Origin: Haloarcula limicola
GTDB taxonomy: Archaea > Halobacteriota > Halobacteria > Halobacteriales > Haloarculaceae
Assembly: GCF_010119205.1 (NCBI RefSeq)
Contig: NZ_WRXM01000002.1
Coordinates: 22,982-54,981 of the forward strand
Reading direction: 5' to 3'
DNA: 32,000 nucleotides
Shown here: positions 1 through 32,000 of the stretch, piece after piece
How positions within the stretch are numbered: position 1 is the stretch's first letter
How the letters are laid out: every line of letters begins with the position of its first letter
Translations under genes and position numbers: made by a program
Notes under the pieces: model-generated
The model's input: the letters and a program-made list of their open reading frames with translations, nothing else
Database searches by the model: none
Told to the model about the DNA's origin: nothing

Positions 1-122
1 ACCTCCACGTACGTATCGTGGATTGGCATCGTATCAATAATCCATCCCGCGAGATGGTCCTTAGAGCCAGGGTACGGGATTGTCCCAGACTGGTTGCTCT
101 TCCGAGGAGTATATCCTCCCAC
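1..122 (-). CDS. DNA methyltransferase, N-terminal fragment (Dam-like / D12-class N6-adenine MTase family); continues beyond left edge
   Basis: Not in the ORF track because it has no in-window stop. Minus-strand frame from a GTG at 122 reads (M)GGYTPRKSNQSGTIPYPGSKDHLAGWIIDTMPIHDTYVE... This matches the N-terminal signature of D12-class methylases (Y/W-x-G-[GS]-K-x-x-L-x-x-x-I, then P-x-H-x-x-YVEPF-G-G). Only 40 codons are visible, and the start codon is inferred. Confidence 0.4.
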   Translation of the reverse strand, partial: MGGYTPRKSNQSGTIPYPGSKDHLAGWIIDTMPIHDTYVE

Positions 123-417
123 TTCCTGTGTTGGGTTGATTTCTCGCGGATAATAGATACGGGGGCTCTTCCAGTGCCACCTTCGCTCCGAAGGAAATCT
201 AAAGACTCCATCGCATCAAGCGTGTCCTGAACGGTCCGTTCGGAAGGTGGATCTGTTTCAATTATATTTTGGATCTCAGTTGCCCGAAATGACCGTCGGA
301 TCCATAAGTTGCAGTGTCGCAGACCAAATCTTATCGCGTTGAGTCGGCACTAGCGTGAAGATATATTCGTATAAATTGAATTCTTTCGATTCAGCCTCAG
401 TCTTGATAGTGGCTCAC

Positions 418-1146
418 TCAGGGCGGCCCTCGAATTGGGCCTTGCCGTACGACTTCACCCTCTCGGAGACGTTGTCGTAACTCCGCCATCGACAGGGACA
501 TTCGTTGTGGGAGTGTCTGTTGACCGTCATTCCGATAGTGGCTTACGAAGAGTTCGTGACTCCCTGGTTGACGGAATATTGAGACACGTCGCCCATCGAG
601 ATCGAAGTCACCGTGGCAGAACCAGTCTTCATACCGGTCATAGGTTGGTATTCTGAGTTCCGTGTCTCCCAACCAAGGCGGTTGGTACTCAAACTCGCTC
701 CACGTGATTGGGGAACCAAGAGAAAGTTCGCCGTCAACAAGCGAGGCAACACCCAAGGATGGCCGAGATGACAGATGCTTACCCAGCAGTTCTTCTGTTT
801 TGCGTCGGTCCTCGACAGCATCAACGGTGAAAACCCAGAAGACTGCGTAGCCATGGCGAAGATGGTCGAGGGTTGCCCGCCGCCGCTCCTTATCCGACGC
901 TGGTGTCTCAACTTCCACGACAAATCGCTGGGGTATATCAGGCGGAGATTCGGACAACTGACAGCGGATATCACCAATCAACTCCCCCGTCTTTCGCTCC
1001 GTCTCGATTGATCCGACTACTGCTGCGTCGGAACGCAAAAGCTCCACGACAGCTGCTTTAATGGCCCAATGAAGGCGCGACTCGTTTTTCTGCTCCACTG
1101 AATAATCCAGCCGAAGATTCGGGTGAATGTCGAGCAAACCAGACAT
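418..1146 (-). CDS. Hypothetical protein (242 aa); weak restriction-endonuclease-like / CoiA-like nuclease core
   Basis: ATG-initiated ORF with acidic composition. The segment GDIRC...RFVVEVETPASD resembles a D...E-x-E/Q nuclease core, but the canonical Lys is absent. It lies upstream of, and on the same strand as, the partial methyltransferase. Confidence 0.55.
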   Translation of the reverse strand: MSGLLDIHPNLRLDYSVEQKNESRLHWAIKAAVVELLRSDAAVVGSIETERKTGELIGDIRCQLSESPPDIPQRFVVEVETPASDKERRRATLDHLRHGYAVFWVFTVDAVEDRRKTEELLGKHLSSRPSLGVASLVDGELSLGSPITWSEFEYQPPWLGDTELRIPTYDRYEDWFCHGDFDLDGRRVSIFRQPGSHELFVSHYRNDGQQTLPQRMSLSMAELRQRLREGEVVRQGPIRGPP

Positions 1147-1274
1147 CTTCGGGGTGTTCCTCGGGCCACCACAAAACTAGACCGTCACAAAATATCAGAG
1201 TGTCACTTTTTGGGGAACCCTATCCCCACTTAGGCCAATCACATACTAGTGGCTCTGCCGCTGCGAAACACACG

Positions 1275-1601
1275 ATGGCTCCTGAAAAATCCGCTGAACG
1301 CGTGATGTTGGAAGTAGTTGCGTTTCACGATCCAATCGACTACCACCGGCTTCGTCGACTCGTAGGGGAGCGGATGAGCAAGTACTCAAGCGAACGCCAT
1401 CGCGAGGCCCTACAAAACCTCCAAAAACTCGATTTGGTTGAAAGGCCCGGGATGGCCCATGAATACATCCATATCTCAGAAGAGGGCTGGGAACATCTTG
1501 GAGGAGACATACCACGACACAAGCCAAACACGGCGACACAGAGCTCGCCCACTTGCGAGATCTGTGCGACCGACGAATCCGTCGAAGCGAGCTGGTCGTA
1601 A
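1275..1601 (+). CDS. Small hypothetical protein (108 aa), probable winged-helix DNA-binding protein
   Basis: I prefer the ATG at 1275 to the track's GTG at 1200. The stretch LRRLVGE...REALQNLQKLDLVERPG...YIHISEEGWEHL looks like the recognition helix and wing of a wHTH. The C-terminus has a CEIC pair. Confidence 0.5.
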   Translation: MAPEKSAERVMLEVVAFHDPIDYHRLRRLVGERMSKYSSERHREALQNLQKLDLVERPGMAHEYIHISEEGWEHLGGDIPRHKPNTATQSSPTCEICATDESVEASWS

Positions 1602-1663
1602 CGAGTGGGGCTGGTCCTAGGCTTTATCCTAGTCGCTTGAGCAGACTCCGGTACAGGTCAACG

Positions 1664-2029
1664 ATGAGTCTGCTCCAACGCTTCAAAAACACCGTTAAGC
1701 ACTCGAAACGCAGGTATTCGGCTAGTACTCCCTCAGTCCCCCCGTCTGTAGCCTACGACCTTTTATCGAACAAACGACGTCGGCATATTATCGTTTATTT
1801 GGTAGAGATGGAGGGGCCCATCACCGATGCTGGCGAAATCGCCGACTATCTCGCATCCATTGGAGATGATCGGAAATCTGCGTACATCTCAAATATACAA
1901 CAACAGCTCCCTCGGCTTTCAGAGGCGGGCGTCATTGACTATGATTCACGTCAAAAGACCGTTCGTCCACTGGCTCCTCTTGATGCAGTCTACTCCGCAC
2001 ACAGGGCCGTAGAACGTGCTCTGGATTAA
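1664..2029 (+). CDS. ArsR/DUF7344-like HTH protein (121 aa)
   Basis: I prefer the ATG at 1664; the track's upstream extension is basic and overlaps the previous gene. The motif YDLLSNKRRRHIIVYL...ITDAGEIADYLA...QQQLPRLSEAGVIDYD is the pattern of small haloarchaeal HTH proteins. Confidence 0.6.
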   Translation: MSLLQRFKNTVKHSKRRYSASTPSVPPSVAYDLLSNKRRRHIIVYLVEMEGPITDAGEIADYLASIGDDRKSAYISNIQQQLPRLSEAGVIDYDSRQKTVRPLAPLDAVYSAHRAVERALD

Positions 2030-2163
2030 CGCCTGTTGCTGGATTTGAGGTCTCGCCACCGAAAGTGCTTGCTCTTGCCGTTGTCAAACTCCACAAGATA
2101 GATCAAACTGTCTCGTTCATCACCGGTTTCCTGCCCGGCAACATCCCGGTCAATATCGACCAC
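2026..2163 (-). CDS. Possible unlisted small ORF (45 aa from GTG; open frame extends to ~2230 without an ATG)
   Basis: The minus-strand frame reads ...VVDIDRDVAGQETGDERDSLIYLVEFDNGKSKHFRWRDLKSSNRR*. It looks like a small beta-rich domain. Its stop (2026-2028) overlaps the stop of the convergent 1664..2029 gene. The start is uncertain, and it may be a remnant. Confidence 0.25.
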   Translation of the reverse strand: MVDIDRDVAGQETGDERDSLIYLVEFDNGKSKHFRWRDLKSSNRR

Positions 2164-2314
2164 TCGTCCTTCGCGACTATGGACCAGTTCATAGTCTGGA
2201 TCGGTGATGAACTGCCCTCTGATACTACTTGAGCCACGCCACGGCTGCTCTAGTTACGCTACCGATCACAGACCACTTACAAAGGGTGACTACGATGATA
2301 CTATGAAGACTAGG

Positions 2315-5300
2315 CTACCGGTCGTCGTAGTCTCGTGCGTCGCAGTCCCAGCGGAAATCGCACTCGTCGCACGTTGCCTTGTCGGGGAGGTCGTCTTCGT
2401 CCCAGTCGTCCAGGTCGTCCCAGTCGTTGTGTTCGCGGACGTGCTCGAGTTCGGTTACCGTGTTCTCGAACCGGGACATCGCCGCTCGGATCTCACTCTC
2501 GGTGAAGTCTAATTCGAGTCGGGTGGCTTCCGGATCTTCCTCGCCGAGGAAGTACAGCACTGCACTGTCTGGGTACTCGTCTTCCTTCTCGGCGTAGAGC
2601 CCTGCGTAGACGAGCAGTTGTTCGCGGTAGTCCTGGAGGTACCCCCCTCCAGAATTCGGTCGCTGGCTCGCCTTGTAGTCGCAGAGCTTCGTGTGGCCTG
2701 CTTCGTCTGCGATCACGTCGGCGACTCCGGTGAGGATGAAGCTGCCAGCGTTACGCCGGAGTTTGCACTCGGTGTTGATGACCTGGGGGTACAGGTCCGG
2801 TCCGATTTGGGCGTTGAACCGCTTGACGTGTTGGAACACAGCGTTGACCGCGTCCTGCCCCATCGGCATGATCCGCTGGTCCCGGAGCGACTCTACGACA
2901 CTATCGAACTCGTCACGCAGTTTGCCCTCGTCGGGGGTTGTACCTTCGGCTACGCCGTCAACATCACCGTTGTAGTAGCGGTGTGCCCAGTCAAGTGTCT
3001 GGTGGACGGCTAGCCCAGCGAACAGCTGGGTCCCGCTCCCGGCGGCGAACTCGTGCTCGGTGTGGTACCCGTACTGTCGCTTGCACCGTCGGAACGAGAG
3101 CACGTCAGCGACGATCGAGTAGGTCCGACGGGTGTCGTCGGTGGAAGGCGGGCCGACCGTAGTTCCGTCGGGGGCGAGTTCGGCTTCCTGGTCCAGCCGC
3201 TGGTCTGCGTCGAACCAGTCGACACCGACTGGACCGCTGGCGTCAGCGCCGAGCGAAGGGAGCACCGTACTCCCGTCGGCCCCCCGGAGGTAGTAGTCAG
3301 TTCCCAGAAGCACAAGGTTGTCCTCTGCGCGCGAGTGCGCGACGTAGAACTGCCGGACTTGGTCCCGCTCGGCACGTGTGGGAACGTCCGTCGGTGGGGT
3401 ACAGTCGGTGTAGTCGCTGAGCAGGTCCGCTACTCGGGGGACCACCTCTCCGTCGTCTGTAACGTCGTAGTTCTTCTCTGCGGTCCGTTCCAAGCTCGCG
3501 AGGAAGACCACCGGAAACTCTAGGCCCTTGGCTTGATGGACCGTCATCACCTGGACGTGCCCGCTCGGGAAGGTGTCGTACTGGTCCTCCGGGTCGTCGA
3601 GACCTTTGCTCTGGAGGTACTGACCGAACGTCCAGTAGAAGTCGCTCAGAAACCGCACCGAGACGGTGTCGTACTCGTCGTGAGATGTGCGGGTGAGCTT
3701 TCGGTTCTCGGTCACGCCCTCCGCGATGCCCTCGAATGCCTCGAGAAGCTGGCTGAGCTTCCCCAGCCGCTTGGCGCGGTTGACGTGGCCGTCGTCTTTC
3801 GTCCACGTCGAGAACGGCTCGAAGGACCTGATCCGGTTGTAGAGGTCGACGGCGGAGACGTCGGCTACGCTGCCAGAGGGAGCACTTCGAATCCGGGCGG
3901 CTGTGACTTCGAGGTAGTTCGCGAGGTCCTTCGCGTCGTGTCGTTCAATCACGTCGTCCAGAGTGGTGAGCCACTCTTGGAAGTCATCCCCGAGCCCACC
4001 GTAGGGAAGCACGTTGTCTTCCGCCCACTGAAGGTCCGGGTCGAAACACACTGCTAGCGCTGCTAACATCGCCTGAACCTCCTCGTGCTGGACGAATCCC
4101 TTGTTCCGCGGGTTGTGTACCGGGATGTCGCGCGCCTCCAATGCGTTGACGCACTCCCCGACGAACGTCGTGTTGTCCCACTGCGGCCAGTATTCACGAG
4201 TACTGTGGGCTAGCAGTGCCACCTGGTTGAGGTCCTGCACGTAGCCTTCAGCGTGAAGTCGTTGGACTTGGTCAGCGAAGGCTGCCGCGGCCTGCGCTTT
4301 GTTGTCCTCCTTCAGGAGGTGGACGCTTGGGTGGTCGACGGCGTCACGTGCCGCGTTTAGTGGCTCCTTGCCCGGTGCACGGGCCCCAGTGACCTGCATC
4401 GTCGGGTAATAGCCGATGTGGCGGTTGACCCACTCGACGATCTCCGGACGGGAACGGTAGTTCCAGCGCAGTTGTTGCGTCTCGATTTCGTCTTGGTCGA
4501 TACCAAGGTAATCGGACAGACGTTCGGGAAACTCAATCAGACAGTCGACGGTCCCACCGCGGAACCGGTAGAGCGCCTGGTCGTCGTCCCCTACCACTAC
4601 TAACGTCGGGACCTGGTCCGGCATCAGCTCGGCGAGTCGGAAGTAGATCGCCTGCTGGAGGGGGTTCACGTCTTGGTACTCGTCAACAGCGATCCGCTGC
4701 AACGGTGGCTCCTCGCGTTCTGAGTCCCCTTGTGCGAACCGCTGGCCAGCCTCTGTGTCGAGAAACGCCAGGAACCGCTCCTGAAGTCGCGCGAAGTCAC
4801 ACCGCGACTCGTCCCGCAGTGTTGCTAGGTAGTCCCGGTACCCCTCGGCTAGCCGCCTGTACTCGAGTCGGTCGGACTCGGCGAGTGCTTCGACGTCGAC
4901 TCGCAGTTGCGAAAGTCGGTTGAACAACCGTTTCGCGGTGGTGGCCGCAGCCCCCTTCGAGCAGGTGCCGTCGTCGTTCATCCGGGGAACGACGTCTCGG
5001 AACGTGGCGACGTCACCGTCGGCGAGCACGTCGACGTACTCGCTGTGGCGGGCGATGAACATCTCCTGGGCGTCCTCGTCCAAGAGGTCGACGTTGCGGT
5101 AGTCGTCGAACCGGTAGTCGCGCATGATCTCGCCCCAAAGCTGGTGGCCAGTGCCCACGTGTAACTCGTCGACGGAGAACACGTCGTCGTAGCCGAGGGC
5201 GGCGAGATCGCGTTCCAGACGCTGCTCGAGGTTCTCGGCGGCCTTCTCAGTGAAGGTGGTGAGGATGATCCCACCGGGCGGGATGCCGTCCACTAGCAAC

Positions 5301-5545
5301 CACTTCAGGACCGTCACCTCGGTCACGGTACTCTTACCTGCGCCCGGTCCTGCCGTCAGGTGCAGTGGCCCTGTTTCGTGCCGGATGGCGGTTTCTTGGT
5401 CGTCGTCGAACGACCAGTTTGGGTCGTCGTTCTGGACCTGTCGCACCGCCCGCATGACCTCAAGGAACTCGTCGAGTTCGAGGTCATCCGGCGACGTTTC
5501 GGGTCCAGGTGTCGGGTGTTCGTCTGTCACGGTTGTGTGCCCCAA
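2315..5545 (-). CDS. UvrD/Rep/AddA-type SF1 helicase fused to a C-terminal RecB/Cas4-like PD-(D/E)xK nuclease with a 4-Cys cluster (1076 aa)
   Basis: All SF1A motifs are visible: AGPGAGKST (I), TFTEKAA (Ia), VDEYQDVNPLQ (II), VVGDDDQALYRFRGG (III), NYRSRPEIV (IV), TVHQAKGLEFPVVFL (V), YVAHSRAEDNLVLL (VI). The C-terminus carries FRRCKRQY, GVADVI, LCDYK, QLLVYAGLY and CDECDFRWDC (C...CxxCxxxxxC, as in AddB/Cas4 Fe-S nucleases). Confidence 0.9.
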   Translation of the reverse strand: MGHTTVTDEHPTPGPETSPDDLELDEFLEVMRAVRQVQNDDPNWSFDDDQETAIRHETGPLHLTAGPGAGKSTVTEVTVLKWLLVDGIPPGGIILTTFTEKAAENLEQRLERDLAALGYDDVFSVDELHVGTGHQLWGEIMRDYRFDDYRNVDLLDEDAQEMFIARHSEYVDVLADGDVATFRDVVPRMNDDGTCSKGAAATTAKRLFNRLSQLRVDVEALAESDRLEYRRLAEGYRDYLATLRDESRCDFARLQERFLAFLDTEAGQRFAQGDSEREEPPLQRIAVDEYQDVNPLQQAIYFRLAELMPDQVPTLVVVGDDDQALYRFRGGTVDCLIEFPERLSDYLGIDQDEIETQQLRWNYRSRPEIVEWVNRHIGYYPTMQVTGARAPGKEPLNAARDAVDHPSVHLLKEDNKAQAAAAFADQVQRLHAEGYVQDLNQVALLAHSTREYWPQWDNTTFVGECVNALEARDIPVHNPRNKGFVQHEEVQAMLAALAVCFDPDLQWAEDNVLPYGGLGDDFQEWLTTLDDVIERHDAKDLANYLEVTAARIRSAPSGSVADVSAVDLYNRIRSFEPFSTWTKDDGHVNRAKRLGKLSQLLEAFEGIAEGVTENRKLTRTSHDEYDTVSVRFLSDFYWTFGQYLQSKGLDDPEDQYDTFPSGHVQVMTVHQAKGLEFPVVFLASLERTAEKNYDVTDDGEVVPRVADLLSDYTDCTPPTDVPTRAERDQVRQFYVAHSRAEDNLVLLGTDYYLRGADGSTVLPSLGADASGPVGVDWFDADQRLDQEAELAPDGTTVGPPSTDDTRRTYSIVADVLSFRRCKRQYGYHTEHEFAAGSGTQLFAGLAVHQTLDWAHRYYNGDVDGVAEGTTPDEGKLRDEFDSVVESLRDQRIMPMGQDAVNAVFQHVKRFNAQIGPDLYPQVINTECKLRRNAGSFILTGVADVIADEAGHTKLCDYKASQRPNSGGGYLQDYREQLLVYAGLYAEKEDEYPDSAVLYFLGEEDPEATRLELDFTESEIRAAMSRFENTVTELEHVREHNDWDDLDDWDEDDLPDKATCDECDFRWDCDARDYDDR

Positions 5546-5623
5546 AAGGGCGATGCCCGCCGCCCGAGTCGAACGGGACGTGCTCCGAACGGGCCGAAGT
5601 TGTCGCTCAGTGATGTGAATTTG

Positions 5624-5641
5624 CCGCCGCTACAGCGGCGG
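5624..5641 (-). terminator. GC-rich hairpin spanning the stop codon of the 126-aa gene
   Basis: CCGCCGCT-AC-AGCGGCGG forms 6-8 bp of perfect complementarity. It sits between the 126-aa gene and the helicase gene. No strong T-run follows, so a terminator function is uncertain. Confidence 0.2.
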
Positions 5642-6010
5642 ATCAATGAGCATCCAGTCGTTGGCCTTGCACTCCGTACAGGTCGCTGTCCCGTCCGCGC
5701 CGGGTTCCTTCATGCCGCACTTTCGACACTCAAGTGTCGGCGATGCGTCGGTGAACAGAACAGTTTCTCCGCGTGCGTACACGACCGTCGCGACGTGCGA
5801 GTGCTGGCGGAGGAGAACGAGCGGGATGCCGGATTCCTGCGTTAGGCGAGCCTCCGTGTAGTTCTTGCCCTCGATTTCCACGCGGAGGCCGGTAGCGAAC
5901 CGGTAGGAGAGGTCAGCAGCCGTGACCATCGGAGAATCCGACCGCTGGATGTAGCGCTGGAGGGCGTGGGACGAGACCTCCGGCGTTGAGCCGCTGGTGT
6001 TGATGCTCAT
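5630..6010 (-). CDS. Small protein (126 aa): DUF4258-like N-terminal region plus C-terminal zinc ribbon
   Basis: SSHALQRYIQR ... IPLVLLRQHSHVATVVYA resembles the H-A-x-x-R-x-x-x-R pattern of DUF4258-type small toxin-like domains (weak). The C-terminus has CRKC...CTEC, i.e. two CxxC pairs. It lies directly upstream of the helicase-nuclease on the same strand. Confidence 0.55.
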   Translation of the reverse strand: MSINTSGSTPEVSSHALQRYIQRSDSPMVTAADLSYRFATGLRVEIEGKNYTEARLTQESGIPLVLLRQHSHVATVVYARGETVLFTDASPTLECRKCGMKEPGADGTATCTECKANDWMLIDPPL

Positions 6011-6598
6011 CGGCCCATCACCTCGACTTGCTGTGCCAAGGTCCGTCCGAGAGCGAGCGTTACTACTAAGTCTCTGTAGGGGTAACCCTTCATTGCGATC
6101 ACTTGATTAGGCCGCTCCAACGGCCATTTTCACCGCGTGGGTGTTGGCGCACCCGCGTGACAACGCACATTCAGGCCGGGCCTCGGTCACTGCCGACCGG
6201 TCGCGATGGTCCGGAACGCCTTATTGCGTGCCACAAGCTACTGTTAGGGCGAGCCTTATTAAAGTTATTGGTTGTGGACTCTCTTTCCAGGTTACACAGG
6301 CGTCAATAGGTGATCAGACGCTTTGGTGCCGCCATTCTCGACCACGATGCTGGCCGGAGGGTATCACCGTGCAGAGGGAAGGAGATCCTGAACTGATCTG
6401 ATCCGCGCTACTGTAGGCTATTAGATATCGGGACCGACCACAGGCCCGGCTAGATGGCGCTAGTAGGGTCTTGACAGAGGCAACTAGTACTGTCGCACGC
6501 TATTTTTATATGTGGTGGCGCTATAGGTTCCAATAACGAATCGTCGAAGCACGTTATCGTCTCTAACAAGAGGCGATTGTGATCAAACTCCACCCAAC

Positions 6599-8950
6599 AT
6601 GAGTGAATCATCGGACCGAGCTGGACTCCCGAAATCAGTTGAGTATCAACCCCTCCCCAATATCTACCGTGCGTTCGCCGCAGGGGCCTCTCCATACGCG
6701 ATAGTATCCGAGACAATTGACAATTCGATCGACTTCGTCCGTCGACAGGCGTTAGATGGAGCTAAGTACCCAGATACGTTAAAAGTAGAAGTCCGATACG
6801 AACCCCCTTCTACTACCGAATCCGATGCGGAAAACTCGGCTGTTGATGATCAGAGTCCCGAGCGATTGATAATTGTTGATAATGCCGGCGGTGTTCCGCC
6901 GAACGAACTGGCCCGATTCTTTCAGTTAGGCCACACGGATGCTCCACCTGAGGGAATTGGGCGCTTCGGTGTCGGAGCGAAACGACTCATCGGTATTGGA
7001 GACCGTATCAAATACGAGTCACATGCGAATGGATACGAAGTTGCTGCGGGTTTCGAAGTGGATGCTCGAGATCTCAAAGCCACCGAAAATAACAAACTCG
7101 CCGACGACGATGTCTACCAATCGGATGTTTATCGAGTTGATGATTTAGAGGAAGGCCATACAAGAATCATCGTTGAAGATCTGAATGAAAACGTCTGGTC
7201 AAACCTGCTTGGACGAGACAGAGATGAGATTGACGAGAGGGCTAGCGATTCTCTCTGGCGACTTGGTGAGACATACGAGCACTTCCTTCGAAACGGAATT
7301 CACATCGCTGCTCCATCAAGTGAAACTGAAGGTTCTATCGAGTTCGAACTCAGTTGGTCTGGTCCTGAACACGGGGAACAAGTAGATGTCCCCAATCCAG
7401 TCCAACTTAGTTGGCTACCGCTCGATGGACTTCATCCGAGACGGTATGAGCGACTTCCCTTCGCGAATACTACCGAAATCGAATTAGAGGACGCTCTTCG
7501 GGCCGACATCACGGTGGCCTTAATGCCCTCGTCAAAGCCCAAAGATGCTGGGCTAACGGTAACGATGAATAACCGGAACGTACTGTTCCGAGACACCGAT
7601 AACGATTTGTTCTCTACTCGGTACCTTGGCAAATTCCGCGAATCACAAGGTCACGGTCGGCTGCATTGCGTCATCGAATTATATGGCCCGGCAGAGGATA
7701 TGCCTTGGTCTGATACGAAGGATGGCCTCGATGGAACTCAAGAGATAACCGATCATCTTCTTAATGTCACAGAAAATGCCCTTAGCGAATATCGACGTCA
7801 GACTTACGAAAATCTCCCAAAATGGATCTTAGCTGCCTACTCCGGCGAGGATATACAGACGTTTGACAACCACATTCGTGACGAGATCTCCGAAACCGTT
7901 GAAACAATCGACAAATCGAATTCAAAAGTCAATAGCCCTCGCTTCAATGAGAAACCCGGAAGTACCGCAACTGGCAAGTACTATCGGTTGTATCCCGAAC
8001 GAGATGGTCTCATCAAGCGCGTTCGGTTACACTCGGAACTCCGAATTCGAGCAGACGATTCAGTAGCGATTAAAGGACTACCTGCTTACCGGCGTTACTT
8101 CGAGACGGAATACGATCACGAGAGCATCACAGAGCTCTCTCCCAAAGAATGCCCTGACCCTGAGGACTTTGAGGTGCCAGTTTTCGCAGATAGTCCGAAC
8201 ACAATCCCGTTGATTGAGGACATCAAGAAACTCGCAGAGACTCACGCCGCCGAAGAGAGAGCAATTACAAATGAGACCGACGGAGTGCCTGCTTGGCTCT
8301 TGCCAAGGTACCAAGAGGAGTTCAAGCAGCACGGTACCACCCTTGAGTCAGCGACCACCATCGGCGAATTCGATTTCGACTCTTGGCGTGCCAAGCACTC
8401 TACATCAGAGGACGTGCGTCGAGGACCAGAGTTCTCTGAACCCGAATCAGAACCGAGCCCTGACCAGCCCGACTCTCCTGATAAACGCCCAACACGTAGT
8501 TCCCCAGCCGACCGGTTAATCGAATCATCAAGTGAAACGACAGGACGTTCATCATCCGGGAACCATGGGGGTAGTTCCAGTACAACTGAGACGTCGAAAG
8601 GTCAATCGTCTGAGGATAGTACGGACCTCTCCAACTTCCAGAGGAGTTCCGTTGTGTCTGACTCCGGGACTGAAGAAGCCAGTATCCCTGAGCGAGAAGT
8701 ACCATCTCCAGATTTTGATTCACAGCAACTTGAAGAACTTCGTAGTGTGTTGGAATTAGACGACGACGCATCCATGGCCACTGTTGTAGACACTGTACGG
8801 GAGCTACAGAGTGAACGTCAGAGGATACAGAATGAACGGAAGCAGCTCATTAACTACCTTGAGCAGCTCAGTGATGTTGTCAATTTTGAAATGATTTTTG
8901 ACGAACCCCCAGATCTTGAAGCGCTGAAAGAAGACAAAAACGAGCCTTGA
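6599..8950 (+). CDS. GHKL-superfamily (MORC/HATPase_c_3-like) ATPase with long C-terminal region, Ser/Glu-rich disordered linker and terminal coiled coil (783 aa)
   Basis: Bergerat-fold motifs are present: VSETIDNSIDF (N-box ExxxNxxD), IIVDNAGGVPPNEL (DxGxG) and GIGRFGVGAKRL (GxxGxG). A low-complexity S/T/E-rich stretch occurs near residues ~600-720. The end is heptad-like: VRELQSERQRIQNERKQLINYLEQL. Confidence 0.85.
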   Translation: MSESSDRAGLPKSVEYQPLPNIYRAFAAGASPYAIVSETIDNSIDFVRRQALDGAKYPDTLKVEVRYEPPSTTESDAENSAVDDQSPERLIIVDNAGGVPPNELARFFQLGHTDAPPEGIGRFGVGAKRLIGIGDRIKYESHANGYEVAAGFEVDARDLKATENNKLADDDVYQSDVYRVDDLEEGHTRIIVEDLNENVWSNLLGRDRDEIDERASDSLWRLGETYEHFLRNGIHIAAPSSETEGSIEFELSWSGPEHGEQVDVPNPVQLSWLPLDGLHPRRYERLPFANTTEIELEDALRADITVALMPSSKPKDAGLTVTMNNRNVLFRDTDNDLFSTRYLGKFRESQGHGRLHCVIELYGPAEDMPWSDTKDGLDGTQEITDHLLNVTENALSEYRRQTYENLPKWILAAYSGEDIQTFDNHIRDEISETVETIDKSNSKVNSPRFNEKPGSTATGKYYRLYPERDGLIKRVRLHSELRIRADDSVAIKGLPAYRRYFETEYDHESITELSPKECPDPEDFEVPVFADSPNTIPLIEDIKKLAETHAAEERAITNETDGVPAWLLPRYQEEFKQHGTTLESATTIGEFDFDSWRAKHSTSEDVRRGPEFSEPESEPSPDQPDSPDKRPTRSSPADRLIESSSETTGRSSSGNHGGSSSTTETSKGQSSEDSTDLSNFQRSSVVSDSGTEEASIPEREVPSPDFDSQQLEELRSVLELDDDASMATVVDTVRELQSERQRIQNERKQLINYLEQLSDVVNFEMIFDEPPDLEALKEDKNEP

Positions 8951-9043
8951 CAGTATATGTATCAGAGTAATCGACTCGGAGAAACAGTTCCGCGATTAAT
9001 ATCCGCGATACATCCCCTGCAACCCACAGTATCTTCACCTCAG

Positions 9044-9790
9044 TTACTCAAAATCAGTCAGATCCGATTGGTCGGTCCAACCTCCTAAGTGAGCATATGC
9101 CTCTGGATTGTAGGGGACCCCCTCAGTGTTCAGTAGCAAATCAGGATACAGTTCCCATGCTAATGCAATAAGCTGTTGTTCGAGTTCTTCAAGGTATGGC
9201 GAGGCCCCCGTGTCTGGTGTATAGGGGCCTATATCGTCAACCTCCCAAGCTTTCATCCACAGATAGACATTCCGTTTGAGTCGACGAGACTTCGGCTCGA
9301 AAAGCGTCCGAATCCATCGCCCTTTTGAGGACCCTGGTGTCTCACCAGTGGATTCCCAAGCTGAATCGAAGTATGCCTGACTCAGACCGCCTAGATGAAA
9401 CGCAGTCCCATACCCCCATCTTGCGAACCGTGACTTCCGCTCCCGGATGTACTTTAAGTTTGGATTGAGTTTATACCCACTAGACGCGAACTTCCCCGAT
9501 TTTCCGATGTAGAGTGGGATTACATCTTTATTGGAGCCGAGCCAGTACATCACATAAATCACACCCTCGTACCGTTGCCCTCGTTCGTGGAAGTCGGTCT
9601 CAACATTTTCTGCCTGCTCAATGACCAGTCGCTCCATGGCCGCACTCCGCTTGAGAACATCGCGTTCGTGCGGTCCGTTTCCGAATTGCTCTGTCTGGAT
9701 CACACCATCGGCGTCAGTTTCGAACAGAGGGACGCTGTCGTCAAGATTGTGGATGTCCACCCATTGGGCCCAGACATCGGCCTTGCTCAT
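9044..9790 (-). CDS. GIY-YIG-family nuclease domain protein (248 aa)
   Basis: GVIYVMY followed 12 residues later by PLYIGKS gives the GIY...YIG pair. Downstream are Arg (RFARW), His (FHLGG), Glu (YLEELEQQLIALAWE) and Asn (LLNTEG), in the order expected for the GIY-YIG fold. Convergent with the GHKL ATPase gene. Confidence 0.65.
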   Translation of the reverse strand: MSKADVWAQWVDIHNLDDSVPLFETDADGVIQTEQFGNGPHERDVLKRSAAMERLVIEQAENVETDFHERGQRYEGVIYVMYWLGSNKDVIPLYIGKSGKFASSGYKLNPNLKYIRERKSRFARWGYGTAFHLGGLSQAYFDSAWESTGETPGSSKGRWIRTLFEPKSRRLKRNVYLWMKAWEVDDIGPYTPDTGASPYLEELEQQLIALAWELYPDLLLNTEGVPYNPEAYAHLGGWTDQSDLTDFE

Positions 9791-9968
9791 ACAGATCCCA
9801 TTTAAAAGCTGGAAATAAAATCCATCGGATTTAGTAAGAACACCGCCCGTATCGAGTCATAGATTACTACCCGCCGGAGAGAACCCGTGGAAAGCACGAT
9901 TTGATCTCCCAGCCCTCTTGCGATGTGTTCAACAGACGACTGTTATGGTATGCATCCGTCGGCTAGTC

Positions 9969-10541
9969 TTACCAAAGGTTAGGTCCACGGCTTCCACGAC
10001 GACCAATAACAAGTGAAAAGGTGAGTACCAGCACGATGCCAGCACCACCTAACAGCCACAATTGCTCTGGCGGTTGAACCTCTTGATAGGCTAAGTATCC
10101 CTGAATCAGTGCCGTCGCTGCCAGCAACCCAGTAGCCAGGGTTAGAACAACGTCTATTTTTCGACTCTCCGAACGCCACTTATCCTCTTTTTGGGTCCGG
10201 TACCAATCATGAGCTACCCGGTATCCCTCCTCAGTCAATCGATATACCACGAAATCTGTGTCTTCGAAGGGTCTGAGGTAGTGAACCAGTCCTTCATCCA
10301 GAAGGTGATTAAGTTCGATTATCGCCTGGTCTTCGGTAAGCTCTGTCTCTGTAAGTAGTTTGGAATCGGTCGAGAGGCTCTCTACCACGTCATATCTGTC
10401 TTCAGACATGTGTTCGGGTACCGTCATATGGCTCAAACTGACGACAACATCTGTCTCATACAGAACCTGAAGGACGTTAACCCAACCACGTGTTACCCAT
10501 TTCTCACCGTCAACGGTCCTTTCCATCAGTAAGTTCGTCAA
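9969..10541 (-). CDS. Membrane-anchored protein: N-terminal winged-helix-like domain plus two C-terminal TM helices (190 aa)
   Basis: The stretch LNHLLDEGLVHYLRPFEDTDFVVYRLTEEGYRVAHDW is wHTH-like. Two hydrophobic spans follow: VVLTLATGLLAATALIQGYLAY and LWLLGGAGIVLVLTFSLVI. Confidence 0.65.
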   Translation of the reverse strand: MTNLLMERTVDGEKWVTRGWVNVLQVLYETDVVVSLSHMTVPEHMSEDRYDVVESLSTDSKLLTETELTEDQAIIELNHLLDEGLVHYLRPFEDTDFVVYRLTEEGYRVAHDWYRTQKEDKWRSESRKIDVVLTLATGLLAATALIQGYLAYQEVQPPEQLWLLGGAGIVLVLTFSLVIGRRGSRGPNLW

Positions 10542-10645
10542 CTAAAGAGTCAATAAACATTATCAAACTATTAGAGAATCCTTCCACTCTACTTGCCATA
10601 TACTGCCACGACATTCCCCTTTAGTGGACGATTCACGCTTTGCAT

Positions 10646-11806
10646 CTAATCAGATATCATCGTTTCCCCCAGTTCTCGTCCTACTCGAGTCTGTTGACGG
10701 TCCGCCGCTACGTCAAGCAGACGACTGCACAGCGATAGTACCTGCCGAACGTTACCCTGAGAACGCTGATGAACCCATTGTAAGCATTCCTCCTCGAACG
10801 GGGCGATTCCTCCAGTCCCATCTACTCGAGCGGTATCTAAATACGAGGCCACCAAGTCGGTGAGGTGTTCGTCTGTCAACGGACGCAACGCTACCTCCTG
10901 ACCGATCCGTTCAGAGAAGGCATGGTACTCACTCATCACGTCTTGCCACACCTCTGGTGCACAGGCAAACAGCAGACAGAGGCCGTGACTATTCTGGTCC
11001 ATCAGATGACGGATGCTATTTAGCGTCGCCTGTTCGTCCTTCGGCGACAGCCGGGCAATACTTTCGAACTCGTCAACAAAGACGAACACACCGGTATACC
11101 CCAGCTCAAGGAGGATATTCTTTAGAGCAGTGAACGCCCGAACGCTCGTCGTGTCGTCGTCGAGGGCGCTATGAATCTCCATTTCCTTCCGTTGCTCGTA
11201 GCGGATTCCTTCGGCGGTCAGCCACTGCCAAGCGTAGAGGTTAGTATCTTCGTACACCATGTGAACGATCGCTCGTGAGAAGTCCGCAAACTGGGTAACT
11301 GTATTAAGCCGTTGGATAGCTGTTGGAATAATCTCCGAGAGCAGCAGTTCGCCCTCGTCGATTAACTCACACATCTCATCGGGCCTGGATGGATGCCAGT
11401 CAGTAATATCTGAGGTAATATGAGCGAGATACTCGTACGCGAGTTGCTGCACTCGATCAAACCCTAGATCGTAGAGGAACTCGTGGTAGATATCACGGAA
11501 TCCCTCCCCGGGTTGGGCGACGTAACCGACGAGTACGTCGTCGCGATCACGGACCAGTGACCGTGTGTACTTGAGCGTATGTGACTTCCCGTTACCGTAT
11601 TTGGCTGTGACGACAAGGTGTTTCGACTTCCCGGTACTGAGCATCGTAGAGACTGTGTCGCTAATTCGCTTCGCTGCGTGTTCCTGTCCGCAGTATATCT
11701 CCGGGTCGTTTTTCGGAACAGGACTGTAGGGGAAAGGATTCTCCTCCAAGTTGAACTGGGAGTAATCGCGCTGTTCGTCGGTAATGGTGAAACCGTTGTC
11801 AGTCAT
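10646..11806 (-). CDS. P-loop NTPase (AAA/ORC-Cdc6-like or DUF2791/BrxC-like Walker ATPase), 386 aa
   Basis: I prefer the ATG at 11806, 2 nt after the upstream stop, to the track start at 11881, which would overlap by 83 nt. Visible motifs are N-terminal NPFPY, Walker A AKYGNGKSHT and Walker B GVFVFVDEFE. Confidence 0.8.
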   Translation of the reverse strand: MTDNGFTITDEQRDYSQFNLEENPFPYSPVPKNDPEIYCGQEHAAKRISDTVSTMLSTGKSKHLVVTAKYGNGKSHTLKYTRSLVRDRDDVLVGYVAQPGEGFRDIYHEFLYDLGFDRVQQLAYEYLAHITSDITDWHPSRPDEMCELIDEGELLLSEIIPTAIQRLNTVTQFADFSRAIVHMVYEDTNLYAWQWLTAEGIRYEQRKEMEIHSALDDDTTSVRAFTALKNILLELGYTGVFVFVDEFESIARLSPKDEQATLNSIRHLMDQNSHGLCLLFACAPEVWQDVMSEYHAFSERIGQEVALRPLTDEHLTDLVASYLDTARVDGTGGIAPFEEECLQWVHQRSQGNVRQVLSLCSRLLDVAADRQQTRVGRELGETMISD

Positions 11807-12698
11807 CGTTGTTTGGATCGTATTCGAGGTCACGGTCGTGGACCGCGAGATAGTAGTATCGCTTGCCGAACTGTTCGACACCGCGCATCACTTTGTCGGT
11901 CGACTGATTAGTAGAAACGAGACTACCGCTATCGGCGATCGTCATGGATTTGATGCCGAGTTTCGCATCTTTGGCTACCGTATCCACGGGGGCGCCCGAC
12001 AGCTCTACTCGTCCGACATTCTGCTCTGCAAGACGAACCAGAGCTTTGTCGAAGGGATCGCGTGGACACGTAAACTGCTCACAGTAGTGCTCGCGCAGCT
12101 TCGGGATTGAAAGATAGCGTTGTCTTAGTGACACTCCCCCAGTCTCCTCCAAATCGTCGAATACTGACAACAGATGGTCGGTGAAGCTGGACGTGACGCT
12201 GTCGCGTTCAACTGGATAGTAAGTACCGGTGAACGCGTTGCGCTGGATACGTCCGAGACGTTCGCCCCAGTCACCGAGAACCTCAACGCTCGTCTGATTA
12301 TATGTCCGTCCGGTGCTTTGCTCTCGTGTCTGTAGATCTCTAAGGATTGTTTCTAGATCGGTTGGTGCAGTCTCCTTGAGTGACTGAAGGAGTGCCCTGT
12401 AGTGGGGGCTCTGTGCCTCCAAGATATTGTTGACTCGGTCCCAGTTCTCATCCCGAACTGCCTTGACGAGATCGACGCCTATCTGGGTCGCCAGAAACCA
12501 CGTCTCGGAATCCTCAGGATTATGTTCGTCAATCAGGCCGACACGCAGCGCTTCAAGAATTGTCTCGCGTGCTCGTCGGTGGCTGACGTTCAATGCAGCC
12601 TCGATTTCAGCAGTCGTTTGGCTTTCGCCTTTACAGGCATGGGTCACCTCAATAAGGCGAGCAAGAGTAACCGGTCGCACCGTGGGACGCTCGCTCAT
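11799..12698 (-). CDS. wHTH-domain protein of unknown function (299 aa)
   Basis: The N-terminus TLARLIEVTHACKGESQTTAEIEAALNVSHRRARETILEALRVGLID is a typical winged helix. The C-terminal ~200 aa are unrecognised. Its ATG overlaps the stop of the upstream TGT-like gene (ATGA at 12695-12698). Confidence 0.75.
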   Translation of the reverse strand: MSERPTVRPVTLARLIEVTHACKGESQTTAEIEAALNVSHRRARETILEALRVGLIDEHNPEDSETWFLATQIGVDLVKAVRDENWDRVNNILEAQSPHYRALLQSLKETAPTDLETILRDLQTREQSTGRTYNQTSVEVLGDWGERLGRIQRNAFTGTYYPVERDSVTSSFTDHLLSVFDDLEETGGVSLRQRYLSIPKLREHYCEQFTCPRDPFDKALVRLAEQNVGRVELSGAPVDTVAKDAKLGIKSMTIADSGSLVSTNQSTDKVMRGVEQFGKRYYYLAVHDRDLEYDPNNDD

Positions 12699-13762
12699 GT
12701 GAACCTCCGAACTTGCTGTTTCGCCATTTGATATGCTCGCTGAGTCACCTCATTGTGCTCGAACCGAAGGTCGAGATACGCCTCGATATCGTAATCGCCT
12801 GCGACCATGTACCGGAACCGACGAAGTTCAGTCACCAGCGACCAGAGGTTGTGTTGCGTCAGCAGATTCCGGTCCTTGCGTATGGTCGACAGCGGTCGTG
12901 AGCAGCAGACTGGGCACGAACATGGTAGATGCTCTAATTCCTCGATGCTATGGAGTTCCGTACCGCCGAATCCTGGAACAAGGTAGTTTCGATTGCCTGC
13001 GCTCCGGATGAATGCCGATGAGTCGAAACTATCGACGCCTAGATACAGCAACAGCGGCTGATAGACAATGCCACCTAACCCGTAAACGTGGAGATGCTTG
13101 TCCGTAACTCGTCGAGCAGACAGTATTAGTTTGGTTACTTTCTTGTAATCTGTCCTAATCGGCACTAAGCTACCGAGAGCATATCCGTCGAAGTCCCCTT
13201 TACGTTCGAGATATCGGAGTGTGTTCCGGATTGTTTTGGGATCGTGCCCATGAACACTGGCGAAAAGAAGTGCCTCTCCTTCGTGAGCATCGCTTGCTTG
13301 GAGTGCATATGTTGTACTCTCCTCAATTCGCTGTTGGTTCTCTACTGCCCGATTTTCGGGTGAGAGAGGTCGGTCAAGCGTCCCATAAATGTCTGCATCA
13401 AGTTGCCGTTGTGTTTCCAGTACTTGCTTTGGTGTAGTGTCGACTTCTTTGGAACGATAATCGAACCCACCGCTGTCGGCGTACAGAATAGTCTTACTAG
13501 GAACGCCCATCTCCTCACGTATCGTAGCCCCCTCGAGAAGACGATCCCACTGTGGACCACGCTGGCGGATTGCTCTGGTGTTTACCATTGCAGTCCGGAG
13601 GTCAGGTATACTGTCGGCGTACTCTGGGGTATTATCGCTCGACCGTTTTCCGATATTGCGGACTGGAAAGAGCACTGGTGTCTCCAGCGGCCCGTGCGGT
13701 GTCTTGAGCGTGCGGTGTCGGTACAGCATGGCGGCGCGCTTCGATAAGCTGGCGAGGCTCAT
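12695..13762 (-). CDS. TGT-superfamily transglycosylase, catalytic-core-only (arcTGT/DpdA-like), 355 aa
   Basis: TGT landmarks appear in order: ETPVLFPV (TPxFxPV), YADSGGFDY (DSGGFQ nucleophile motif), GTLDRPL, GYALGSL, LHVYGLGG, GVDSFDSSAFIRSAGNR and the Zn site CSCPVC...H (LTQHNL). No PUA or C-terminal tRNA-binding domains are present. I prefer the ATG at 13762 to the TTG at 13825; the ATG at 13729 is an alternative. Confidence 0.85.
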   Translation of the reverse strand: MSLASLSKRAAMLYRHRTLKTPHGPLETPVLFPVRNIGKRSSDNTPEYADSIPDLRTAMVNTRAIRQRGPQWDRLLEGATIREEMGVPSKTILYADSGGFDYRSKEVDTTPKQVLETQRQLDADIYGTLDRPLSPENRAVENQQRIEESTTYALQASDAHEGEALLFASVHGHDPKTIRNTLRYLERKGDFDGYALGSLVPIRTDYKKVTKLILSARRVTDKHLHVYGLGGIVYQPLLLYLGVDSFDSSAFIRSAGNRNYLVPGFGGTELHSIEELEHLPCSCPVCCSRPLSTIRKDRNLLTQHNLWSLVTELRRFRYMVAGDYDIEAYLDLRFEHNEVTQRAYQMAKQQVRRFT

Positions 13763-13766
13763 AAAA

Positions 13767-13784
13767 GGTTGGTTCAGACCAACC
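13767..13784. promoter_or_regulatory. Perfect 7-4-7 palindrome GGTTGGT-tcag-ACCAACC in the divergent promoter region (candidate operator)
   Basis: Read directly from the sequence. It lies 5 bp upstream of the 13762 start of the TGT-like gene and ~55 bp upstream of the HxlR-type gene. A TATA-like tatgtataat at ~13806-13815 sits ~25-30 bp before the 13839 ATG, a leaderless arrangement. Confidence 0.4.
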
Positions 13785-13838
13785 CAAACTGCAGATAATC
13801 CGGAGTATGTATAATGACCCACCAATCAGTACGGGGTG

Positions 13839-14117
13839 ATGTATAACGAGGTTCGGTCAGTGGTTGAATCAAAATGGTCGATAAAGATCCTATCGTCGCT
13901 GTCAGAGGAGAGTCCACAGAATTTCTCGACGGTTCAGGAGCAGTTCGATACCTCGAACGATGTCATCACTGATAGACTGAGACTCCTTGCCGAGTACGAT
14001 CTCATTGATCGGAGAGAGCATACTCGTAGAGATGTTCGGTATAGCATCACTAAGCGTGGTGAACGATTCCTTGATGAACTGAGGGATCTCAATTCATTAC
14101 TCAGGAAGGGACTCTGA
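13839..14117 (+). CDS. HxlR-type winged-helix transcriptional regulator (92 aa)
   Basis: SKWSIKILSSLSEESPQNFSTVQEQF...ITDRLRLLAEYDLIDRREH...VRYSITKRGERFL matches the HxlR/DUF24 pattern (W-x-x-x-IL...F-x-E/T...L-x-x-L...R...Y-x-LT-x-x-G). It is embedded in opposite orientation between the two TGT-containing operons. Confidence 0.8.
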   Translation: MYNEVRSVVESKWSIKILSSLSEESPQNFSTVQEQFDTSNDVITDRLRLLAEYDLIDRREHTRRDVRYSITKRGERFLDELRDLNSLLRKGL

Positions 14118-14134
14118 ACAGATCCACTGGCCTA

Positions 14135-14842
14135 CTACTGGTAGTCGCCCAACCCACTCTGTGTTGTGGGTTCAGTCGTTAGATACTGAGCCAACTTCTC
14201 CAGGCACTCTACGCGTTTCCCCTCACTACGATGTGCAGCGAAGTTCTGAAGATAGCGGCCCTTGAGGGCGACGACGATTGTGCCATGTTCCTTCGCTTCT
14301 GCTAGCCGAGCAGAAATCGATATGACGTTATCGCGATCCACGGCGAGACTCTCTTGATTGAATACGACACCCGTCGTCTCGGTCGGAAGTGCATTGAGAA
14401 CTTCTTCAAGGTCACACGCGCGGTAGTAGTCGCTACCGAGGGCCAGAACGACGAGGTCGTATGGTGGGTCCGTCTGTACGGCGTCACGGACGTTCTGCGG
14501 AATTCCTAACTTGATCGCACGTTCGTCAATCTCGGTCGCAGTCATATCAGAGAACGTAATGTCGTACGGCGGTAACTCGGTGTCTTCGTCAACGAGGCCA
14601 AACCCTGCACTAATGTAGACTCGATTAACCGTATCTCCGCTCTCTCGGAGATGATCAACGGCGAAGTCAATGTACTGCTGCTGGCGTCCGGTGTATAATT
14701 GTCTTGCCGGAATACCCTGAACCTTATCTCTCTCAAGTAAGGCCTCGCGATCGTATTGGTCGATTTCAGCGGCATCGAACTCGGATACGTTCTCTGGGTT
14801 ATCTTTAGAGCCAGAACACTGGCCGACGATGAGTACACGCAT
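14135..14842 (-). CDS. DUF6884-like protein (235 aa), function unknown
   Basis: N-terminal IVGQCSGSKD followed by IPARQLYTGRQQQY resembles the C-x-x-x-K ... A-x-x-LY-x-G signature I associate with DUF6884 (recollection only, not verified). Its start is 2 nt after the stop of the 739-aa TGT-like gene, so the two are tightly coupled. Confidence 0.6.
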   Translation of the reverse strand: MRVLIVGQCSGSKDNPENVSEFDAAEIDQYDREALLERDKVQGIPARQLYTGRQQQYIDFAVDHLRESGDTVNRVYISAGFGLVDEDTELPPYDITFSDMTATEIDERAIKLGIPQNVRDAVQTDPPYDLVVLALGSDYYRACDLEEVLNALPTETTGVVFNQESLAVDRDNVISISARLAEAKEHGTIVVALKGRYLQNFAAHRSEGKRVECLEKLAQYLTTEPTTQSGLGDYQ

Positions 14843-14844
14843 GG

Positions 14845-17064
14845 TTAGTAGTCGGTCAGTCCGGATTGCATGAGATGCTGTGGGAGGAATTCGTCTTCGT
14901 ACCCGAGGCGTTCGAGAACGCCGTCTCGAATGCTTGCGGGGTTGGTGTGTTCATGTACCGTGCAGTTGACGTCCTCAAGCCGACTGCGAGTTGCTTCGTC
15001 CAGCTCTAAGTGCCGAGCGTCGACGAAAATATCCTGATACCGCTCACCTTCGGTGACAAGGACGTCGGCTAGGCCGTTGGAGTCGAACGATGCTGTCTCT
15101 GGACGGTTAGCCCACCACTCGTGCAATCCGGTTGCCGACACAGCCCCGATTTCGGCGACAGGGAGGTCGTGAACACTACCCCAGAACGTCGGTCGATCGT
15201 TACGGAGATATCTCTCCATAGTTCCCTGTCCCATCACAGACGCAGATGGACGCGTCACGACGAGAATTTTCGGGAGATCACCCTCGAATTGGTCATAGAA
15301 TCGCCGAGTATTGTGGAATCCACGGCGCCGATTACGGTTATTCCCTCGAAAGATTGCGACTTCGATTCCGTTCCGTGTACAGATTGGACAGTCACACCGT
15401 TTCCAAGGCTTGGCGTTGAGAAGGTCACGGTAATCGTCCAGAAGGTTTGCATCGCTGATCGGGTCCCAGGTCGCGTACGCCTCGACGAGGGGCCACAACG
15501 CGTTGATAGTGCCTGGCGTCTCTGACTCTCGTTCCACAACGACATCGAGCAACGTTGGTGTCCAATCGGTGAATACTTTCTCTGCAACTGCAACCAGGTC
15601 ATCGTACTCGGTGAACGGGATCGGGTTCTCGGGATCATCGTCACGGAGAAGTTTGATCAACTTCGAACTCAGCGGGTCACCGAAACTCGCCCGGAACGCA
15701 CGCCCGTGGTCGTAGCCCGAACGGAATGCCTCTTCAGTTTCTTTGATGTACGCCACGTCATACCGCTCGTCGTGCCGGTGCTCGAGAAGGTACTCCGTGA
15801 TCTCACTGAGAGCTTGTGTCGCTCGGTTGTGCCATGTCTGAAGTGCATCTGCAATCGGCTCGTTATTGTCGAACGCCCGGAGGGCATACAACATCTCCTG
15901 CCCTCGAAGAGCCTTCTCGATACTCGTTTGGAGGTCGTCTCGATAGCTCGGGTACCGGACGCGAATCGCGTCATAGCGCTCGTCGCTGTCGAGATGGTAA
16001 TTCTGTCCCCCTGTCCACGCTGCACGGAGCATGCTTGCGCTGTCGAAACTCGTCATACCACTACGACCGATGGTCTCGAAAGCACCGCTCTTGGCGAATC
16101 CAAAGACGTGGGTGTCGATGCGAGTCTCGTGCGTTCGTTCGAAGCTCTTGATTTCGTTCCCAACGGCACTCACGATATCTTTGACTGCACTCTCCGGACT
16201 TCCAGCGACACCACCGATACCAAGATACTGATACCCAAGATCGAGAACTTCCTTGGTCGCGTTTACGTACGATTCACAGTCCCAACCCTGCACAGCGGAC
16301 ATCAGTCGGAACGAGTAATCCCCTTCCTCGTACCGTTTGCGCATATCGCGAGCATTGCGGAGCGTGAGATCGTACCGATACTGCATATCGTCGGCCCGAT
16401 AGACTGCCCGAGGGTCGCTACGGAGATGTGCAATGATCTCCTCGACATCCCCCTCGAAATCAGTTCGTGTGAATGGCTCGATAGTCGAGACGTGATATAT
16501 GGAGGGTTCTTCTTCCGCGACATACGAAGGCCATCTGCGGCTAGAACTGCCATCGCCGTTGGGCCACGTATCGATCATGACGTCGAGTTCCTCGGTCACC
16601 TCCTCGGGGATGTCACCTTTGCTAAAGTCCCCGCTGAAAGCACGCTCATTGAGATAGAGGCGAGCAGTATGGCCCGCCCCAAGGACGAGGTGGTCAATCG
16701 TCACACCTGTAGTCACGCCGAGCTGCTCGTAGAACTCAAGCATCTCGCCGTTGTCGTACGGTGGGAAGGGGAGAGATTTGTAGCCCCACGCACCACAATC
16801 GCTGATCGTCGGGAGCCATCTAGGCAGGTCCAGTTTGGATGCGTCGTAAATTCCGTTCTCGGTCAATCGCTGTGCCTTAGTCGAACTCTCCTCTGCCTGT
16901 TCTCTCGAGATGAGGACGCCGTCGATCGGAGTGTTCTTCCTGTCGAATAAGTCCCAAATATACGCTAGATCACGCTCATCGGTCCCGAGCGTCGAGTGTT
17001 CGTCGTGGAGAAAATCGTAGTTCGCGTCAACCCGATCATCCCACTCGGGAACGTAGAACCGCAC
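14845..17064 (-). CDS. Large TGT-superfamily protein (DpdA-like core with insertions and ~150-aa C-terminal extension), 739 aa
   Basis: GTG start. The N-terminus is MRFYVPEWDDRVDANYDFLHDE. TGT-like landmarks are ISDCGAWGY (equivalent of DSGGF), SAVQGW, YLGIGGVAGSP, TSFDSASMLRAAWTG and the Zn site CDCPIC...FHN. About 190 residues are inserted between the FDSAS motif and the Zn site, and there is an unrecognised tail after it. Confidence 0.85.
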   Translation of the reverse strand: MRFYVPEWDDRVDANYDFLHDEHSTLGTDERDLAYIWDLFDRKNTPIDGVLISREQAEESSTKAQRLTENGIYDASKLDLPRWLPTISDCGAWGYKSLPFPPYDNGEMLEFYEQLGVTTGVTIDHLVLGAGHTARLYLNERAFSGDFSKGDIPEEVTEELDVMIDTWPNGDGSSSRRWPSYVAEEEPSIYHVSTIEPFTRTDFEGDVEEIIAHLRSDPRAVYRADDMQYRYDLTLRNARDMRKRYEEGDYSFRLMSAVQGWDCESYVNATKEVLDLGYQYLGIGGVAGSPESAVKDIVSAVGNEIKSFERTHETRIDTHVFGFAKSGAFETIGRSGMTSFDSASMLRAAWTGGQNYHLDSDERYDAIRVRYPSYRDDLQTSIEKALRGQEMLYALRAFDNNEPIADALQTWHNRATQALSEITEYLLEHRHDERYDVAYIKETEEAFRSGYDHGRAFRASFGDPLSSKLIKLLRDDDPENPIPFTEYDDLVAVAEKVFTDWTPTLLDVVVERESETPGTINALWPLVEAYATWDPISDANLLDDYRDLLNAKPWKRCDCPICTRNGIEVAIFRGNNRNRRRGFHNTRRFYDQFEGDLPKILVVTRPSASVMGQGTMERYLRNDRPTFWGSVHDLPVAEIGAVSATGLHEWWANRPETASFDSNGLADVLVTEGERYQDIFVDARHLELDEATRSRLEDVNCTVHEHTNPASIRDGVLERLGYEDEFLPQHLMQSGLTDY

Positions 17065-17229
17065 TATTCAATCACCTACTCTGTGTTTCTCTTTTCGGCA
17101 TATTAGCGTACTGCTTCCGTGGTGGAACTGAAGAGGTCGGGTCCAGTGTTTTATACTCCGAACCGCTGAAGACTTCACTACATGCCCCACATTGTTCAGT
17201 CGACGACGCTTGGTGCAGTTAATTATATT

Positions 17230-17520
17230 CTAATTAGTGGAACCTGCGTGCTTGATTTTGCCGTTTCTGGTGAAGATGATTACTACACCTAGTCTAGCAC
17301 TGAGGACGCCGACTGGCCGGTAGAGGATGTTTCGCGGGTCGAAAACGTAGATGAAGCCCGTGTGATCCTCTATCCAGATGCCAAGACCTTCATCTGTGAA
17401 ATATCCGCGGATGGGGAGGAACACAATCAGGGTCCAGTTCGTTGCTACTGTGAGTGAGAGGAAGTCTATAGGTGGTCCATCTTCACTGAGTACCGTATGT
17501 TTATATGCTATCTGAACCAT
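17230..17520 (-). CDS. Hypothetical protein (96 aa), uncertain
   Basis: ATG-initiated ORF on the same strand as, and upstream of, the 739-aa gene. It has one hydrophobic stretch (WTLIVFLPI) and no recognisable motif. Its start is only 8 bp from the divergent queD start, which is awkward for promoters. Confidence 0.3.
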   Translation of the reverse strand: MVQIAYKHTVLSEDGPPIDFLSLTVATNWTLIVFLPIRGYFTDEGLGIWIEDHTGFIYVFDPRNILYRPVGVLSARLGVVIIFTRNGKIKHAGSTN

Positions 17521-17528
17521 CGGTGAGT

Positions 17529-18003
17529 ATGCCCGAGATAGCTTCAGGAGAATACTCCAGTAATATCTCCCTTGACGAGGCGGGCGAGCGGACCCTCCAC
17601 GTCGGTCGTGAGTGTCCTAACCGAATCAGTTCGGGGCACCGCATCCGCTACCATGACGGGAAGTGCTCCCGCCCACACGGGCACAATTACGAAATTTCAG
17701 TGACGGTCACCGGCGAAATCAGCGAGGAGGGGTGGATCGTCGACAAGGGCGACGTTACGGCCATCATCAGCGAGTGGGACCACCGTTTTTTACTCGGAAA
17801 AAGGTGACCTGCTCATTGAGGCATTTGAACGGTCGGGAGATGGTGACGCTGTTGTGGTCCTCAATCAGCCACCAACAGCAGAGGTGATGGCTGCGGTCCT
17901 CGAGCAACGTATGATAGAGGCGTTCCCCGAGAACGTCTCTGAGGTCTCTGTGGAAGTAGCCGAGACAAGAAGCGGGAACTCGGAGCCAACCGTTAATACG
18001 TAG
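17529..18003 (+). pseudogene. queD: queD (6-carboxy-5,6,7,8-tetrahydropterin synthase) interrupted by a +1 frameshift in an A5 run at 17798-17802
   Basis: Frame 0 reads ...ISSGHRIRYHDGKCSRPHGHNYEISVTVTGEISEEGWIVDKGDVTAIISEWDHRFLLGKR*, giving the QueD motifs C-x3-HGH-x-Y and DH-x-x-L. The +1 frame from 17803 continues GDLLIEAFERSGDGDAVVVLNQPPTAEVMAAVLEQRM...VSVEVAETRSGN...*, giving the QueD C-terminal PTxE and ET motifs, and stops at 18001-18003. Deleting one A restores a single ORF. An ATG at 17505 is an alternative start. Confidence 0.75.
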
Positions 18004-18022
18004 CTCTCCAGCAGTAAAAGTG

Positions 18023-18610
18023 ATGGAGAATAATCCTTCTCTGGGACCAGGACTCCAGCCCGAGACCCATGTGAGCGAGGAATACCGCGCTCTAGAGGAC
18101 GCTATCAATGCCTACTTTGAGGCGACGGACCTCCCGGATCAAGATGACCTCTACCGGGTGCTAGGCGACATCCTTGCCCCGGAGCTCCGGGAACGGTTTA
18201 AGACTGCCTATGATCTTGAACGACCTGCTGATACTCCCTGCATTCGGCGCCTGATTACAGGAGAAGAGGAGTGTACTTGTTCGGAAACTCGTTCGTGGGT
18301 GGACCAGGAACTAGAGCAGATTGGTGAACGCGGCGAGCCCCCACACGCCCCACCTCACGCCGATCACCCGACGCTCTGGCTTGACTCGAAGGGAACTGCC
18401 GCGGTCTACTCTATGCACGTCTACTCAGGCAACGTCGCTCCGTACTATCCCTCGAAAACTGCTGACTCAGCAGGCAATCCCCGGAATGGCTGGTTCGATA
18501 TGACTGACTGGGCGAGTCACTGGGGCCTCGACATCAGATTTTCCCCAATCTCGTGGTTCAATCCGTTTACCACGGTACAGGTGTTGTTATTCCCGCCTGG
18601 ACGCTACTGA
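18023..18610 (+). CDS. Hypothetical protein (195 aa)
   Basis: ORF with an ATG at 18023 (GTG at 18020), acidic composition and no recognisable motif. It lies immediately downstream of queD on the same strand. Confidence 0.55.
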   Translation: MENNPSLGPGLQPETHVSEEYRALEDAINAYFEATDLPDQDDLYRVLGDILAPELRERFKTAYDLERPADTPCIRRLITGEEECTCSETRSWVDQELEQIGERGEPPHAPPHADHPTLWLDSKGTAAVYSMHVYSGNVAPYYPSKTADSAGNPRNGWFDMTDWASHWGLDIRFSPISWFNPFTTVQVLLFPPGRY

Positions 18611-18700
18611 GTTTCTTCGGCCCCTGAACACAAACACCCTCTTCGAGGCCATCAAATGTGGTCCCTCTGAATACTACTATTTGCCACAATTCTGAACACA

Positions 18701-19483
18701 CTATCCCATATTTCGATAGTGACCTGCTGCTCTGGCCACCTCGGCATAGGAAGCCTGACCCATCCCAAAAAACGGCGTATGGATAAGGTGGACTGAGTCG
18801 TCATCAACTGTGAGTTTGTAGAGTTCGTAAGAGGTCGAGCGCTCGGTCGAGACCAGCGTCTCAACCTTCTCACTGGGATAATGGTTCAAAAGGACCTCTG
18901 GTGTCGGGTTGGTGTTCGTGTTCCCGTAGGAAACGATGCACCTTACACCGTTGCTCTCTTCGATAGCATCCGTCAGGAGATGTTCTCGTCCTGGAATCAC
19001 CTCTCTGTGGTATGCGGCCTCAGACTTCCAGATGTGGTCGTAGGGTTCAATCGTATCCAGGCTCTTCGGGAGTGGAAAGAACTCTCCGGTGAGGCTATCC
19101 CCGCCTCGCCGACCAAGCCGTTTGTTCTCAAATACGTATTCCTTAGCTCTTCTCCCGAGCGTCGCTGACGACTCCTCTAATAGTGATGGATCTTCTAGTG
19201 TCATCATGAACACCGCTTGGAATCTCCACGTTGACGGTCCAGAGAACTTCTCCAAGGCAAATCCATGCTTTTCCTCCCATACCTGTTTAAAGTCCTCTGT
19301 CAGTCCGAACTCCCGCCTTAACCTCAAGAAGTCCTCTACGTCGTCTACGTTGTTGAACCCCTCCCATCGATAGAGGCTTTCTTCGATTCCAATGAACCAA
19401 TACGGGCTGTCGAGACTACCATATCCGAGCCAGTTGTAGAGACAATCCCGAACTAAGGGTTCTGGGAGTTCAGACATGGGCAT
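18701..19483 (-). CDS. Hypothetical protein (260 aa); speculative UDG-superfamily-like pattern
   Basis: I prefer the ATG at 19483 or 19477, just after the upstream stop at 19470-19472, to the track start at 19555. The series WFIGIEES ... TGEFFPLPKS ... VRCIVSYG ... HTPFFG loosely recalls the motif A / motif B spacing of uracil-DNA-glycosylase-fold proteins. This is a very weak call. Confidence 0.6.
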   Translation of the reverse strand: MPMSELPEPLVRDCLYNWLGYGSLDSPYWFIGIEESLYRWEGFNNVDDVEDFLRLRREFGLTEDFKQVWEEKHGFALEKFSGPSTWRFQAVFMMTLEDPSLLEESSATLGRRAKEYVFENKRLGRRGGDSLTGEFFPLPKSLDTIEPYDHIWKSEAAYHREVIPGREHLLTDAIEESNGVRCIVSYGNTNTNPTPEVLLNHYPSEKVETLVSTERSTSYELYKLTVDDDSVHLIHTPFFGMGQASYAEVARAAGHYRNMG

Positions 19484-20225
19484 CTGGACAAACGTCGTTG
19501 TATTCGCACGCTCGGCACTTCGCCGCTTTCTCCGTTGGAATCGGCTCCCGCTCATTTCGCCAATATCCGAGAGCCCAGTTGAGGTCCTCCAGATACTCTA
19601 CCTTTGAGAACTCAGAAAGATGCAGGATGGCCGTCGGAGACTCAGTCAGTTCGTGGTCACCGGTCTCCCACCCCTCGTAACTTGCCATCACTAACTGCTG
19701 GAGTTCCTTTCCTGTCCCCGGTTCTAGTGATTGCTCGTGGCTAAGGACGGCAATCCTCAGATTGTCGGTGTGGAAGCCGAGACTGTCAAGAATGAAACCG
19801 TACAGCCATGCCTGGATTCGCTGGTTCTTGTAGAGGTAGTCAGGCCTCGACGTCGTCTTTCGTTCAAAGATAAGCTGCGGGCTCTGATTCTCAAAGAGAA
19901 CGGCGTCCGGAATACCACCGATGAGGAATTCCGCTGCCTCGCCAATGAAGGGACTCTCGACGATAACCTGGCGCTCACCTCTCTCTAAAGCCCGCCAAAA
20001 TTCCTCGTCAGAGACTTCTTCAGAGTCCTCGGCTGCTTTCTCGTGGGTTTCGCTCCCACGGGTCTTTGCAGGTGTTTCAATGTCCCCGTGCTCCCGAGTG
20101 AGCGCGACCTGCTTCTCGCAATAGAATTGCCCCGCAATTTTGCTCGGCGCCAGCGACGACTCCTCTGACTCAGATAGCTGCTTGACGAGCGAAGTATGCT
20201 TCTCTCGGACCCTCTCAATGCTCAT
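19470..20225 (-). CDS. Cas4/RecB-like PD-(D/E)xK nuclease with 4-Cys cluster (251 aa), not associated with CRISPR
   Basis: Visible motifs: N-terminal FYCEKQ (Cys1), GIPDAV...LIFERKTT (D...ExK), QIQAWLYGFIL (QxxxY) and C-terminal CRACEYNDVC (CxxCxxxxxC). No cas genes or repeats are nearby. Confidence 0.8.
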   Translation of the reverse strand: MSIERVREKHTSLVKQLSESEESSLAPSKIAGQFYCEKQVALTREHGDIETPAKTRGSETHEKAAEDSEEVSDEEFWRALERGERQVIVESPFIGEAAEFLIGGIPDAVLFENQSPQLIFERKTTSRPDYLYKNQRIQAWLYGFILDSLGFHTDNLRIAVLSHEQSLEPGTGKELQQLVMASYEGWETGDHELTESPTAILHLSEFSKVEYLEDLNWALGYWRNEREPIPTEKAAKCRACEYNDVCPDAHV

Positions 20226-20442
20226 GCTCTCAGTATACTCTTCAGCTGTTTAATATGTAGTGTCAGGTGACCACTTTTTAGATGCTCATCAAACTAATCT
20301 GATCGGCCCTATTGAAGCCCTCACCCACAGAAGCGAATCGAGACGAGAATGTCTAAAAATGGGAGCAGTGTCGTATACCCCTGCACCATAGTTCTCTGCC
20401 CCGTCCCCATGTTTAAGGTCGGACTCTGAGTACCACGTGTTA

Positions 20443-20652
20443 ATGACCGACACAATACCTGTGTTGTGCCGGGAGTGCGAAGAACCATGGAAAACGGTGG
20501 AAATGGAACCTCATGAATACGATGAAGACCGACTTGATGACGAAGGGAACATTACGATCGGGTATTGCAGCGACTGCATGGCTGTTCTAGCCGGTAGTCC
20601 CGTCCGCCAGTTAGAGCTCGCGGTGGAAGCGGAACAAAGCGACGAGCACTGA
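20443..20652 (+). CDS. Small zinc-ribbon protein (69 aa)
   Basis: ATG at 20443. CRECEE...YCSDC supplies two CxxC pairs. Composition is acidic. Confidence 0.5.
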   Translation: MTDTIPVLCRECEEPWKTVEMEPHEYDEDRLDDEGNITIGYCSDCMAVLAGSPVRQLELAVEAEQSDEH

Positions 20653-20828
20653 TGTCTGCTGTTGGTAAGAGACAGGTCTCCCTTCTGCTGCTGTCGGTGG
20701 CAATGGTAGTCGTCGGGGTGCTAGGACTGATCAACGCCATTGCTCCGACACAGATCCTAGCCGGTCTTCTGCTCGTCACCGCACTCTTTCTCGCAGCCAG
20801 TCTGGGCCGTCGGTCGGTCAATCAATAA
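20652..20828 (+). CDS. Unlisted 58-aa membrane microprotein (two predicted TM helices)
   Basis: Below the ORF-track cutoff. Its ATG overlaps the upstream stop (TGATG at 20650-20654). Translation: MSAVGKRQVSLLLLSVAMVVVGVLGLINAIAPTQILAGLLLVTALFLAASLGRRSVNQ*. I prefer this to the antisense 89-aa ORF 20552..20821, which is Arg/Ser/Thr-rich. Confidence 0.5.
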   Translation: MSAVGKRQVSLLLLSVAMVVVGVLGLINAIAPTQILAGLLLVTALFLAASLGRRSVNQ

Positions 20829-21081
20829 TAGTAGACTCGACCCTGCGGAGCGTCAGAACGTCGGGTGGGACAAAAGCGACCGGTGGGGAGTTCTCATACT
20901 GCATGTTAATCTCGTTATTTGTCCAGGTCAAGAACTGTCACCAGATATAAATTTTGGCTTAGTCAGTCGAATTCGACCGTCTCAGAAGATCACCACCTAG
21001 CTCGCTGCATGTTTGTACACAAATACGAAACTATAGAAATAAGTAATAACCTGAACAACAACACGTTGGAAACTATAACCG

Positions 21082-21483
21082 GTGACCACGTTCAACTTCA
21101 ACCCAGGCTCTGACATCCACGTTGATACGGCCAGTGACAATGTCACCATCCGCTTCGGTACCGACATGTTCGGAATCAACCCGACTACAAGCGGGTTCTC
21201 AGTCACAAATGACTGGAACAGCCGTCACTTTACCCTCGCATTCGACGAAAAATCTATCCTCTACCACGTTACACGCGAAGATGACGATGACCGAACTAGT
21301 GGGAAGAAAGCCCTTCCACCTGAAGAATTCATAGCTGAAATCTATGGGTACATTCGATCCATTGCAACACCTGTACCAAAAGACCATCTGAACTTCGAGA
21401 TCGTCGGGCGAGCAGATATGACTGAAATGGAGAACTACCTAAAAGACAAAAACGTGGCCCGTGAGACTAATGTTGGTCTGTAA
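21082..21483 (+). CDS. Hypothetical protein (133 aa)
   Basis: GTG-initiated ORF with acidic composition. It is directly followed by the next ORF, with no spacer after its stop. Confidence 0.5.
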   Translation: MTTFNFNPGSDIHVDTASDNVTIRFGTDMFGINPTTSGFSVTNDWNSRHFTLAFDEKSILYHVTREDDDDRTSGKKALPPEEFIAEIYGYIRSIATPVPKDHLNFEIVGRADMTEMENYLKDKNVARETNVGL

Positions 21484-21774
21484 GTGGACGAGGAAGAACG
21501 GGCAGGCCTTGTAGGTGAACTAAATGAGAACCCAGCAGGCCTCGGGAAGGTCTATCAGAGGGTTCTCGATGCAGTACCATTTGATGAAGCGGCAGACCCT
21601 GAGGGTGGAGAGAATATCTTCTTTTATCCGACCGCAAATGCAATTATTATGCTGTTCATCTTCCCCGATGAGTATATTGGAGTCACCACCGCTAGTGAAG
21701 TAGTCACATTTATCGAACACGCCGGAGGTTCACAGATCATGGATCACATTATCCGTTCGATGAGTGGCGAATAA
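21484..21774 (+). CDS. Hypothetical protein (96 aa)
   Basis: GTG start immediately after the stop of the previous gene. Acidic, with no recognisable motif. Confidence 0.5.
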   Translation: MDEEERAGLVGELNENPAGLGKVYQRVLDAVPFDEAADPEGGENIFFYPTANAIIMLFIFPDEYIGVTTASEVVTFIEHAGGSQIMDHIIRSMSGE

Positions 21775-21898
21775 GCCTCTATTCTCGGTAGAAGTGACAC
21801 TCAAAGACGTTTCTTCGCTCCTGTGACTACTATCACCCCTGTTTGAGTGGTGCAAATCGGGTTCTGTAACGGGTTTTCCTCCTTATGCGACACCACGC

Positions 21899-21997
21899 TC
21901 AGAACTCAAACGTGCAGTCGGACCGCACGAACCGATCGTTCTTCGCATCCTGAATCCCCTGCCAGAGATCTGTTTCTCCCCAGTTAATCATCGTCAT
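21899..21997 (-). CDS. Micro-ORF d (32 aa) of an overlapping four-ORF train
   Basis: MTMINWGETDLWQGIQDAKNDRFVRSDCTFEF*. Its ATG lies inside the last codons of micro-ORF c (14-nt overlap). The track's 62-aa version adds a strongly basic N-terminus that overlaps ORF c. Confidence 0.35.
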   Translation of the reverse strand: MTMINWGETDLWQGIQDAKNDRFVRSDCTFEF

Positions 21998-22127
21998 CGT
22001 TCTCGCCGGGGTGCGGGCCGAGGGAGCCGTTGGCTTCCAGGGTGACTTGCGACCACTTTTTGTTTGTTTCCGCAGCATCGTCTGCATGCGCGCGATACGC
22101 CTGTGCGATTTCCTCGGGGTCAGTCAT
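21984..22127 (-). CDS. Micro-ORF c (47 aa), acidic
   Basis: MTDPEEIAQAYRAHADDAAETNKKWSQVTLEANGSLGPHPGENDDDD*. The start overlaps the stop of micro-ORF b (ATGACTGA). Confidence 0.4.
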   Translation of the reverse strand: MTDPEEIAQAYRAHADDAAETNKKWSQVTLEANGSLGPHPGENDDDD

Positions 22128-22233
22128 TGGTATCTAGGTCGGTGTACTGCTCGGCGGCGGAATCCTCTGCTATCGCGGCCCATTGTTTGACATCAAATTC
22201 ACCATCATACTCCGGACCAGTATCGTCACTCAT
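22120..22233 (-). CDS. Micro-ORF b (37 aa), acidic
   Basis: MSDDTGPEYDGEFDVKQWAAIAEDSAAEQYTDLDTND*. The start overlaps the stop of micro-ORF a (ATGAGTGA). Confidence 0.4.
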   Translation of the reverse strand: MSDDTGPEYDGEFDVKQWAAIAEDSAAEQYTDLDTND

Positions 22234-22348
22234 CCTCTTCCTTGCGCGGTTCCCGATCCGGTGGTAATTCCGCGTTCTCCAATGCATCTTCCTTCTCCTT
22301 CTTTGACCAGCCGCCGTAGCGCTCAGTCGAGACCCCGAAGTAAGCCAT
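22226..22348 (-). CDS. Micro-ORF a (40 aa)
   Basis: MAYFGVSTERYGGWSKKEKEDALENAELPPDREPRKEEDE*. It is the first member of the train and falls below the ORF-track length cutoff. Confidence 0.4.
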   Translation of the reverse strand: MAYFGVSTERYGGWSKKEKEDALENAELPPDREPRKEEDE

Positions 22349-22414
22349 TAGCGGCTAGTACGGAGCTCTAAGGTAAAGAAACAGGGGGAAGTGCCGAATC
22401 AGAATCCTAGCCGG

Positions 22415-22657
22415 TCACTCCTCTAACTCTTCATCAATACCACCATCATAGTTGATATCTGAATGCGCCTCCATCAGTTCCGCCCACTCATCACGGGTAA
22501 TACTGTTACTAACATCCTCCTCCGGAATGATTAGTAACTGATCGGCGCGGATACCCTCCCGGTGATCTATACGCAGCCAGTCGGGGTCGCTTTCCTCAAT
22601 TTCGTCAGTATCAGCGAACACTTCGGTGTGGTTCGATTTTATTGCTACTACGAGCAC
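22415..22657 (-). CDS. Hypothetical acidic protein (80 aa)
   Basis: GTG-initiated ORF with very acidic composition typical of halophile proteins. It lies downstream of the GCACA repeat array on the minus strand. Confidence 0.5.
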   Translation of the reverse strand: MLVVAIKSNHTEVFADTDEIEESDPDWLRIDHREGIRADQLLIIPEEDVSNSITRDEWAELMEAHSDINYDGGIDEELEE

Positions 22658-22730
22658 GATAACTCCGTCTCAGGGCTATTATACGAGTATTTCTCTATTT
22701 TATGGATTAGTATTATAGCATATTTTCACA

Positions 22731-22813
22731 GCACAAGCACCTCGCACATGCACATGTGCTCGGCACACAACACAATCACACCGCACATCTGCACGGCACA
22801 CTCTATCGGCACA
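22731..22813 (+). repeat. Iteron-like array: 7 same-orientation copies of GCACA (three as CGGCACA) with 13-bp phasing
   Basis: GCACA starts at 22731, 22744, 22750, 22763, 22783, 22796 and 22809, giving spacings of 13, 6, 13, 20, 13 and 13. The array includes the perfect palindrome GCACATGTGC at 22750-22759. An AT-rich tract at 22688-22729 (9 G/C of 42 by my count) abuts it. Confidence 0.65.
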
Positions 22814-23062
22814 TCCACTCCCGACTCCGGCACCTAACCCCCGCCAACGCCTTACATCGACACAATGACCAGCAACGACACCACCTATACCGTAACCATC
22901 TACACCGGCCCAAAATGGATCGCCGACGCCAAGGTAAAAATTGGAGAATGGATCGAGGAACGACGAAAACAATAGGTAGAGCCGGCTAGACCTGGTTCTC
23001 TCAACACGAAACCCGGGGGTTCGGCTTGAGGTGAGCCAATCTAAATCGATGTACTACCGACA

Positions 23063-23106
23063 GCACATGTACATTACACACTCACACGGCACATGCGCTC
23101 AGCACA
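23063..23106 (+). repeat. Second GCACA cluster (3 copies) in the same orientation and phase
   Basis: GCACA starts at 23063, 23089 (as CGGCACA) and 23102, giving spacings of 26 and 13. Together with the first cluster it brackets ~250 bp containing only a doubtful 36-aa ORF (22865..22975). Confidence 0.55.
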
Positions 23107-23137
23107 AACATAGAACACATCTCACCTCGGATGTGGA

Positions 23138-23401
23138 TCAGAGGTAATTGGTCAGTGACTGGCGCTCGCCGTCAGGAGCTTCAATATCTACACTGTCCTC
23201 GTCTCGGTGAAACTGGTACCCTCGTTTTCGAAGCATCAACGTCACCATAGCCTCCGTACTGAGAGACTCCATATCTTCGATATCACCGCGCTTATAGGAT
23301 GCTGCAAGCCGCAACAATTGCTCGTCACTAGCATCATTGAGTGTCTCGTGGTCGAGCTCAGCCAATCTTAACAGATCGTTTGCTGGGTCGGTATCATCCA
23401 T
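23138..23401 (-). CDS. Hypothetical acidic protein (87 aa)
   Basis: I prefer the ATG at 23401 (MDDTDPANDLLRLAELDHE...). The track's extension to 23479 adds a hydrophobic and basic leader. Confidence 0.5.
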   Translation of the reverse strand: MDDTDPANDLLRLAELDHETLNDASDEQLLRLAASYKRGDIEDMESLSTEAMVTLMLRKRGYQFHRDEDSVDIEAPDGERQSLTNYL

Positions 23402-23504
23402 CGTGGGTGTGATTATTATTAGAAGTATCCAAAAGCTTGCTGATTGGTCATATCTCCTACTACAAAGAGGAGATCGCAATCTTTCAATATAGCAATTTCA
23501 AGTG

Positions 23505-24749
23505 TCAGGGCCGGTACTTCTTTTCTGCTTCTTTTATGTCCTCCTTCCTGAAGCGCAAGTATTCGCGGGTCTGAGTGATATCCGAATGTCCTAATAAATC
23601 CGACAAGAAAACAATCGGCATACCATTCCGAACGCGATGCACAGCAAACGAGTGCCGGAACGCATGCGCAGTGACGGTATTGCGTGTCGTACCCGCTGCA
23701 TTCGGCCCCTTATCCACTTTCGCTTGGATACCCGCTTCCTCAGCGTAGTCATGAATAATCTCTGTCGGGCGATTCGGATGCAGATCTTCGCTTGATTCAC
23801 CAAGAATCAAATAGTCGGACTCATTCGCACGCAAATACCCATTCCTCGTGCCTCCTTCCAACCACTTCTTCAGCGTTCGCTCCACCGACGGTGGATAGTA
23901 CACCATTCGATCTTCGTAACCATCCTGCTTGGCCGTCTCAATCTTAATCGACCGATCCTTCCCACCCCCGCCGTTGTCGTCATCCCCATTAAAGTCGGTA
24001 ATATCACTCACTCGAATGTTCACCAGCTCTTGTGCCCTAACACCGCAATTCCACAAGATTTGAACGATGAGCAAATCACGAGTATCATCGATCACATCCA
24101 GCAATTTCTCGTAATCCTCGATCTCAATATACCGAATCTCCTTGTACGTTTCCGATCGCGATACCCCCATATCGAATTCATCCCGCTGCACCGGATTCTC
24201 GTCAACAACACCCTTCTTCACCAGATATCCAAACAACGCAGAGAGATCATACACTCGGTTCTGGACCGACCCCTCTGAATACCCATGCAGTAGTTGATGA
24301 TCGACAAAATCCTCAACTGCAATCATCGTCGGTTCGAGAAAGTCTACGTTCTGCACGAGACTGTACACCATGTAGTGTCGATACGCGCTTTGCCGGTTCT
24401 GGAGTGTCTGCTTCGAGAAGTGCGCCTTCACCCGTAAGTCGAGATAGTTCTGCACCGGATCGGGGAAATCGAAATCAACCTCATTGAACTCTTCCCGCTC
24501 TTCCTTAGTCGGATTAGTAGATTCGAACCGTTCAAGTCGCTGCTCTAAGTGATTCCGGATGGGTGTCGGGAGCGTGATGTACTCCTTGAGCTCGTCCAGA
24601 TCTCGTACTCGTTTCGCGCGAGCACCGAGTATGGTGTACGGGCCGCGAGGATCGTCGTCTGAGACGGGAGGTTCGTCCGGTTTTTTAGCGGTCTTAGGCA
24701 CTGTCCTCACCCGATGAATCGTTGGATCGGTCGAACTTCTCCAACTCAC
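23505..24749 (-). CDS. Tyrosine recombinase / phage-type integrase (XerC/D-like), up to 414 aa
   Basis: C-terminal catalytic signature: GVRAQEL (Arg), AHAFRHSFAVH (HxxR) and LLGHSDITQTREYL (His...Tyr). An N-terminal SAM-like core-binding region is present. The start is uncertain: the GTG at 24749 overlaps the upstream gene by 56 nt, and GTGs at ~24710 and 24701 are alternatives. Confidence 0.9.
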   Translation of the reverse strand: MSWRSSTDPTIHRVRTVPKTAKKPDEPPVSDDDPRGPYTILGARAKRVRDLDELKEYITLPTPIRNHLEQRLERFESTNPTKEEREEFNEVDFDFPDPVQNYLDLRVKAHFSKQTLQNRQSAYRHYMVYSLVQNVDFLEPTMIAVEDFVDHQLLHGYSEGSVQNRVYDLSALFGYLVKKGVVDENPVQRDEFDMGVSRSETYKEIRYIEIEDYEKLLDVIDDTRDLLIVQILWNCGVRAQELVNIRVSDITDFNGDDDNGGGGKDRSIKIETAKQDGYEDRMVYYPPSVERTLKKWLEGGTRNGYLRANESDYLILGESSEDLHPNRPTEIIHDYAEEAGIQAKVDKGPNAAGTTRNTVTAHAFRHSFAVHRVRNGMPIVFLSDLLGHSDITQTREYLRFRKEDIKEAEKKYRP

Positions 24750-25071
24750 CCTCGATCAGTTCACGGTGGAACCCGACTACCTCGTCAACGGTCTCCTCGT
24801 CGAGCTGCTGGTTTTCCAGCGTGTCGAGCGCTTCGTTCGCCATCGCCATCTTCGCTTGTAGACTACTGAATTCGTCGAGAATGTCGTAGAGCATACTCTC
24901 GACCTCGTCCGGAACACCACTTTGTCCTTTGTCGCGTGATATTTGCTCGGAAACAGACTTCCGCACGAGATCTGAGACGTTCTTGTATTTACGCCCCGCT
25001 TCCTCATGTTCGATGAAGTTCTCCCAGTCGGTTTTTTGCCCGTCGTCAACGTGGATATGCATACGAGCCAT
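24694..25071 (-). CDS. Small acidic protein (125 aa), possible RHH-type regulator/excisionase partner of the integrase
   Basis: ATG at 25071 (MARMHIHVDDGQKTDWENFIE...). The N-terminus has a beta-strand-then-helix pattern like CopG/RHH proteins (weak), followed by a coiled-coil-like middle. The track's 254-aa version extends antisense into rfcL and is rejected. Confidence 0.6.
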   Translation of the reverse strand: MARMHIHVDDGQKTDWENFIEHEEAGRKYKNVSDLVRKSVSEQISRDKGQSGVPDEVESMLYDILDEFSSLQAKMAMANEALDTLENQQLDEETVDEVVGFHRELIEGELEKFDRSNDSSGEDSA

Positions 25072-25128
25072 GCAACGGAAATACCGTGAAGCCGTAATCA
25101 ATCTTGTGTATAGGGGGCACACGATCTG

Positions 25129-26643
25129 ATGGACTGGACGGAGAAGTACCGCCCGAGTACGCTCTCGGAGGTACGGGGAAACAACAAGGCCCGCGACGCC
25201 CTGAAGGAGTGGGCCGACACCTGGGAGAGCCACCGCGAGGCGATCATCCTCCACGGGACGCCCGGGGTGGGCAAGACCTCCGCCGCGCACGCGCTGGCGA
25301 ACGACATGGGCTGGCCGACCATCGAACTCAACGCCAGCGACTCCCGGACGAAGGACGTCATCGACCGGGTGGCCGGCGAAGCCGCCAAGTCCGGCACGCT
25401 GACCGCCGGGGGGCAGGGGCGTCGCCTCGTCATCATGGACGAAGCGGACAACATCCACGGTAACGCCGACCGCGGGGGCGCACGCGCCGTCTCCTCGCTC
25501 GTGAAGGAGGCCGGCCAGCCGATGATCCTCATCGCCAACGAGTTCTACGAGATGTCGAACTCGCTTCGCAACAACTGTCAGGACGTCGAGTTCTCGGCGG
25601 TGCAGAAGCGCTCGATCGTCCCCGTCCTGCGAGACATCTGTCGGAAAGAGGGCGTCGAGTATACCGACGCCGTTATCGAGGACATCGCCGAGCAGAACAG
25701 CGGCGACCTGCGGGGAGCCATCAAGGACCTGCAGGCCACCGCCGAGGGCCGCGACCGTATCGAGGCCGACGACTACGTCTCCGGCGAGCGTGACACCTCG
25801 GAGGGCATCTTCGAGTACCTCGACGTCGTGCTCAAGGAAGGCTCAGCCGAGGAGGCGCTGAAGGCCAGTTACGACGTCGACGAGACGCCGGACGACCTCA
25901 TCAACTGGATCGAGGACAACATGCCCAAGGACTACGAGGGCGCGGAACTCGCGCGGGCTTACGGCTTCCTCTCGAACGCCGATAAGTGGCTGGGCCGCGT
26001 ACGGGCGACGCAGAACTACTCGTTCTGGCGGTACGCCGGGGACAACATGACCGCCGGCGTCGCCGCCGCCCGTGACGGCAAGAAGGGCGGCTGGACCCGC
26101 TACGGGCCGCCGAGCTACTGGTCGAAACTCGGCCGCTCGAAGGGGGCGCGCAAGACGCGGGACCACATCGCCCAGCAGATCGCCGTCATCGACGGCGTCT
26201 CCATGCGGACCGCTCGTCGGGAGATCATGCCGTTCCTCGCGACGATGACCCACCACTGCACGAACCGCGACCTGACGGTGGCGATGGCCGCCACCTACGA
26301 GCTGGAGGCCGAGCACGTCTCCTTCGTCACCGGGTCGGGCGAGGACACGAACAAGGTCCAGTCCATCGTCGAGGACGCCGAACGCCGCCGCGAGGAGGCC
26401 GCCGTGGAACACTCCGGCGGCGCGTTCGAGGGGGCGACCGTGGACGGCGGCGCAGACGTCGGCGGCGATGGCAGCGAGACGACCGACACCGCCGACGAGA
26501 GTGGATCGGAGGGGGGCGACGGGCAGTCGACGCTCGGCGACGAGACGACGGCAGCCGACGCGACGGCGGACGCGGTGGAGTCGTCCGACGGCGAGGCGGC
26601 CGAGGACGACGACCAGCAGTCCGGCCTCTCCGATTTCATGTAG
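25129..26643 (+). CDS. rfcL: Replication factor C large subunit (504 aa)
   Basis: MDWTEKYRPSTLSEVRGN is the RFC box II-like N-terminus. HGTPGVGKTS is Walker A and LVIMDEADNI is Walker B. An acidic C-terminal tail ends in QQSGLSDFM, a PIP-box-like QxxLxxF motif. Confidence 0.92.
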   Translation: MDWTEKYRPSTLSEVRGNNKARDALKEWADTWESHREAIILHGTPGVGKTSAAHALANDMGWPTIELNASDSRTKDVIDRVAGEAAKSGTLTAGGQGRRLVIMDEADNIHGNADRGGARAVSSLVKEAGQPMILIANEFYEMSNSLRNNCQDVEFSAVQKRSIVPVLRDICRKEGVEYTDAVIEDIAEQNSGDLRGAIKDLQATAEGRDRIEADDYVSGERDTSEGIFEYLDVVLKEGSAEEALKASYDVDETPDDLINWIEDNMPKDYEGAELARAYGFLSNADKWLGRVRATQNYSFWRYAGDNMTAGVAAARDGKKGGWTRYGPPSYWSKLGRSKGARKTRDHIAQQIAVIDGVSMRTARREIMPFLATMTHHCTNRDLTVAMAATYELEAEHVSFVTGSGEDTNKVQSIVEDAERRREEAAVEHSGGAFEGATVDGGADVGGDGSETTDTADESGSEGGDGQSTLGDETTAADATADAVESSDGEAAEDDDQQSGLSDFM

Positions 26644-26666
26644 GCCGGACGAGTCGAGCGCGCTCT

Positions 26667-27650
26667 TCAGGCCTGACGCTTCCCGCCCAGTCCGGGAATC
26701 GACGTCCGCTCCTCGACGACGTTCATCAGGAGCGACGCCGAGACGACCAGCGCGAGGTAGAAGAGCGCGGCGAGGACGAACAGTTCCGTGTAGCGGAACG
26801 TGTCGTTGGCGATGGACTCGGCCTGGAAGAACAGCTCGCGGACCGTGATGAACGCGGCCAGCGAGGAGTACTTGATGAGGTAGACGAGTTCGTTCGACCA
26901 CCCGGGGATGGCGTAGCGCAGGCCCTGCGGCAGGACGACGTAGCGGATGCCGTCGACCTTCGAGAGGCCGATGGAACGGGCGGCGGTCAGCTGGCCGGCG
27001 TCGACGGATTCGAGCGCCGAGCGGATGTACTCGGCCTGGTAGGCAGCGCTGTTGAGCGTGAAGCCGATGATGGCGACCCAGACGGCGGTCCCCGGTACCA
27101 TGCCGACGCCGATGCCGGGGAGCGTGCGGATGATCTGGGTCAGCGGCAGGCCGAAGTAGAGCACGAACAGCTGTGCGAGCAGCGGCGTGCCGCGGATGAG
27201 CTCGGTGTACGAGAGCGAGAGCCACCGCAGCCCCCGGCCGCCGTAGACGCGCGCGACCGACAGCGGCACGGCCAGCACGAACCCGAAGGCGATGCCGGCG
27301 ACGGTGAGGACGATCGTGAGCCACGCGCCGCGGGCCAGCGGCGGGAGCGAGGGAATCGCCCCGGCGACGAACGAGAGGACGCCCGCGAGCGCGTCGAGCG
27401 GCGCGCCGACCACGCCCAGCGAGGCCGCGACCGCCGCGACCGACTCCGCCGCCGAGGCGAACGGCGCGACCGGAACGAACGACCGGTCGCTCGGGAACGC
27501 CAGCGAGTTCGGCAACAGGAAGTCGTTGGTCCAGCGGATCAGCAGCCAGCCCCAGAACACCGCGAGTCCGGCGAGTGCCCACGGCCGGTCGACGTCGACG
27601 TCGGCCGTCGTCCGCACCTCGTCGGCGACGGACGGTTCGCCGGTGCTCAT
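26667..27650 (-). CDS. Polar amino-acid ABC transporter permease (327 aa)
   Basis: Multiple TM segments. EAA-loop region: ESVDAGQLTAARSIGLSKVDGIRYVVLPQGLRYAIPGWSNE. There is a 4-nt start/stop overlap with the ATPase gene. Confidence 0.9.
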   Translation of the reverse strand: MSTGEPSVADEVRTTADVDVDRPWALAGLAVFWGWLLIRWTNDFLLPNSLAFPSDRSFVPVAPFASAAESVAAVAASLGVVGAPLDALAGVLSFVAGAIPSLPPLARGAWLTIVLTVAGIAFGFVLAVPLSVARVYGGRGLRWLSLSYTELIRGTPLLAQLFVLYFGLPLTQIIRTLPGIGVGMVPGTAVWVAIIGFTLNSAAYQAEYIRSALESVDAGQLTAARSIGLSKVDGIRYVVLPQGLRYAIPGWSNELVYLIKYSSLAAFITVRELFFQAESIANDTFRYTELFVLAALFYLALVVSASLLMNVVEERTSIPGLGGKRQA

Positions 27651-28390
27651 TCCGGTGCCCTCGACTGGAGACCCGCGAGGAACTCCTCGGTCCGGTCGTG
27701 TTCCGGCCGCTGGAACAGCTGCTCGGGCGGTCCCGACTCGACGACGCGCCCGTCGTCCAGGAAGTGGACGTCGTCGGCCGCCGAGCGGACGAACCCCATC
27801 TCGTGGCTGACGACGAGCATCGTCGTCCCGCGCTCGGCGAGGTCGCGCATCACCTCGACGACTTCGCCGACGAGCTCGGGGTCGAGCGCGCTGGTCGGCT
27901 CGTCGAACAGCATCAGCTTCGGCTCCATCGCCAGCGCCCGGGCGATGCCGACGCGCTGTTGCTGACCGCCGGAGAGTTCGGCGGGATAGGAGTCGGCCTG
28001 ATTCGCCAGCCCGACCTGCCGAAGGTGGTCGGCGGCCCGCTCGTTCGCCTCGTCGGCGTCCATCCCGCGGACGCGTTTCAGCCCGAGCGTGACGTTCTCC
28101 AGGGCGGTGAGATGCGCGAAGAGGTTGAAGTCCTGGAACACCATCCCGACCTCCTGTCGGAGCGCGTTGACGTCCGTGTCGGGCGCGGTGACGTGGGTCT
28201 CGTTGAGCCAGATGTCGCCGTCGTCGACCTCGGTCAGTCGGTTAATGCAGCGCAGCATCGTCGACTTCCCGCTCCCGCTCGGGCCGACGAGGACGTCCAC
28301 GTCGCCGCGGTCCATCTCGAAGCTGACGCCGTTCAGTACCTCCTCGTCGCCGTAGGACTTGTCGACGTCCTCGACTCGTAGCAGTGTCAT
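27647..28390 (-). CDS. Polar amino-acid ABC transporter ATP-binding protein (GlnQ/HisP-like, 247 aa)
   Basis: GPSGSGKST (Walker A), LSGGQQQRVGIARAL (ABC signature), LMLFDEPTSALD (Walker B) and the H-loop VVSHEMGF. Confidence 0.93.
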   Translation of the reverse strand: MTLLRVEDVDKSYGDEEVLNGVSFEMDRGDVDVLVGPSGSGKSTMLRCINRLTEVDDGDIWLNETHVTAPDTDVNALRQEVGMVFQDFNLFAHLTALENVTLGLKRVRGMDADEANERAADHLRQVGLANQADSYPAELSGGQQQRVGIARALAMEPKLMLFDEPTSALDPELVGEVVEVMRDLAERGTTMLVVSHEMGFVRSAADDVHFLDDGRVVESGPPEQLFQRPEHDRTEEFLAGLQSRAPE

Positions 28391-29061
28391 GTGTTCTCAC
28401 CCGACGGAATCGCGTAGTACTCGCTCAGCCGGTCCAGCCCGCGGTTGGTCGCGAACGTGAGCACGAAGTAGATGGCGCTGATGACCAGGAAGACCTCCAG
28501 AACCGCCGTCGAGCGCCCGCTCTGGGTGAAGAGGTCGTAGCCGCGCGTCAGCAGCTCCGCGAGGCCGATGGCGAAGGCGATGCTAGTGTCCTTCAGGACG
28601 ATGGTGAACTCGTTCTGGAACCCGGGCATGCTCCGGCGCAGGGCCTGCGGGACGACGACGTGGCGGATGCCGCCGAGCCGGCTCATCCCGATCGAGCGGG
28701 CGGCCTCCATCTGCCCGTCGTCGACGCTCTGGAGCGCGCCGCGGAAGATCTGGGACTGATAGGCCGCGCTGCGCAGCCCCAGTCCGACCGCCGCGGTGAC
28801 GAACGCCGACTTGGAGATGGAGACGACGAAGAAGAGCACGAGCATGATGACGACGATCGGCGTCCCGCGGAGGACGACGCCGGTCAGGCTCACCAACCGC
28901 TTGCCGATGCCGTCGCCGTACACCTCGATCGCGCCGGCGGGGAAGCCGACCAACAGGCCGAGCAACAGGCTGGCGATCGTCAGCCCGACCGTGACGGCCG
29001 CCCCCGAGAGCAGGTAGTCGAGGTTGTTCAGGACGAACGTCCAGTCGCCTGTCTGAAGCAT
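28387..29061 (-). CDS. Polar amino-acid ABC transporter permease (224 aa)
   Basis: EAA-loop: QSVDDGQMEAARSIGMSRLGGIRHVVVPQALRRSMPGFQNEF. About 5 TM segments. The gene overlaps the ATPase gene by 4 nt. Confidence 0.9.
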   Translation of the reverse strand: MLQTGDWTFVLNNLDYLLSGAAVTVGLTIASLLLGLLVGFPAGAIEVYGDGIGKRLVSLTGVVLRGTPIVVIMLVLFFVVSISKSAFVTAAVGLGLRSAAYQSQIFRGALQSVDDGQMEAARSIGMSRLGGIRHVVVPQALRRSMPGFQNEFTIVLKDTSIAFAIGLAELLTRGYDLFTQSGRSTAVLEVFLVISAIYFVLTFATNRGLDRLSEYYAIPSGENT

Positions 29062-29065
29062 CGCT

Positions 29066-29893
29066 CTACTCGCCGAACCACTTCTGGGTCAGTTCCTCGT
29101 ACCGCCCGCTCTCCCGGACCGCCGAGAGCCCCGAGTTGAGCGCGCTCGTCAGTTCGTCGTCGTCCGTGCGGACGCCGAAGCCGAACTTCTCGCCGGTCTC
29201 GTAGACGAACGCTATCTCGACGGGGCGGTTCTTCGCGAACGTCTCGGCGACGGGGACGTCGATGACGACGGCGTCGACGTTGCCGTTCTGGAGGTCCTGA
29301 ATCGCCAGCACGTAGTTGTCGTAGGCGTTGTACTGGTTCTGGGTGATCTCGTCGCCGACGAGTTCGTCCTGGACGACGCCCTCCCCGGTGGTGCCCTTCT
29401 GCGCGCCGATGGGGCGGTCCGCCAGGTCCGAGAGGCTCCCCGGCGAGAAGTCGCCGTCCTCGCGGACGACGATGGCCTGGTCCGAGGAGTAGTAGGGGTC
29501 CGTGAAGTCGATGGTCTCGTCGCGCTTCTCGTTGATGGTCATCCCGGCCGCGATGGCGTCGATGTTGTTGTTGGTGAGCGCCGGGATGAGCGAGTCGAAC
29601 TCGAACTCCGACCAGCCGTCGAACTGATACTCCGTCTCGGAGACGACGGCCTCGAAGAGGTCGATGTCGAAGCCGACCAGTTCGCCGCCCTCCTTCATCT
29701 CGAAGGGCGGGAACCCGGGTGCGGTACCGGCCGTGATGCTCGGTGCCTGCTCGGTGCCGGTGGACCCGCTCCCACCGCCGCCGTCGCCGCTTCCGCTACC
29801 GCCGTCACCCATGCAACCGGCGACCGAGAGCGTCACCGCCGCGCCGCCGACGGACGTGAGGTACTGCCGACGCGAGAGACTTCGATCTGACAT
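29066..29893 (-). CDS. Amino-acid ABC transporter substrate-binding lipoprotein with Tat signal (275 aa)
   Basis: The twin-arginine motif SRRQYL is followed by a hydrophobic region and the lipobox VAGC. A Gly/Ser linker follows. The type-3 SBP-like body includes GFDIDL, IAAGMTI, DFTDPYY and IGAQKGTTGE. Confidence 0.9.
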   Translation of the reverse strand: MSDRSLSRRQYLTSVGGAAVTLSVAGCMGDGGSGSGDGGGGSGSTGTEQAPSITAGTAPGFPPFEMKEGGELVGFDIDLFEAVVSETEYQFDGWSEFEFDSLIPALTNNNIDAIAAGMTINEKRDETIDFTDPYYSSDQAIVVREDGDFSPGSLSDLADRPIGAQKGTTGEGVVQDELVGDEITQNQYNAYDNYVLAIQDLQNGNVDAVVIDVPVAETFAKNRPVEIAFVYETGEKFGFGVRTDDDELTSALNSGLSAVRESGRYEELTQKWFGE

Positions 29894-29977
29894 ACCCGGT
29901 AAAACAACGTAGCTGGGGATTAGTGTTACGAACGGGTACTACGGGCGTTGTACGTTTCGGGGGCGAGCGCCGCCCGC

Positions 29978-30487
29978 TCAGTCGGAGCTCGGACTCGGGT
30001 CCGTCTCGGCGGCCGACTCGCTCGTCCGGGCGTCAGAGCGGGTCTCGGCGTCCGCCGCGGTGCCGTCGTAGGCCCACGCGGTCGCCGCGACGAGCGCCAC
30101 CAGAATCGCCAGCGCGGCGGCGTGGTGCAGCACCTGCGCGGCCGCCCCGAAGTTGACGATGGTGTTCGCCCCCAGCAGTATCTGGATCGGGAGGACGACG
30201 GTGGCGACGGCCGTCGCGTACTTGATTCGAGACGAGTAACCGCCGCGCCAGGCGGCGTACGTCGACCCGAGGATGGCGAAGCCGGTGATCATGGCGACCA
30301 GCCGGTGGAACCACTCGACGAAGCTCGCCCAGTTGGCGGGAAACAGTCCCAGCCAGCCGTCACACAGCGGCCAGCGTCCGTTGCAGGTCAGACCCGCGCC
30401 GATGGCACCGGTGTAGACGCCCAGCAGGATGAGCGCGAAGGTCAGCGCCGTCGTCACCGCGAGTAGCCGACGGAAGCGGTCGGTCAT
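29978..30487 (-). CDS. ctaA: Short (4-TM) archaeal-type heme A synthase, CtaA/COX15 family (169 aa)
   Basis: LTCNGRWPLCDG is the CxxxWPxC motif of CtaA. Four hydrophobic helices carry conserved His residues (WFHRL, VLHHAAA). Confidence 0.7.
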   Translation of the reverse strand: MTDRFRRLLAVTTALTFALILLGVYTGAIGAGLTCNGRWPLCDGWLGLFPANWASFVEWFHRLVAMITGFAILGSTYAAWRGGYSSRIKYATAVATVVLPIQILLGANTIVNFGAAAQVLHHAAALAILVALVAATAWAYDGTAADAETRSDARTSESAAETDPSPSSD

Positions 30488-30581
30488 GTTCGAGTCTTCG
30501 TGCGCTCGTACTTATCCCCTTCTTTGAGCGGTCGGCAGAGCCGGTGGTCCGATTATTAATTGTGGTATTTTGGAGCGTACG

Positions 30582-30590
30582 CTTTTTACA
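30582..30590 (+). promoter_or_regulatory. TATA-like box (ctttttaca) ~25-30 bp upstream of the transducer ATG (leaderless arrangement)
   Basis: An AT-rich element in otherwise GC-rich DNA. Its spacing to the ATG at 30615 matches the archaeal TATA-to-TSS distance, assuming a leaderless mRNA. Confidence 0.3.
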
Positions 30591-30614
30591 CTCCGTGAGA
30601 GGGTCTCGGCCATC

Positions 30615-32000
30615 ATGTTCCCCAGAGACCTGGCCTCGTTGTTCGGAGACGACGATGAATCGAACGACAGTAAACGGGTAGAGACCGACGGCGGTCAGAC
30701 GACGGCGGTTACCACAGGGGTACCGGGGGACGGCCACGATCGGAACCCGGACACCGAGGCGATCGTCGGCGATGCGTTCGACCAGTTACGGGACGAACTC
30801 GACGAGGAGACACACGAGACCATCGCGGCGGTCGAGCGCGAGCTGCGGGCCGAACTGGCGACGGCGGGTGCCGGCGATCGAGCGACCGAGGTCGCAGCAG
30901 AGACGGCTTCCGCGGCGGCGGCCGACGACCCGCCGATAGATTTCCACGACGTTCTCCATCACGTCGGCACGCCGCTGTTCATCCTCGACGCGGACGGCGA
31001 GATCGTGACGTGGAACCGCTCGCTGACCGCGCTCACCGGGGTCGGAGAGGACGACGCCAAGTCGATGGAGATGGCCAGCATGGCGTTCTATCCGGATAGC
31101 CGCCGCGGGAAGACGCTCGCCGACAAGGTGCTCGACGCGCCCGAGCGGACCCACCTCGAGTACGACGTGCCGAAAGTCGAGGACGCGGAGTTCACGCTGT
31201 ACCGGGACACGAGCGTCATGCAGGACCAGCACGGCGAGGAGCGGCACATCTCCTTCAGCGCGGCGCCGCTGTACGCCGACGGCGAGGTCGTCGCCGTCGT
31301 GGAGATGGTTCAGGACCGGACCGACGACGCCCGTCGGCACGAGGCGGTGTCCGACCTCGTCGGGGAGCTCGAAGCCACGATGACCGCGATGGGACGGGGG
31401 AACCTCGGCGCTCGCGCGTCGTTCGACGACGAGGAGGGGAGAGAGTACGTCGACGACGCGCTGTTGGACGTCGTCGACGCGCTCAACGAGATGGCCGACC
31501 AGTTCGACCGCCTGACCGGACAGGTCGACACGCAGACGGCGAACCTCGCGAGTGCCATCGACCAGACGGCGTCGGCCGCTCGAACCGTCGAGCGACAGGT
31601 CGCCGAACAGGCCGACGCGCTGGACACGGCCGCCGACAACGTGCAGAACGTCAGCGCCGGGATGCAGCAGGTCGCCGCCACGTCGAGCGAGGTCGCCAGC
31701 GCGGCGGAGCGCGCGCTCGCCGCGGCCGAGGACGGGGCCGACGCCAGCGAGGCGGTCCACGAGGTGACCGACGGTCTCACCGAGACGAGCGAGTCGCTCG
31801 TCGACAGCGTCACCGACCTCGAATCGCGGATGGACGGGGTCAGCGATGTGGCGGAGGTCATCGCCGACGTCGCGGAGCAGACGAACATGCTCGCGCTGAA
31901 CGCCAATATCGAAGCCGCCCGGGCGGGCGAGAGCGGGAGCGGGTTCGCCGTCGTCGCCGACGAGGTGAAGACGCTGGCGAACGAGACGAGCGACCACGCC
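30615..32000 (+). CDS. Soluble PAS-HAMP-MCP signalling transducer (Htr-like methyl-accepting chemotaxis protein), partial; runs off right edge
   Basis: Not in the ORF track because it has no in-window stop; 462 codons are in frame from the ATG at 30615. PAS-like: [32 protein letters not shown]-like: [12 protein letters not shown]...[12 protein letters not shown]. Highly conserved MCP hairpin: [35 protein letters not shown]. No TM segment is present. Confidence 0.88.

Follow-up and report, generated by a model that had tools for sequence, protein, structure and literature searches.

What might a mobile island of the salt-loving archaeon Halomicroarcula limicola do with two different guanine-swapping enzymes, both encoded in one widely conserved five-gene cassette? 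I analysed the window, a stretch of 32,000 nucleotides, by computation. The island is most likely an undescribed Dpd variant, which would write 7-deazaguanine marks into DNA as part of virus defence. In the literature searched, no description of a haloarchaeal variant with two TGT writers was found for cellular archaea. What the data show is homology, catalytic residues, gene order, gene fusions and co-occurrence; from these I infer that TGT2 works on DNA, which bases are written, what the ATPase does and that the system restricts foreign DNA in defence. A preliminary description of the locus had interpreted it as a cluster for 7-deazaguanine DNA modification of the Dpd type, having two TGT paralogues but no ParB-type DpdB, and every computational test run backed this central reading. 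Its parts list was wrong in four points: the role of the DUF6884 protein, the membership of a membrane winged-helix (wHTH) protein and a GIY-YIG nuclease, the intactness of queD, and the location of the restriction genes.

The mobile island and its DpdA

The low-GC mobile island was borne out by the GC profile of the window (a tract of ~0.48-0.56 against flanks of 0.63-0.70) and by an integrase gene, beside which the GC content climbs from ~0.50 to 0.64 at ~24.7-25.1 kb.

23505..24749, minus strand: XerA-like tyrosine integrase, located at the right boundary of the island (Phage_integrase 2.4e-21; NF040815 7.5e-35)

Two TGT-superfamily genes were confirmed by Pfam, NCBIfam and PADLOC profile searches. 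As had been claimed, PUA and C-terminal tRNA-binding domains are absent from both; profile searches and a motif scan found no PUA, C1 or C2 domain and no ArcS motif in either protein. One of the two genes is directly followed by that of a DUF6884 protein, which starts 2 nt past the dpdA stop codon.

14845..17064, minus strand: dpdA, DNA-guanine transglycosylase, 739 aa (NCBIfam, PADLOC, PDB, Foldseek, residues)
14135..14842, minus strand: DUF6884 protein, DpdC-like candidate enzyme, 235 aa (PADLOC DpdC, Pfam DUF6884, motifs)

Equivalog model, predicted structure and catalytic residues all class the 739-aa protein as a true DpdA. It reaches 278 bits against the NCBIfam DpdA equivalog NF041059 (cutoff 200) and matches the PADLOC DpdA profile at 2.8e-73. 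Its sole PDB sequence match is 7ui4, the Salmonella DNA preQ0 insertase DpdA (1.7e-38, in three segments), which is also the best Foldseek match of its AF2 model (E 2e-9). The profile-HMM and the AlphaFold/Foldseek checks proposed earlier agreed on its identity. In this protein, a TGT barrel is interrupted by two large insertions (~residues 132-227 and 392-540) and followed by an alpha/beta domain of ~130 aa at the C-terminus. The nucleophile-type motif and zinc site noted earlier are real: SDCGAW, SFDSAS and CDCPIC...H are invariant among 20 homologues, and so are D89, D124, D341 and C557/C559/C562/H584.

The DUF6884 gene was also correctly recognised, although its Pfam match is weak (2.3e-6, 28.3 bits; cutoff 30). 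The motifs CxxxK (C9xxxK13) and SAxxG (S78-A79..G82) are present and invariant. It is known that Pfam curators link DUF6884 to YaaA/DUF328, the family of DpdC. The preliminary description had seen no DUF328-type DpdC here; this does not stand, since the PADLOC DpdC profile matches the protein at 8.6e-10 and DpdC profiles match 18 of 18 family members. By profile similarity, then, the DUF6884 protein is a DpdC homologue or equivalent rather than a substitute for DpdC, and preQ0 that is present in DNA is its predicted substrate. In 32 of the 49 related loci it forms one fusion protein with DpdA, and compact DpdA-DUF6884 fusions of 567 aa occur also outside Halobacteria.

A second transglycosylase in a coupled gene triad

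The other TGT gene is the first of three genes with overlapping stop and start codons.

12695..13729, minus strand: TGT2, second transglycosylase, 344 aa (PF01702, TIGR00432, PDB 1iq8, residues)
11799..12698, minus strand: p299, tandem winged-helix protein with a C-terminal beta domain, 299 aa (AF2, Foldseek, gene order)
10646..11806, minus strand: BrxD-like ORC/Cdc6-type AAA+ ATPase, 386 aa (PF10923, BrxD profiles, Walker motifs; start as called by NCBI)

The TGT2 ORF spans 12695-13825 on the minus strand, the real gene being the shorter 12695-13729. TGT2 is an arcTGT-type catalytic domain alone, without C1, C2 and PUA. It matches Pfam TGT (PF01702) at 1.2e-29 and arcTGT (TIGR00432) at 137 bits, under the cutoff of 350, and its match to the DpdA model (2.4e-6, 27 bits) is far below this arcTGT score. 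The best solved relative is the P. horikoshii arcTGT (PDB 1iq8; 2.3e-21 over arcTGT residues 90-324), and the closest viral relatives are the DpdA proteins of STSV1/2. The DSGGF motif and the CxCxxC...H zinc site described earlier were verified; DSGGF, GVDSFDS and CSCPVC...H do not vary among 23 homologues, nor do the catalytic Asp and Zn residues. TGT2 identity is 66-76% across 42 haloarchaeal loci.

The p299 start codon overlaps the TGT2 stop codon by 4 nt (ATGA), and the ATPase gene overlaps the upstream p299 gene by 8 nt. The translational coupling of a wHTH protein with a P-loop ATPase was thus rightly noted. HMM searches of Pfam, NCBIfam, PADLOC and PHROGs gave no match to p299, and no significant sequence relative with a known function was found. 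Its AF2 model (pLDDT 84.9) is of the winged-helix type and resembles wHTH arrays in Foldseek, all weakly (RPC62 1e-4; SspB 6lb9 TMq 0.34, E 0.016), with TM-scores of 0.34 or less. The family is small, having 107 representatives among 1.84 billion proteins. In 42 haloarchaeal loci its gene is always the neighbour of TGT2; on metagenomic contigs this is so for 33 of 37 loci, and the remaining four lie at contig ends. The protein is the predicted DNA-recognition partner of TGT2. The ATPase has Walker A (AKYGNGKS) and Walker B (FVFVDE) motifs and matches PF10923 BrxC_BrxD (1.3e-14) and PADLOC BrxD (2e-12), while its 46 bits against NCBIfam BrxD are far under the cutoff of 350. It is 71-81% identical across 42 loci and is the predicted motor for TGT2.

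Conservation of the cassette

Do these genes belong together? A neighbourhood survey across Halobacteria, as had been suggested, answered that they do. The conserved core comprises dpdA, the DUF6884 gene, TGT2, the p299 gene and the BrxD-like ATPase gene. Of 49 haloarchaeal loci, drawn from different species, 41-42 have these five genes in one order, which is more than chance; among the strains whose cassette is intact are Haloarcula vallismortis ATCC 29715 and Haloferax gibbonsii ATCC 33959. The triad of TGT2, p299 and the ATPase is colinear in 42 of the loci. It is found also on non-halophilic archaeal metagenome contigs, often without dpdA (~20 metagenomic loci have none within 8 kb), the ATPase gene lying beside TGT2-p299 wherever the flank permits. 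The triad is a separable module.

Two further genes, which had been counted among the components, are peculiar to the H. limicola locus.

9969..10541, minus strand: 190-aa protein, weak wHTH signal (HTH_45 E 0.041), two predicted membrane helices
9044..9790, minus strand: 248-aa protein, earlier read as GIY-YIG, with a loose VIY-x16-YIG pattern only

The 190-aa protein does have a weak wHTH match and two hydrophobic segments (128-150 and 160-181). Searches of Pfam, NCBIfam, PADLOC and PHROGs and of PDB sequences gave no match to sustain the nuclease reading of the 248-aa protein. Homologues of either were found in 0 of the 49 related loci; thus, both were set aside as doubtful system components.

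Candidate restriction partners

The best candidates for restriction lie outside the segment covered by the preliminary description.

2315..5545, minus strand: UvrD/PD-(D/E)XK helicase-nuclease, 1076 aa, candidate effector (UvrD-helicase 2.7e-37, PDDEXK_1 6.5e-14)
6599..8950, plus strand: GHKL (MORC/MutL-type) ATPase, 783 aa (HATPase_c_3 6.7e-5, just under the Pfam cutoff)

The helicase-nuclease is the likely restriction partner. Six haloarchaeal loci have a homologue (41-49% identity) next to the cassette; in L082 and L098, UvrD and PD-(D/E)XK genes are located between the TGT2 triad and dpdA-DUF6884. The UvrD gene, however, has a host-like GC content (~0.63) and might be a neighbour only through residence in the same defence island. 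The GHKL ATPase, whose homologues adjoin the cassette in L003, L042, L044 and L045, is a possible partner of the helicase-nuclease; in L045, a UvrD/TFB-like/GHKL block lies between the two writer modules. Three partner sets are nearly mutually exclusive among the loci: UvrD-nuclease (6 loci), helicase-MZB with PLD (14) and a u305/u300 pair (9). None of the three was found within 10 kb in 21 of the 49 loci, where restriction genes may be missing, lie farther away or have escaped recognition.

These loci without a recognised effector set would also suit a cassette that protects the mobile element itself, modifying its own and incidentally host DNA against host restriction, with no dedicated effector and with unrelated nucleases nearby. 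DpdA systems of phages and tailed viruses work exactly so, modifying their own DNA to escape host restriction enzymes. The integrase on the island and the many plasmid-borne copies, nine of them on PLSDB haloarchaeal plasmids, agree with such a role. However, no TGT2 relatives were found in IMG/VR viral contigs, the three loci L045, L082 and L098 have helicase and nuclease genes inserted between their writer modules, and effector sets that hardly ever co-occur are what one would expect of restriction-modification-like systems. Self-protection of this kind is rather unlikely.

Regulator, precursor genes and pseudogenes

13836..14117, plus strand: HxlR-type winged-helix regulator (PF01638 9e-8), divergent from TGT2
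17182..17457, plus strand: pseudogene of a conserved 91-95-aa protein (tblastn, stop codon), between dpdA and queD in relatives
17505..18003, plus strand: queD (6-carboxytetrahydropterin synthase) pseudogene (PF01242, frame change)

The embedded HxlR regulator was correctly identified. It occurs in 8 of the 49 haloarchaeal loci, and a divergent MarR/SarA-like wHTH gene takes its position in 22 metagenomic loci. The homology to queD, too, is present (PF01242, 4.4e-14, N-terminal half), but the gene is not intact: the reading frame shifts near 17790-17800, the halves are in different frames, and no CDS is called in the NCBI annotation. In the neighbouring pseudogene (tblastn identity 50-52%; family in 16 related loci), an in-frame TAG at 17290-17292 replaces a conserved Trp. 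The genes queC, queE and folE are absent at this locus and present in about half of the relatives; folE, queD, queE and queC adjoin the cassette in 19-26 of 49 loci.

The two pseudogenes increase the chance that the H. limicola copy is a decaying relic of a family that works elsewhere, which would not conflict with the best explanation of the family as a whole. A homopolymer sequencing error is disfavoured, as the nonsense codon arose by base substitution. Against decay, the products of the five core genes match their homologues in length, as do the UvrD-nuclease and the GHKL ATPase; the catalytic residues are intact, and about half of the related loci likewise lack adjacent que genes. The host archaeosine pathway could supply preQ0, and with the precursor arm of the island decayed, it would have to be the source. 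An inactive copy is unlikely.

Triads without dpdA and the substrate of TGT2

In 10-12 of the dpdA-less loci, the triad faces a block of genes for a Cas4-like nuclease/SF1 helicase, an MZB-domain protein and a HEAT-repeat protein. Could the triad be an attack on modified viruses, with DpdA-DUF6884 as the sole writer? It would then detect 7-deazaguanine viral DNA and restore guanine or form a covalent adduct, making viral DNA restriction-sensitive again. TGT chemistry is a base exchange via a covalent intermediate, haloviruses carry dPreQ1 and related bases, and the laboratory host of HVTV-1, whose DNA is modified, is H. vallismortis, which has the cassette. Deazaguanine-DNA glycosylases are now known as defence proteins. 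However, queC-like genes often adjoin the triad (L082, L087, L090 and L098), which fits a need for preQ0, and in Halobacteria the triad and the preQ0 pathway are closely conserved together. This role seems quite improbable.

Since TGT2 scores 137 bits against arcTGT and 27 bits against DpdA, it might conceivably act on RNA, and split arcTGT and ArcS forms are known in archaea; yet it is very improbable that one or both TGTs are extra archaeosine-pathway enzymes for tRNA or other RNA with coincidental DNA-related neighbours, given the missing tRNA-binding domains, the sub-cutoff arcTGT score, the DpdA equivalog match, the patchy and mobile distribution of the cassette, and the strict linkage of both TGTs to wHTH, AAA+, helicase and nuclease genes in two archaeal lineages.

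Proposed mechanism and comparison with known Dpd systems

It is thus probable that the cassette is a Dpd-like system which replaces guanines in double-stranded DNA with 7-deazaguanines. It would combine two writer modules that are separable from each other with a restriction module that can be exchanged. In the first writer module, DpdA would replace G with preQ0 through double displacement, as TGT enzymes do, and the DUF6884 enzyme would then modify the nitrile on the DNA, the amide (dADG) being its most likely product. In the second, p299 would recruit TGT2 to DNA and the AAA+ ATPase would power it, so that TGT2 may insert preQ0, or a closely related base, at sites of its own. Unmarked incoming DNA would be attacked by the variable effector; in H. 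limicola this would be the UvrD/PD-(D/E)XK helicase-nuclease, perhaps together with the GHKL ATPase.

Compared with known systems, the haloarchaeal DpdA keeps, as invariant residues, the equivalents of the zinc ligands and of Asp95 and Asp256, which are essential in S. Montevideo DpdA. The DUF6884 protein is a distant relative of DpdC/YaaA and is often fused to DpdA. Bacterial DpdA requires an ATPase partner, the ParB-like DpdB; here, the pair of p299 and the AAA+ ATPase is proposed in that role for TGT2.

Gene layout of the island

The GC content is 0.48-0.56 over about 6000-25000 of the window and 0.63-0.70 in the flanks. The genes discussed in this part are as follows.

1553-2029 (+): DUF7344 winged-helix protein
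2315-5545: UvrD/PD-(D/E)XK helicase-nuclease
6599-8950: GHKL ATPase
10646-11806 (-): BrxD-like AAA+ ATPase, 386 aa
11799-12698 (-): p299, 299 aa
12695-13729 (-): TGT2, 344 aa
14135-14842 (-): DUF6884 protein, 235 aa
14845-17064 (-): dpdA, 739 aa
17182-17457 (+): window copy of a conserved small gene
18701-19555 (-): 284-aa ORF
19470-20225 (-): Cas4-like PD-(D/E)XK nuclease with C-terminal cysteines
23505-24749: XerA-like tyrosine integrase, at the right edge of the low-GC tract and adjoining the RFC large-subunit gene

The stretch from 9044 to 17064 holds a 248-aa ORF, a 190-aa ORF with two hydrophobic helices and a weak winged helix-turn-helix (wHTH) signal, the AAA+ gene, p299, TGT2, an HxlR regulator gene, the DUF6884 gene and the 739-aa TGT-like gene. 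All of them are on the minus strand except the HxlR gene, which is divergent relative to its neighbours. An ATGA sequence is common to the stop codon of TGT2 and the start codon of p299, there is an 8-nt overlap between p299 and the AAA+ gene, and the DUF6884 gene starts 2 nt past the end of the 739-aa gene. Neither convincing att direct repeats bounding the island nor a tRNA gene was found in the window.

Several features were noticed around the cassette. The region of the UvrD/PD-(D/E)XK gene (2500-6000) has a host-like GC content of about 0.63 and lies between low-GC segments; thus, the island is a mosaic of different ages. A gene for a Dam-like N6-adenine methyltransferase (PF02086; L099:19669-20496) is located immediately left of window position 1, beside the low-GC left end. 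The island therefore reaches beyond the window, and its outer stretch may hold a further modification system. The Cas4-like gene overlaps by 86 nt with the 284-aa ORF, for which no matches were obtained; neither gene is kept beside the cassette in the 49 related haloarchaeal loci described below, and no CRISPR array or cas1 was found in the window. In 18 of these 49 loci, a gene of the DUF7344 family likewise lies no more than 10 kb from the cassette, so that this protein may be an island-associated regulator.

DpdA and its DUF6884 partner

The preliminary description had reported two TGT-superfamily genes, and both are real. The 739-aa protein is a DpdA. Its sequence is 100% identical to an NCBI entry from Halomicroarcula limicola, the source of the window. 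It passes the NCBIfam DpdA equivalog model (NF041059; 278.4 bits, cutoff 200) and matches the PADLOC DpdA profile at 2.8e-73, and there is no match to the arcTGT model TIGR00432. Its sole PDB sequence match is the DNA preQ0 insertase DpdA of Salmonella Montevideo (7ui4, 1.7e-38), which is also the top Foldseek match of its AlphaFold model. Mutagenesis of the Salmonella enzyme has shown two residues to be essential, Asp95 as its general acid/base and Asp256 as its nucleophile. These residues align with D89 and D341 of the 739-aa protein, which are invariant in 20 homologues together with D124 and the zinc site C557/C559/C562/H584. The haloarchaeal protein differs from the bacterial enzyme in two large insertions (about 132-227 and 392-540) and in an extra C-terminal alpha/beta domain (residues 596-725) that is confidently modelled by AF2. 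A ParB-like or other known fold was sought for this domain, and Foldseek of the whole protein gave only TGT/TIM-barrel matches. The DpdA family comprises more than 330 protein clusters.

It had been stated that no DpdC was recognisable in this cluster. On sequence grounds, the adjacent DUF6884 gene is the likely counterpart of dpdC, a distant branch whose predicted activity is the conversion of dPreQ0 to dADG. The protein matches the PADLOC DpdC profile at 8.6e-10 over its N-terminal ~110 residues only, and all 18 aligned DUF6884 family members, from halophiles and non-halophiles, match PADLOC DpdC profiles. The CxxxK and SAxxG motifs, which the Pfam curators described for DUF6884, are invariant across the aligned members. 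The curators related DUF6884 by structural comparison to YaaA/DUF328, which is the DpdC family. The link to YaaA rests on this comparison and on the PADLOC matches; the protein has no PF03883 match, and neither phmmer nor a profile search found YaaA in the PDB. In 32 of the 49 related loci, DUF6884 is fused to the C-terminus of DpdA, and outside Halobacteria there are compact DpdA-DUF6884 fusions of 567-574 aa (DpdA model, 322 bits; DUF6884, 1e-16). The fusion is strong evidence that both parts act on the same substrate.

TGT2 is a distant paralogue of DpdA

TGT2 consists of the catalytic domain alone. Its sequence places it in the arcTGT lineage: it scores 137.4 bits against TIGR00432 (cutoff 350) and matches the Pyrococcus horikoshii arcTGT (1iq8) at 2e-21, and the match to the DpdA model is only 2e-6. 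The alignment with 1iq8 stops near residue 324 of 582, and the C1, C2 and PUA domains are absent, so that the claim that this protein lacks the PUA and C-terminal tRNA-binding domains holds. The catalytic Asp residues and the CxCxxC...H site are invariant in 23 homologues, whose mean column identity is 81%. The score against the ArcS model NF040592 is 43.9 bits (cutoff 440), and the ArcS motif PC-X3-KPY-X2-S-X2-H is found in neither TGT2 nor the 739-aa protein. The two proteins of the window are barely alignable with each other; they are distant paralogues with different affinities.

A reciprocal difference was observed at the base-reading position. TGT2 has His at residue 160 where arcTGT has Gln169, and DpdA has Gln at residue 259 where the Salmonella DpdA has His181. 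Each residue is invariant in its family. The choice of 7-deazaguanine by each enzyme may be related to these swaps.

Conservation of the cassette in haloarchaea

I scanned one genome per species with the DpdA alignment as the query. The scan found 49 haloarchaeal loci, which belong to many genera and are located on chromosomes as well as on plasmids, and in addition 11 canonical dpdA loci of actinobacteria. The numbers of haloarchaeal loci with homologues of the window genes are shown below.

Table. Homologues of window genes in the 49 haloarchaeal loci
dpdA followed by DUF6884: 49
TGT2, p299 and AAA+ gene, colinear with dpdA-DUF6884: 41-42
HxlR regulator gene: 8
248-aa "GIY-YIG" ORF: 0
Membrane wHTH gene: 0
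196-aa and 284-aa ORFs: 0
Cas4-like gene: 0
Integrase gene: 0

Thus, the survey of gene neighbourhoods proposed in the preliminary description found the five core genes together across Halobacteria. No co-directional conserved gene follows the AAA+ gene in the related loci. On the other hand, the GIY-YIG nuclease and the membrane wHTH protein, which had been listed as components, are ruled out as core parts by their absence from all 49 loci. The 248-aa ORF has only a loose GIY-YIG-like motif pattern, and searches of Pfam, NCBIfam, PADLOC, PHROGs and PDB sequences gave no match at all, to a GIY-YIG domain model or otherwise.

When the neighbouring ORFs were clustered, QueE was present in 26 of the 49 loci, QueC in 24 and FolE in 19, and QueD accompanied them; these genes usually form a divergent operon next to dpdA. 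The closest relative, with a DpdA identity of 75%, is a plasmid of Salinigranum marinum (L061), where the order is queC-folE-queE-queD / dpdA-DUF6884-x-x-TGT2-p299-"BREX ATP-binding protein"-HNH endonuclease. In this plasmid (6530-8617, 21717-22751), the HNH endonuclease gene comes straight after the AAA+ gene, where the window has two locus-specific genes, and genes for a ThiF-type E1 and an E2/UBC protein are upstream. A gene for a 223-aa protein (e.g. L016:9249-9920, +), absent from the window, is located directly upstream of dpdA or near it in 15 of the 49 loci. It has no match in any library and is possibly a further component.

A complete system was found in Haloarcula vallismortis ATCC 29715 (L049, 10-16128), with helicase-MZB (MrfA zinc-binding domain), PLD nuclease, queC-folE-queE-queD, DpdA-DUF6884 fusion, TGT2, p299 and AAA+ genes. 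H. vallismortis is the laboratory host of the halovirus HVTV-1, whose DNA carries dPreQ1, which suggests an arms race between host and virus by the same chemistry. Intact cassettes accompanied by que genes are also carried by Haloferax gibbonsii ATCC 33959 and by the plasmid of S. marinum ZS-10. Five to six copies of folE, queD, queE and queC have been reported in Halobacterium salinarum UC4243 and were read as folate-biosynthesis genes (PMC10058572). In view of the present cassette, and since H. salinarum has a TGT2 homologue (P0220), these copies are more likely to be Dpd-like islands.

The window copy has lost its precursor arm

The queD gene counted among the parts in the preliminary description is a pseudogene in the window, whose reading frame shifts near 17790-17800. 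In 16 related loci, a conserved small gene of 91-95 aa, with a Cys-containing motif at its end, lies between dpdA and queD. The window copy of this gene has an in-frame TAG (17290-17292) where the homologues have Trp. The nonsense change is a base substitution, which speaks for real decay and against a homopolymer sequencing error. NCBI calls a CDS for neither pseudogene and annotates an opposite-strand ORF (17230-17520, -) over the small one, which is probably spurious. The queC, queE and folE genes are absent from the window. Thus, the window copy has lost the precursor arm; the core genes, the UvrD-nuclease gene and the GHKL ATPase gene are all full length.

p299, the AAA+ ATPase and the free-standing triad

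p299 has no HMM match in four libraries, and a 34-sequence profile gave no sequence match in the PDB; a hidden DpdB/ParB was rejected on this basis. p299 may be SspB-like; its AF2 model gave only weak wHTH-array matches, including a weak fold match to SspB, and no sequence similarity to DUF4007 was found. The family is small, with 107 representatives among 1.84 billion proteins. The AAA+ protein scores 46 bits against the BrxD equivalog NF033438 (cutoff 350) and passes only Pfam PF10923 (54 bits vs 22). None of the BREX type 2 genes (PglW, PglX, PglZ, BrxHI) is present in the window.

A metagenome scan with six divergent, low-GC members of the p299 family returned 37 loci with GC contents of 0.28-0.57. 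TGT2 adjoins p299 in 33 of them, and the other four are at contig ends. The AAA+ gene is adjacent to TGT2-p299 wherever the flank suffices, and in 22 loci a divergent small MarR/SarA-like wHTH gene lies ahead of this triad. In about 20 loci, the 8 kb around the triad contain no dpdA. In 10-12 of these, the triad faces a conserved block of three genes, whose products are a Cas4-like PD-(D/E)XK/SF1 helicase of 1062 aa, a protein of 616 aa with an MZB domain and a protein of 552 aa with HEAT repeats. Two other loci (L082 and L098) have wHTH / TGT2-p299-AAA+-UvrD-PD-(D/E)XK-(DpdA-DUF6884 fusion) in one direction, and three (L015, L026 and L027) have DpdA-DUF6884 without the triad. Since triad-only, DpdA-DUF6884-only and combined loci all exist, there are two separable putative writer modules that are often joined. 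Some non-halophile contigs with the triad carry Orc1/Cdc6 or endonuclease dU genes in the flanks and are therefore archaeal.

The copies found in PLSDB are haloarchaeal only. A viral origin of the cassette was rejected: no relative was found when IMG/VR was scanned with the TGT2 alignment, and the matches among GenBank phages, to the DpdA of STSV1/2 and to Xanthomonas jumbo phages, reach only 25-26% identity.

Exchangeable candidate effectors

At least one of three sets of candidate effectors was found in 28 of the 49 haloarchaeal loci. The first set is a UvrD/PD-(D/E)XK helicase-nuclease of about 1050 aa (6 loci), the second is a helicase with an MZB domain plus a PLD nuclease, which are DrmA/DrmC-like (14 loci), and the third is an uncharacterised pair of about 305 and 300 aa (9 loci). 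The sets are nearly mutually exclusive, as two occur together only in L034; the candidate effectors are exchangeable. The UvrD/PD-(D/E)XK gene of the window is 49% identical to its homologue in L042, and homologues of the GHKL ATPase gene lie beside the cassette in L003, L042, L044 and L045. In L045, a UvrD/TFB-like/GHKL block is placed between the cassette halves. No match to DpdD-K was found in the window, and one helicase in the related loci has weak matches to DpdF and DpdJ, which are confined to the helicase domain.

Proposed mechanism and its meaning

The first step would be the exchange of guanine for preQ0 in DNA by DpdA, a chemistry predicted from its homology. The DUF6884 protein may then convert the nitrile in the DNA; if it acts in the manner of DpdC, the product is most likely dADG. 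TGT2 would be a second DNA transglycosylase, for which the winged-helix array p299 may serve in delivery and the AAA+ ATPase as the driver. Arguments for this step are the invariance of the catalytic site, the obligate operon and the loci in which the triad stands without dpdA beside nuclease blocks. It also draws on two precedents: bacterial DpdA/DpdB require ATP, and the DNA-modifying enzyme of the Ssp and type 4 BREX systems is assisted by a BrxC-like ATPase together with a wHTH-array protein. Finally, the helicase-nuclease may restrict unmarked DNA, as the embedded and mutually exclusive effector sets suggest. I regard this four-step package of DpdA, DUF6884, TGT2-p299-AAA+ and helicase-nuclease as fairly probable, with most doubt attached to the substrate of TGT2 and the restriction function.

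A wider reading is offered more tentatively, at somewhat less than an even chance. The triad may be a self-contained machine for DNA base exchange that is driven by ATP, has not been described before and occurs in at least two archaeal lineages; in Halobacteria, it is paired with a DpdA-DpdC-like fusion. The two modules might provide two 7-deazaguanine marks or site classes, read by exchangeable helicase-nucleases. Such a system would be the first 7-deazaguanine restriction-modification of cellular archaea, in an arms race with deazaguanine-modified haloviruses. In summary, the observation reported in the preliminary description is largely real and its central Dpd-like idea stands, but its parts list had to be revised substantially.

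In the literature searched, 7-deazaguanine has been documented in the DNA of bacteria, of phages and of viruses of archaea; the chromosomes and plasmids of archaea are not among the documented cases. The cassette is common, with 49 haloarchaeal species genomes in one scan, but its annotation is limited to a tRNA transglycosylase and hypothetical proteins. It is thus a widespread, mis-annotated cassette with an unexplained second transglycosylase module. If it is active, the Dpd principle reaches a second domain of life, and the ParB-type DpdB can be substituted by a winged-helix array together with an AAA+ ATPase of the ORC/Cdc6 type. This AAA+/wHTH solution would be that of Ssp and BREX type 4, used for a different chemistry. 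The cassette would also be a natural two-transglycosylase system for studying how TGT enzymes pick DNA over tRNA. Several culturable species, including H. vallismortis, carry intact versions, and the cassette is also found in Haloferax, a genus for which genetic tools exist, so that the question is directly testable.

Comparison with known systems

No description of the cassette was found in the literature searched on DpdA/tgtA5/DUF6884/deazaguanine in haloarchaea or Haloferax, a search outside which some key older work lies. The TGT-like proteins are neither arcTGT nor ArcS. TGT2 shares with arcTGT/TgtA the catalytic barrel, the Asp residues and the CxCxxC...H zinc site, and its GxxVP pocket segment resembles that of preQ0-specific arcTGT. 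However, it differs in the lack of C1, C2 and PUA, in the His in place of Gln169, and in its score far below the model cutoff. It is also mobile, has a patchy distribution and shares an operon with genes for DNA-binding proteins.

A recently proposed BRC (BREX-related capture) system also contains a TGT (NAR 2026, PMC12839542). Its defining components are a universal HerA/FtsK, PglZ, a STAND NTPase and a GNAT protein, it has a DUF4007 protein, and its authors report no DpdC. The two systems are alike in that a homologue of TGT is found together with a wHTH-array protein and an ATPase of the ORC/Cdc6 type, in the lack of DpdB and in having archaeal members. In contrast, the haloarchaeal cassette has a DpdA and a DpdC-like enzyme. 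HerA/FtsK, PglZ, DUF6079 and STAND NTPase were not found among the scanned window ORFs or the tested conserved haloarchaeal neighbours, and the BRC-defining genes, GNAT included, are absent from the window and the conserved haloarchaeal core. Of the 37 metagenomic loci, only 4 have a DUF87/HerA-like gene.

The modules of SspBCD and type 4 BREX are DUF4007/SspB, a BrxC-like ATPase and a modifying enzyme. The architecture of the cassette is alike, as a single operon encodes a multi-wHTH protein predicted to recognise DNA, an AAA+ ATPase of the ORC/Cdc6 type and a putative DNA-modifying enzyme. In the cassette, however, a transglycosylase takes the place of the PAPS reductase, the ATPase is short, BrxD-like and devoid of the extra domains of BrxC, and p299 resembles SspB only weakly in fold and DUF4007 not at all in sequence.

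Phages and archaeal viruses have pathways of DpdA1-4 with FolE/QueCDE. Here too a DpdA-type enzyme is encoded beside folE-queD-queE-queC, and DpdA may act without DpdB. The cassette differs in being cellular or plasmid-borne, with no relative found in IMG/VR, and in having two TGT paralogues and the AAA+/wHTH pair. At E < 0.1, PF20314 (DUF6610, viral DpdA4) matches neither of the two TGT-like proteins, so that the cassette does not belong to the DpdA4 type of haloviruses.

The closest known system is the bacterial Dpd system (dpdA-K of Salmonella Montevideo). Some parts of the bacterial system are missing or replaced in the haloarchaeal cassette. As the preliminary description had stated, no ParB/DndB-like DpdB was found; in the bacterial system this ATPase has a DGQQR motif. 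The searches covered the scanned window ORFs and the tested conserved neighbours (Pfam, NCBIfam, PADLOC), and the sole ATPase in the core is the AAA+ protein of the BrxC/BrxD type. Since DpdD-K are lacking as well as the ParB-like DpdB, the cassette is not a member of the canonical Dpd system. DpdC is replaced by the distant DUF6884 branch, often fused to DpdA, and DpdA itself has the two large insertions and the extra C-terminal domain. The candidate effectors are a UvrD-nuclease, helicase-MZB plus PLD, or others, and the bacterial system has nothing equivalent to the second transglycosylase, which is of the arcTGT type and comes with wHTH and AAA+ partners of its own. Nevertheless, both systems have a DpdA-family transglycosylase with the same catalytic Asp pair and zinc site, a second enzyme that in the cassette probably belongs to the DpdC superfamily, and frequent clustering with preQ0-synthesis genes, and both are carried on genomic islands with helicase/nuclease neighbours. 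The need for an ATPase is met by a neighbouring gene in bacteria and would be so in the haloarchaeal cassette. The cassette very probably works like a Dpd system.

Follow-up and report, generated by a model that had tools for sequence, protein, structure and literature searches.

What is the role of a short TGT-family transglycosylase whose gene is tightly coupled to those of a winged-helix protein and an AAA+ ATPase? Such a trio lies within the 32,000-nucleotide stretch of Haloarcula limicola DNA analyzed here (the window). In bacteria, base insertion by DpdA requires ATP hydrolysis by the partner protein DpdB, a need that was an enigma to its discoverers (PMC10164549). The original prediction read the archaeal trio as a possible DpdA/DpdB analogue in which an unrelated ATPase takes the place of DpdB. 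We propose, tentatively and at a little under even confidence, that the trio is an ATP-dependent DNA-guanine transglycosylase, forming a fixed module in a Dpd-like island of archaea for 7-deazaguanine modification of DNA (defence).

Gene anatomy and conservation of the trio

The features of the window that bear on this question are as follows.

2315..5545, minus strand: UvrD helicase and PD-(D/E)XK nuclease fusion, 1076 aa (Pfam)
10646..11806, minus strand: AAA+ ATPase of the BrxC/BrxD (DUF2791) ORC-like kind, 386 aa (Pfam PF10923)
11799..11806, minus strand: ATGACTGA, 8 nt shared by the ATPase start and the winged-helix gene stop (direct reading)
11799..12698, minus strand: 299-aa protein, three tandem winged-helix domains and a small C-terminal beta domain (AlphaFold, Foldseek)
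12695..12698, minus strand: ATGA start/stop overlap of the TGT and winged-helix genes (direct reading)
12704..12708, minus strand: GGAGG, Shine-Dalgarno-like, within the TGT coding end (direct reading; putative function)
12695..13729, minus strand: short TGT-family transglycosylase, 344 aa (start set by homologues)
13836..14117, plus strand: HxlR-type winged-helix regulator, divergent from the trio (Pfam HxlR, E = 9e-8)
14135..14842, minus strand: DpdC-like/DUF6884 protein, 235 aa (PADLOC DpdC, E = 8.6e-10)
14845..17064, minus strand: genuine DpdA homologue, 739 aa (NCBIfam DpdA, NF041059, 278.4 bits, cut-off 200)

The longest minus-strand reading frames of the trio span 12695-13825 (TGT-like), 11799-12698 (the 299-aa protein) and 10646-11881 (the ATPase). 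Upstream in-frame starts of the TGT gene lie at 13825 and at 13762, the latter being the one originally chosen; homologues favor the ATG at 13729 (MLYRHRTL...), which is most likely the true start and would give a protein of 344 residues. The predicted ATPase start at 11806 is confirmed, because the homologues all begin M-x-D-x-F-T-I-T-D-E-Q, while its placement 2 nt after the preceding stop has to be corrected: the stop codon of the 299-aa gene occupies 11801-11799, and the ATPase ATG at 11806-11804 therefore overlaps that gene by 8 nt. The predicted ATGA overlap between the TGT stop and the winged-helix start is real (12698-12695), and the GGAGG that could serve as its ribosome-binding element lies 5 nt upstream of the winged-helix ATG.

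These junctions were compared at 65 loci, spanning three archaeal orders, from Halobacteria, Methanoregula and Methanosarcina, and gene order is the same throughout. The TGT-to-winged-helix junction is a 4-nt overlap in 60 of the 65, and the winged-helix-to-ATPase junction measures -8, -4, -1 or 0 nt in all but one; coupling of the trio genes is far beyond chance. Gene order is identical at 29 of 29 class-level loci, at all six loci of other classes, and at the 42 named loci except for three that end at a contig end. Breaks within the trio amount to a broken TGT frame (L077) and a 34-nt gap (L081), with no others seen in the compared loci, and insertions fall between the DpdC and TGT genes, as with the HxlR gene in the window and ~5 kb in L053. 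The original prediction looked to other genomes for its support, and the trio is indeed kept as a unit in many of them; an ATPase/winged-helix pair apart from a TGT gene was seen at none of the compared archaeal loci. Bacterial relatives of the 299-aa protein number none among the 42 loci of a pattern-based search across 185,579 species genomes, a search that distant relatives may escape, and our literature search turned up no account of the trio. The cassette is present in Haloarcula vallismortis, the host of the dPreQ1-containing virus HVTV-1, and the system is therefore testable in an already studied virus-host pair.

Properties of the three proteins

The short transglycosylase matches Pfam TGT with E = 1.2e-29. 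Its closest NCBIfam model is the archaeal enzyme arcTGT TgtA (TIGR00432), at 137.4 bits and below the cut-off of 350, and against the DpdA model NF041059 it scores 26.6 bits, short of the equivalog cut-off of 200. Upon alignment to the arcTGT of P. horikoshii (1IQ8, 582 aa), one finds DSGGF, LDRP, FDSS and CSCPVC...H conserved, with the protein ending ~30 residues past the Zn site, short of the tRNA-binding domains. The same four motifs are invariant in the trio TGTs of the 25 loci compared, all 25 of which retain both catalytic aspartates, the base-binding aspartate and the Zn site. The enzyme carries the residue set described for DpdA (PMC10164549): catalytic Asp95/Asp256, base-binding Asp130, the Zn site and a preQ0-type loop. 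That loop, G-S-L-V-P-I, resembles G-G-V-V-P-L of arcTGT and G-G-M-V-P-L of bacterial DpdA, the published rule for preQ0-type loops being GGhsbb (PMC10164549); judged by its sequence, the pocket is of the preQ0 type, like those of arcTGT and bacterial DpdA.

Two other markers of affinity were set aside. The position equivalent to His181 is His in Halobacteria and Gln in four of six methanogen homologues, and the His of 'VHG' was dropped as a DpdA signature for this reason. Assignment to DpdA4, which matches DUF6610, was ruled out because Pfam gave PF01702 alone. No close phage or halovirus relative of the TGT was found, the only viral matches being weak ones at 25-26% identity in Sulfolobus viruses and Xanthomonas/Erwinia jumbo phages.

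The 299-aa protein has no Pfam, NCBIfam or PADLOC match, and the 453 members of its family are each unnamed or "hypothetical"; it stands outside any known family. Its AlphaFold model (pLDDT 88) places three winged-helix domains in tandem, in keeping with the predicted winged-helix character, and the best Foldseek matches are to the multi-winged-helix proteins RPC62, SelB WH1-4 and ScpB, all with low TM (~0.2).

The ATPase had been assigned to an ORC/AAA or DUF2791/BrxC-like kind rather than to a ParB-like one. This holds, the kind being DUF2791/BrxC-BrxD and ORC-like: it reaches 54.7 bits against PF10923 (gathering cut-off 22.2) with a match to AAA_22 as well, and these are the families it matches when examined for a DGQHR/ParB-like fold. 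PADLOC calls it BrxD at E = 1.7e-12, and the NCBIfam BrxD equivalog gives 46.4 bits, below the cut-off of 350. PADLOC and Pfam scans of the window proteins show no BREX components (PglZ, PglX, BrxHI). The motifs that drew attention to the protein are present as quoted, and the Walker A core GNGKSH, the Walker B DEFE, CAPE, GN.R and NPF are invariant in 26 homologues, and the active site is intact. The structural model is mediocre (pLDDT 74), with no fold match at E <= 1e-3 and weak matches to TnsC, the BrxC N-terminus and Orc1/Cdc6.

The surrounding island and the function of the trio

The 739-aa neighbor of the trio aligns to the S. Montevideo DpdA (7UI4), and beside it lies the DpdC-like protein, which scores 28.3 bits against Pfam DUF6884, just under the cut-off of 30. 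The two are frequently fused among relatives: DpdA-DpdC-like fusions of ~967 aa occur in Halobacteria, and the methanogen genome G569 has a 572-aa DpdA homologue with a C-terminal DUF6884 domain (60 bits), and in four further methanogen genomes the DpdA frames have about that length (576-591 aa). In a sample of 401 Halobacteria genomes, the 299-aa protein is found in 55, DpdA in 54 and both in 52, and DpdA adjoins the trio at nearly all loci with enough flanking sequence; in methanogens 3.5-20 kb separate the two within one island. Nearly every carrier genome examined has a genuine DpdA together with a DpdC-like gene, and the trio is therefore a second module and no substitute. The original reading thus survives in part: an ATPase does partner a TGT, and the trio is not the island's equivalent of DpdA, that place being held by the 739-aa protein at 278 bits. 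We define here a five-gene archaeal Dpd-like core, consisting of DpdA, the DpdC-like protein, the short TGT, the triple-winged-helix protein and the BrxD-like ATPase, which is contiguous in the window, with the genes of the trio overlapping, and which recurs in 18 of 20 extended loci and, where the flanking sequence is long enough, in almost every named Halobacteria locus.

Around this core the company is recurrent in kind. The preQ0 genes queC, folE, queE and queD adjoin the cassette in ~20 of the 35 named Halobacteria loci, as does queC in five of six Methanoregula loci; housekeeping queC and queD in the genome can supply preQ0. A small winged-helix gene occupies the HxlR position in five of six methanogen loci (MarR-like in G657), and an HxlR homologue occurs in at least five of ~55 other Halobacteria loci. 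Near the cassette one repeatedly finds DpdJ-like helicases, PLD nucleases and UvrD-nuclease pairs, and the island has an integrase. The UvrD-PD-(D/E)XK fusion of the window shares 31-33% identity with the paired UvrD and nuclease genes of G569; it is a candidate effector that belongs to the same island but stands outside the conserved core. A DGQHR/DpdB homologue was found neither in the genome itself nor in five other carriers, with a DpdB model (NF041060/TIGR03187) that had no positive control, and this agrees with the prediction of an ATPase other than DpdB. On contig C4 the same genome has a second Dpd-like cluster, a DpdA with a small TGT of 302 aa, in which neither the ATPase nor the winged-helix protein is present; the ATPase is therefore no general requirement of such pairs.

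The data themselves show the gene anatomy, the conservation of the trio as a unit, active sites that are intact, how the middle protein is folded, the genomic company and the lack of DpdB in the genomes searched. From these we infer a DNA substrate, preQ0 as the base, complex formation and ATP dependence. The short TGT would be an arcTGT-type core that has lost its tRNA-binding domains, kept its preQ0-type pocket, and swaps guanine in DNA for preQ0. The triple-winged-helix protein would bind DNA and may pick the site, with the BrxD/ORC-type ATPase assembling on DNA to load or remodel the complex, and so filling for this TGT the role that DpdB, an unrelated ParB-like protein, has for bacterial DpdA. 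DpdA and the DUF6884 protein would form a separate unit that either processes the mark left by the TGT or inserts another derivative. Against the proposal, the genuine DpdA might, like phage DpdAs, insert preQ0 unaided, and it is then hard to see what a second transglycosylase is for. The ATPase-less cluster on C4 also counts against it, as do the mediocre ATPase model with its weak fold matches and the low TM scores of the winged-helix protein.

A further point against it is that in BREX and Dpd the usual role given to ORC-like ATPases is in sensing or restriction. The trio might be no writer at all: its TGT would flip out guanines and react with unmodified guanine only, 7-deazaguanines being poor leaving groups, and the covalent adduct or abasic site would mark or damage foreign DNA, with the ATPase and winged-helix protein assembling on that DNA and recruiting variable helicase-nucleases. 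We consider such a sensing or restriction arm unlikely, though deserving of attention. BREX and Dpd sensing complexes use ATPases of the BrxC/BrxD class, to which the ATPase of the trio belongs, and TnsC, which it weakly resembles in fold, is an adaptor through which an enzyme is recruited to a DNA-bound target. The UvrD and PD-(D/E)XK pair, moreover, directly follows the trio in G569 and at three Methanoregula loci, with DpdA-DUF6884 coming only after it, and DpdA fused to a DpdC-like domain looks like a self-sufficient writer. However, the five-gene core in Halobacteria has no conserved nuclease, its flanking effectors vary, and the TGT keeps a complete preQ0-type pocket that a pure guanine sensor would not need. 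Carriers lacking DpdA have a broken trio too (a truncated TGT in G006, the ATPase lost in G479), as a restriction arm would have it, but such cases are few and ambiguous; gene-decay patterns (G006, G042, G479, G369, G199) were set aside as a means of separating writer from restriction arm, the cases being few and some at contig ends. A particular form of the idea, which seems to us decidedly doubtful, makes the short TGT a reader that attacks guanine and not 7-deazaguanine, and so tells unmarked foreign from marked self DNA, either licensing helicase-nucleases through the ATPase and winged-helix protein or damaging DNA by covalent trapping or base loss. If true, it would be a restriction principle without known precedent.

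TGT enzymes work as dimers (PMC6884629), and the short TGT could instead dimerize with the large DpdA, in the way QTRT2 partners QTRT1, with the ATPase and winged-helix protein loading the heterodimer as one machine. Each of the two clusters in this genome, the ATPase-less one on C4 among them, does pair a small TGT with a large DpdA, and the two enzymes co-occur almost perfectly in Halobacteria. Full catalytic sets in both proteins, unlike a non-catalytic partner, separate operons 14-20 kb apart in methanogens, and translational coupling that joins the TGT to the winged-helix protein and ATPase rather than to DpdA make this quite improbable in our view. Finally, the TGT is nearer in sequence to arcTGT than to DpdA, and haloarchaeal mobile elements commonly carry Orc/Cdc6-like ATPases and winged-helix proteins; the integrase in the island is suggestive of such an element. 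The TGT could then be a paralogue that modifies tRNA, with the other two proteins as helpers, or the trio could be an Orc-like module for replication or partition of the mobile island, beside a TGT by chance. Such a role away from DNA bases has very little probability: the TGT lacks tRNA-binding C-terminal domains, and a canonical arcTGT (C2:202914-203894) and a canonical ArcS lie elsewhere in the genome, so that the tRNA role is already filled. The 4-nt overlaps with the TGT gene are kept across three orders in Dpd-like company, and neither the trio nor any member of the 299-aa family was found on viral contigs.

The preferred reading, an ATP-dependent DNA-guanine transglycosylase, makes of the trio a natural experiment, in which a lineage without DpdB has its TGT joined to a DNA-binding adaptor and to an AAA+ ATPase unrelated to DpdB. 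Should the trio insert preQ0 in an ATP-dependent manner, the energy need would be general to writing 7-deazaguanines into duplex DNA and no quirk of DpdB. The enzyme would constitute a sixth subfamily of TGTs that act on DNA, one with its origin in arcTGT and not in DpdA, and would account for two transglycosylases per archaeal island.

Comparison with known systems

The nearest sequence relative is arcTGT/TgtA (1IQ8), with which the short TGT has its catalytic residues, Zn site and V-P-bulky preQ0 loop in common. It differs in length (344 versus 582 aa), in being without the C1-C3/PUA tRNA-binding domains, and in being patchy and island-borne, at 137 bits versus the cut-off of 350. The ATPase similarly resembles BrxD of type 2 BREX (Pgl) systems, a standalone ORC/Cdc6-type AAA+ ATPase of PF10923 with one tight partner. 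BrxD is tightly paired with the helicase BrxHI, which it is thought to load onto DNA (PMC12839542), whereas the partners of the trio ATPase are a TGT and a winged-helix protein; it scores 46 bits versus 350, and no PglZ, PglX, PglW or BrxHI lies nearby.

A related arrangement is BREX-related capture (BRC), which has a TGT homologue and a STAND NTPase but no DpdB or DpdC, the NTPase being proposed as a DpdB substitute (PMC12839542). Here, too, a TGT homologue occurs in a defence locus without DpdB, with another NTPase as proposed stand-in. The BRC core, however, comprises HerA/FtsK, PglZ, DUF6079 and DUF4007, none of which appeared in family scans of the larger reading frames of the window, and its NTPase is STAND rather than BrxD-like.

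BRIGADE denotes predicted systems of halophilic archaea, defined by one or two YprA-family helicases with a PLD or PD-(D/E)XK nuclease beside a 7-deazaguanine cluster (Bell et al., bioRxiv 10.1101/2025.09.15.676423). The likeness lies in Dpd-like Halobacteria islands with a 7-deazaguanine cluster and YprA/DpdJ-like helicases, where several relatives of the cassette sit. The window differs from this definition, with no close YprA-type helicase or PLD homologue near the cassette, the best YprA-type match in the genome (E = 8e-12) being on another contig; the trio, moreover, occurs in methanogens too. The preprint names related haloarchaeal islands, and in the portions of its text and supplements available to us the trio is absent from the account, with no mention of DpdA, TGT, transglycosylase or BrxD.

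With the DpdA-DpdB-DpdC system of Salmonella enterica serovar Montevideo (PMC10164549), finally, the trio shares the catalytic aspartate pair, the Zn site and a preQ0-type pocket, and its island shares the pairing of a TGT-fold enzyme with an ATPase, preQ0 genes, a DpdC-like gene and a defence-island setting. Unlike the bacterial system, the archaeal one employs a BrxC/BrxD-family AAA+ ATPase and not a ParB-like DGQHR protein, interposes a separate triple-winged-helix protein, and has in its trio an arcTGT-like TGT (26.6 bits versus the DpdA cut-off of 200) alongside a genuine DpdA, and hence two transglycosylases.

The trio and its gene junctions

The three open reading frames of the trio lie head to tail on the minus strand of the window.

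13729-12695, minus strand: short TGT (344 aa)
12698-11799, minus strand: 299-aa winged-helix protein, with its stop codon at 11801-11799
11806-11804, minus strand: ATG of the BrxD-like AAA+ ATPase, start fixed by homologues

The original prediction had the TGT stop and the winged-helix start sharing an ATGA, and they do; a GGAGG stands 5 nt upstream of the latter start. Homologues suggest ATG 13729 for the TGT in place of the 13762 first proposed. The ATPase had been placed at 11806, correctly, and 2 nt beyond the winged-helix stop, where there is in fact an 8-nt overlap (ATGACTGA), so that the coupling of these two genes is, if anything, tighter than had been supposed. In 60 of 65 loci the TGT and winged-helix genes overlap by 4 nt, and the winged-helix/ATPase junction measures -8, -4, -1 or 0 nt in 64 of the 65.

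The trio is a unit. Of 401 sampled Halobacteria genomes, 55 (in 35 of 90 genera) encode the 299-aa protein, and all 29 Halobacteria loci retrieved carry TGT, winged-helix gene and ATPase in identical order. A phylum-wide profile search added six carriers beyond the Halobacteria with that order, at 32-43% identity. When one genome per species was scanned, 42 named loci were obtained, 35 from Halobacteria, six from Methanoregula/Methanoregulaceae and one from Methanosarcina, with no bacterial locus among them. Insertions, where they occur, separate the TGT from the DpdC-like gene; within the trio the breaks seen are limited to a single broken TGT frame and a single gap of 34 nt.

Degenerate loci also occur. 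At G006:C1:512788-514993 the TGT is reduced to its last 56 residues and DpdA is missing, at G042:C61:10679-11907 the TGT has an internal TGA, locus L065 (genome G479) has lost the ATPase and lacks DpdA, and L073 (genome G369) retains truncated DpdA and DpdC-like genes without the trio. A small winged-helix regulator gene is divergent from the trio in the window (13836-14117, HxlR-type) and elsewhere (e.g. L063:8271-8540 and L068:8156-8461); it is MarR-like in the methanogen G657, is present in five of six methanogen loci and has homologues at a few Halobacteria loci. The trio may therefore have its own transcriptional control.

The short TGT matches the Pfam TGT family (E = 1e-29) and is closest to arcTGT, at 137 bits against a cut-off of 350, with DpdA distant (26.6 bits, cut-off 200). 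Aligned to P. horikoshii arcTGT, it has the DSGGF, LD.P and FDSS motifs and the CxCxxC...H zinc site, and stops ahead of the tRNA-binding domains; the catalytic and zinc residues are invariant in all 25 loci compared. Its substrate loop, G-S-L-V-P-I, fits the preQ0-type rule drawn from arcTGT (GGVVPL) and bacterial DpdA (GGMVPL) (Gedara et al., PMC10164549). Canonical arcTGT and ArcS are encoded elsewhere in the genome.

Pfam, NCBIfam and PADLOC hold no family for the 299-aa protein. Its confidently predicted structure (pLDDT 88) has three winged helices in tandem, followed by a small beta domain, with a likeness, at low TM scores, to the multi-winged-helix proteins RPC62, SelB and ScpB. The ATPase is an AAA+ protein of PF10923 (BrxC/BrxD, DUF2791; 54.7 bits, cut-off 22.2) with invariant Walker A and B cores, CAPE and GN.R motifs; its fold matches, to TnsC, the BrxC N-terminus and Orc1/Cdc6, are weak. 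Orthology with BrxD was rejected (46 bits, cut-off 350).

The DpdA module and its genomic setting

Directly upstream of the trio lie a gene for a DpdC-like DUF6884 protein and a genuine DpdA (NCBIfam, 278 bits; aligned to 7UI4).

14845-17064: DpdA, 739 aa
23505-24749: tyrosine integrase

In the Halobacteria sample 52 genomes have both DpdA and the 299-aa protein, out of 54 with DpdA and 55 with the 299-aa protein; the cases with only one of the two are degenerate loci, fragments or contig ends. The five genes thus form a near-obligate cassette in Halobacteria. Fusions of DpdA to the DpdC-like protein, of about 967 aa, are frequent there (L040-L050 and other loci), and the methanogen G569 (L067:15033-16751) has a 572-aa DpdA with a C-terminal DUF6884 domain, strong evidence that the two proteins act together. 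In the DpdA pocket, Q-G-W replaces H181-G of S. Montevideo DpdA and G-G-V-A-G-S replaces its G-G-M-V-P-L, both family-conserved. As small pocket residues go with bulkier substrates (Gedara et al., PMC10164549), this suggests room for a 7-substituent bulkier than the cyano group of preQ0.

The host genome is haloarchaeal and 3.9 Mb in size, and the window covers 22982-54981 of its contig C2. Since G+C is roughly 50% over ~6000-24800 of the window, vs 64-72% past 25000, and the integrase gene sits at the end of the low-G+C stretch, the island is an acquired one. Its queD copy (17505-17807) halts after about 100 codons and is therefore split or frameshifted; housekeeping queD and queC are intact on contig C1 (1652062 and 1653274). 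The genes queC, folE, queE and queD adjoin the cassette in about 20 of 35 Halobacteria loci, and in about 10 loci of Halobacteria a conserved 224-aa protein without a family, absent from the window, lies between queD and DpdA (e.g. L047:4725-5399). Downstream of the trio ATPase, and outside the conserved cassette, are genes for a GHKL-type ATPase (783 aa, 6599-8950), a 248-aa protein (9044-9790) and a 190-aa membrane protein (9969-10541), of which only the first has distant relatives near the cassette, at two other loci (L050 and L111).

In four methanogen genomes the DpdA frame, of 576-591 aa, is 14-20 kb from the trio, and in three of these the interval holds a DpdJ-like helicase, a large AAA_22-type ATPase, a PD-(D/E)XK-plus-helicase fusion, an MZB-domain protein and a HEAT-repeat protein. 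A compact arrangement, in which the trio is followed by UvrD, a PD-(D/E)XK nuclease and then DpdA, is seen at three Methanoregula loci and in G569. A 1076-aa UvrD helicase/PD-(D/E)XK nuclease fusion in the window (2315-5545) is 31-33% identical to the separate UvrD and nuclease genes of G569; it may be the island's effector, though located in a higher-G+C block.

Function of the two modules

Two modules emerge from the evidence, each of them indivisible: one joins DpdA and the DpdC-like protein, the other the TGT, the winged-helix protein and the ATPase. The ATPase is tied to the short TGT rather than to DpdA, and we therefore take it to be the helper of the short TGT; the preQ0 pocket like that of arcTGT and bacterial DpdA likewise belongs to the short TGT, not to the 739-aa DpdA. 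Together these two observations favour an ATP-dependent DNA transglycosylase complex, a functional analogue of DpdA-DpdB, as had been proposed. Searches of this genome and of five other carriers turned up no DGQHR/DpdB protein. The DpdA/DUF6884 module would then process the trio's mark, or add another.

A second Dpd-like cluster of the same genome (L056, G000:C4:66000-85900; genes at 7750-13431) counts against a simple "DpdB replacement", since it has TGT, DpdA and DpdC-like genes and neither ATPase nor winged-helix protein.

Gene order on contig C4: 486-aa unknown protein, 302-aa TGT, 727-aa DpdA, 241-aa DpdC-like protein, integrase

Its TGT has intact catalytic motifs and zinc site, its DpdA is about 50% identical to that of the window, and no DpdA copy of this second type came to light in the other 400 sampled Halobacteria. 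Two main rivals stand against the transglycosylase complex: the trio may act in reading or restriction, or the TGT may form a heterodimer with DpdA.

Relation to described systems

Bacterial Dpd has already been characterised (PMC10164549), and a host DpdA was reported on contig AOLQ01000002 of Haloarcula vallismortis, the host of HVTV-1 (Hutinet et al. 2019). That contig (L092; strain ATCC 29715, NZ_AOLQ01000002.1) carries the full cassette.

Gene order at L092: PLD, queC-folE-queE-queD, 224-aa unknown, DpdA, DpdC-like, trio

Our literature search found no paper that describes the trio. Dpd-like YprA-helicase islands of haloarchaea have been named BRIGADE (Bell et al., 2025 preprint), and that preprint's text and accessible supplements never mention DpdA, TGT or BrxD; no close YprA-family helicase, the hallmark of BRIGADE, lies near the cassette in the window's own genome. 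In unrelated BRC systems, a STAND NTPase has been proposed as a substitute for DpdB (2026 paper, PMC12839542).

Follow-up and report, generated by a model that had tools for sequence, protein, structure and literature searches.

The two TGT-fold genes studied here are parts of a single module that is conserved in haloarchaea and in other archaea. It has the look of a so far undescribed form of the bacterial Dpd system, which writes 7-deazaguanine into DNA. The best reading of this module, to which we give an even chance, is of a DpdB-less, Dpd-like DNA 7-deazaguanine modification machine built from two co-evolving units. In the first unit, DpdA and a DUF6884/DpdC-like domain would write ADG. 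In the second, a small TGT (TGT2), the triple winged-helix protein p299 and an ORC/Cdc6-type AAA+ ATPase would form a second ATP-driven DNA transglycosylase, which would stand in the place of DpdB: p299 would choose the DNA site, the ATPase would provide ATP-dependent DNA distortion, as DpdB does in bacteria, and TGT2, as a second DNA-guanine transglycosylase, would insert preQ0, or something closely derived from it, at a site, on a strand or in a context of its own. What the data establish directly is which domains each protein has, that the active sites are complete, how the operons are laid out, how widely the genes are conserved together and that DpdB is missing. We infer the activity of every archaeal member, and with it that TGT2 works on DNA, which bases go in, what the ATPase does and how the module connects with restriction.

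The window, by which we mean the whole 32,000-nucleotide stretch of DNA that was analysed, comes from Halomicroarcula limicola and holds a low-GC island that includes a tyrosine integrase (23505..24749, minus strand; Pfam Phage_integrase, 2.4e-21). The integrase gene marks the right edge of the island, and the GC content climbs from ~0.51 to 0.64–0.72 near ~25 kb. A check of the open reading frames placed both TGT-fold genes on the minus strand, with dpdA at 14845..17064 and the TGT2 gene at 12695..13729. The first-pass annotation had described two very different TGT-fold proteins side by side, and this is confirmed: both reading frames are present and intact, and their pairing is conserved. 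It had missed the DUF6884/DpdC-like gene, the translational coupling of TGT2 with the tandem-wHTH protein and the AAA+ ATPase, and the absence of DpdB. On the DpdA side, dpdA is followed by the DUF6884/DpdC-like gene (14135..14842, minus strand), beyond which lies a divergent HxlR-like regulator gene (13836..14117, plus strand); since these two genes separate dpdA from the TGT2 gene, the latter are separate transcription units here. The TGT2 gene heads an operon of overlapping genes, in which the start of p299 (11799..12698, minus strand) overlaps the TGT2 stop and the ATPase gene (10646..11803, minus strand; its reading frame extends to 11881) overlaps the end of p299.

The 739-residue DpdA is a bacterial-type DNA-guanine transglycosylase with haloarchaeal insertions and a 145-residue C-terminal alpha/beta domain. 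It scores 278 bits against the NCBIfam DpdA model NF041059 (cut-off 200) and matches the PADLOC DpdA model, and its top PDB match both by sequence and by fold (E 2e-10) is Salmonella Montevideo DpdA (7UI4). The N-terminus reads MRFYVPEWDDRVDANYDF, and the motifs SDCGAW, FDS and CDCPIC...H follow. SDCGAW had been taken for a variant nucleophile motif; it is instead the usual motif of bacterial DpdA (GDCGAF in the Salmonella enzyme), which holds the general acid/base Asp95, while the nucleophile is the Asp of FDS (Asp256 in the Salmonella enzyme). Residues D89, D124, Q259, D341, C557/C559/C562 and H584 are invariant across 27 homologues. A single insertion of ~190 residues had also been proposed; alignment with the Salmonella protein gives three additions, namely 82 residues at 132–227, 105 residues at 392–540 and the 145-residue C-terminal domain. 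The predicted structure is poor over residues 1–130, and for this reason conclusions on pocket geometry in DpdA rest on sequence.

The neighbouring 235-residue protein is DpdC-like by sequence, with a YaaA-related fold, and is related to YaaA/DUF328. It matches Pfam DUF6884 at 2e-6, a score below the cut-off (compact homologues reach 66–75 bits), and PADLOC DpdC at 8.6e-10; the CxxxK and SAGFG motifs, as defined in PMC11701544, are at least 95% conserved in the family. In most relatives (27 genome loci) DpdA and DUF6884 are fused as one protein of ~965 residues, and the split arrangement of the window is common to its whole clade. It had been suggested that one TGT inserts the base and the other derivatises it. 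The obvious candidate for the derivatising enzyme is not the second TGT but the DUF6884/DpdC-like domain, whose gene lies between those of the two TGTs here and which most relatives carry as part of DpdA.

TGT2 is an arcTGT-like catalytic core (Pfam TGT, 1.2e-29) that lacks the C1–C3/PUA domains of arcTGT. The full reading frame covers 376 codons (12695..13825). The canonical-looking core reported earlier holds for the motifs (ETPVLFPV, DSGGF, YGLGG, FDS, CSCPVC...H), while the length of 355 residues does not, as the ATG at 13762 lies earlier than the likely start; MLYRHRT at 13729, supported by ~120 orthologues and the NCBI annotation, gives 344 residues. In the alignment to P. horikoshii arcTGT, D95, D130, D249 and the zinc site are kept, and within the TGT2 family no catalytic or zinc residue varies. 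Among the proteins of the module, TGT2 is both the best conserved and the least acidic (pI 8.2 here). The two TGT proteins are genuinely different, as had been claimed: a profile-profile comparison of their families reached a probability of 14% over 133 columns. By sequence, DpdA and TGT2 are ancient separate TGT branches, neither duplicates nor decayed. A decaying, functionless paralogue is scarcely conceivable, since the two families are barely alignable, each is strongly conserved and keeps its active site unchanged in dozens of species, and the separation of DpdA from DUF6884 is found throughout a clade; no evidence in its favour was found, and the invariant catalytic and zinc residues of each family rule out a decayed duplicate. 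The idea of a modification-sensing, catalytically altered reader has no support either, because neither pocket appears altered. A difference in sequence or structure specificity between the two TGTs, also raised earlier, is viable and forms part of the best explanation.

TGT2 could instead have tRNA or another RNA as its substrate, as a variant of arcTGT carried on an island, leaving DpdA alone to act on DNA. Its nearest characterised relative is the tRNA arcTGT, and a short TGT of Methanofastidiosa that is 34% identical to it sits amid housekeeping genes. Among the known phage DpdA enzymes that act on DNA, none is as close to TGT2 as tRNA arcTGT is, which also speaks against our preferred reading. 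However, the C-terminal tRNA-binding domains are missing, the TGT2 proteins make up a compact family apart from the arcTGTs of 480–680 residues, and the gene belongs to an operon of overlapping genes, together with those of a wHTH protein and an ORC-type ATPase, on islands and plasmids that also carry dpdA. We therefore regard an RNA substrate as decidedly improbable.

No Pfam family was found for p299 (299 residues). Its AlphaFold2 model (pLDDT 83, pTM 0.80) is predicted to contain three winged-helix domains in tandem, and Foldseek relates the model to the multi-wHTH proteins RPC62 and SelB-C, as well as to MarR. The distant locus L052 holds the same family (hhalign E 5e-45). The ATPase (385 residues) belongs to the BrxC/BrxD family (Pfam BrxC_BrxD, 54 bits, cut-off 22), while it reaches merely 46 bits against the NCBIfam BrxD model (cut-off 350); its Walker A (GNGKSH) and Walker B (DEFE) motifs are both invariant. 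The HxlR-like winged-helix regulator (93 residues; Pfam HxlR, 32.3 bits, cut-off 20.8) is divergent from the TGT2 operon and has homologues in the equivalent position in 8 genome loci, 31 metagenome loci and the distant locus L140. The N-terminus of p299 is strikingly conserved, which would suit a scheme like that of type IV CBASS, where Cap10 shows that the TGT fold can be reused for protein-linked 7-deazaguanine: TGT2 would bind or transfer a deazaguanine covalently attached to a partner protein. We consider this very remote, as a CD-NTase, a Gly-rich N-terminal motif and a dedicated Cap9 are all absent, and the QueC found near other modules comes with a full FolE/QueD/QueE set and is absent from this island.

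The pairing of DpdA with TGT2 is far beyond chance and extends over dozens of species and metagenomes. Of 49 haloarchaeal genome loci, 42 hold both TGTs (directly adjacent in 37) together with the partner genes of the set, as do 40 of the 41 metagenome loci that had enough flanking sequence to be testable; all nine haloarchaeal plasmids carrying one TGT also carry the other. The five domains of the module recur in permuted order in L041, L051, L052/53, L141 and L142, where TGT2 is 34–55% identical; for the distant archaeal lineages the range is 34–40%. No relative of TGT2 was found in the IMG/VR viral contigs. Distance matrices correlate at 0.94 for DpdA and DUF6884, at 0.89–0.91 among TGT2, p299 and the ATPase, and at 0.71–0.83 between the two blocks. 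These blocks fit the two co-evolving units of the preferred reading; they could also stem from recombination breakpoints rather than function.

Two independent writers would be expected to occur alone fairly often, and the near-obligate pairing suits interdependence, be it of a helper or of a writer and an effector, at least equally well. In the helper version, TGT2, p299 and the ATPase would form a loading complex that DpdA needs in lieu of DpdB, with TGT2 as a paralogous partner subunit, like QTRT2 with QTRT1, and no separate mark. Bacterial DpdA needs an ATPase, DpdB is absent here, and DpdB-less cyanobacterial clusters again pair a second small TGT with ATPases. Yet TGT2 retains every catalytic and zinc residue, unlike the non-catalytic QTRT2; its high conservation and its evolution, which tracks p299 and the ATPase more than DpdA, also tell against a helper, as do Halorubrum-type loci that keep the TGT2 operon, que genes and yhhQ with dpdA unlinked. 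We thus think a mere helper rather unlikely.

A DpdB homologue was found neither in the window nor in ~2 Mb of related loci, save for a DndB-family gene alongside the TGT2 operon in L141 and a weak DndB-like match in L017; the replacement of DpdB by the TGT2 unit is therefore not absolute. For preQ0, que genes or YhhQ/QueT transporters usually adjoin the module, and adjacent que genes would be the source in most loci. In this island the host archaeosine pathway would supply it. Divergent from dpdA lies a truncated QueD (17505..17807, plus strand; Pfam PTPS, 4e-14, profile positions 7–68 of 121), 63% identical to QueD of L001 and left over from the queD-queE-folE-queC cluster found beside the module in other loci.

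Helicase-nuclease neighbours vary between loci and would be interchangeable restriction partners. The candidate restriction arm here is a 1076-residue UvrD helicase fused to a PD-(D/E)xK nuclease (2315..5545, minus strand; Pfam UvrD-helicase, UvrD_C, PDDEXK_1). Its association with the module is merely partial, with homologues adjoining it in L040, L059, L122 and L128 and separate UvrD and PDDEXK genes beside it in L141. A possible partner is a 783-residue GHKL-type ATPase with a long acidic Ser-rich tail (6599..8950, plus strand; Pfam HATPase_c_3, 7e-5, below cut-off), weak homologues of which adjoin the module in L029 and L040. Such separate helicase-nuclease genes beside many modules are likelier effectors than TGT2 itself, which bears on an improbable arrangement where DpdA-DUF6884 marks self DNA, and TGT2, the wHTH protein and the AAA+ ATPase scan foreign DNA and attack unmodified guanine at the same sites, where an abasic site, a covalent adduct or a harmful base would result. 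Since the TGT mechanism cannot excise a 7-deazaguanine, self sites would escape. Restriction-modification logic predicts obligate pairing, the ATPase and DNA-binding partner fit scanning, and defence of the glycosylase type is already established as a principle (bioRxiv 10.1101/2025.10.29.685425); in cyanobacterial clusters, moreover, a small TGT lies between two helicases, where classical clusters have a helicase and a PLD protein. However, TGT chemistry swaps bases, and free guanine or preQ0 would harmlessly resolve the intermediate. In some loci, too, the TGT2 operon is intact and the nearest 10 kb lack dpdA; unless dpdA works in trans, such an operon would poison its own cell.

The claim that no described system pairs two such paralogues is upheld, as no description of a DpdA and TGT2 pairing was found in the literature searched. 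With the bacterial Dpd system (DpdA/DpdB/DpdC of Salmonella Montevideo; Thiaville 2016, Yuan 2018, Gedara 2023), in which DpdA requires the DpdB ATPase (PMC10164549), the module of our preferred reading shares a transglycosylase of the bacterial DpdA family, in which the catalytic Asp pair and the CxCxxC...H zinc site are unchanged, a YaaA-like domain related to DpdC and adjoining genes for preQ0 synthesis; both systems lie on mobile islands and plasmids and have helicase/nuclease genes as neighbours. The module differs in its archaeal hosts, the lack of DpdB, the exchange of DpdC for a shorter DUF6884 that is usually fused to DpdA, and a DpdA that is ~330 residues longer with Gln in place of Salmonella His181; it adds the arcTGT-like transglycosylase, the triple-wHTH protein and the ORC/Cdc6-type AAA+ ATPase. 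With arcTGT/TgtA (P. horikoshii 1IQ8), TGT2 has in common the catalytic core, the equivalents of D95/D130/D249, the zinc site and the pocket loop GxxVP, but it scores 137 bits against the arcTGT cut-off of 350, has no C1–C3/PUA domains, and is not the product of a housekeeping gene, being encoded on islands beside DNA-binding and ATPase partners.

Cyanobacterial plasmid clusters (Nostoc NIES-3756 pNOS3756_2 and Picosynechococcus PCC 73109), likewise without a description as far as found in the literature searched, encode DUF6884-DpdA and a helicase-small TGT-helicase series. They resemble the archaeal module in the fusion, in having a further minimal TGT, its Asp residues intact, among ATPases and in the absence of DpdB, and differ in the reverse fusion order, DEAD-box helicases instead of AAA+, a small TGT without the zinc motif and no wHTH protein; the classical cluster of PCC 7113 has DpdB and no second TGT. 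HerA-centred BREX-related capture ('BRC') systems with TGT and GNAT, whose authors propose the NTPase as a DpdB substitute (PMC12839542), share a TGT homologue, an ORC/Cdc6-type AAA+ protein, a tripartite DNA-binding protein, and do so in a defence setting that lacks DpdB/DpdC. They are built on HerA/FtsK, PglZ, STAND and DUF4007 with a single TGT, whereas these components are absent here and a genuine DpdA-DpdC-like protein is also present. The DpdA1–4 enzymes of phages and viruses (Hutinet 2019, 2023), including the arcTGT-like DpdA of Sulfolobus virus STSV2, are minimal TGT cores that act on DNA, which shows that DNA can be the substrate of a small TGT that has no tRNA-binding domains; TGT2 shares just 25–26% identity with them over part of the protein (best phage match 25%, E 1e-6), and they function without an AAA+/wHTH operon. 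Hutinet 2019 also reported a DpdA homologue on a contig of H. vallismortis, which is locus L025 of this analysis, and traces of dADG in virus DNA from that host.

Both TGT-fold open reading frames reported in the first-pass annotation are present, but the gene that lies between them had been overlooked. The module is encoded on the reverse strand and comprises DpdA (739 aa, 14845..17064), a DUF6884 protein (235 aa, 14135..14842), the small transglycosylase TGT2 (344 aa, 12695..13729), the winged-helix protein p299 (11799..12698) and an ATPase (385 aa, 10646..11803). TGT2, p299 and DpdA are 100% identical to annotated Halomicroarcula limicola proteins. The comparisons with known families and with related loci (genomes, metagenome contigs and plasmids, denoted by L numbers) give good support to the view that the module represents the Dpd machinery for DNA 7-deazaguanine modification in an archaeal form that is conserved and lacks DpdB. 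They support equally well the prediction, made from conserved residues, that both transglycosylases are catalytically competent.

DpdA is matched by the PADLOC DpdA models and scores 278.4 bits against the NCBIfam bDpdA model NF041059 (curated cut-off 200), the match being broken into three stretches by insertions. Its best PDB match, both by sequence and by fold, is the DNA preQ0 insertase of S. Montevideo (7UI4). In the alignment with 7UI4, the catalytic Asp95 (SDCGAW), the base-binding Asp130 (DH) and the catalytic nucleophile Asp256 (FDS) are retained as D89, D124 and D341, and the CxCxxC...H zinc site (CxCx2Cx22H in S. Montevideo numbering) as C557/C559/C562 and H584; all of these residues are invariant among 27 homologues. 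SDCGAW, which had at first been read as a variant nucleophile motif, is the standard DpdA general-acid motif. The one departure from the bDpdA residue set is His181 of the Salmonella enzyme, which is replaced by an invariant Gln259 (QGW); glutamine is the residue of tRNA TGTs at this position, and the two are probably functionally equivalent.

Relative to 7UI4, DpdA has two insertions, of 82 residues (132-227) and of 105 residues (392-540), as well as a C-terminal domain of 145 residues. Compact archaeal DpdA homologues score 274-310 bits on NF041059 in a single full-length stretch, with no insertions, so the roughly 330 extra residues are a haloarchaeal elaboration. The predicted model is unreliable for residues 1-130 (pLDDT below 35), although this region is highly conserved. 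The C-terminal alpha/beta domain (residues 595-739, 14848..15282 on the reverse strand) is conserved and confidently modelled at 600-720, with W628, H632 and E649-W650-W651 invariant, and it forms the linker to DUF6884 in fused proteins. No convincing fold match was found for residues 600-720, and neither this domain nor either insertion has a Pfam match.

The protein encoded between the two TGT genes matches the PADLOC DpdC model over its N-terminal third only (8.6e-10). Pfam curators relate DUF6884, as a distant relative, to YaaA/DUF328, the family of DpdC, and the CxxxK and SAGFG motifs of DUF6884 are conserved. In most relatives the domain is fused to the C-terminus of DpdA in a protein of about 965 aa; the split seen here is common to an entire clade and is thus no frameshift accident.

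The small protein has the TGT core ascribed to it, but is shorter than the 355 aa first proposed: the 344-aa reading, starting at MLYRHRT (13729), is found in about 120 orthologues. It scores 103.9 bits against Pfam PF01702 (cut-off 26.3) and 84 bits against TIGR00449 (cut-off 47.6). The aspartates D95, D130 and D249 of P. horikoshii arcTGT and its zinc ligands are conserved, and D85, D119, D236 and C270/C272/C275/H293 of TGT2 are invariant in the family. Within the TGT superfamily its closest likeness is the archaeal tRNA arcTGT, yet it reaches only 137 bits of the 350 required by the arcTGT/TgtA model TIGR00432, and 43.9 of the 440 required by the ArcS model NF040592. The protein ends straight after the catalytic core, with none of the C-terminal tRNA-binding domains (C1-C3/PUA) of arcTGTs, which reach 480-680 aa. 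A short TGT of Methanofastidiosa, 34% identical to TGT2, sits in a housekeeping context, so that the TGT2 family grades into short tRNA enzymes. A tRNA target for TGT2 itself, in line with this kinship, is among the less likely readings and we consider it quite improbable.

The DpdA and TGT2 families are barely alignable (hhalign probability 14%) and therefore represent two old branches of the TGT superfamily rather than recent duplicates. The possibility raised at the outset, that one paralogue is a decayed duplicate without an intact pocket, is excluded: the catalytic and zinc residues are invariant in both families, the two can hardly be aligned, and an entire clade has DpdA and DUF6884 split. 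Other identities of TGT2 were also rejected. Viral DpdA4 (DUF6610, PF20314) does not apply, as PF01702 is the sole Pfam match; nor does a phage-type DpdA, with 25% identity to jumbo-phage/STSV proteins and a best tblastn E of 1e-6, and no relatives of TGT2 were found in IMG/VR viral contigs. Membership of type IV CBASS as Cap10 was dismissed because neither a CD-NTase with the M(G/S)G(G/S)GG N-terminus nor Cap9 is present in the window or the related loci, and a Cap10-like protein-nucleobase role of TGT2 is accordingly very unlikely. TGT2 is consistently the least acidic protein of the module, which modestly favours direct nucleic-acid binding.

TGT2 comes first in an operon whose genes overlap at their stop and start codons. 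The second, p299, is predicted to consist of three tandem winged-helix domains (pLDDT 83); it belongs to no Pfam family, and its fold matches are multi-wHTH proteins such as RPC62 and SelB-C. The third encodes an ORC/Cdc6-type AAA+ ATPase with intact Walker A and Walker B motifs, matched by Pfam BrxC_BrxD at 54 bits (cut-off 22). It is not the BrxD of BREX: NF033438 gives 46 bits against a threshold of 350, and no BREX genes (PglW, BrxHI context) lie nearby. Divergent from the operon is a gene for an HxlR-like winged-helix regulator of 93 aa (13836..14117, forward strand). About 40 related loci, the distant L040, L041 and L140 among them, have a homologue in this place, and the regulator is probably an optional sixth member of the module, controlling the TGT2 operon. 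In some of the haloarchaeal loci, a protein of about 410 aa with no Pfam family adjoins the module, either immediately following the ATPase or next to queC (e.g. L001 2996..4252, reverse strand; L007 13142..14368; L019, L099, L107 and others). Directly downstream of the ATPase region in the window are genes for proteins of 190 aa (9969..10541, reverse strand; hydrophobic C-terminus) and 248 aa (9044..9790, reverse strand), both without a family match and neither conserved in the related loci.

The genome scan, with one genome per species, gave 46 loci, all in Halobacteria; with the window and two looked-up loci this makes 49. In 37 of the 49 (26 fused, 11 split), DpdA (with DUF6884) immediately precedes TGT2-p299-ATPase in the same orientation, and in 5 it lies elsewhere within 10 kb; in 4 there is no DpdA within 10 kb, 1 is limited by its contig and 2 are decayed. 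A metagenome scan seeded with the ATPase alignment, of which the best 80 of 208 matches were taken, returned close haloarchaeal relatives and no new distant variants among these; TGT2, p299 and DpdA occur together in 40 of the 41 loci having enough upstream sequence. Each of the nine haloarchaeal plasmids on which one TGT occurs has the other as well. No genome was established as having TGT2 alone: the Halorubrum and Halopenitus loci concerned lack dpdA within 10 kb, yet have dpdA-DUF6884 elsewhere in the same contig or species. In Halorubrum distributum it is on another contig. In Halopenitus persicus (NZ_FNPC01000014.1) there are two copies about 17 kb apart (L008, L048), one with an intact TGT2-p297-ATPase operon and que genes and no DpdA, the other with intact DpdA and DUF6884 adjoining TGT2/ATPase remnants; the two halves of the module appear to be kept in trans.

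This near-obligate pairing keeps two alternatives alive. In one, the TGT2 unit is purely a helper complex that assists DpdA, which we think rather unlikely. In the other, judged improbable, it is not a second writer but a self/non-self discriminating or effector arm; it would use transglycosylase chemistry to probe for, or to attack, target guanines left unmodified in incoming DNA (a version we hold equally improbable), with host sites immune because DpdA-DUF6884 had replaced the guanine there by a 7-deazaguanine, which could not be taken out again by the TGT mechanism. The reading we prefer, with middling confidence, has two writers. DpdA and the DUF6884 protein would insert preQ0 and convert it to ADG, while TGT2, the wHTH protein and the AAA+ ATPase would together form a second DNA transglycosylase unit, driven by ATP and directed to sites, which would take on what DpdB does in bacteria. 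Insertion of 7-deazaguanine by a TGT is regarded as irreversible, there being no N7 to protonate, and an 'eraser' of viral deazaguanines was set aside on these chemical grounds. Such bases can be removed by non-TGT glycosylases (bioRxiv 10.1101/2025.10.29.685425).

Across 38 loci, the distance matrices of DpdA and DUF6884 correlate at 0.94 and those of TGT2, p299 and the ATPase at 0.89-0.91 mutually, but the correlations between these two blocks are only 0.71-0.83. TGT2 and the ATPase are slow (mean distance 0.21-0.22), while DpdA, DUF6884 and p299 are faster (0.36-0.40). TGT2 clusters with E below 1e-30 number only 22 among 1.84 billion representatives; the next tier consists of proteins of about 345 aa with 33-40% identity, followed by full-length arcTGTs. 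The distant variants came from looking up the contexts of distant TGT2 clusters, and those of the 345-aa tier have the same gene set in permuted order: in L051, a Bathyarchaeia-like contig, TGT2-p286-ATPase followed by a DpdA-DUF6884 fusion of 558 aa; in L052/53, TGT2-p281-ATPase with a 577-aa fusion; and in L041, TGT2-p287-ATPase with a 563-aa fusion and then folE-queD-queE-queC. Further permuted variants occur in L140-L142. On the metagenomic contig L140 (1..17038), genes of the TGT family number three or four within 17 kb. TGT2 immediately precedes DpdA-DUF6884, and the other strand encodes a 418-aa TGT, a 309-aa protein and an AAA_22 ATPase, then one more TGT, 387 aa or longer. The contig also has Vut_1 and a DUF5591-like gene of the ArcS type.

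Most module loci include queD-queE-folE-queC, and some a YhhQ/Vut_1 or QueT transporter. In the window all that remains of this cluster is a truncated QueD (PTPS; 100 aa, profile positions 7-68 of 121) at 17505..17807 on the forward strand, divergent from dpdA, so the island must rely on preQ0 from the host. Weak matches to DUF5591, the ArcS catalytic domain, were noted in small proteins upstream of the module in L051 (4058..4735) and L140 (3758..4420). Such neighbours, seen in non-halophilic variants, hint that some versions may process the inserted base further, to a product resembling archaeosine.

In Salmonella, DpdA requires the ATPase DpdB for preQ0 insertion, after which DpdC makes dADG (PMC10164549). 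No DpdB (DGQHR/ParB-like ATPase) was detected in the window by NCBIfam or PADLOC models, and tblastn with three DpdB/DndB proteins over about 2 Mb of related loci gave a single weak match, in L017; a Pfam DndB gene is carried by L141. PADLOC likewise gave no Dpd matches in the window other than A and C. In place of DpdD-K, the restriction candidates here are a fusion protein of UvrD helicase and PD-(D/E)xK nuclease (1076 aa, 2315..5545, reverse strand) and a GHKL-type ATPase with a long acidic Ser-rich tail (783 aa, 6599..8950, forward strand), which may be a restriction arm or a separate defence system. Homologues recur in L040, L059, L122 and L128, next to the module or within it, and L141 has them in split form. 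Elsewhere the neighbours are a giant DEAD helicase and PLD (L142), a combination that the classical dpd cluster of cyanobacteria also has and that is confined to some distant loci, Dna2-like and DEAD/ResIII proteins (L052), or GmrSD or Mrr (L001, L002). These varying helicases and nucleases look like interchangeable restriction arms in loose association with the module.

GC content is 48-64% from position 1 to about 25,000 and 64-72% beyond, and a tyrosine integrase is encoded at 23505..24749; the module therefore belongs to a mobile island that has integrated, and haloarchaeal plasmids have copies related to it. Island cargo comprises a Cas4/Exo5-like PD-(D/E)xK protein with a C-terminal Cys cluster (251 aa, 19470..20225, reverse strand), a 284-aa protein without family whose start it overlaps (18701..19555, reverse strand), and more small ORFs as far as the integrase.

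To our knowledge, 7-deazaguanines in cellular DNA come from bacterial Dpd systems only, and the archaeal cases from viruses only, so that the module would be the first cellular archaeal version of such a system. It is a real and widespread variant, apparently undescribed, and common to dozens of haloarchaeal species and plasmids and to Bathyarchaeia-like and other lineages. The first-pass annotation knew of no described system pairing two such TGT paralogues in one island, and the literature searched yielded none, nor any description of the two-TGT module, its wHTH/AAA+ partners or the archaeal DpdA-DUF6884 fusion. The division of labour that it asked about is a genuine question, sharpened by the present analysis. 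The module raises the question of why two such enzymes are needed. It also offers a natural experiment on the means by which an enzyme that exchanges bases, built on a TIM barrel, comes to reach duplex DNA with the help of ATP, and its enzymes may be of use for site-directed DNA labelling. It bears, too, on haloarchaeal virus-host biology, as HVTV-1, with preQ1 in its DNA, was grown on a module-bearing host. Hutinet et al. (2019) noted 'a DpdA homolog' in Haloarcula vallismortis (EMA11768 on AOLQ01000002, the contig of our locus L025), proposed it as a possible source of the HVTV-1 DNA modification and detected small amounts of dADG in this virus; the 2023 paper found a viral DpdA4.

Compared with the Dpd system (dpdA-K), the module has a DpdA member, while DpdB and DpdD-K were not found in the window; it is built differently, with a DpdA-DpdC-like fusion and a second transglycosylase, derived from arcTGT, that is coupled to an ATPase of the ORC type and to a protein with several winged helices. 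A TGT, an ORC-type ATPase and a tripartite DNA-binder also occur in the HerA-centred systems of a 2026 BREX survey, which lack DpdA, DpdB and DpdC (PMC12839542); the HerA/FtsK translocase, which is universal in those BRC systems, and their PglZ, STAND NTPase and DUF4007 proteins were undetected among the window proteins. A second, independent two-TGT arrangement is found on the cyanobacterial plasmids of Nostoc NIES-3756 (L134, 7854..16371) and Picosynechococcus PCC 73109 (L135, 1074..9403), which carry a DUF6884-DpdA fusion and a small TGT lying between two DEAD helicases, and which lack DpdB. The small TGT (307-315 aa) keeps the Asp residues and has no zinc motif. Allocoleopsis PCC 7113, by comparison, lacks a second TGT and has the classical DndB-like DpdB together with PLD and a large helicase. 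Absence of DpdB thus coincides, in this handful of cases, with a second minimal TGT embedded among ATPases.

Follow-up and report, generated by a model that had tools for sequence, protein, structure and literature searches.

The window, by which we mean the whole stretch of 32,000 nucleotides of Haloarcula limicola DNA that was analysed, carries a gene for DpdA and, divergent from it at a spacing of 465 bp, a gene for QueD, 6-carboxy-5,6,7,8-tetrahydropterin synthase (PF01242 PTPS; TIGR03367), which is distributed over more than one reading frame. The window DpdA matches the NF041059 family and the PADLOC DpdA model (245 bits for the latter), and it aligns over its full length with its relatives, with no stop. 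The window as a whole is an island of low GC content, 56.7% against 65.9% for the contig. A step in GC content, from about 0.50–0.55 to 0.64–0.72, is found near position 25,000 (window 1–25000 compared with 25000–32000), and a gene for a tyrosine integrase (23505–24749) adjoins this step. There is no tRNA gene in the window, which excludes a tRNA inside it as the attachment site. A patch of higher GC at 3000–6000 coincides with the gene for a UvrD-type helicase of 1076 residues with a PD-(D/E)XK nuclease domain. The features that matter here are as follows.

14845–17064, minus strand: dpdA, 739 aa, divergent from queD (NF041059, 278.4 bits, cut-off 200)
17529–17807, plus strand: 5′ part of queD in frame 0, from the ATG at 17529; PF01242 positions 7–68 of 121, 52.9 bits
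17796–17797, plus strand: GG dinucleotide, likeliest site of a 1-nt insertion (residues of homologues, aligner gap, profile score)
17797–17967, plus strand: middle part of queD in the +1 frame, EKGDLL...PPTAEVM...VAET, ending at the catalytic Glu-Thr codons
17798–17802, plus strand: A5 run, apparently ancestral (within GAA-AAA codons) rather than the product of an A4-to-A5 slip
17809–17811, plus strand: CTG (Leu) in place of the invariant Pro of GDPL (Pro in 120 of the best 120 homologues)
17962–17967, plus strand: catalytic Glu-Thr codons of queD
17969–17973, plus strand: 5-nt insertion, positioned to within a few bases; a gap in all DNA alignments (8 + 4 relatives)
17976–17996, plus strand: presumed ancestral tail, now out of frame, GAA-CTC-GGA-GCC-AAC-CGT-TAA, i.e. 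E-L-G-A-N-R-stop
18001–18003, plus strand: TAG ending the present +1-frame reading of queD, with the tail RSGNSEPTVNT

The split of queD in the window is real, and it amounts to a +1 shift by one extra base. Frame 0, for which an alternative ATG is found at 17505, reads ...WDHRFLLGKR and then meets a premature TGA at 17805–17807, after 92 codons; the His, Cys, HGH and WDH motifs all lie in this 5′ part. The +1 frame runs without a gap through ...EKGDLLIEAF...PPTAEVM...AET... to the TAG at 18001–18003. Once the two are joined, the reading matches PF01242 over positions 7–112 of 121, with 69.7–70.8 bits, thus passing the cut-off of 22.4; against the stricter TIGR03367 equivalog it obtains 72–75 bits, under the cut-off of 89.25. 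The entire PTPS/QueD domain is covered by the joined reading alone, in which the catalytic and zinc motifs (SGH, GKC, HGH, WDH and ET) are complete, and which is 62–80% identical to intact haloarchaeal QueD. Nowhere in the window is the domain encoded by a single uninterrupted frame, as both the TGA at 17805–17807 and a further shift around 17969–17973 stand in the way. A sequence-only reading of this DNA had described the N-terminal half in frame 0 up to the TGA, followed gaplessly by the C-terminal half in the +1 frame, and had recorded the A5 run at 17798–17802; the sequence itself and the PF01242 matches bear this description out. It had missed the second frame-breaking lesion, the one of 5 nt, to which we return below.

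The position of the extra base was approached through comparison with homologues. The set retained comprises the best 120 of 1873 proteins with E<=1e-10, found among 5.8 billion proteins. These best 120 are about 139–161 residues long, mostly 150–154, and all of them match across the junction, the nearest intact relatives among them reaching at most 75–80% protein identity to the window queD. At the junction residue they have Glu in 118 cases and Gln in the remaining 2, Gly in none. DNA alignments were made with eight intact homologues, drawn from this genome, its genus and its order, and with four closer relatives: WDHRFL[LV]E spans the junction in 8/8 of the former, and in the 12 intact relatives together (8 + 4) the 1-nt gap falls at the G of CTC-G-GAA. 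The frame is likewise unbroken in all nine queD copies that adjoin a related dpdA in the genomes of other haloarchaea, where the junction reads CTC-GAG-AAG (L-E-K) in five, has CAG (Gln) in one, and GAA or GAG in the other three. With a family profile built from the best 120 of the 1873 homologues, removal of the G together with the 5 nt gives 267.5 bits, removal of the G only 262.1, of an A only 259.1 and of a T 256.7, so that the reading that drops G beats the one that drops A by 3.0 bits and the one that drops T by 5.4 bits. An insertion in the T6 run (17786–17791), which has this lowest profile score and would turn the conserved L-L into Y-S, was rejected. Because the homologues have Glu, and the island-linked copies CTC-GAG-AAG, the ancestral junction is to be read, over this long distance, as a probable CTC-GAA-AAA-GGT (L-E-K-G) in which the A5 run was already there, and a G at 17796/17797 is the likeliest addition. 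The sequence-only reading had put the extra base within the A run. This placement gives way, since the five A would belong to the ancestral GAA-AAA codons, and the control that it had suggested, a search for A4 in relatives, starts from a wrong premise if A5 is ancestral and the added base a G; what the relatives have at those two codons is GAG-AAG, GAA-GAA and the like.

The damage to queD does not end there. Directly 3′ of the catalytic Glu-Thr codons the 5-nt insertion shifts the frame again, and the conserved E-L tail is lost. Among the best 120 of the 1873 homologues the tail reads ET-x-E-L-C/S-A-..., with E in 117/120 and L in 120/120, and none of these 120 has the present tail of the window copy. 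The out-of-frame codons at 17976–17996 pair one by one with the E-L-C-A-G-Y-stop of relatives, and the stops coincide. Removal of both indels yields a protein of 153 residues, which is the commonest length of the family (73 of the best 120), and yields the top profile score. Unlike intact haloarchaeal queD, the window copy thus combines a 1-nt and a 5-nt insertion, both within 180 nt of one redundant gene, with a Leu for Pro and no E-L tail. More generally, its read-through deviates at 5 of the 58 columns with a conservation of 97% or more, when the best 120 homologues deviate at 0–3 (median 0), and among the 138 terminal branches of the QueD tree its own ranks 7th in length. The positions given for both indels, and the codons that we call ancestral, are read across 75–80% protein identity and are to be taken as the most probable ones.

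The context of the gene has changed as well. In 6/6 related islands for which longer flanks are available (L064–L069, from genomes G243, G001, G329, G014, G208 and G084), dpdA is divergently paired with a complete queD-queE-folE-queC set, that is, with the whole pathway from GTP to preQ0. The nearest intact relatives of the window queD lie in queD-queE-(folE)-queC operons, and a copy from a Halorubrum plasmid lies in a queD-queE-queC operon. In contrast to these haloarchaeal operons, the window queD has lost queE, folE and queC from its 3′ side: likeness to relatives stops at the queD stop, what comes next is an unrelated ORF of 196 aa, and no remnant of queE, folE or queC was found in the window. 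The broken queD is all that the window holds of a preQ0 supply of its own. The host, by contrast, is well provided. Its chromosomal queD-queE-queC genes are intact (contig C1, 1652065–1653951) and folE is found on contig C5. The same genome (G000) contains a second DpdA paralogue, outside the window (contig C4, 74470–76647), with an open frame of 743 residues and 50% identity. Because neither queD nor queC was found near this C4 paralogue, the preQ0 genes of the chromosome would have to serve both Dpd-type islands. The proposal of the sequence-only reading that the island depends on host QueD is therefore upheld, the host genes being present and the island queE, folE and queC lost.

Taken together, these observations make it very probable that the island queD is a genuine and decaying pseudogene of the ordinary kind, the last remnant of a lost operon of four precursor genes. 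A real insertion or an assembly error had been seen by the sequence-only reading as the parsimonious explanations. The former gains from the second indel and from the changes at invariant sites. The latter, according to which queD is uninterrupted in the true genome and an artefact added the base at 17796–17802, has become improbable. It is true that the break adjoins short homopolymers, T6, GG and A5, yet the site favoured by the homologues is GG and not one of the longer runs, a 5-nt insertion in non-repetitive sequence is no typical base-calling error, indel errors cannot account for the substitutions at invariant sites, and to take the 1-nt indel for an error would leave the 3′ lesion in place. 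Furthermore, both indels fall in the one gene that is expected to decay because its operon partners were deleted, in a genome of 99.98% completeness where neither the two dpdA copies nor the host que genes are damaged. The sole other record with the same sequence, GCA_019061235.1 (JAHQXF010000002.1), is 100% identical over window 4135–30225 (26 kb), both indels included, with no gene called at queD. Since it shows zero differences in 26 kb, it probably comes from the same strain and is not an independent witness, a point in favour of an artefact; to the two indels it brings slight support. Further comparisons reached more remote sequences. No public sequencing run among those searched for the locus holds it (the best share, 0.07, was in soil metagenomes), and the search of genome contigs with DpdA found no strain-level relative. 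DNA identity with the species representatives of the genus is only about 70–74%, the best match in plasmid records has 75.5%, and none came from the phage records.

A different way to save the gene would be to read through its break, and here the probabilities become much smaller still. At A-AAA-AGG-TGA, as the sequence-only reading had proposed, a Lys-tRNA could re-pair one base forward at a rare AGG and a stop, with full-length QueD made at a low level. We hold such a programmed shift to be very unlikely, and slightly less credible again the idea that it gives a trickle of near-full-length QueD by low-level +1 frameshifting in a haloarchaeon. The site has the looks of what is asked of it, a re-pairing P-site codon beside a slow codon or a stop: AAA-A permits perfect +1 re-pairing, AGG is indeed rare (3.0 per 1000 codons, 3.9% of Arg codons), as had been supposed, and a stop comes directly 3′ of it, much as in prfB (CUU-UGA-C) and Ty1 (CUU-AGG-C). 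Unlike these two, it is unconserved, costs a conserved Glu and belongs to a gene with further lesions. Indeed, no shift is present in the best 120 homologues, in the 9 island-linked copies, in the 8 relatives from genus and order or in the plasmid copies, and neither the shift site nor the split architecture is conserved, the 12 DNA-aligned relatives included. Slippage on AAA-A is disfavoured because Gly would replace the Glu (rarely Gln) found there in the best 120; the product would still be without the E-L tail, owing to the second indel, and would still have Leu for the invariant Pro, hence would not be otherwise intact. The partner genes, moreover, are deleted, and a host copy of queD exists. 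Experimental proof of frameshifting in Archaea is limited to the −1 type, for Saccharolobus fucA1, and +1 frameshifting, suggested for a haloarchaeal virus and for a methanogen Mg-chelatase, has not been demonstrated in cellular genes (PMC8211752, PMC8037382). If true, the event at queD would be the first cellular +1 recoding shown in this domain. Transcriptional slippage on A5 or T6 was set aside: the process as known needs runs of about 9 or more, these runs are too short, and the site favoured by the homologues is GG. The least probable of all these possibilities is that the two halves of queD yield two distinct polypeptides, which join to form an active T-fold enzyme. Both halves do stay open frames, yet the first +1-frame start after the junction, the GTG at 17854, would omit the conserved EKGDxL...SGDGD, no split homologue exists among the best 120 of the 1873, and the tail is frameshifted too. 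Against the pseudogene reading itself it must be said that a C-terminal tail can diverge while the function is kept.

If queD is a pseudogene, a plausible history can be proposed. In the ancestral island a complete preQ0 operon, queD-queE-folE-queC, would have stood beside dpdA in divergent orientation. Deletion of queE, folE and queC presumably had its breakpoint at or just 3′ of the queD stop, where unrelated genes now follow. Because of this deletion, and of the intact que genes of the host, queD would have been left an orphan, useless alone, redundant with the chromosomal copy and under no evident selection. It then probably gained the 1-nt insertion (G to GG at 17796–17797), which makes translation stop at 17805–17807, and the 5-nt insertion around 17969–17973, which destroys the conserved C-terminal E-L tail, while residues that are invariant elsewhere were replaced as well, for instance the Pro of GDPL by Leu. 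The order of these events, like the absence of a functional product, is what we infer from the present state of the locus. At the end of this path the island DpdA would have to draw its preQ0 from the host pathway, and presumably it uses host-made preQ0 in the way proposed for dpdA phages that have no preQ0 genes (Hutinet et al., 2019; PMC6884629). The window resembles such phages and Dpd islands in being a dpdA-bearing mobile element with no working preQ0 pathway, in a host that makes preQ0. It differs from the phages in that the dependence appears to be secondary: the queD remnant indicates that the pathway was once on the island, as it still is in relatives.

With reference to annotation, the outcome is mainly a negative one, as what looked like a recoding site belongs to a pseudogene of the ordinary kind, for which the annotation should be chosen accordingly. 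What the locus adds is that a lineage of haloarchaeal Dpd islands normally has a complete preQ0 operon, and that this island has probably lost its own. It would thus be an example of a mobile DNA-modification module that sheds redundant metabolic genes and comes to depend on the archaeosine precursor pathway of its host.

A few observations on the surroundings may be recorded here. The contig of GCA_019061235.1, of 1,379,950 bases, is joined differently from contig C2 (1,112,922 bases), and C2 and C4 add up to 1,379,542 bases, within 408 bases of it. Between dpdA and queD lies an ORF of 96 aa (17230–17520, minus strand), whose coordinates take in the alternative queD start at 17505; it is a gene in the NCBI record, and no Pfam family is recorded for it. 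The closest relative of the window DpdA (71%, in genome G089) has no queD in its upstream flank, of which 1.1 kb is available before the stretch ends. DpdA proteins of the 740–970 aa type are found in 54 of the 401 Halobacteria genomes sampled. At many related dpdA loci (L034–L038, L043–L045, L048–L051 and L053) the DpdA match (query 1–728) falls within an open frame some 970 residues long. This roughly equals the window DpdA (739 aa) plus its neighbour, the DUF6884/DpdC-like gene (235 aa), so that those genomes may have a fusion of the two.

Follow-up and report, generated by a model that had tools for sequence, protein, structure and literature searches.

Short repeats set at a constant spacing beside an AT-rich tract raise the question of whether they serve replication, transcription or recombination. 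We address this question for an array found in a stretch of 32,000 nucleotides of Haloarcula limicola DNA (the window). The array belongs to a 35-kb island of low GC content inserted in the first 21 nt of rfcL; locally, the RHH-like gene is followed by the integrase gene, orf87, the array and orf80 (Table 1). The island also carries a large load of anti-virus genes, including a Dpd-like DNA-modification system. An earlier note had read the repeats either as a replication origin or as a multi-site binding array of the regulator or arm type; the latter reading is strengthened by our analysis, the repeats being non-random and conserved with the integrase, and nothing specific was found to favour the former. 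The array is real, unique in its genome, phased and conserved with an integrase clade, and its motif is repeated at the att core.

The spacings and positions of the earlier note were reproduced exactly, i.e. ten same-strand GCACA pentamers in two clusters, with plus-strand starts at 22731, 22744, 22750, 22763, 22783, 22796 and 22809 (gaps of 13, 6, 13, 20, 13 and 13) and at 23063, 23089 and 23102 (gaps of 26 and 13). All four of the reported CGGCACA copies were found (22761, 22794, 22807 and 23087), as was the perfect palindrome GCACATGTGC. Relaxing the motif to NCACA, which on the integrase-sense minus strand reads TGTGN, extends the clusters to seven and five in-register units respectively, with additional copies displaced by 6-7 bp; in cluster 1 these form a second register, offset by 6 bp, at 22750, 22763 and 22776. 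Strand asymmetry in cluster 1 is extreme (CAC 16 vs GTG 1), and TGTGC occurs once in the whole 480-bp array region. Within the 13-bp unit five positions are conserved in 11 of 12 copies and three are nearly uninformative, information being spread over most of the unit. A 41-nt segment is common to both clusters at 73% identity, and TRF detects a weak CACATG repeat of period 6 at 22727-22756.

Table 1. Features of the array region and of the adjoining integrase module (window coordinates).
Feature	Position	Strand	Remarks
orf80	22415..22657	-	acidic protein; first minus-strand gene past the array
AT-rich tract	22688..22729		79% A+T; TATA-like boxes on both strands
Cluster 1	22731..22821	-	seven 13-bp registers (22731...22809); NCACA on plus strand in 6/7
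Palindrome GCACATGTGC	22750..22759		perfect; one-mismatch copies at 22783, 23063, 23089
Conserved 17-nt core TGTGATTGTGTTGTGTG	22764..22780	-	16/17 nt match in L094 array; 1-nt gap vs G081 array
36-aa ORF, doubtful	22865..22975	+	between clusters
Stem-loop	23000..23030		spacer between clusters; GC-rich palindromic centre CGAAACCCGGGGGTTCGG at 23008-23025
Cluster 2	23063..23127	-	five in-register 13-bp units: 23063, 23076, 23089, 23102, 23115
Hairpin then T-rich stretch	23116..23135	-	terminator-like; directly after orf87 stop; overlaps last cluster 2 unit
orf87	23138..23401	-	final gene of RHH-int-orf87 string
Tyrosine integrase	23505..24749	-	annotated start 24701; N-terminal DDDPRGPY motif
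RHH-like protein	24694..25071	-	RHH-like N-terminus, coiled-coil C-terminus; overlaps int start
P-arm element TTGTGTATAGGGGGCACACGA	25104..25124		TGTGT/GCACA inverted pair around TATA-like box
attR core ATGGACTGGACGGAGAAGTAC	25129..25149	+	first 21 nt of rfcL

Half of the 20 plus-strand GCACA copies in the window lie within 22731-23106. Comparison with the rest of the element, which the earlier note had proposed, gives an expectation of 0.155 copies per 480 bp from the island background (Poisson P ~2e-15), and with a first-order Markov model fitted to the region's own sequence, one simulation in 5000 reached ten copies or more. The phasing is likewise non-random: of the 24 distances between pairs within a cluster, 14 are divisible by 13 (P ~0.003, allowing for the periods 6-22 that were tried), and in each cluster base autocorrelation has its peaks at lags 13 and 26. 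No second same-strand GCACA cluster exceeding 4 copies per 120 bp occurs elsewhere in the 3.9-Mb genome. Sites resembling the palindrome (at most one mismatch) number four in the window, every one of them inside the array region, and 37 genome-wide, of which only the array's four are clustered.

The sequence around the repeats was then considered for features that might explain them. The tract abutting cluster 1 is as AT-rich as had been claimed, and is the most AT-rich 42-mer of the window; measured over 100 bp it reaches 66% A+T, equal to another intergenic region. A TATAATA at 22677-22683 on the minus strand lies ~23 nt upstream of the orf80 GTG, and the tract is most simply the promoter region of orf80. 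The 36-aa ORF is doubtful, with no family match, convincing promoter or counterpart in the relatives. Homologues of orf87 and orf80 were found in none of 400 Halobacteria genomes and nowhere among 5.8 billion proteins, a protein atlas gave nothing informative for orf87, and a second contig carrying both genes is the identical sequence (0 differences over 6264 nt). Plasmid and phage collections, together with 60 related genomes, were searched at the DNA level with 22300-23600, and the self match was the only result. Among sequencing runs of any kind, a single small DNA run contained part of the region, and none of the RNA runs was shown to contain it.

The integrase module lies on the other side of the array, beyond orf87. 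The assignment of its first product to the RHH family is weak, drawing on the source name of a 64%-identical homologue, on the secondary-structure pattern and on sub-threshold PDB profile matches (E ~0.6-0.9); the protein has no hit in Pfam and its AF2 model has a pLDDT of 64. Homologues of this RHH-like gene precede int in at least nine relatives (eight genome loci and the metagenome contig L094). The island is bounded by the attR core and by an identical 21-bp attL copy at contig C2:12999-13019, outside the window. GCACAC and TGTGTG flank the core on the two arms of the island: a GCACAC of the P-arm element ends 7 nt ahead of it, and TGTGTGTG, in inverted orientation, follows 7 nt past the attL copy. 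TGTG/CACA pairs are also present in the same att-side junction of three genomes (G010, G145 and G375). The int operon separates the array itself from the att core, a distance of 2.0-2.4 kb.

Conservation links the array to the integrase. Architecture, strand and position beside the int operon are kept in the only two close relatives, namely L094, a 3-kb metagenome contig (Int 71% identical), and the genome locus G081/L083 (Int ~45% identical), both of which have, right behind the int operon and on the integrase-sense strand, a TGTG array phased at 13 bp. The earlier note had named a lack of conservation among related elements as a refutation, and the opposite is observed. The three array-bearing integrases form a clade with 100/100 support, apart from nine other rfcL-targeting relatives, and among these integrases the DDDPRGPY motif is restricted to them; the three elements being kin, the evidence amounts to about one or two independent observations. 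In L094 all five TGTGA copies fall within 1974-2013 (spacings 13, 13, 6 and 7), starting 224 nt past the int stop, and in G081/L083 TGTG occurs at 3022-3068 (spacings 7, 6, 2, 5, 13, 7 and 6), starting 30 nt past the int stop; the island array starts 5 nt past the orf87 stop. Lag 13 is the top lag among non-multiples of 3, and hence not codon-related, at all three loci (0.56-0.58), and a motif-blind scan of 12 loci detected 13-bp runs in the window and L094 only. The best local alignments among the three intergenic regions fall within the arrays, where a 17-nt core common to both relatives (TGTGATTGTGnTGTGTG) is the sole detectable DNA similarity. L094 also has a similar CCGACCCCCGGGG element ahead of its array, comparable to the stem-loop of the spacer. 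The flanking genes differ: orf87 and orf80 have no relatives, L094 has an unrelated 106-aa gene and G081 a convergent zinc-ribbon gene; because these neighbours are non-homologous, the array moves with the int module and not with a cargo promoter. In G081 it occupies a 95-bp gap between two convergent genes and has no AT-rich tract. In both relatives the sequence beside the att core is without their array motif, and no second att copy was found in G081 with a 23-mer (up to 3 mismatches) or short BLAST. The TGTG array is absent from eight of the nine more distant rfcL-targeting relatives, the ninth (G251) having a weak, unphased TGTG-rich stretch together with arrays of other motifs. No further close relatives were detected in the genome's own family (232 genomes) or that of G081 (257 genomes), and integrase and two-sequence-alignment searches of genome, metagenome and viral collections, for which the peptides made poor seeds, returned only distant integrases.

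Because the array is also present in both known close relatives of the island, it is likelier to be a protein-binding element of the integration module than an origin. The explanation we place first, with confidence a little short of even, is that it is a predicted cis-acting, multi-copy protein-binding platform of a recombination module, which would consist of the RHH-like accessory gene and the tyrosine integrase of a clade of haloarchaeal islands that insert at the rfcL 5' end. On the integrase-sense strand, every 13-bp unit would offer a strong TGTG(C/A) core, in many cases joined by a further TGTG 6-7 bp later; copies of a small DNA-binding protein would dock head-to-tail on successive units and, since a period of 13 bp (or 6.5 bp) does not match the helical repeat, would wrap the DNA as a filament. 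The likeliest binder would be a protein conserved in the module, i.e. the RHH-like/coiled-coil protein or the integrase, and the likeliest role an architectural or regulatory one, serving integration and excision or int-operon expression. Control of the adjacent orf80 promoter may be a further function of the array in this island. Protein binding, the identity of the binder and the effect of binding are inferred. Counting against the platform are the 2.0-2.4 kb that separate the array from the att core, far beyond the classical arm-type range, and the possibility that GT/CA-rich low-complexity sequence partly regenerates through slippage. Moreover, the RHH-like gene and int occur together in nine relatives, eight of which are without the TGTG array, so that neither protein can generally need one. 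It is also conceivable, though rather unlikely, that the distal phased array is loop-bridged to the att-flanking motifs in a higher-order recombination complex, for which the binder would be the clade-specific N-terminal region of the integrase or the RHH-like/coiled-coil accessory protein. If true, these would be the first described arm-type or enhancer-like accessory sites for an archaeal integrase, and the islands would gain control of the direction or timing of recombination.

An iteron-type origin of the excised island, at which an unrecognised initiator would act on the phased repeats and the neighbouring AT-rich tract would melt, is in our view distinctly doubtful. Phased same-strand repeats do adjoin the most AT-rich 42-mer, and several island ORFs without family assignment could conceal a novel initiator. 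Similar 13-bp GCACA-type tandem repeats occur in many unrelated viral contigs, which shows the layout only: the 47 loci returned by a pattern scan for four phased GCACA are mostly perfect 13-bp tandem repeats of unrelated low-GC phages and giant viruses, and are uninformative on homology. However, the earlier note was correct that no Rep or Orc gene is adjacent, and indeed Rep, Orc/Cdc6, MCM, primase, helicase-initiator and ParA are all absent from the ORFs of the 35-kb island (Pfam, PHROGs and NCBIfam); the nine genomic Orc/Cdc6 genes (Cdc6_C matches) lie outside both window and island, the nearest on the contig being at C2:441589. Haloarchaeal ORBs are 20-40 bp long, inverted around an unwinding element, end in a G-string and lie beside orc/cdc6 (PMC3528665, PMC4010727); the array shares with such origins repeats by an AT-rich intergenic stretch, but its units are 13-bp direct repeats on a single strand, and ORB size, inversion, G-string and orc/cdc6 neighbour are all missing. 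The only G5/C5 elements in the region, at 22838-22842 and 23015-23019, flank sequence that is not AT-rich. The 13-bp period is off helical phase, compared with the 19-22 bp of classical iterons, the AT tract extends over only 42 bp and is unexceptional over 100 bp, and the homologous array of G081 has no such tract; nothing specific supports replication. An operator or UAS array, on which an island regulator (e.g. orf87, orf80 or a micro-ORF product) would occupy the repeats and palindromic sub-sites and turn the orf80 operon, perhaps together with a divergent plus-strand transcript, on or off from TATA boxes in the AT tract, is unlikely but deserves real weight. TATA-like boxes lie 5-20 bp from the end of cluster 1, the TATAATA is suitably placed ahead of orf80, and there are four palindrome-like sites; moreover, ~90 bp downstream of the L094 array come a TATA-like box and a gene on the same strand, and the G251 island has repeat arrays immediately upstream of duplicated TATA-like elements. 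Against this, the homologous G081 array has a convergent stop codon on either side and no promoter near, the array core is conserved among three elements whose neighbouring genes are unrelated, and known repressor families were not detected among the small ORFs.

Strict strand asymmetry would fit a strand-specific function, and the array might act in RNA, as a GU-rich (UGUG) stretch of the int-operon 3' UTR that serves 3'-end formation, mRNA stability or an RNA-binding protein. In all three elements the sense-strand array does follow the last int-operon gene (by 5, 30 and 224 nt from the stop), and the hairpin with its T-rich tail overlaps cluster 2; yet the folding of either strand is not significantly better than that of shuffled sequence (z -0.5 and -1.7), an Rfam search of the array region gave no match, T-runs of the archaeal-terminator type are absent inside the arrays, and 13-bp phasing with palindromic sub-sites is typical of double-stranded DNA recognition, leaving this reading improbable. 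We give very little credence to a centromere-like partition site for the excised circle, comparable to RHH-ParB heptad arrays or plasmid parC iteron clusters: two same-strand clusters of short repeats with 6-7-bp sub-spacing, in a module with an RHH-like gene, recall the RHH-bound parS arrays of pSM19035, but ParA/Walker partition ATPase and actin/tubulin-like motor genes are absent from the island, which shows no sign of replicating as an episome. Highly improbable, too, is a non-functional relic, i.e. a 13-bp (or CACATG) minisatellite that arose by slippage or duplication and has decayed. Such an origin would be consistent with the weak TRF repeat, the segment common to both clusters and the spread of information over most of the unit; nevertheless, the array is unique genome-wide, the unit contrasts three nearly uninformative positions with five well-conserved ones, and period, strand, position and 17-nt core have survived an integrase divergence of ~1.4 substitutions per site over which all other intergenic sequence has been randomised. 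Further candidates were rejected: a Chi-like or restriction-avoidance cluster (GCACA has no genome-wide strand bias, and phasing would be unexplained), transposon ends (both clusters share one orientation) and a CRISPR-like array (units too short, spacers absent).

Phages lambda, L5, P2 and 186 provide examples of arm-type integrase sites and of Xis/Cox/Apl excisionase-site arrays. The island array resembles these in that several direct repeats are tied to a tyrosine-integrase module and a related motif is found beside the att core on each arm, and by analogy head-to-tail binding of multiple proteins would be expected. Unlike lambda-type arm sites, it lies 2.0-2.4 kb from the core instead of within ~150 bp and comprises at least 12 units rather than 2-7, only single motif copies being found 7 nt from the core. 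A 2021 review of archaeal tyrosine recombinases does not use the term 'arm-type' and states that the characterised archaeal integrases have no need of a directionality factor (PMC8371274). The SNJ2 integrase acts with small DNA-binding and coiled-coil accessory proteins from its own operon (PMC5861418), and the present island is similarly a haloarchaeal integrative element in which int is co-oriented with, and overlaps, small DNA-binding/coiled-coil accessory genes. The GCACATGTGC palindrome, 20-60 bp from TATA-like boxes, also recalls the SNJ2 Orf4 operator, a palindromic site beside a TATA box (PMC5861418, PMC10123103), and no repressor-family gene of the phiH1/SNJ2 Orf4 type was found among the neighbouring ORFs. 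SNJ2 differs in targeting a tRNA gene and in having a single 16-18-bp palindrome upstream of its operon, with no phased array described. In pSM19035, RHH dimers bind arrays of 7-10 contiguous 7-bp WATCACW repeats (PMC9499535). The likeness to this omega system (an RHH ParB) extends to many short contiguous repeats, mostly in the same orientation, with a GTGA/TCAC-type core (PMC9499535), and to the nearby RHH-like protein gene, for which the RHH assignment is weak; the TGTGATT units of L094 fit the reverse complement of WATCACW. A feature of omega is that one small dimer occupies each repeat, forming cooperative filaments off helical phase (PMC9499535). The strict 7 bp of pSM19035 contrasts with the 13-bp period and 6/7-bp sub-spacing here; TGTG cores 6/7 bp apart occur in parts of all three arrays, and many units have a single core per 13 bp. 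The present system is, in addition, archaeal and without a ParA partner, and its array lies downstream of the operon rather than over the promoter.

Characterised archaeal integrases are described as simple, without need for accessory sites or directionality factors (PMC8371274). That a conserved, phased multi-site array is inherited with the integrase operon, and that its motif recurs at the att core, points to an added level of control in one haloarchaeal integrase clade at least. As the island bears a defence load and occupies the start of an essential replication gene, rfcL, control of its excision and expression bears on how stable the genome is and on how defence genes spread; the array is a small, sharply delimited element that is open to direct experiment.

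Re-counting of the GCACA starts, the four CGGCACA forms among the ten copies, the palindrome and the AT-rich tract described in an earlier note returned every position correctly (see table). This 480-bp region holds 10 of the 20 plus-strand GCACA copies in the window, against an expectation from island background of 0.155 per 480 bp (Poisson P about 2e-15), and at least ten copies arose in 1/5000 simulations under a first-order Markov model fitted to the CA-rich array region itself, so that the enrichment, which the earlier note had proposed checking, is far above chance. Beyond the array, same-strand GCACA clusters never exceed four per 120 bp in the 3.9-Mb genome, and of 37 genomic sites with at most one mismatch to the palindrome GCACATGTGC the array's four alone lie less than 500 bp apart. 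The 13-bp phasing previously claimed is likewise real: of the 24 distances between pairs of copies in the same cluster, 14 are divisible by 13 (P about 0.003, corrected for all periods 6-22), and lags 13 and 26 are the base autocorrelation peaks in both clusters. Once NCACA is allowed the array is more ordered than had been described, with a seven-slot register from 22731 to 22809 (6/7 filled) and an additional register offset by 6 bp in cluster 1, and five units in register from 23063 to 23115 in cluster 2. The unit consensus is GCACA-t-n-CAC-AC-n, in which five positions are conserved in 11/12 units and three are almost uninformative; strand asymmetry in cluster 1 is extreme (CAC 16 versus GTG 1).

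Coordinates of the array and associated features (C2, whole-contig numbering; otherwise window or named locus)
Feature	Position	Strand or location	Basis
Clusters 1 and 2	22731..22821; 23063..23127	array	
GCACA x10	starts 22731, 22744, 22750, 22763, 22783, 22796, 22809, 23063, 23089, 23102	plus strand	sequence
Palindrome GCACATGTGC	22750-22759	array cluster 1	sequence
Most AT-rich 42-mer of window (79% A+T)	22688-22729		
attR, ATGGACTGGACGGAGAAGTAC	25129-25149	window	
attL, ATGGACTGGACGGAGAAGTAC	C2:12999-13019	contig	
TGTGA, all five on contig	1974, 1987, 2000, 2006, 2013	L094	
TGTG	3022, 3029, 3035, 3037, 3042, 3055, 3062, 3068	L083 (G081)	
Convergent 64-aa gene	3086-3280	L083, minus	
DDDPRGPY	window about 24635-24658 (minus); L094 near 608; L083 near 1953	integrase N-terminus	

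GC profiles delimit a low-GC island spanning C2:13.0 kb to 48.1 kb, its left 10 kb beyond the window, and a perfect 21-bp direct repeat corresponds to the first 21 nt of rfcL. Since this repeat of the rfcL start is present at both ends, the island is a 35.1-kb integrative element inserted in the 5' end of rfcL; lying at the start of this essential clamp-loader gene, it provides the upstream promoter region of rfcL. The minus-strand order leftward from the attR end is RHH-like gene, tyrosine integrase gene (int), orf87, array, AT-rich tract, and then orf80 with a series of micro-ORFs; the first gene, overlapped by int, encodes a protein of 125 aa whose N-terminus is RHH-like and whose C-terminus is a coiled coil. 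The remaining cargo is of defence type (Dpd-like TGT enzymes, BrxC/D-like and MORC-like ATPases, a Cas4-like nuclease, a D12 methyltransferase and a UvrD-nuclease). Besides a D12-class adenine methyltransferase, the left third of the island (C2:13.0-23.0 kb) holds numerous ORFs without an assignment, and a second integrase, a tRNA gene and a replication gene are all absent from it. Replication or partition families were not found among the island ORFs (Pfam, PHROGs, NCBIfam), and all nine Orc/Cdc6 genes of the genome are sited elsewhere, in keeping with the earlier remark that no Rep or Orc gene is adjacent.

Among 400 Halobacteria genomes, ten loci (L083-L092) encode integrases 33-47% identical to that of the window, and all ten have rfcL followed by an opposite-strand integrase (tblastn); an RHH-like homologue precedes the integrase in eight of them and on three metagenome contigs (L094-L096). 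Together these form a family of rfcL-targeting islands with a common end structure, and integration at the rfcL start seems to recur across several haloarchaeal families. Each island of the family sits where GC content falls sharply from high to low. The closest known relative (integrase 71% identical) is L094, a 3-kb hypersaline-metagenome contig reached via a representative search with the RHH-like protein. Searches for relatives of orf87 and orf80 detected none, and the DNA of the array region matched nothing in plasmids, phages or the 60 related genomes searched.

The array, which reads TGTGC on the integrase-sense strand, nevertheless recurs in L094 and in genome G081 (integrase about 45% identical), which answers the earlier concern that it might not be conserved in related elements. 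It begins 224 nt past the int stop in L094, with 13-bp phasing and one copy offset by 6, and 30 nt past it in G081, where four TGTG (3029, 3042, 3055, 3068) keep a strict 13-bp register. A scan of 12 loci for at least three identical 5-mers at constant spacing, which misses the 4-mer register of G081, found 13-bp runs only in the window and L094. Among lags not divisible by 3, lag 13 has the top autocorrelation at the array of all three loci (0.56-0.58), and is therefore not codon-related. The best local alignments among the three intergenic regions land within the arrays, whose common core is TGTGATTGTGnTGTGTG (16/17 identical between window 22764-22780 and L094). Eight of nine other relatives lack a TGTG array in the 900 nt next to int; in the ninth, G251, a TGTG-rich stretch is present that is weak and unphased (7 TGTG per 60 bp, no lag-13 signal), alongside arrays built of other motifs spaced 11 bp apart. 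The three array-bearing integrases form a clade with 100/100 support (maximum-likelihood tree, 12 integrases), the path from window to G081 being about 1.4 changes per site, and among the 12 loci examined only these three carry DDDPRGPY near the integrase N-terminus. Each element has different neighbours beside the array: the window has orf87 and orf80, L094 an unrelated gene of 106 aa, and G081 a convergent gene for an acidic zinc-ribbon-like protein with two CxxC pairs, its stop codon 14 nt beyond the array. Because the arrays recur beside unrelated genes, the array has been kept whilst its surroundings, the int operon excepted, were replaced.

Other repeats and palindromes were observed in the family. 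The near-identical islands of G101 and G023 carry a CAGCAC/CACAGCA-rich stretch abutting a ATATAATATATAATAT tract about 650 bp past int (L089 3650-3720; L091 3600-3670), resembling cluster 1 and its AT tract with the motif in opposite orientation. A long non-coding stretch follows the related integrase of G251 (L092 4990-5650, minus strand), with about seven ATTCCCC at 11-12 bp, three copies of TTGCCACACC and ACGCAC runs; two of its arrays stop just upstream of duplicated AGCAGGGGTATA(A/G)TATAT promoter-like boxes. In the spacer between the window's clusters lies a GC-rich palindromic stem-loop (23000-23030), a look-alike of which, CCGACCCCCGGGG, lies between int and array in L094 (1839-1858).

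The array motif also adjoins the att core on both island arms, inverted relative to each other: GCACAC, part of TTGTGTATAGGGGGCACACGA, ends 7 nt ahead of the core at attR, and TGTGTGTG begins 7 nt past it at attL. TGTG/CACA pairs occur in the corresponding junction of G010, G145 and G375 and are missing from that of L094 and G081, which share a different element there. This hints that TGTG-type cores may be recognised by a module protein, in a pattern too inconsistent across the family for proof.

The earlier note had offered a replication origin or a multi-site binding array; the latter reading is supported, the array being phased and conserved with an int clade. An iteron origin is quite unlikely, as no initiator was detected, the hallmarks of ORB/Orc origins were not found, and the AT tract is short and also likely the orf80 promoter; the array does not show the full defining features of ORB or Rep-iteron origins. 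Nor does it show those of RHH-ParB centromeres, and with the partition ATPase absent a centromere-like site is very improbable. Neutral simple sequence is just as improbable, being hard to square with the conservation of the array, with the caveat that GT-rich simple sequence can partially renew itself by slippage.

An operator for a cargo promoter would agree with the layout of the window, but the convergent context in G081 disagrees, making this rather unlikely; the array lacks the full defining features of phiH1-type operators. A GU-rich 3'-UTR element of the int operon would suit both the strand bias and the unchanging place of the array after the operon, but is a distinctly improbable reading given that structural support was not found and that 13-bp phasing with palindromic sub-sites favours recognition of duplex DNA.

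Phased short-repeat protein-binding arrays are an already known kind of element. In pSM19035, RHH dimers bound to arrays of the 7-bp repeat WATCACW are known to spiral around DNA (PMC9499535), and the TGTGATT units of L094 happen to match the reverse complement of this heptad. Among haloarchaea, the SNJ2 integrase operon sets a precedent with its small DNA-binding and coiled-coil accessory proteins, Orf2/Orf3 (PMC5861418), and SNJ2 Orf4 sets one for palindromic operators next to TATA boxes (PMC10123103). According to a 2021 review of archaeal tyrosine recombinases, in which the term 'arm-type' is absent, characterised archaeal integrases require neither helper nor directionality factor (PMC8371274); the array is without the full defining features of lambda-type arm sites.

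The best-supported reading, which we favour tentatively, is that the array may serve a recombination-module protein as a multi-copy binding platform. Neither 13 bp nor the 6-7-bp sub-spacing fits the helical repeat, so that proteins on successive units would spiral round the DNA; an array-assisted recombination complex formed through looping is unlikely. Binding might have an architectural role in recombination, might autoregulate or insulate the int operon or, in this island, might control the orf80 promoter next to the array. Read across three elements that are kin, the persistence of the array would be the signature of a functional cis-element of the recombination module.
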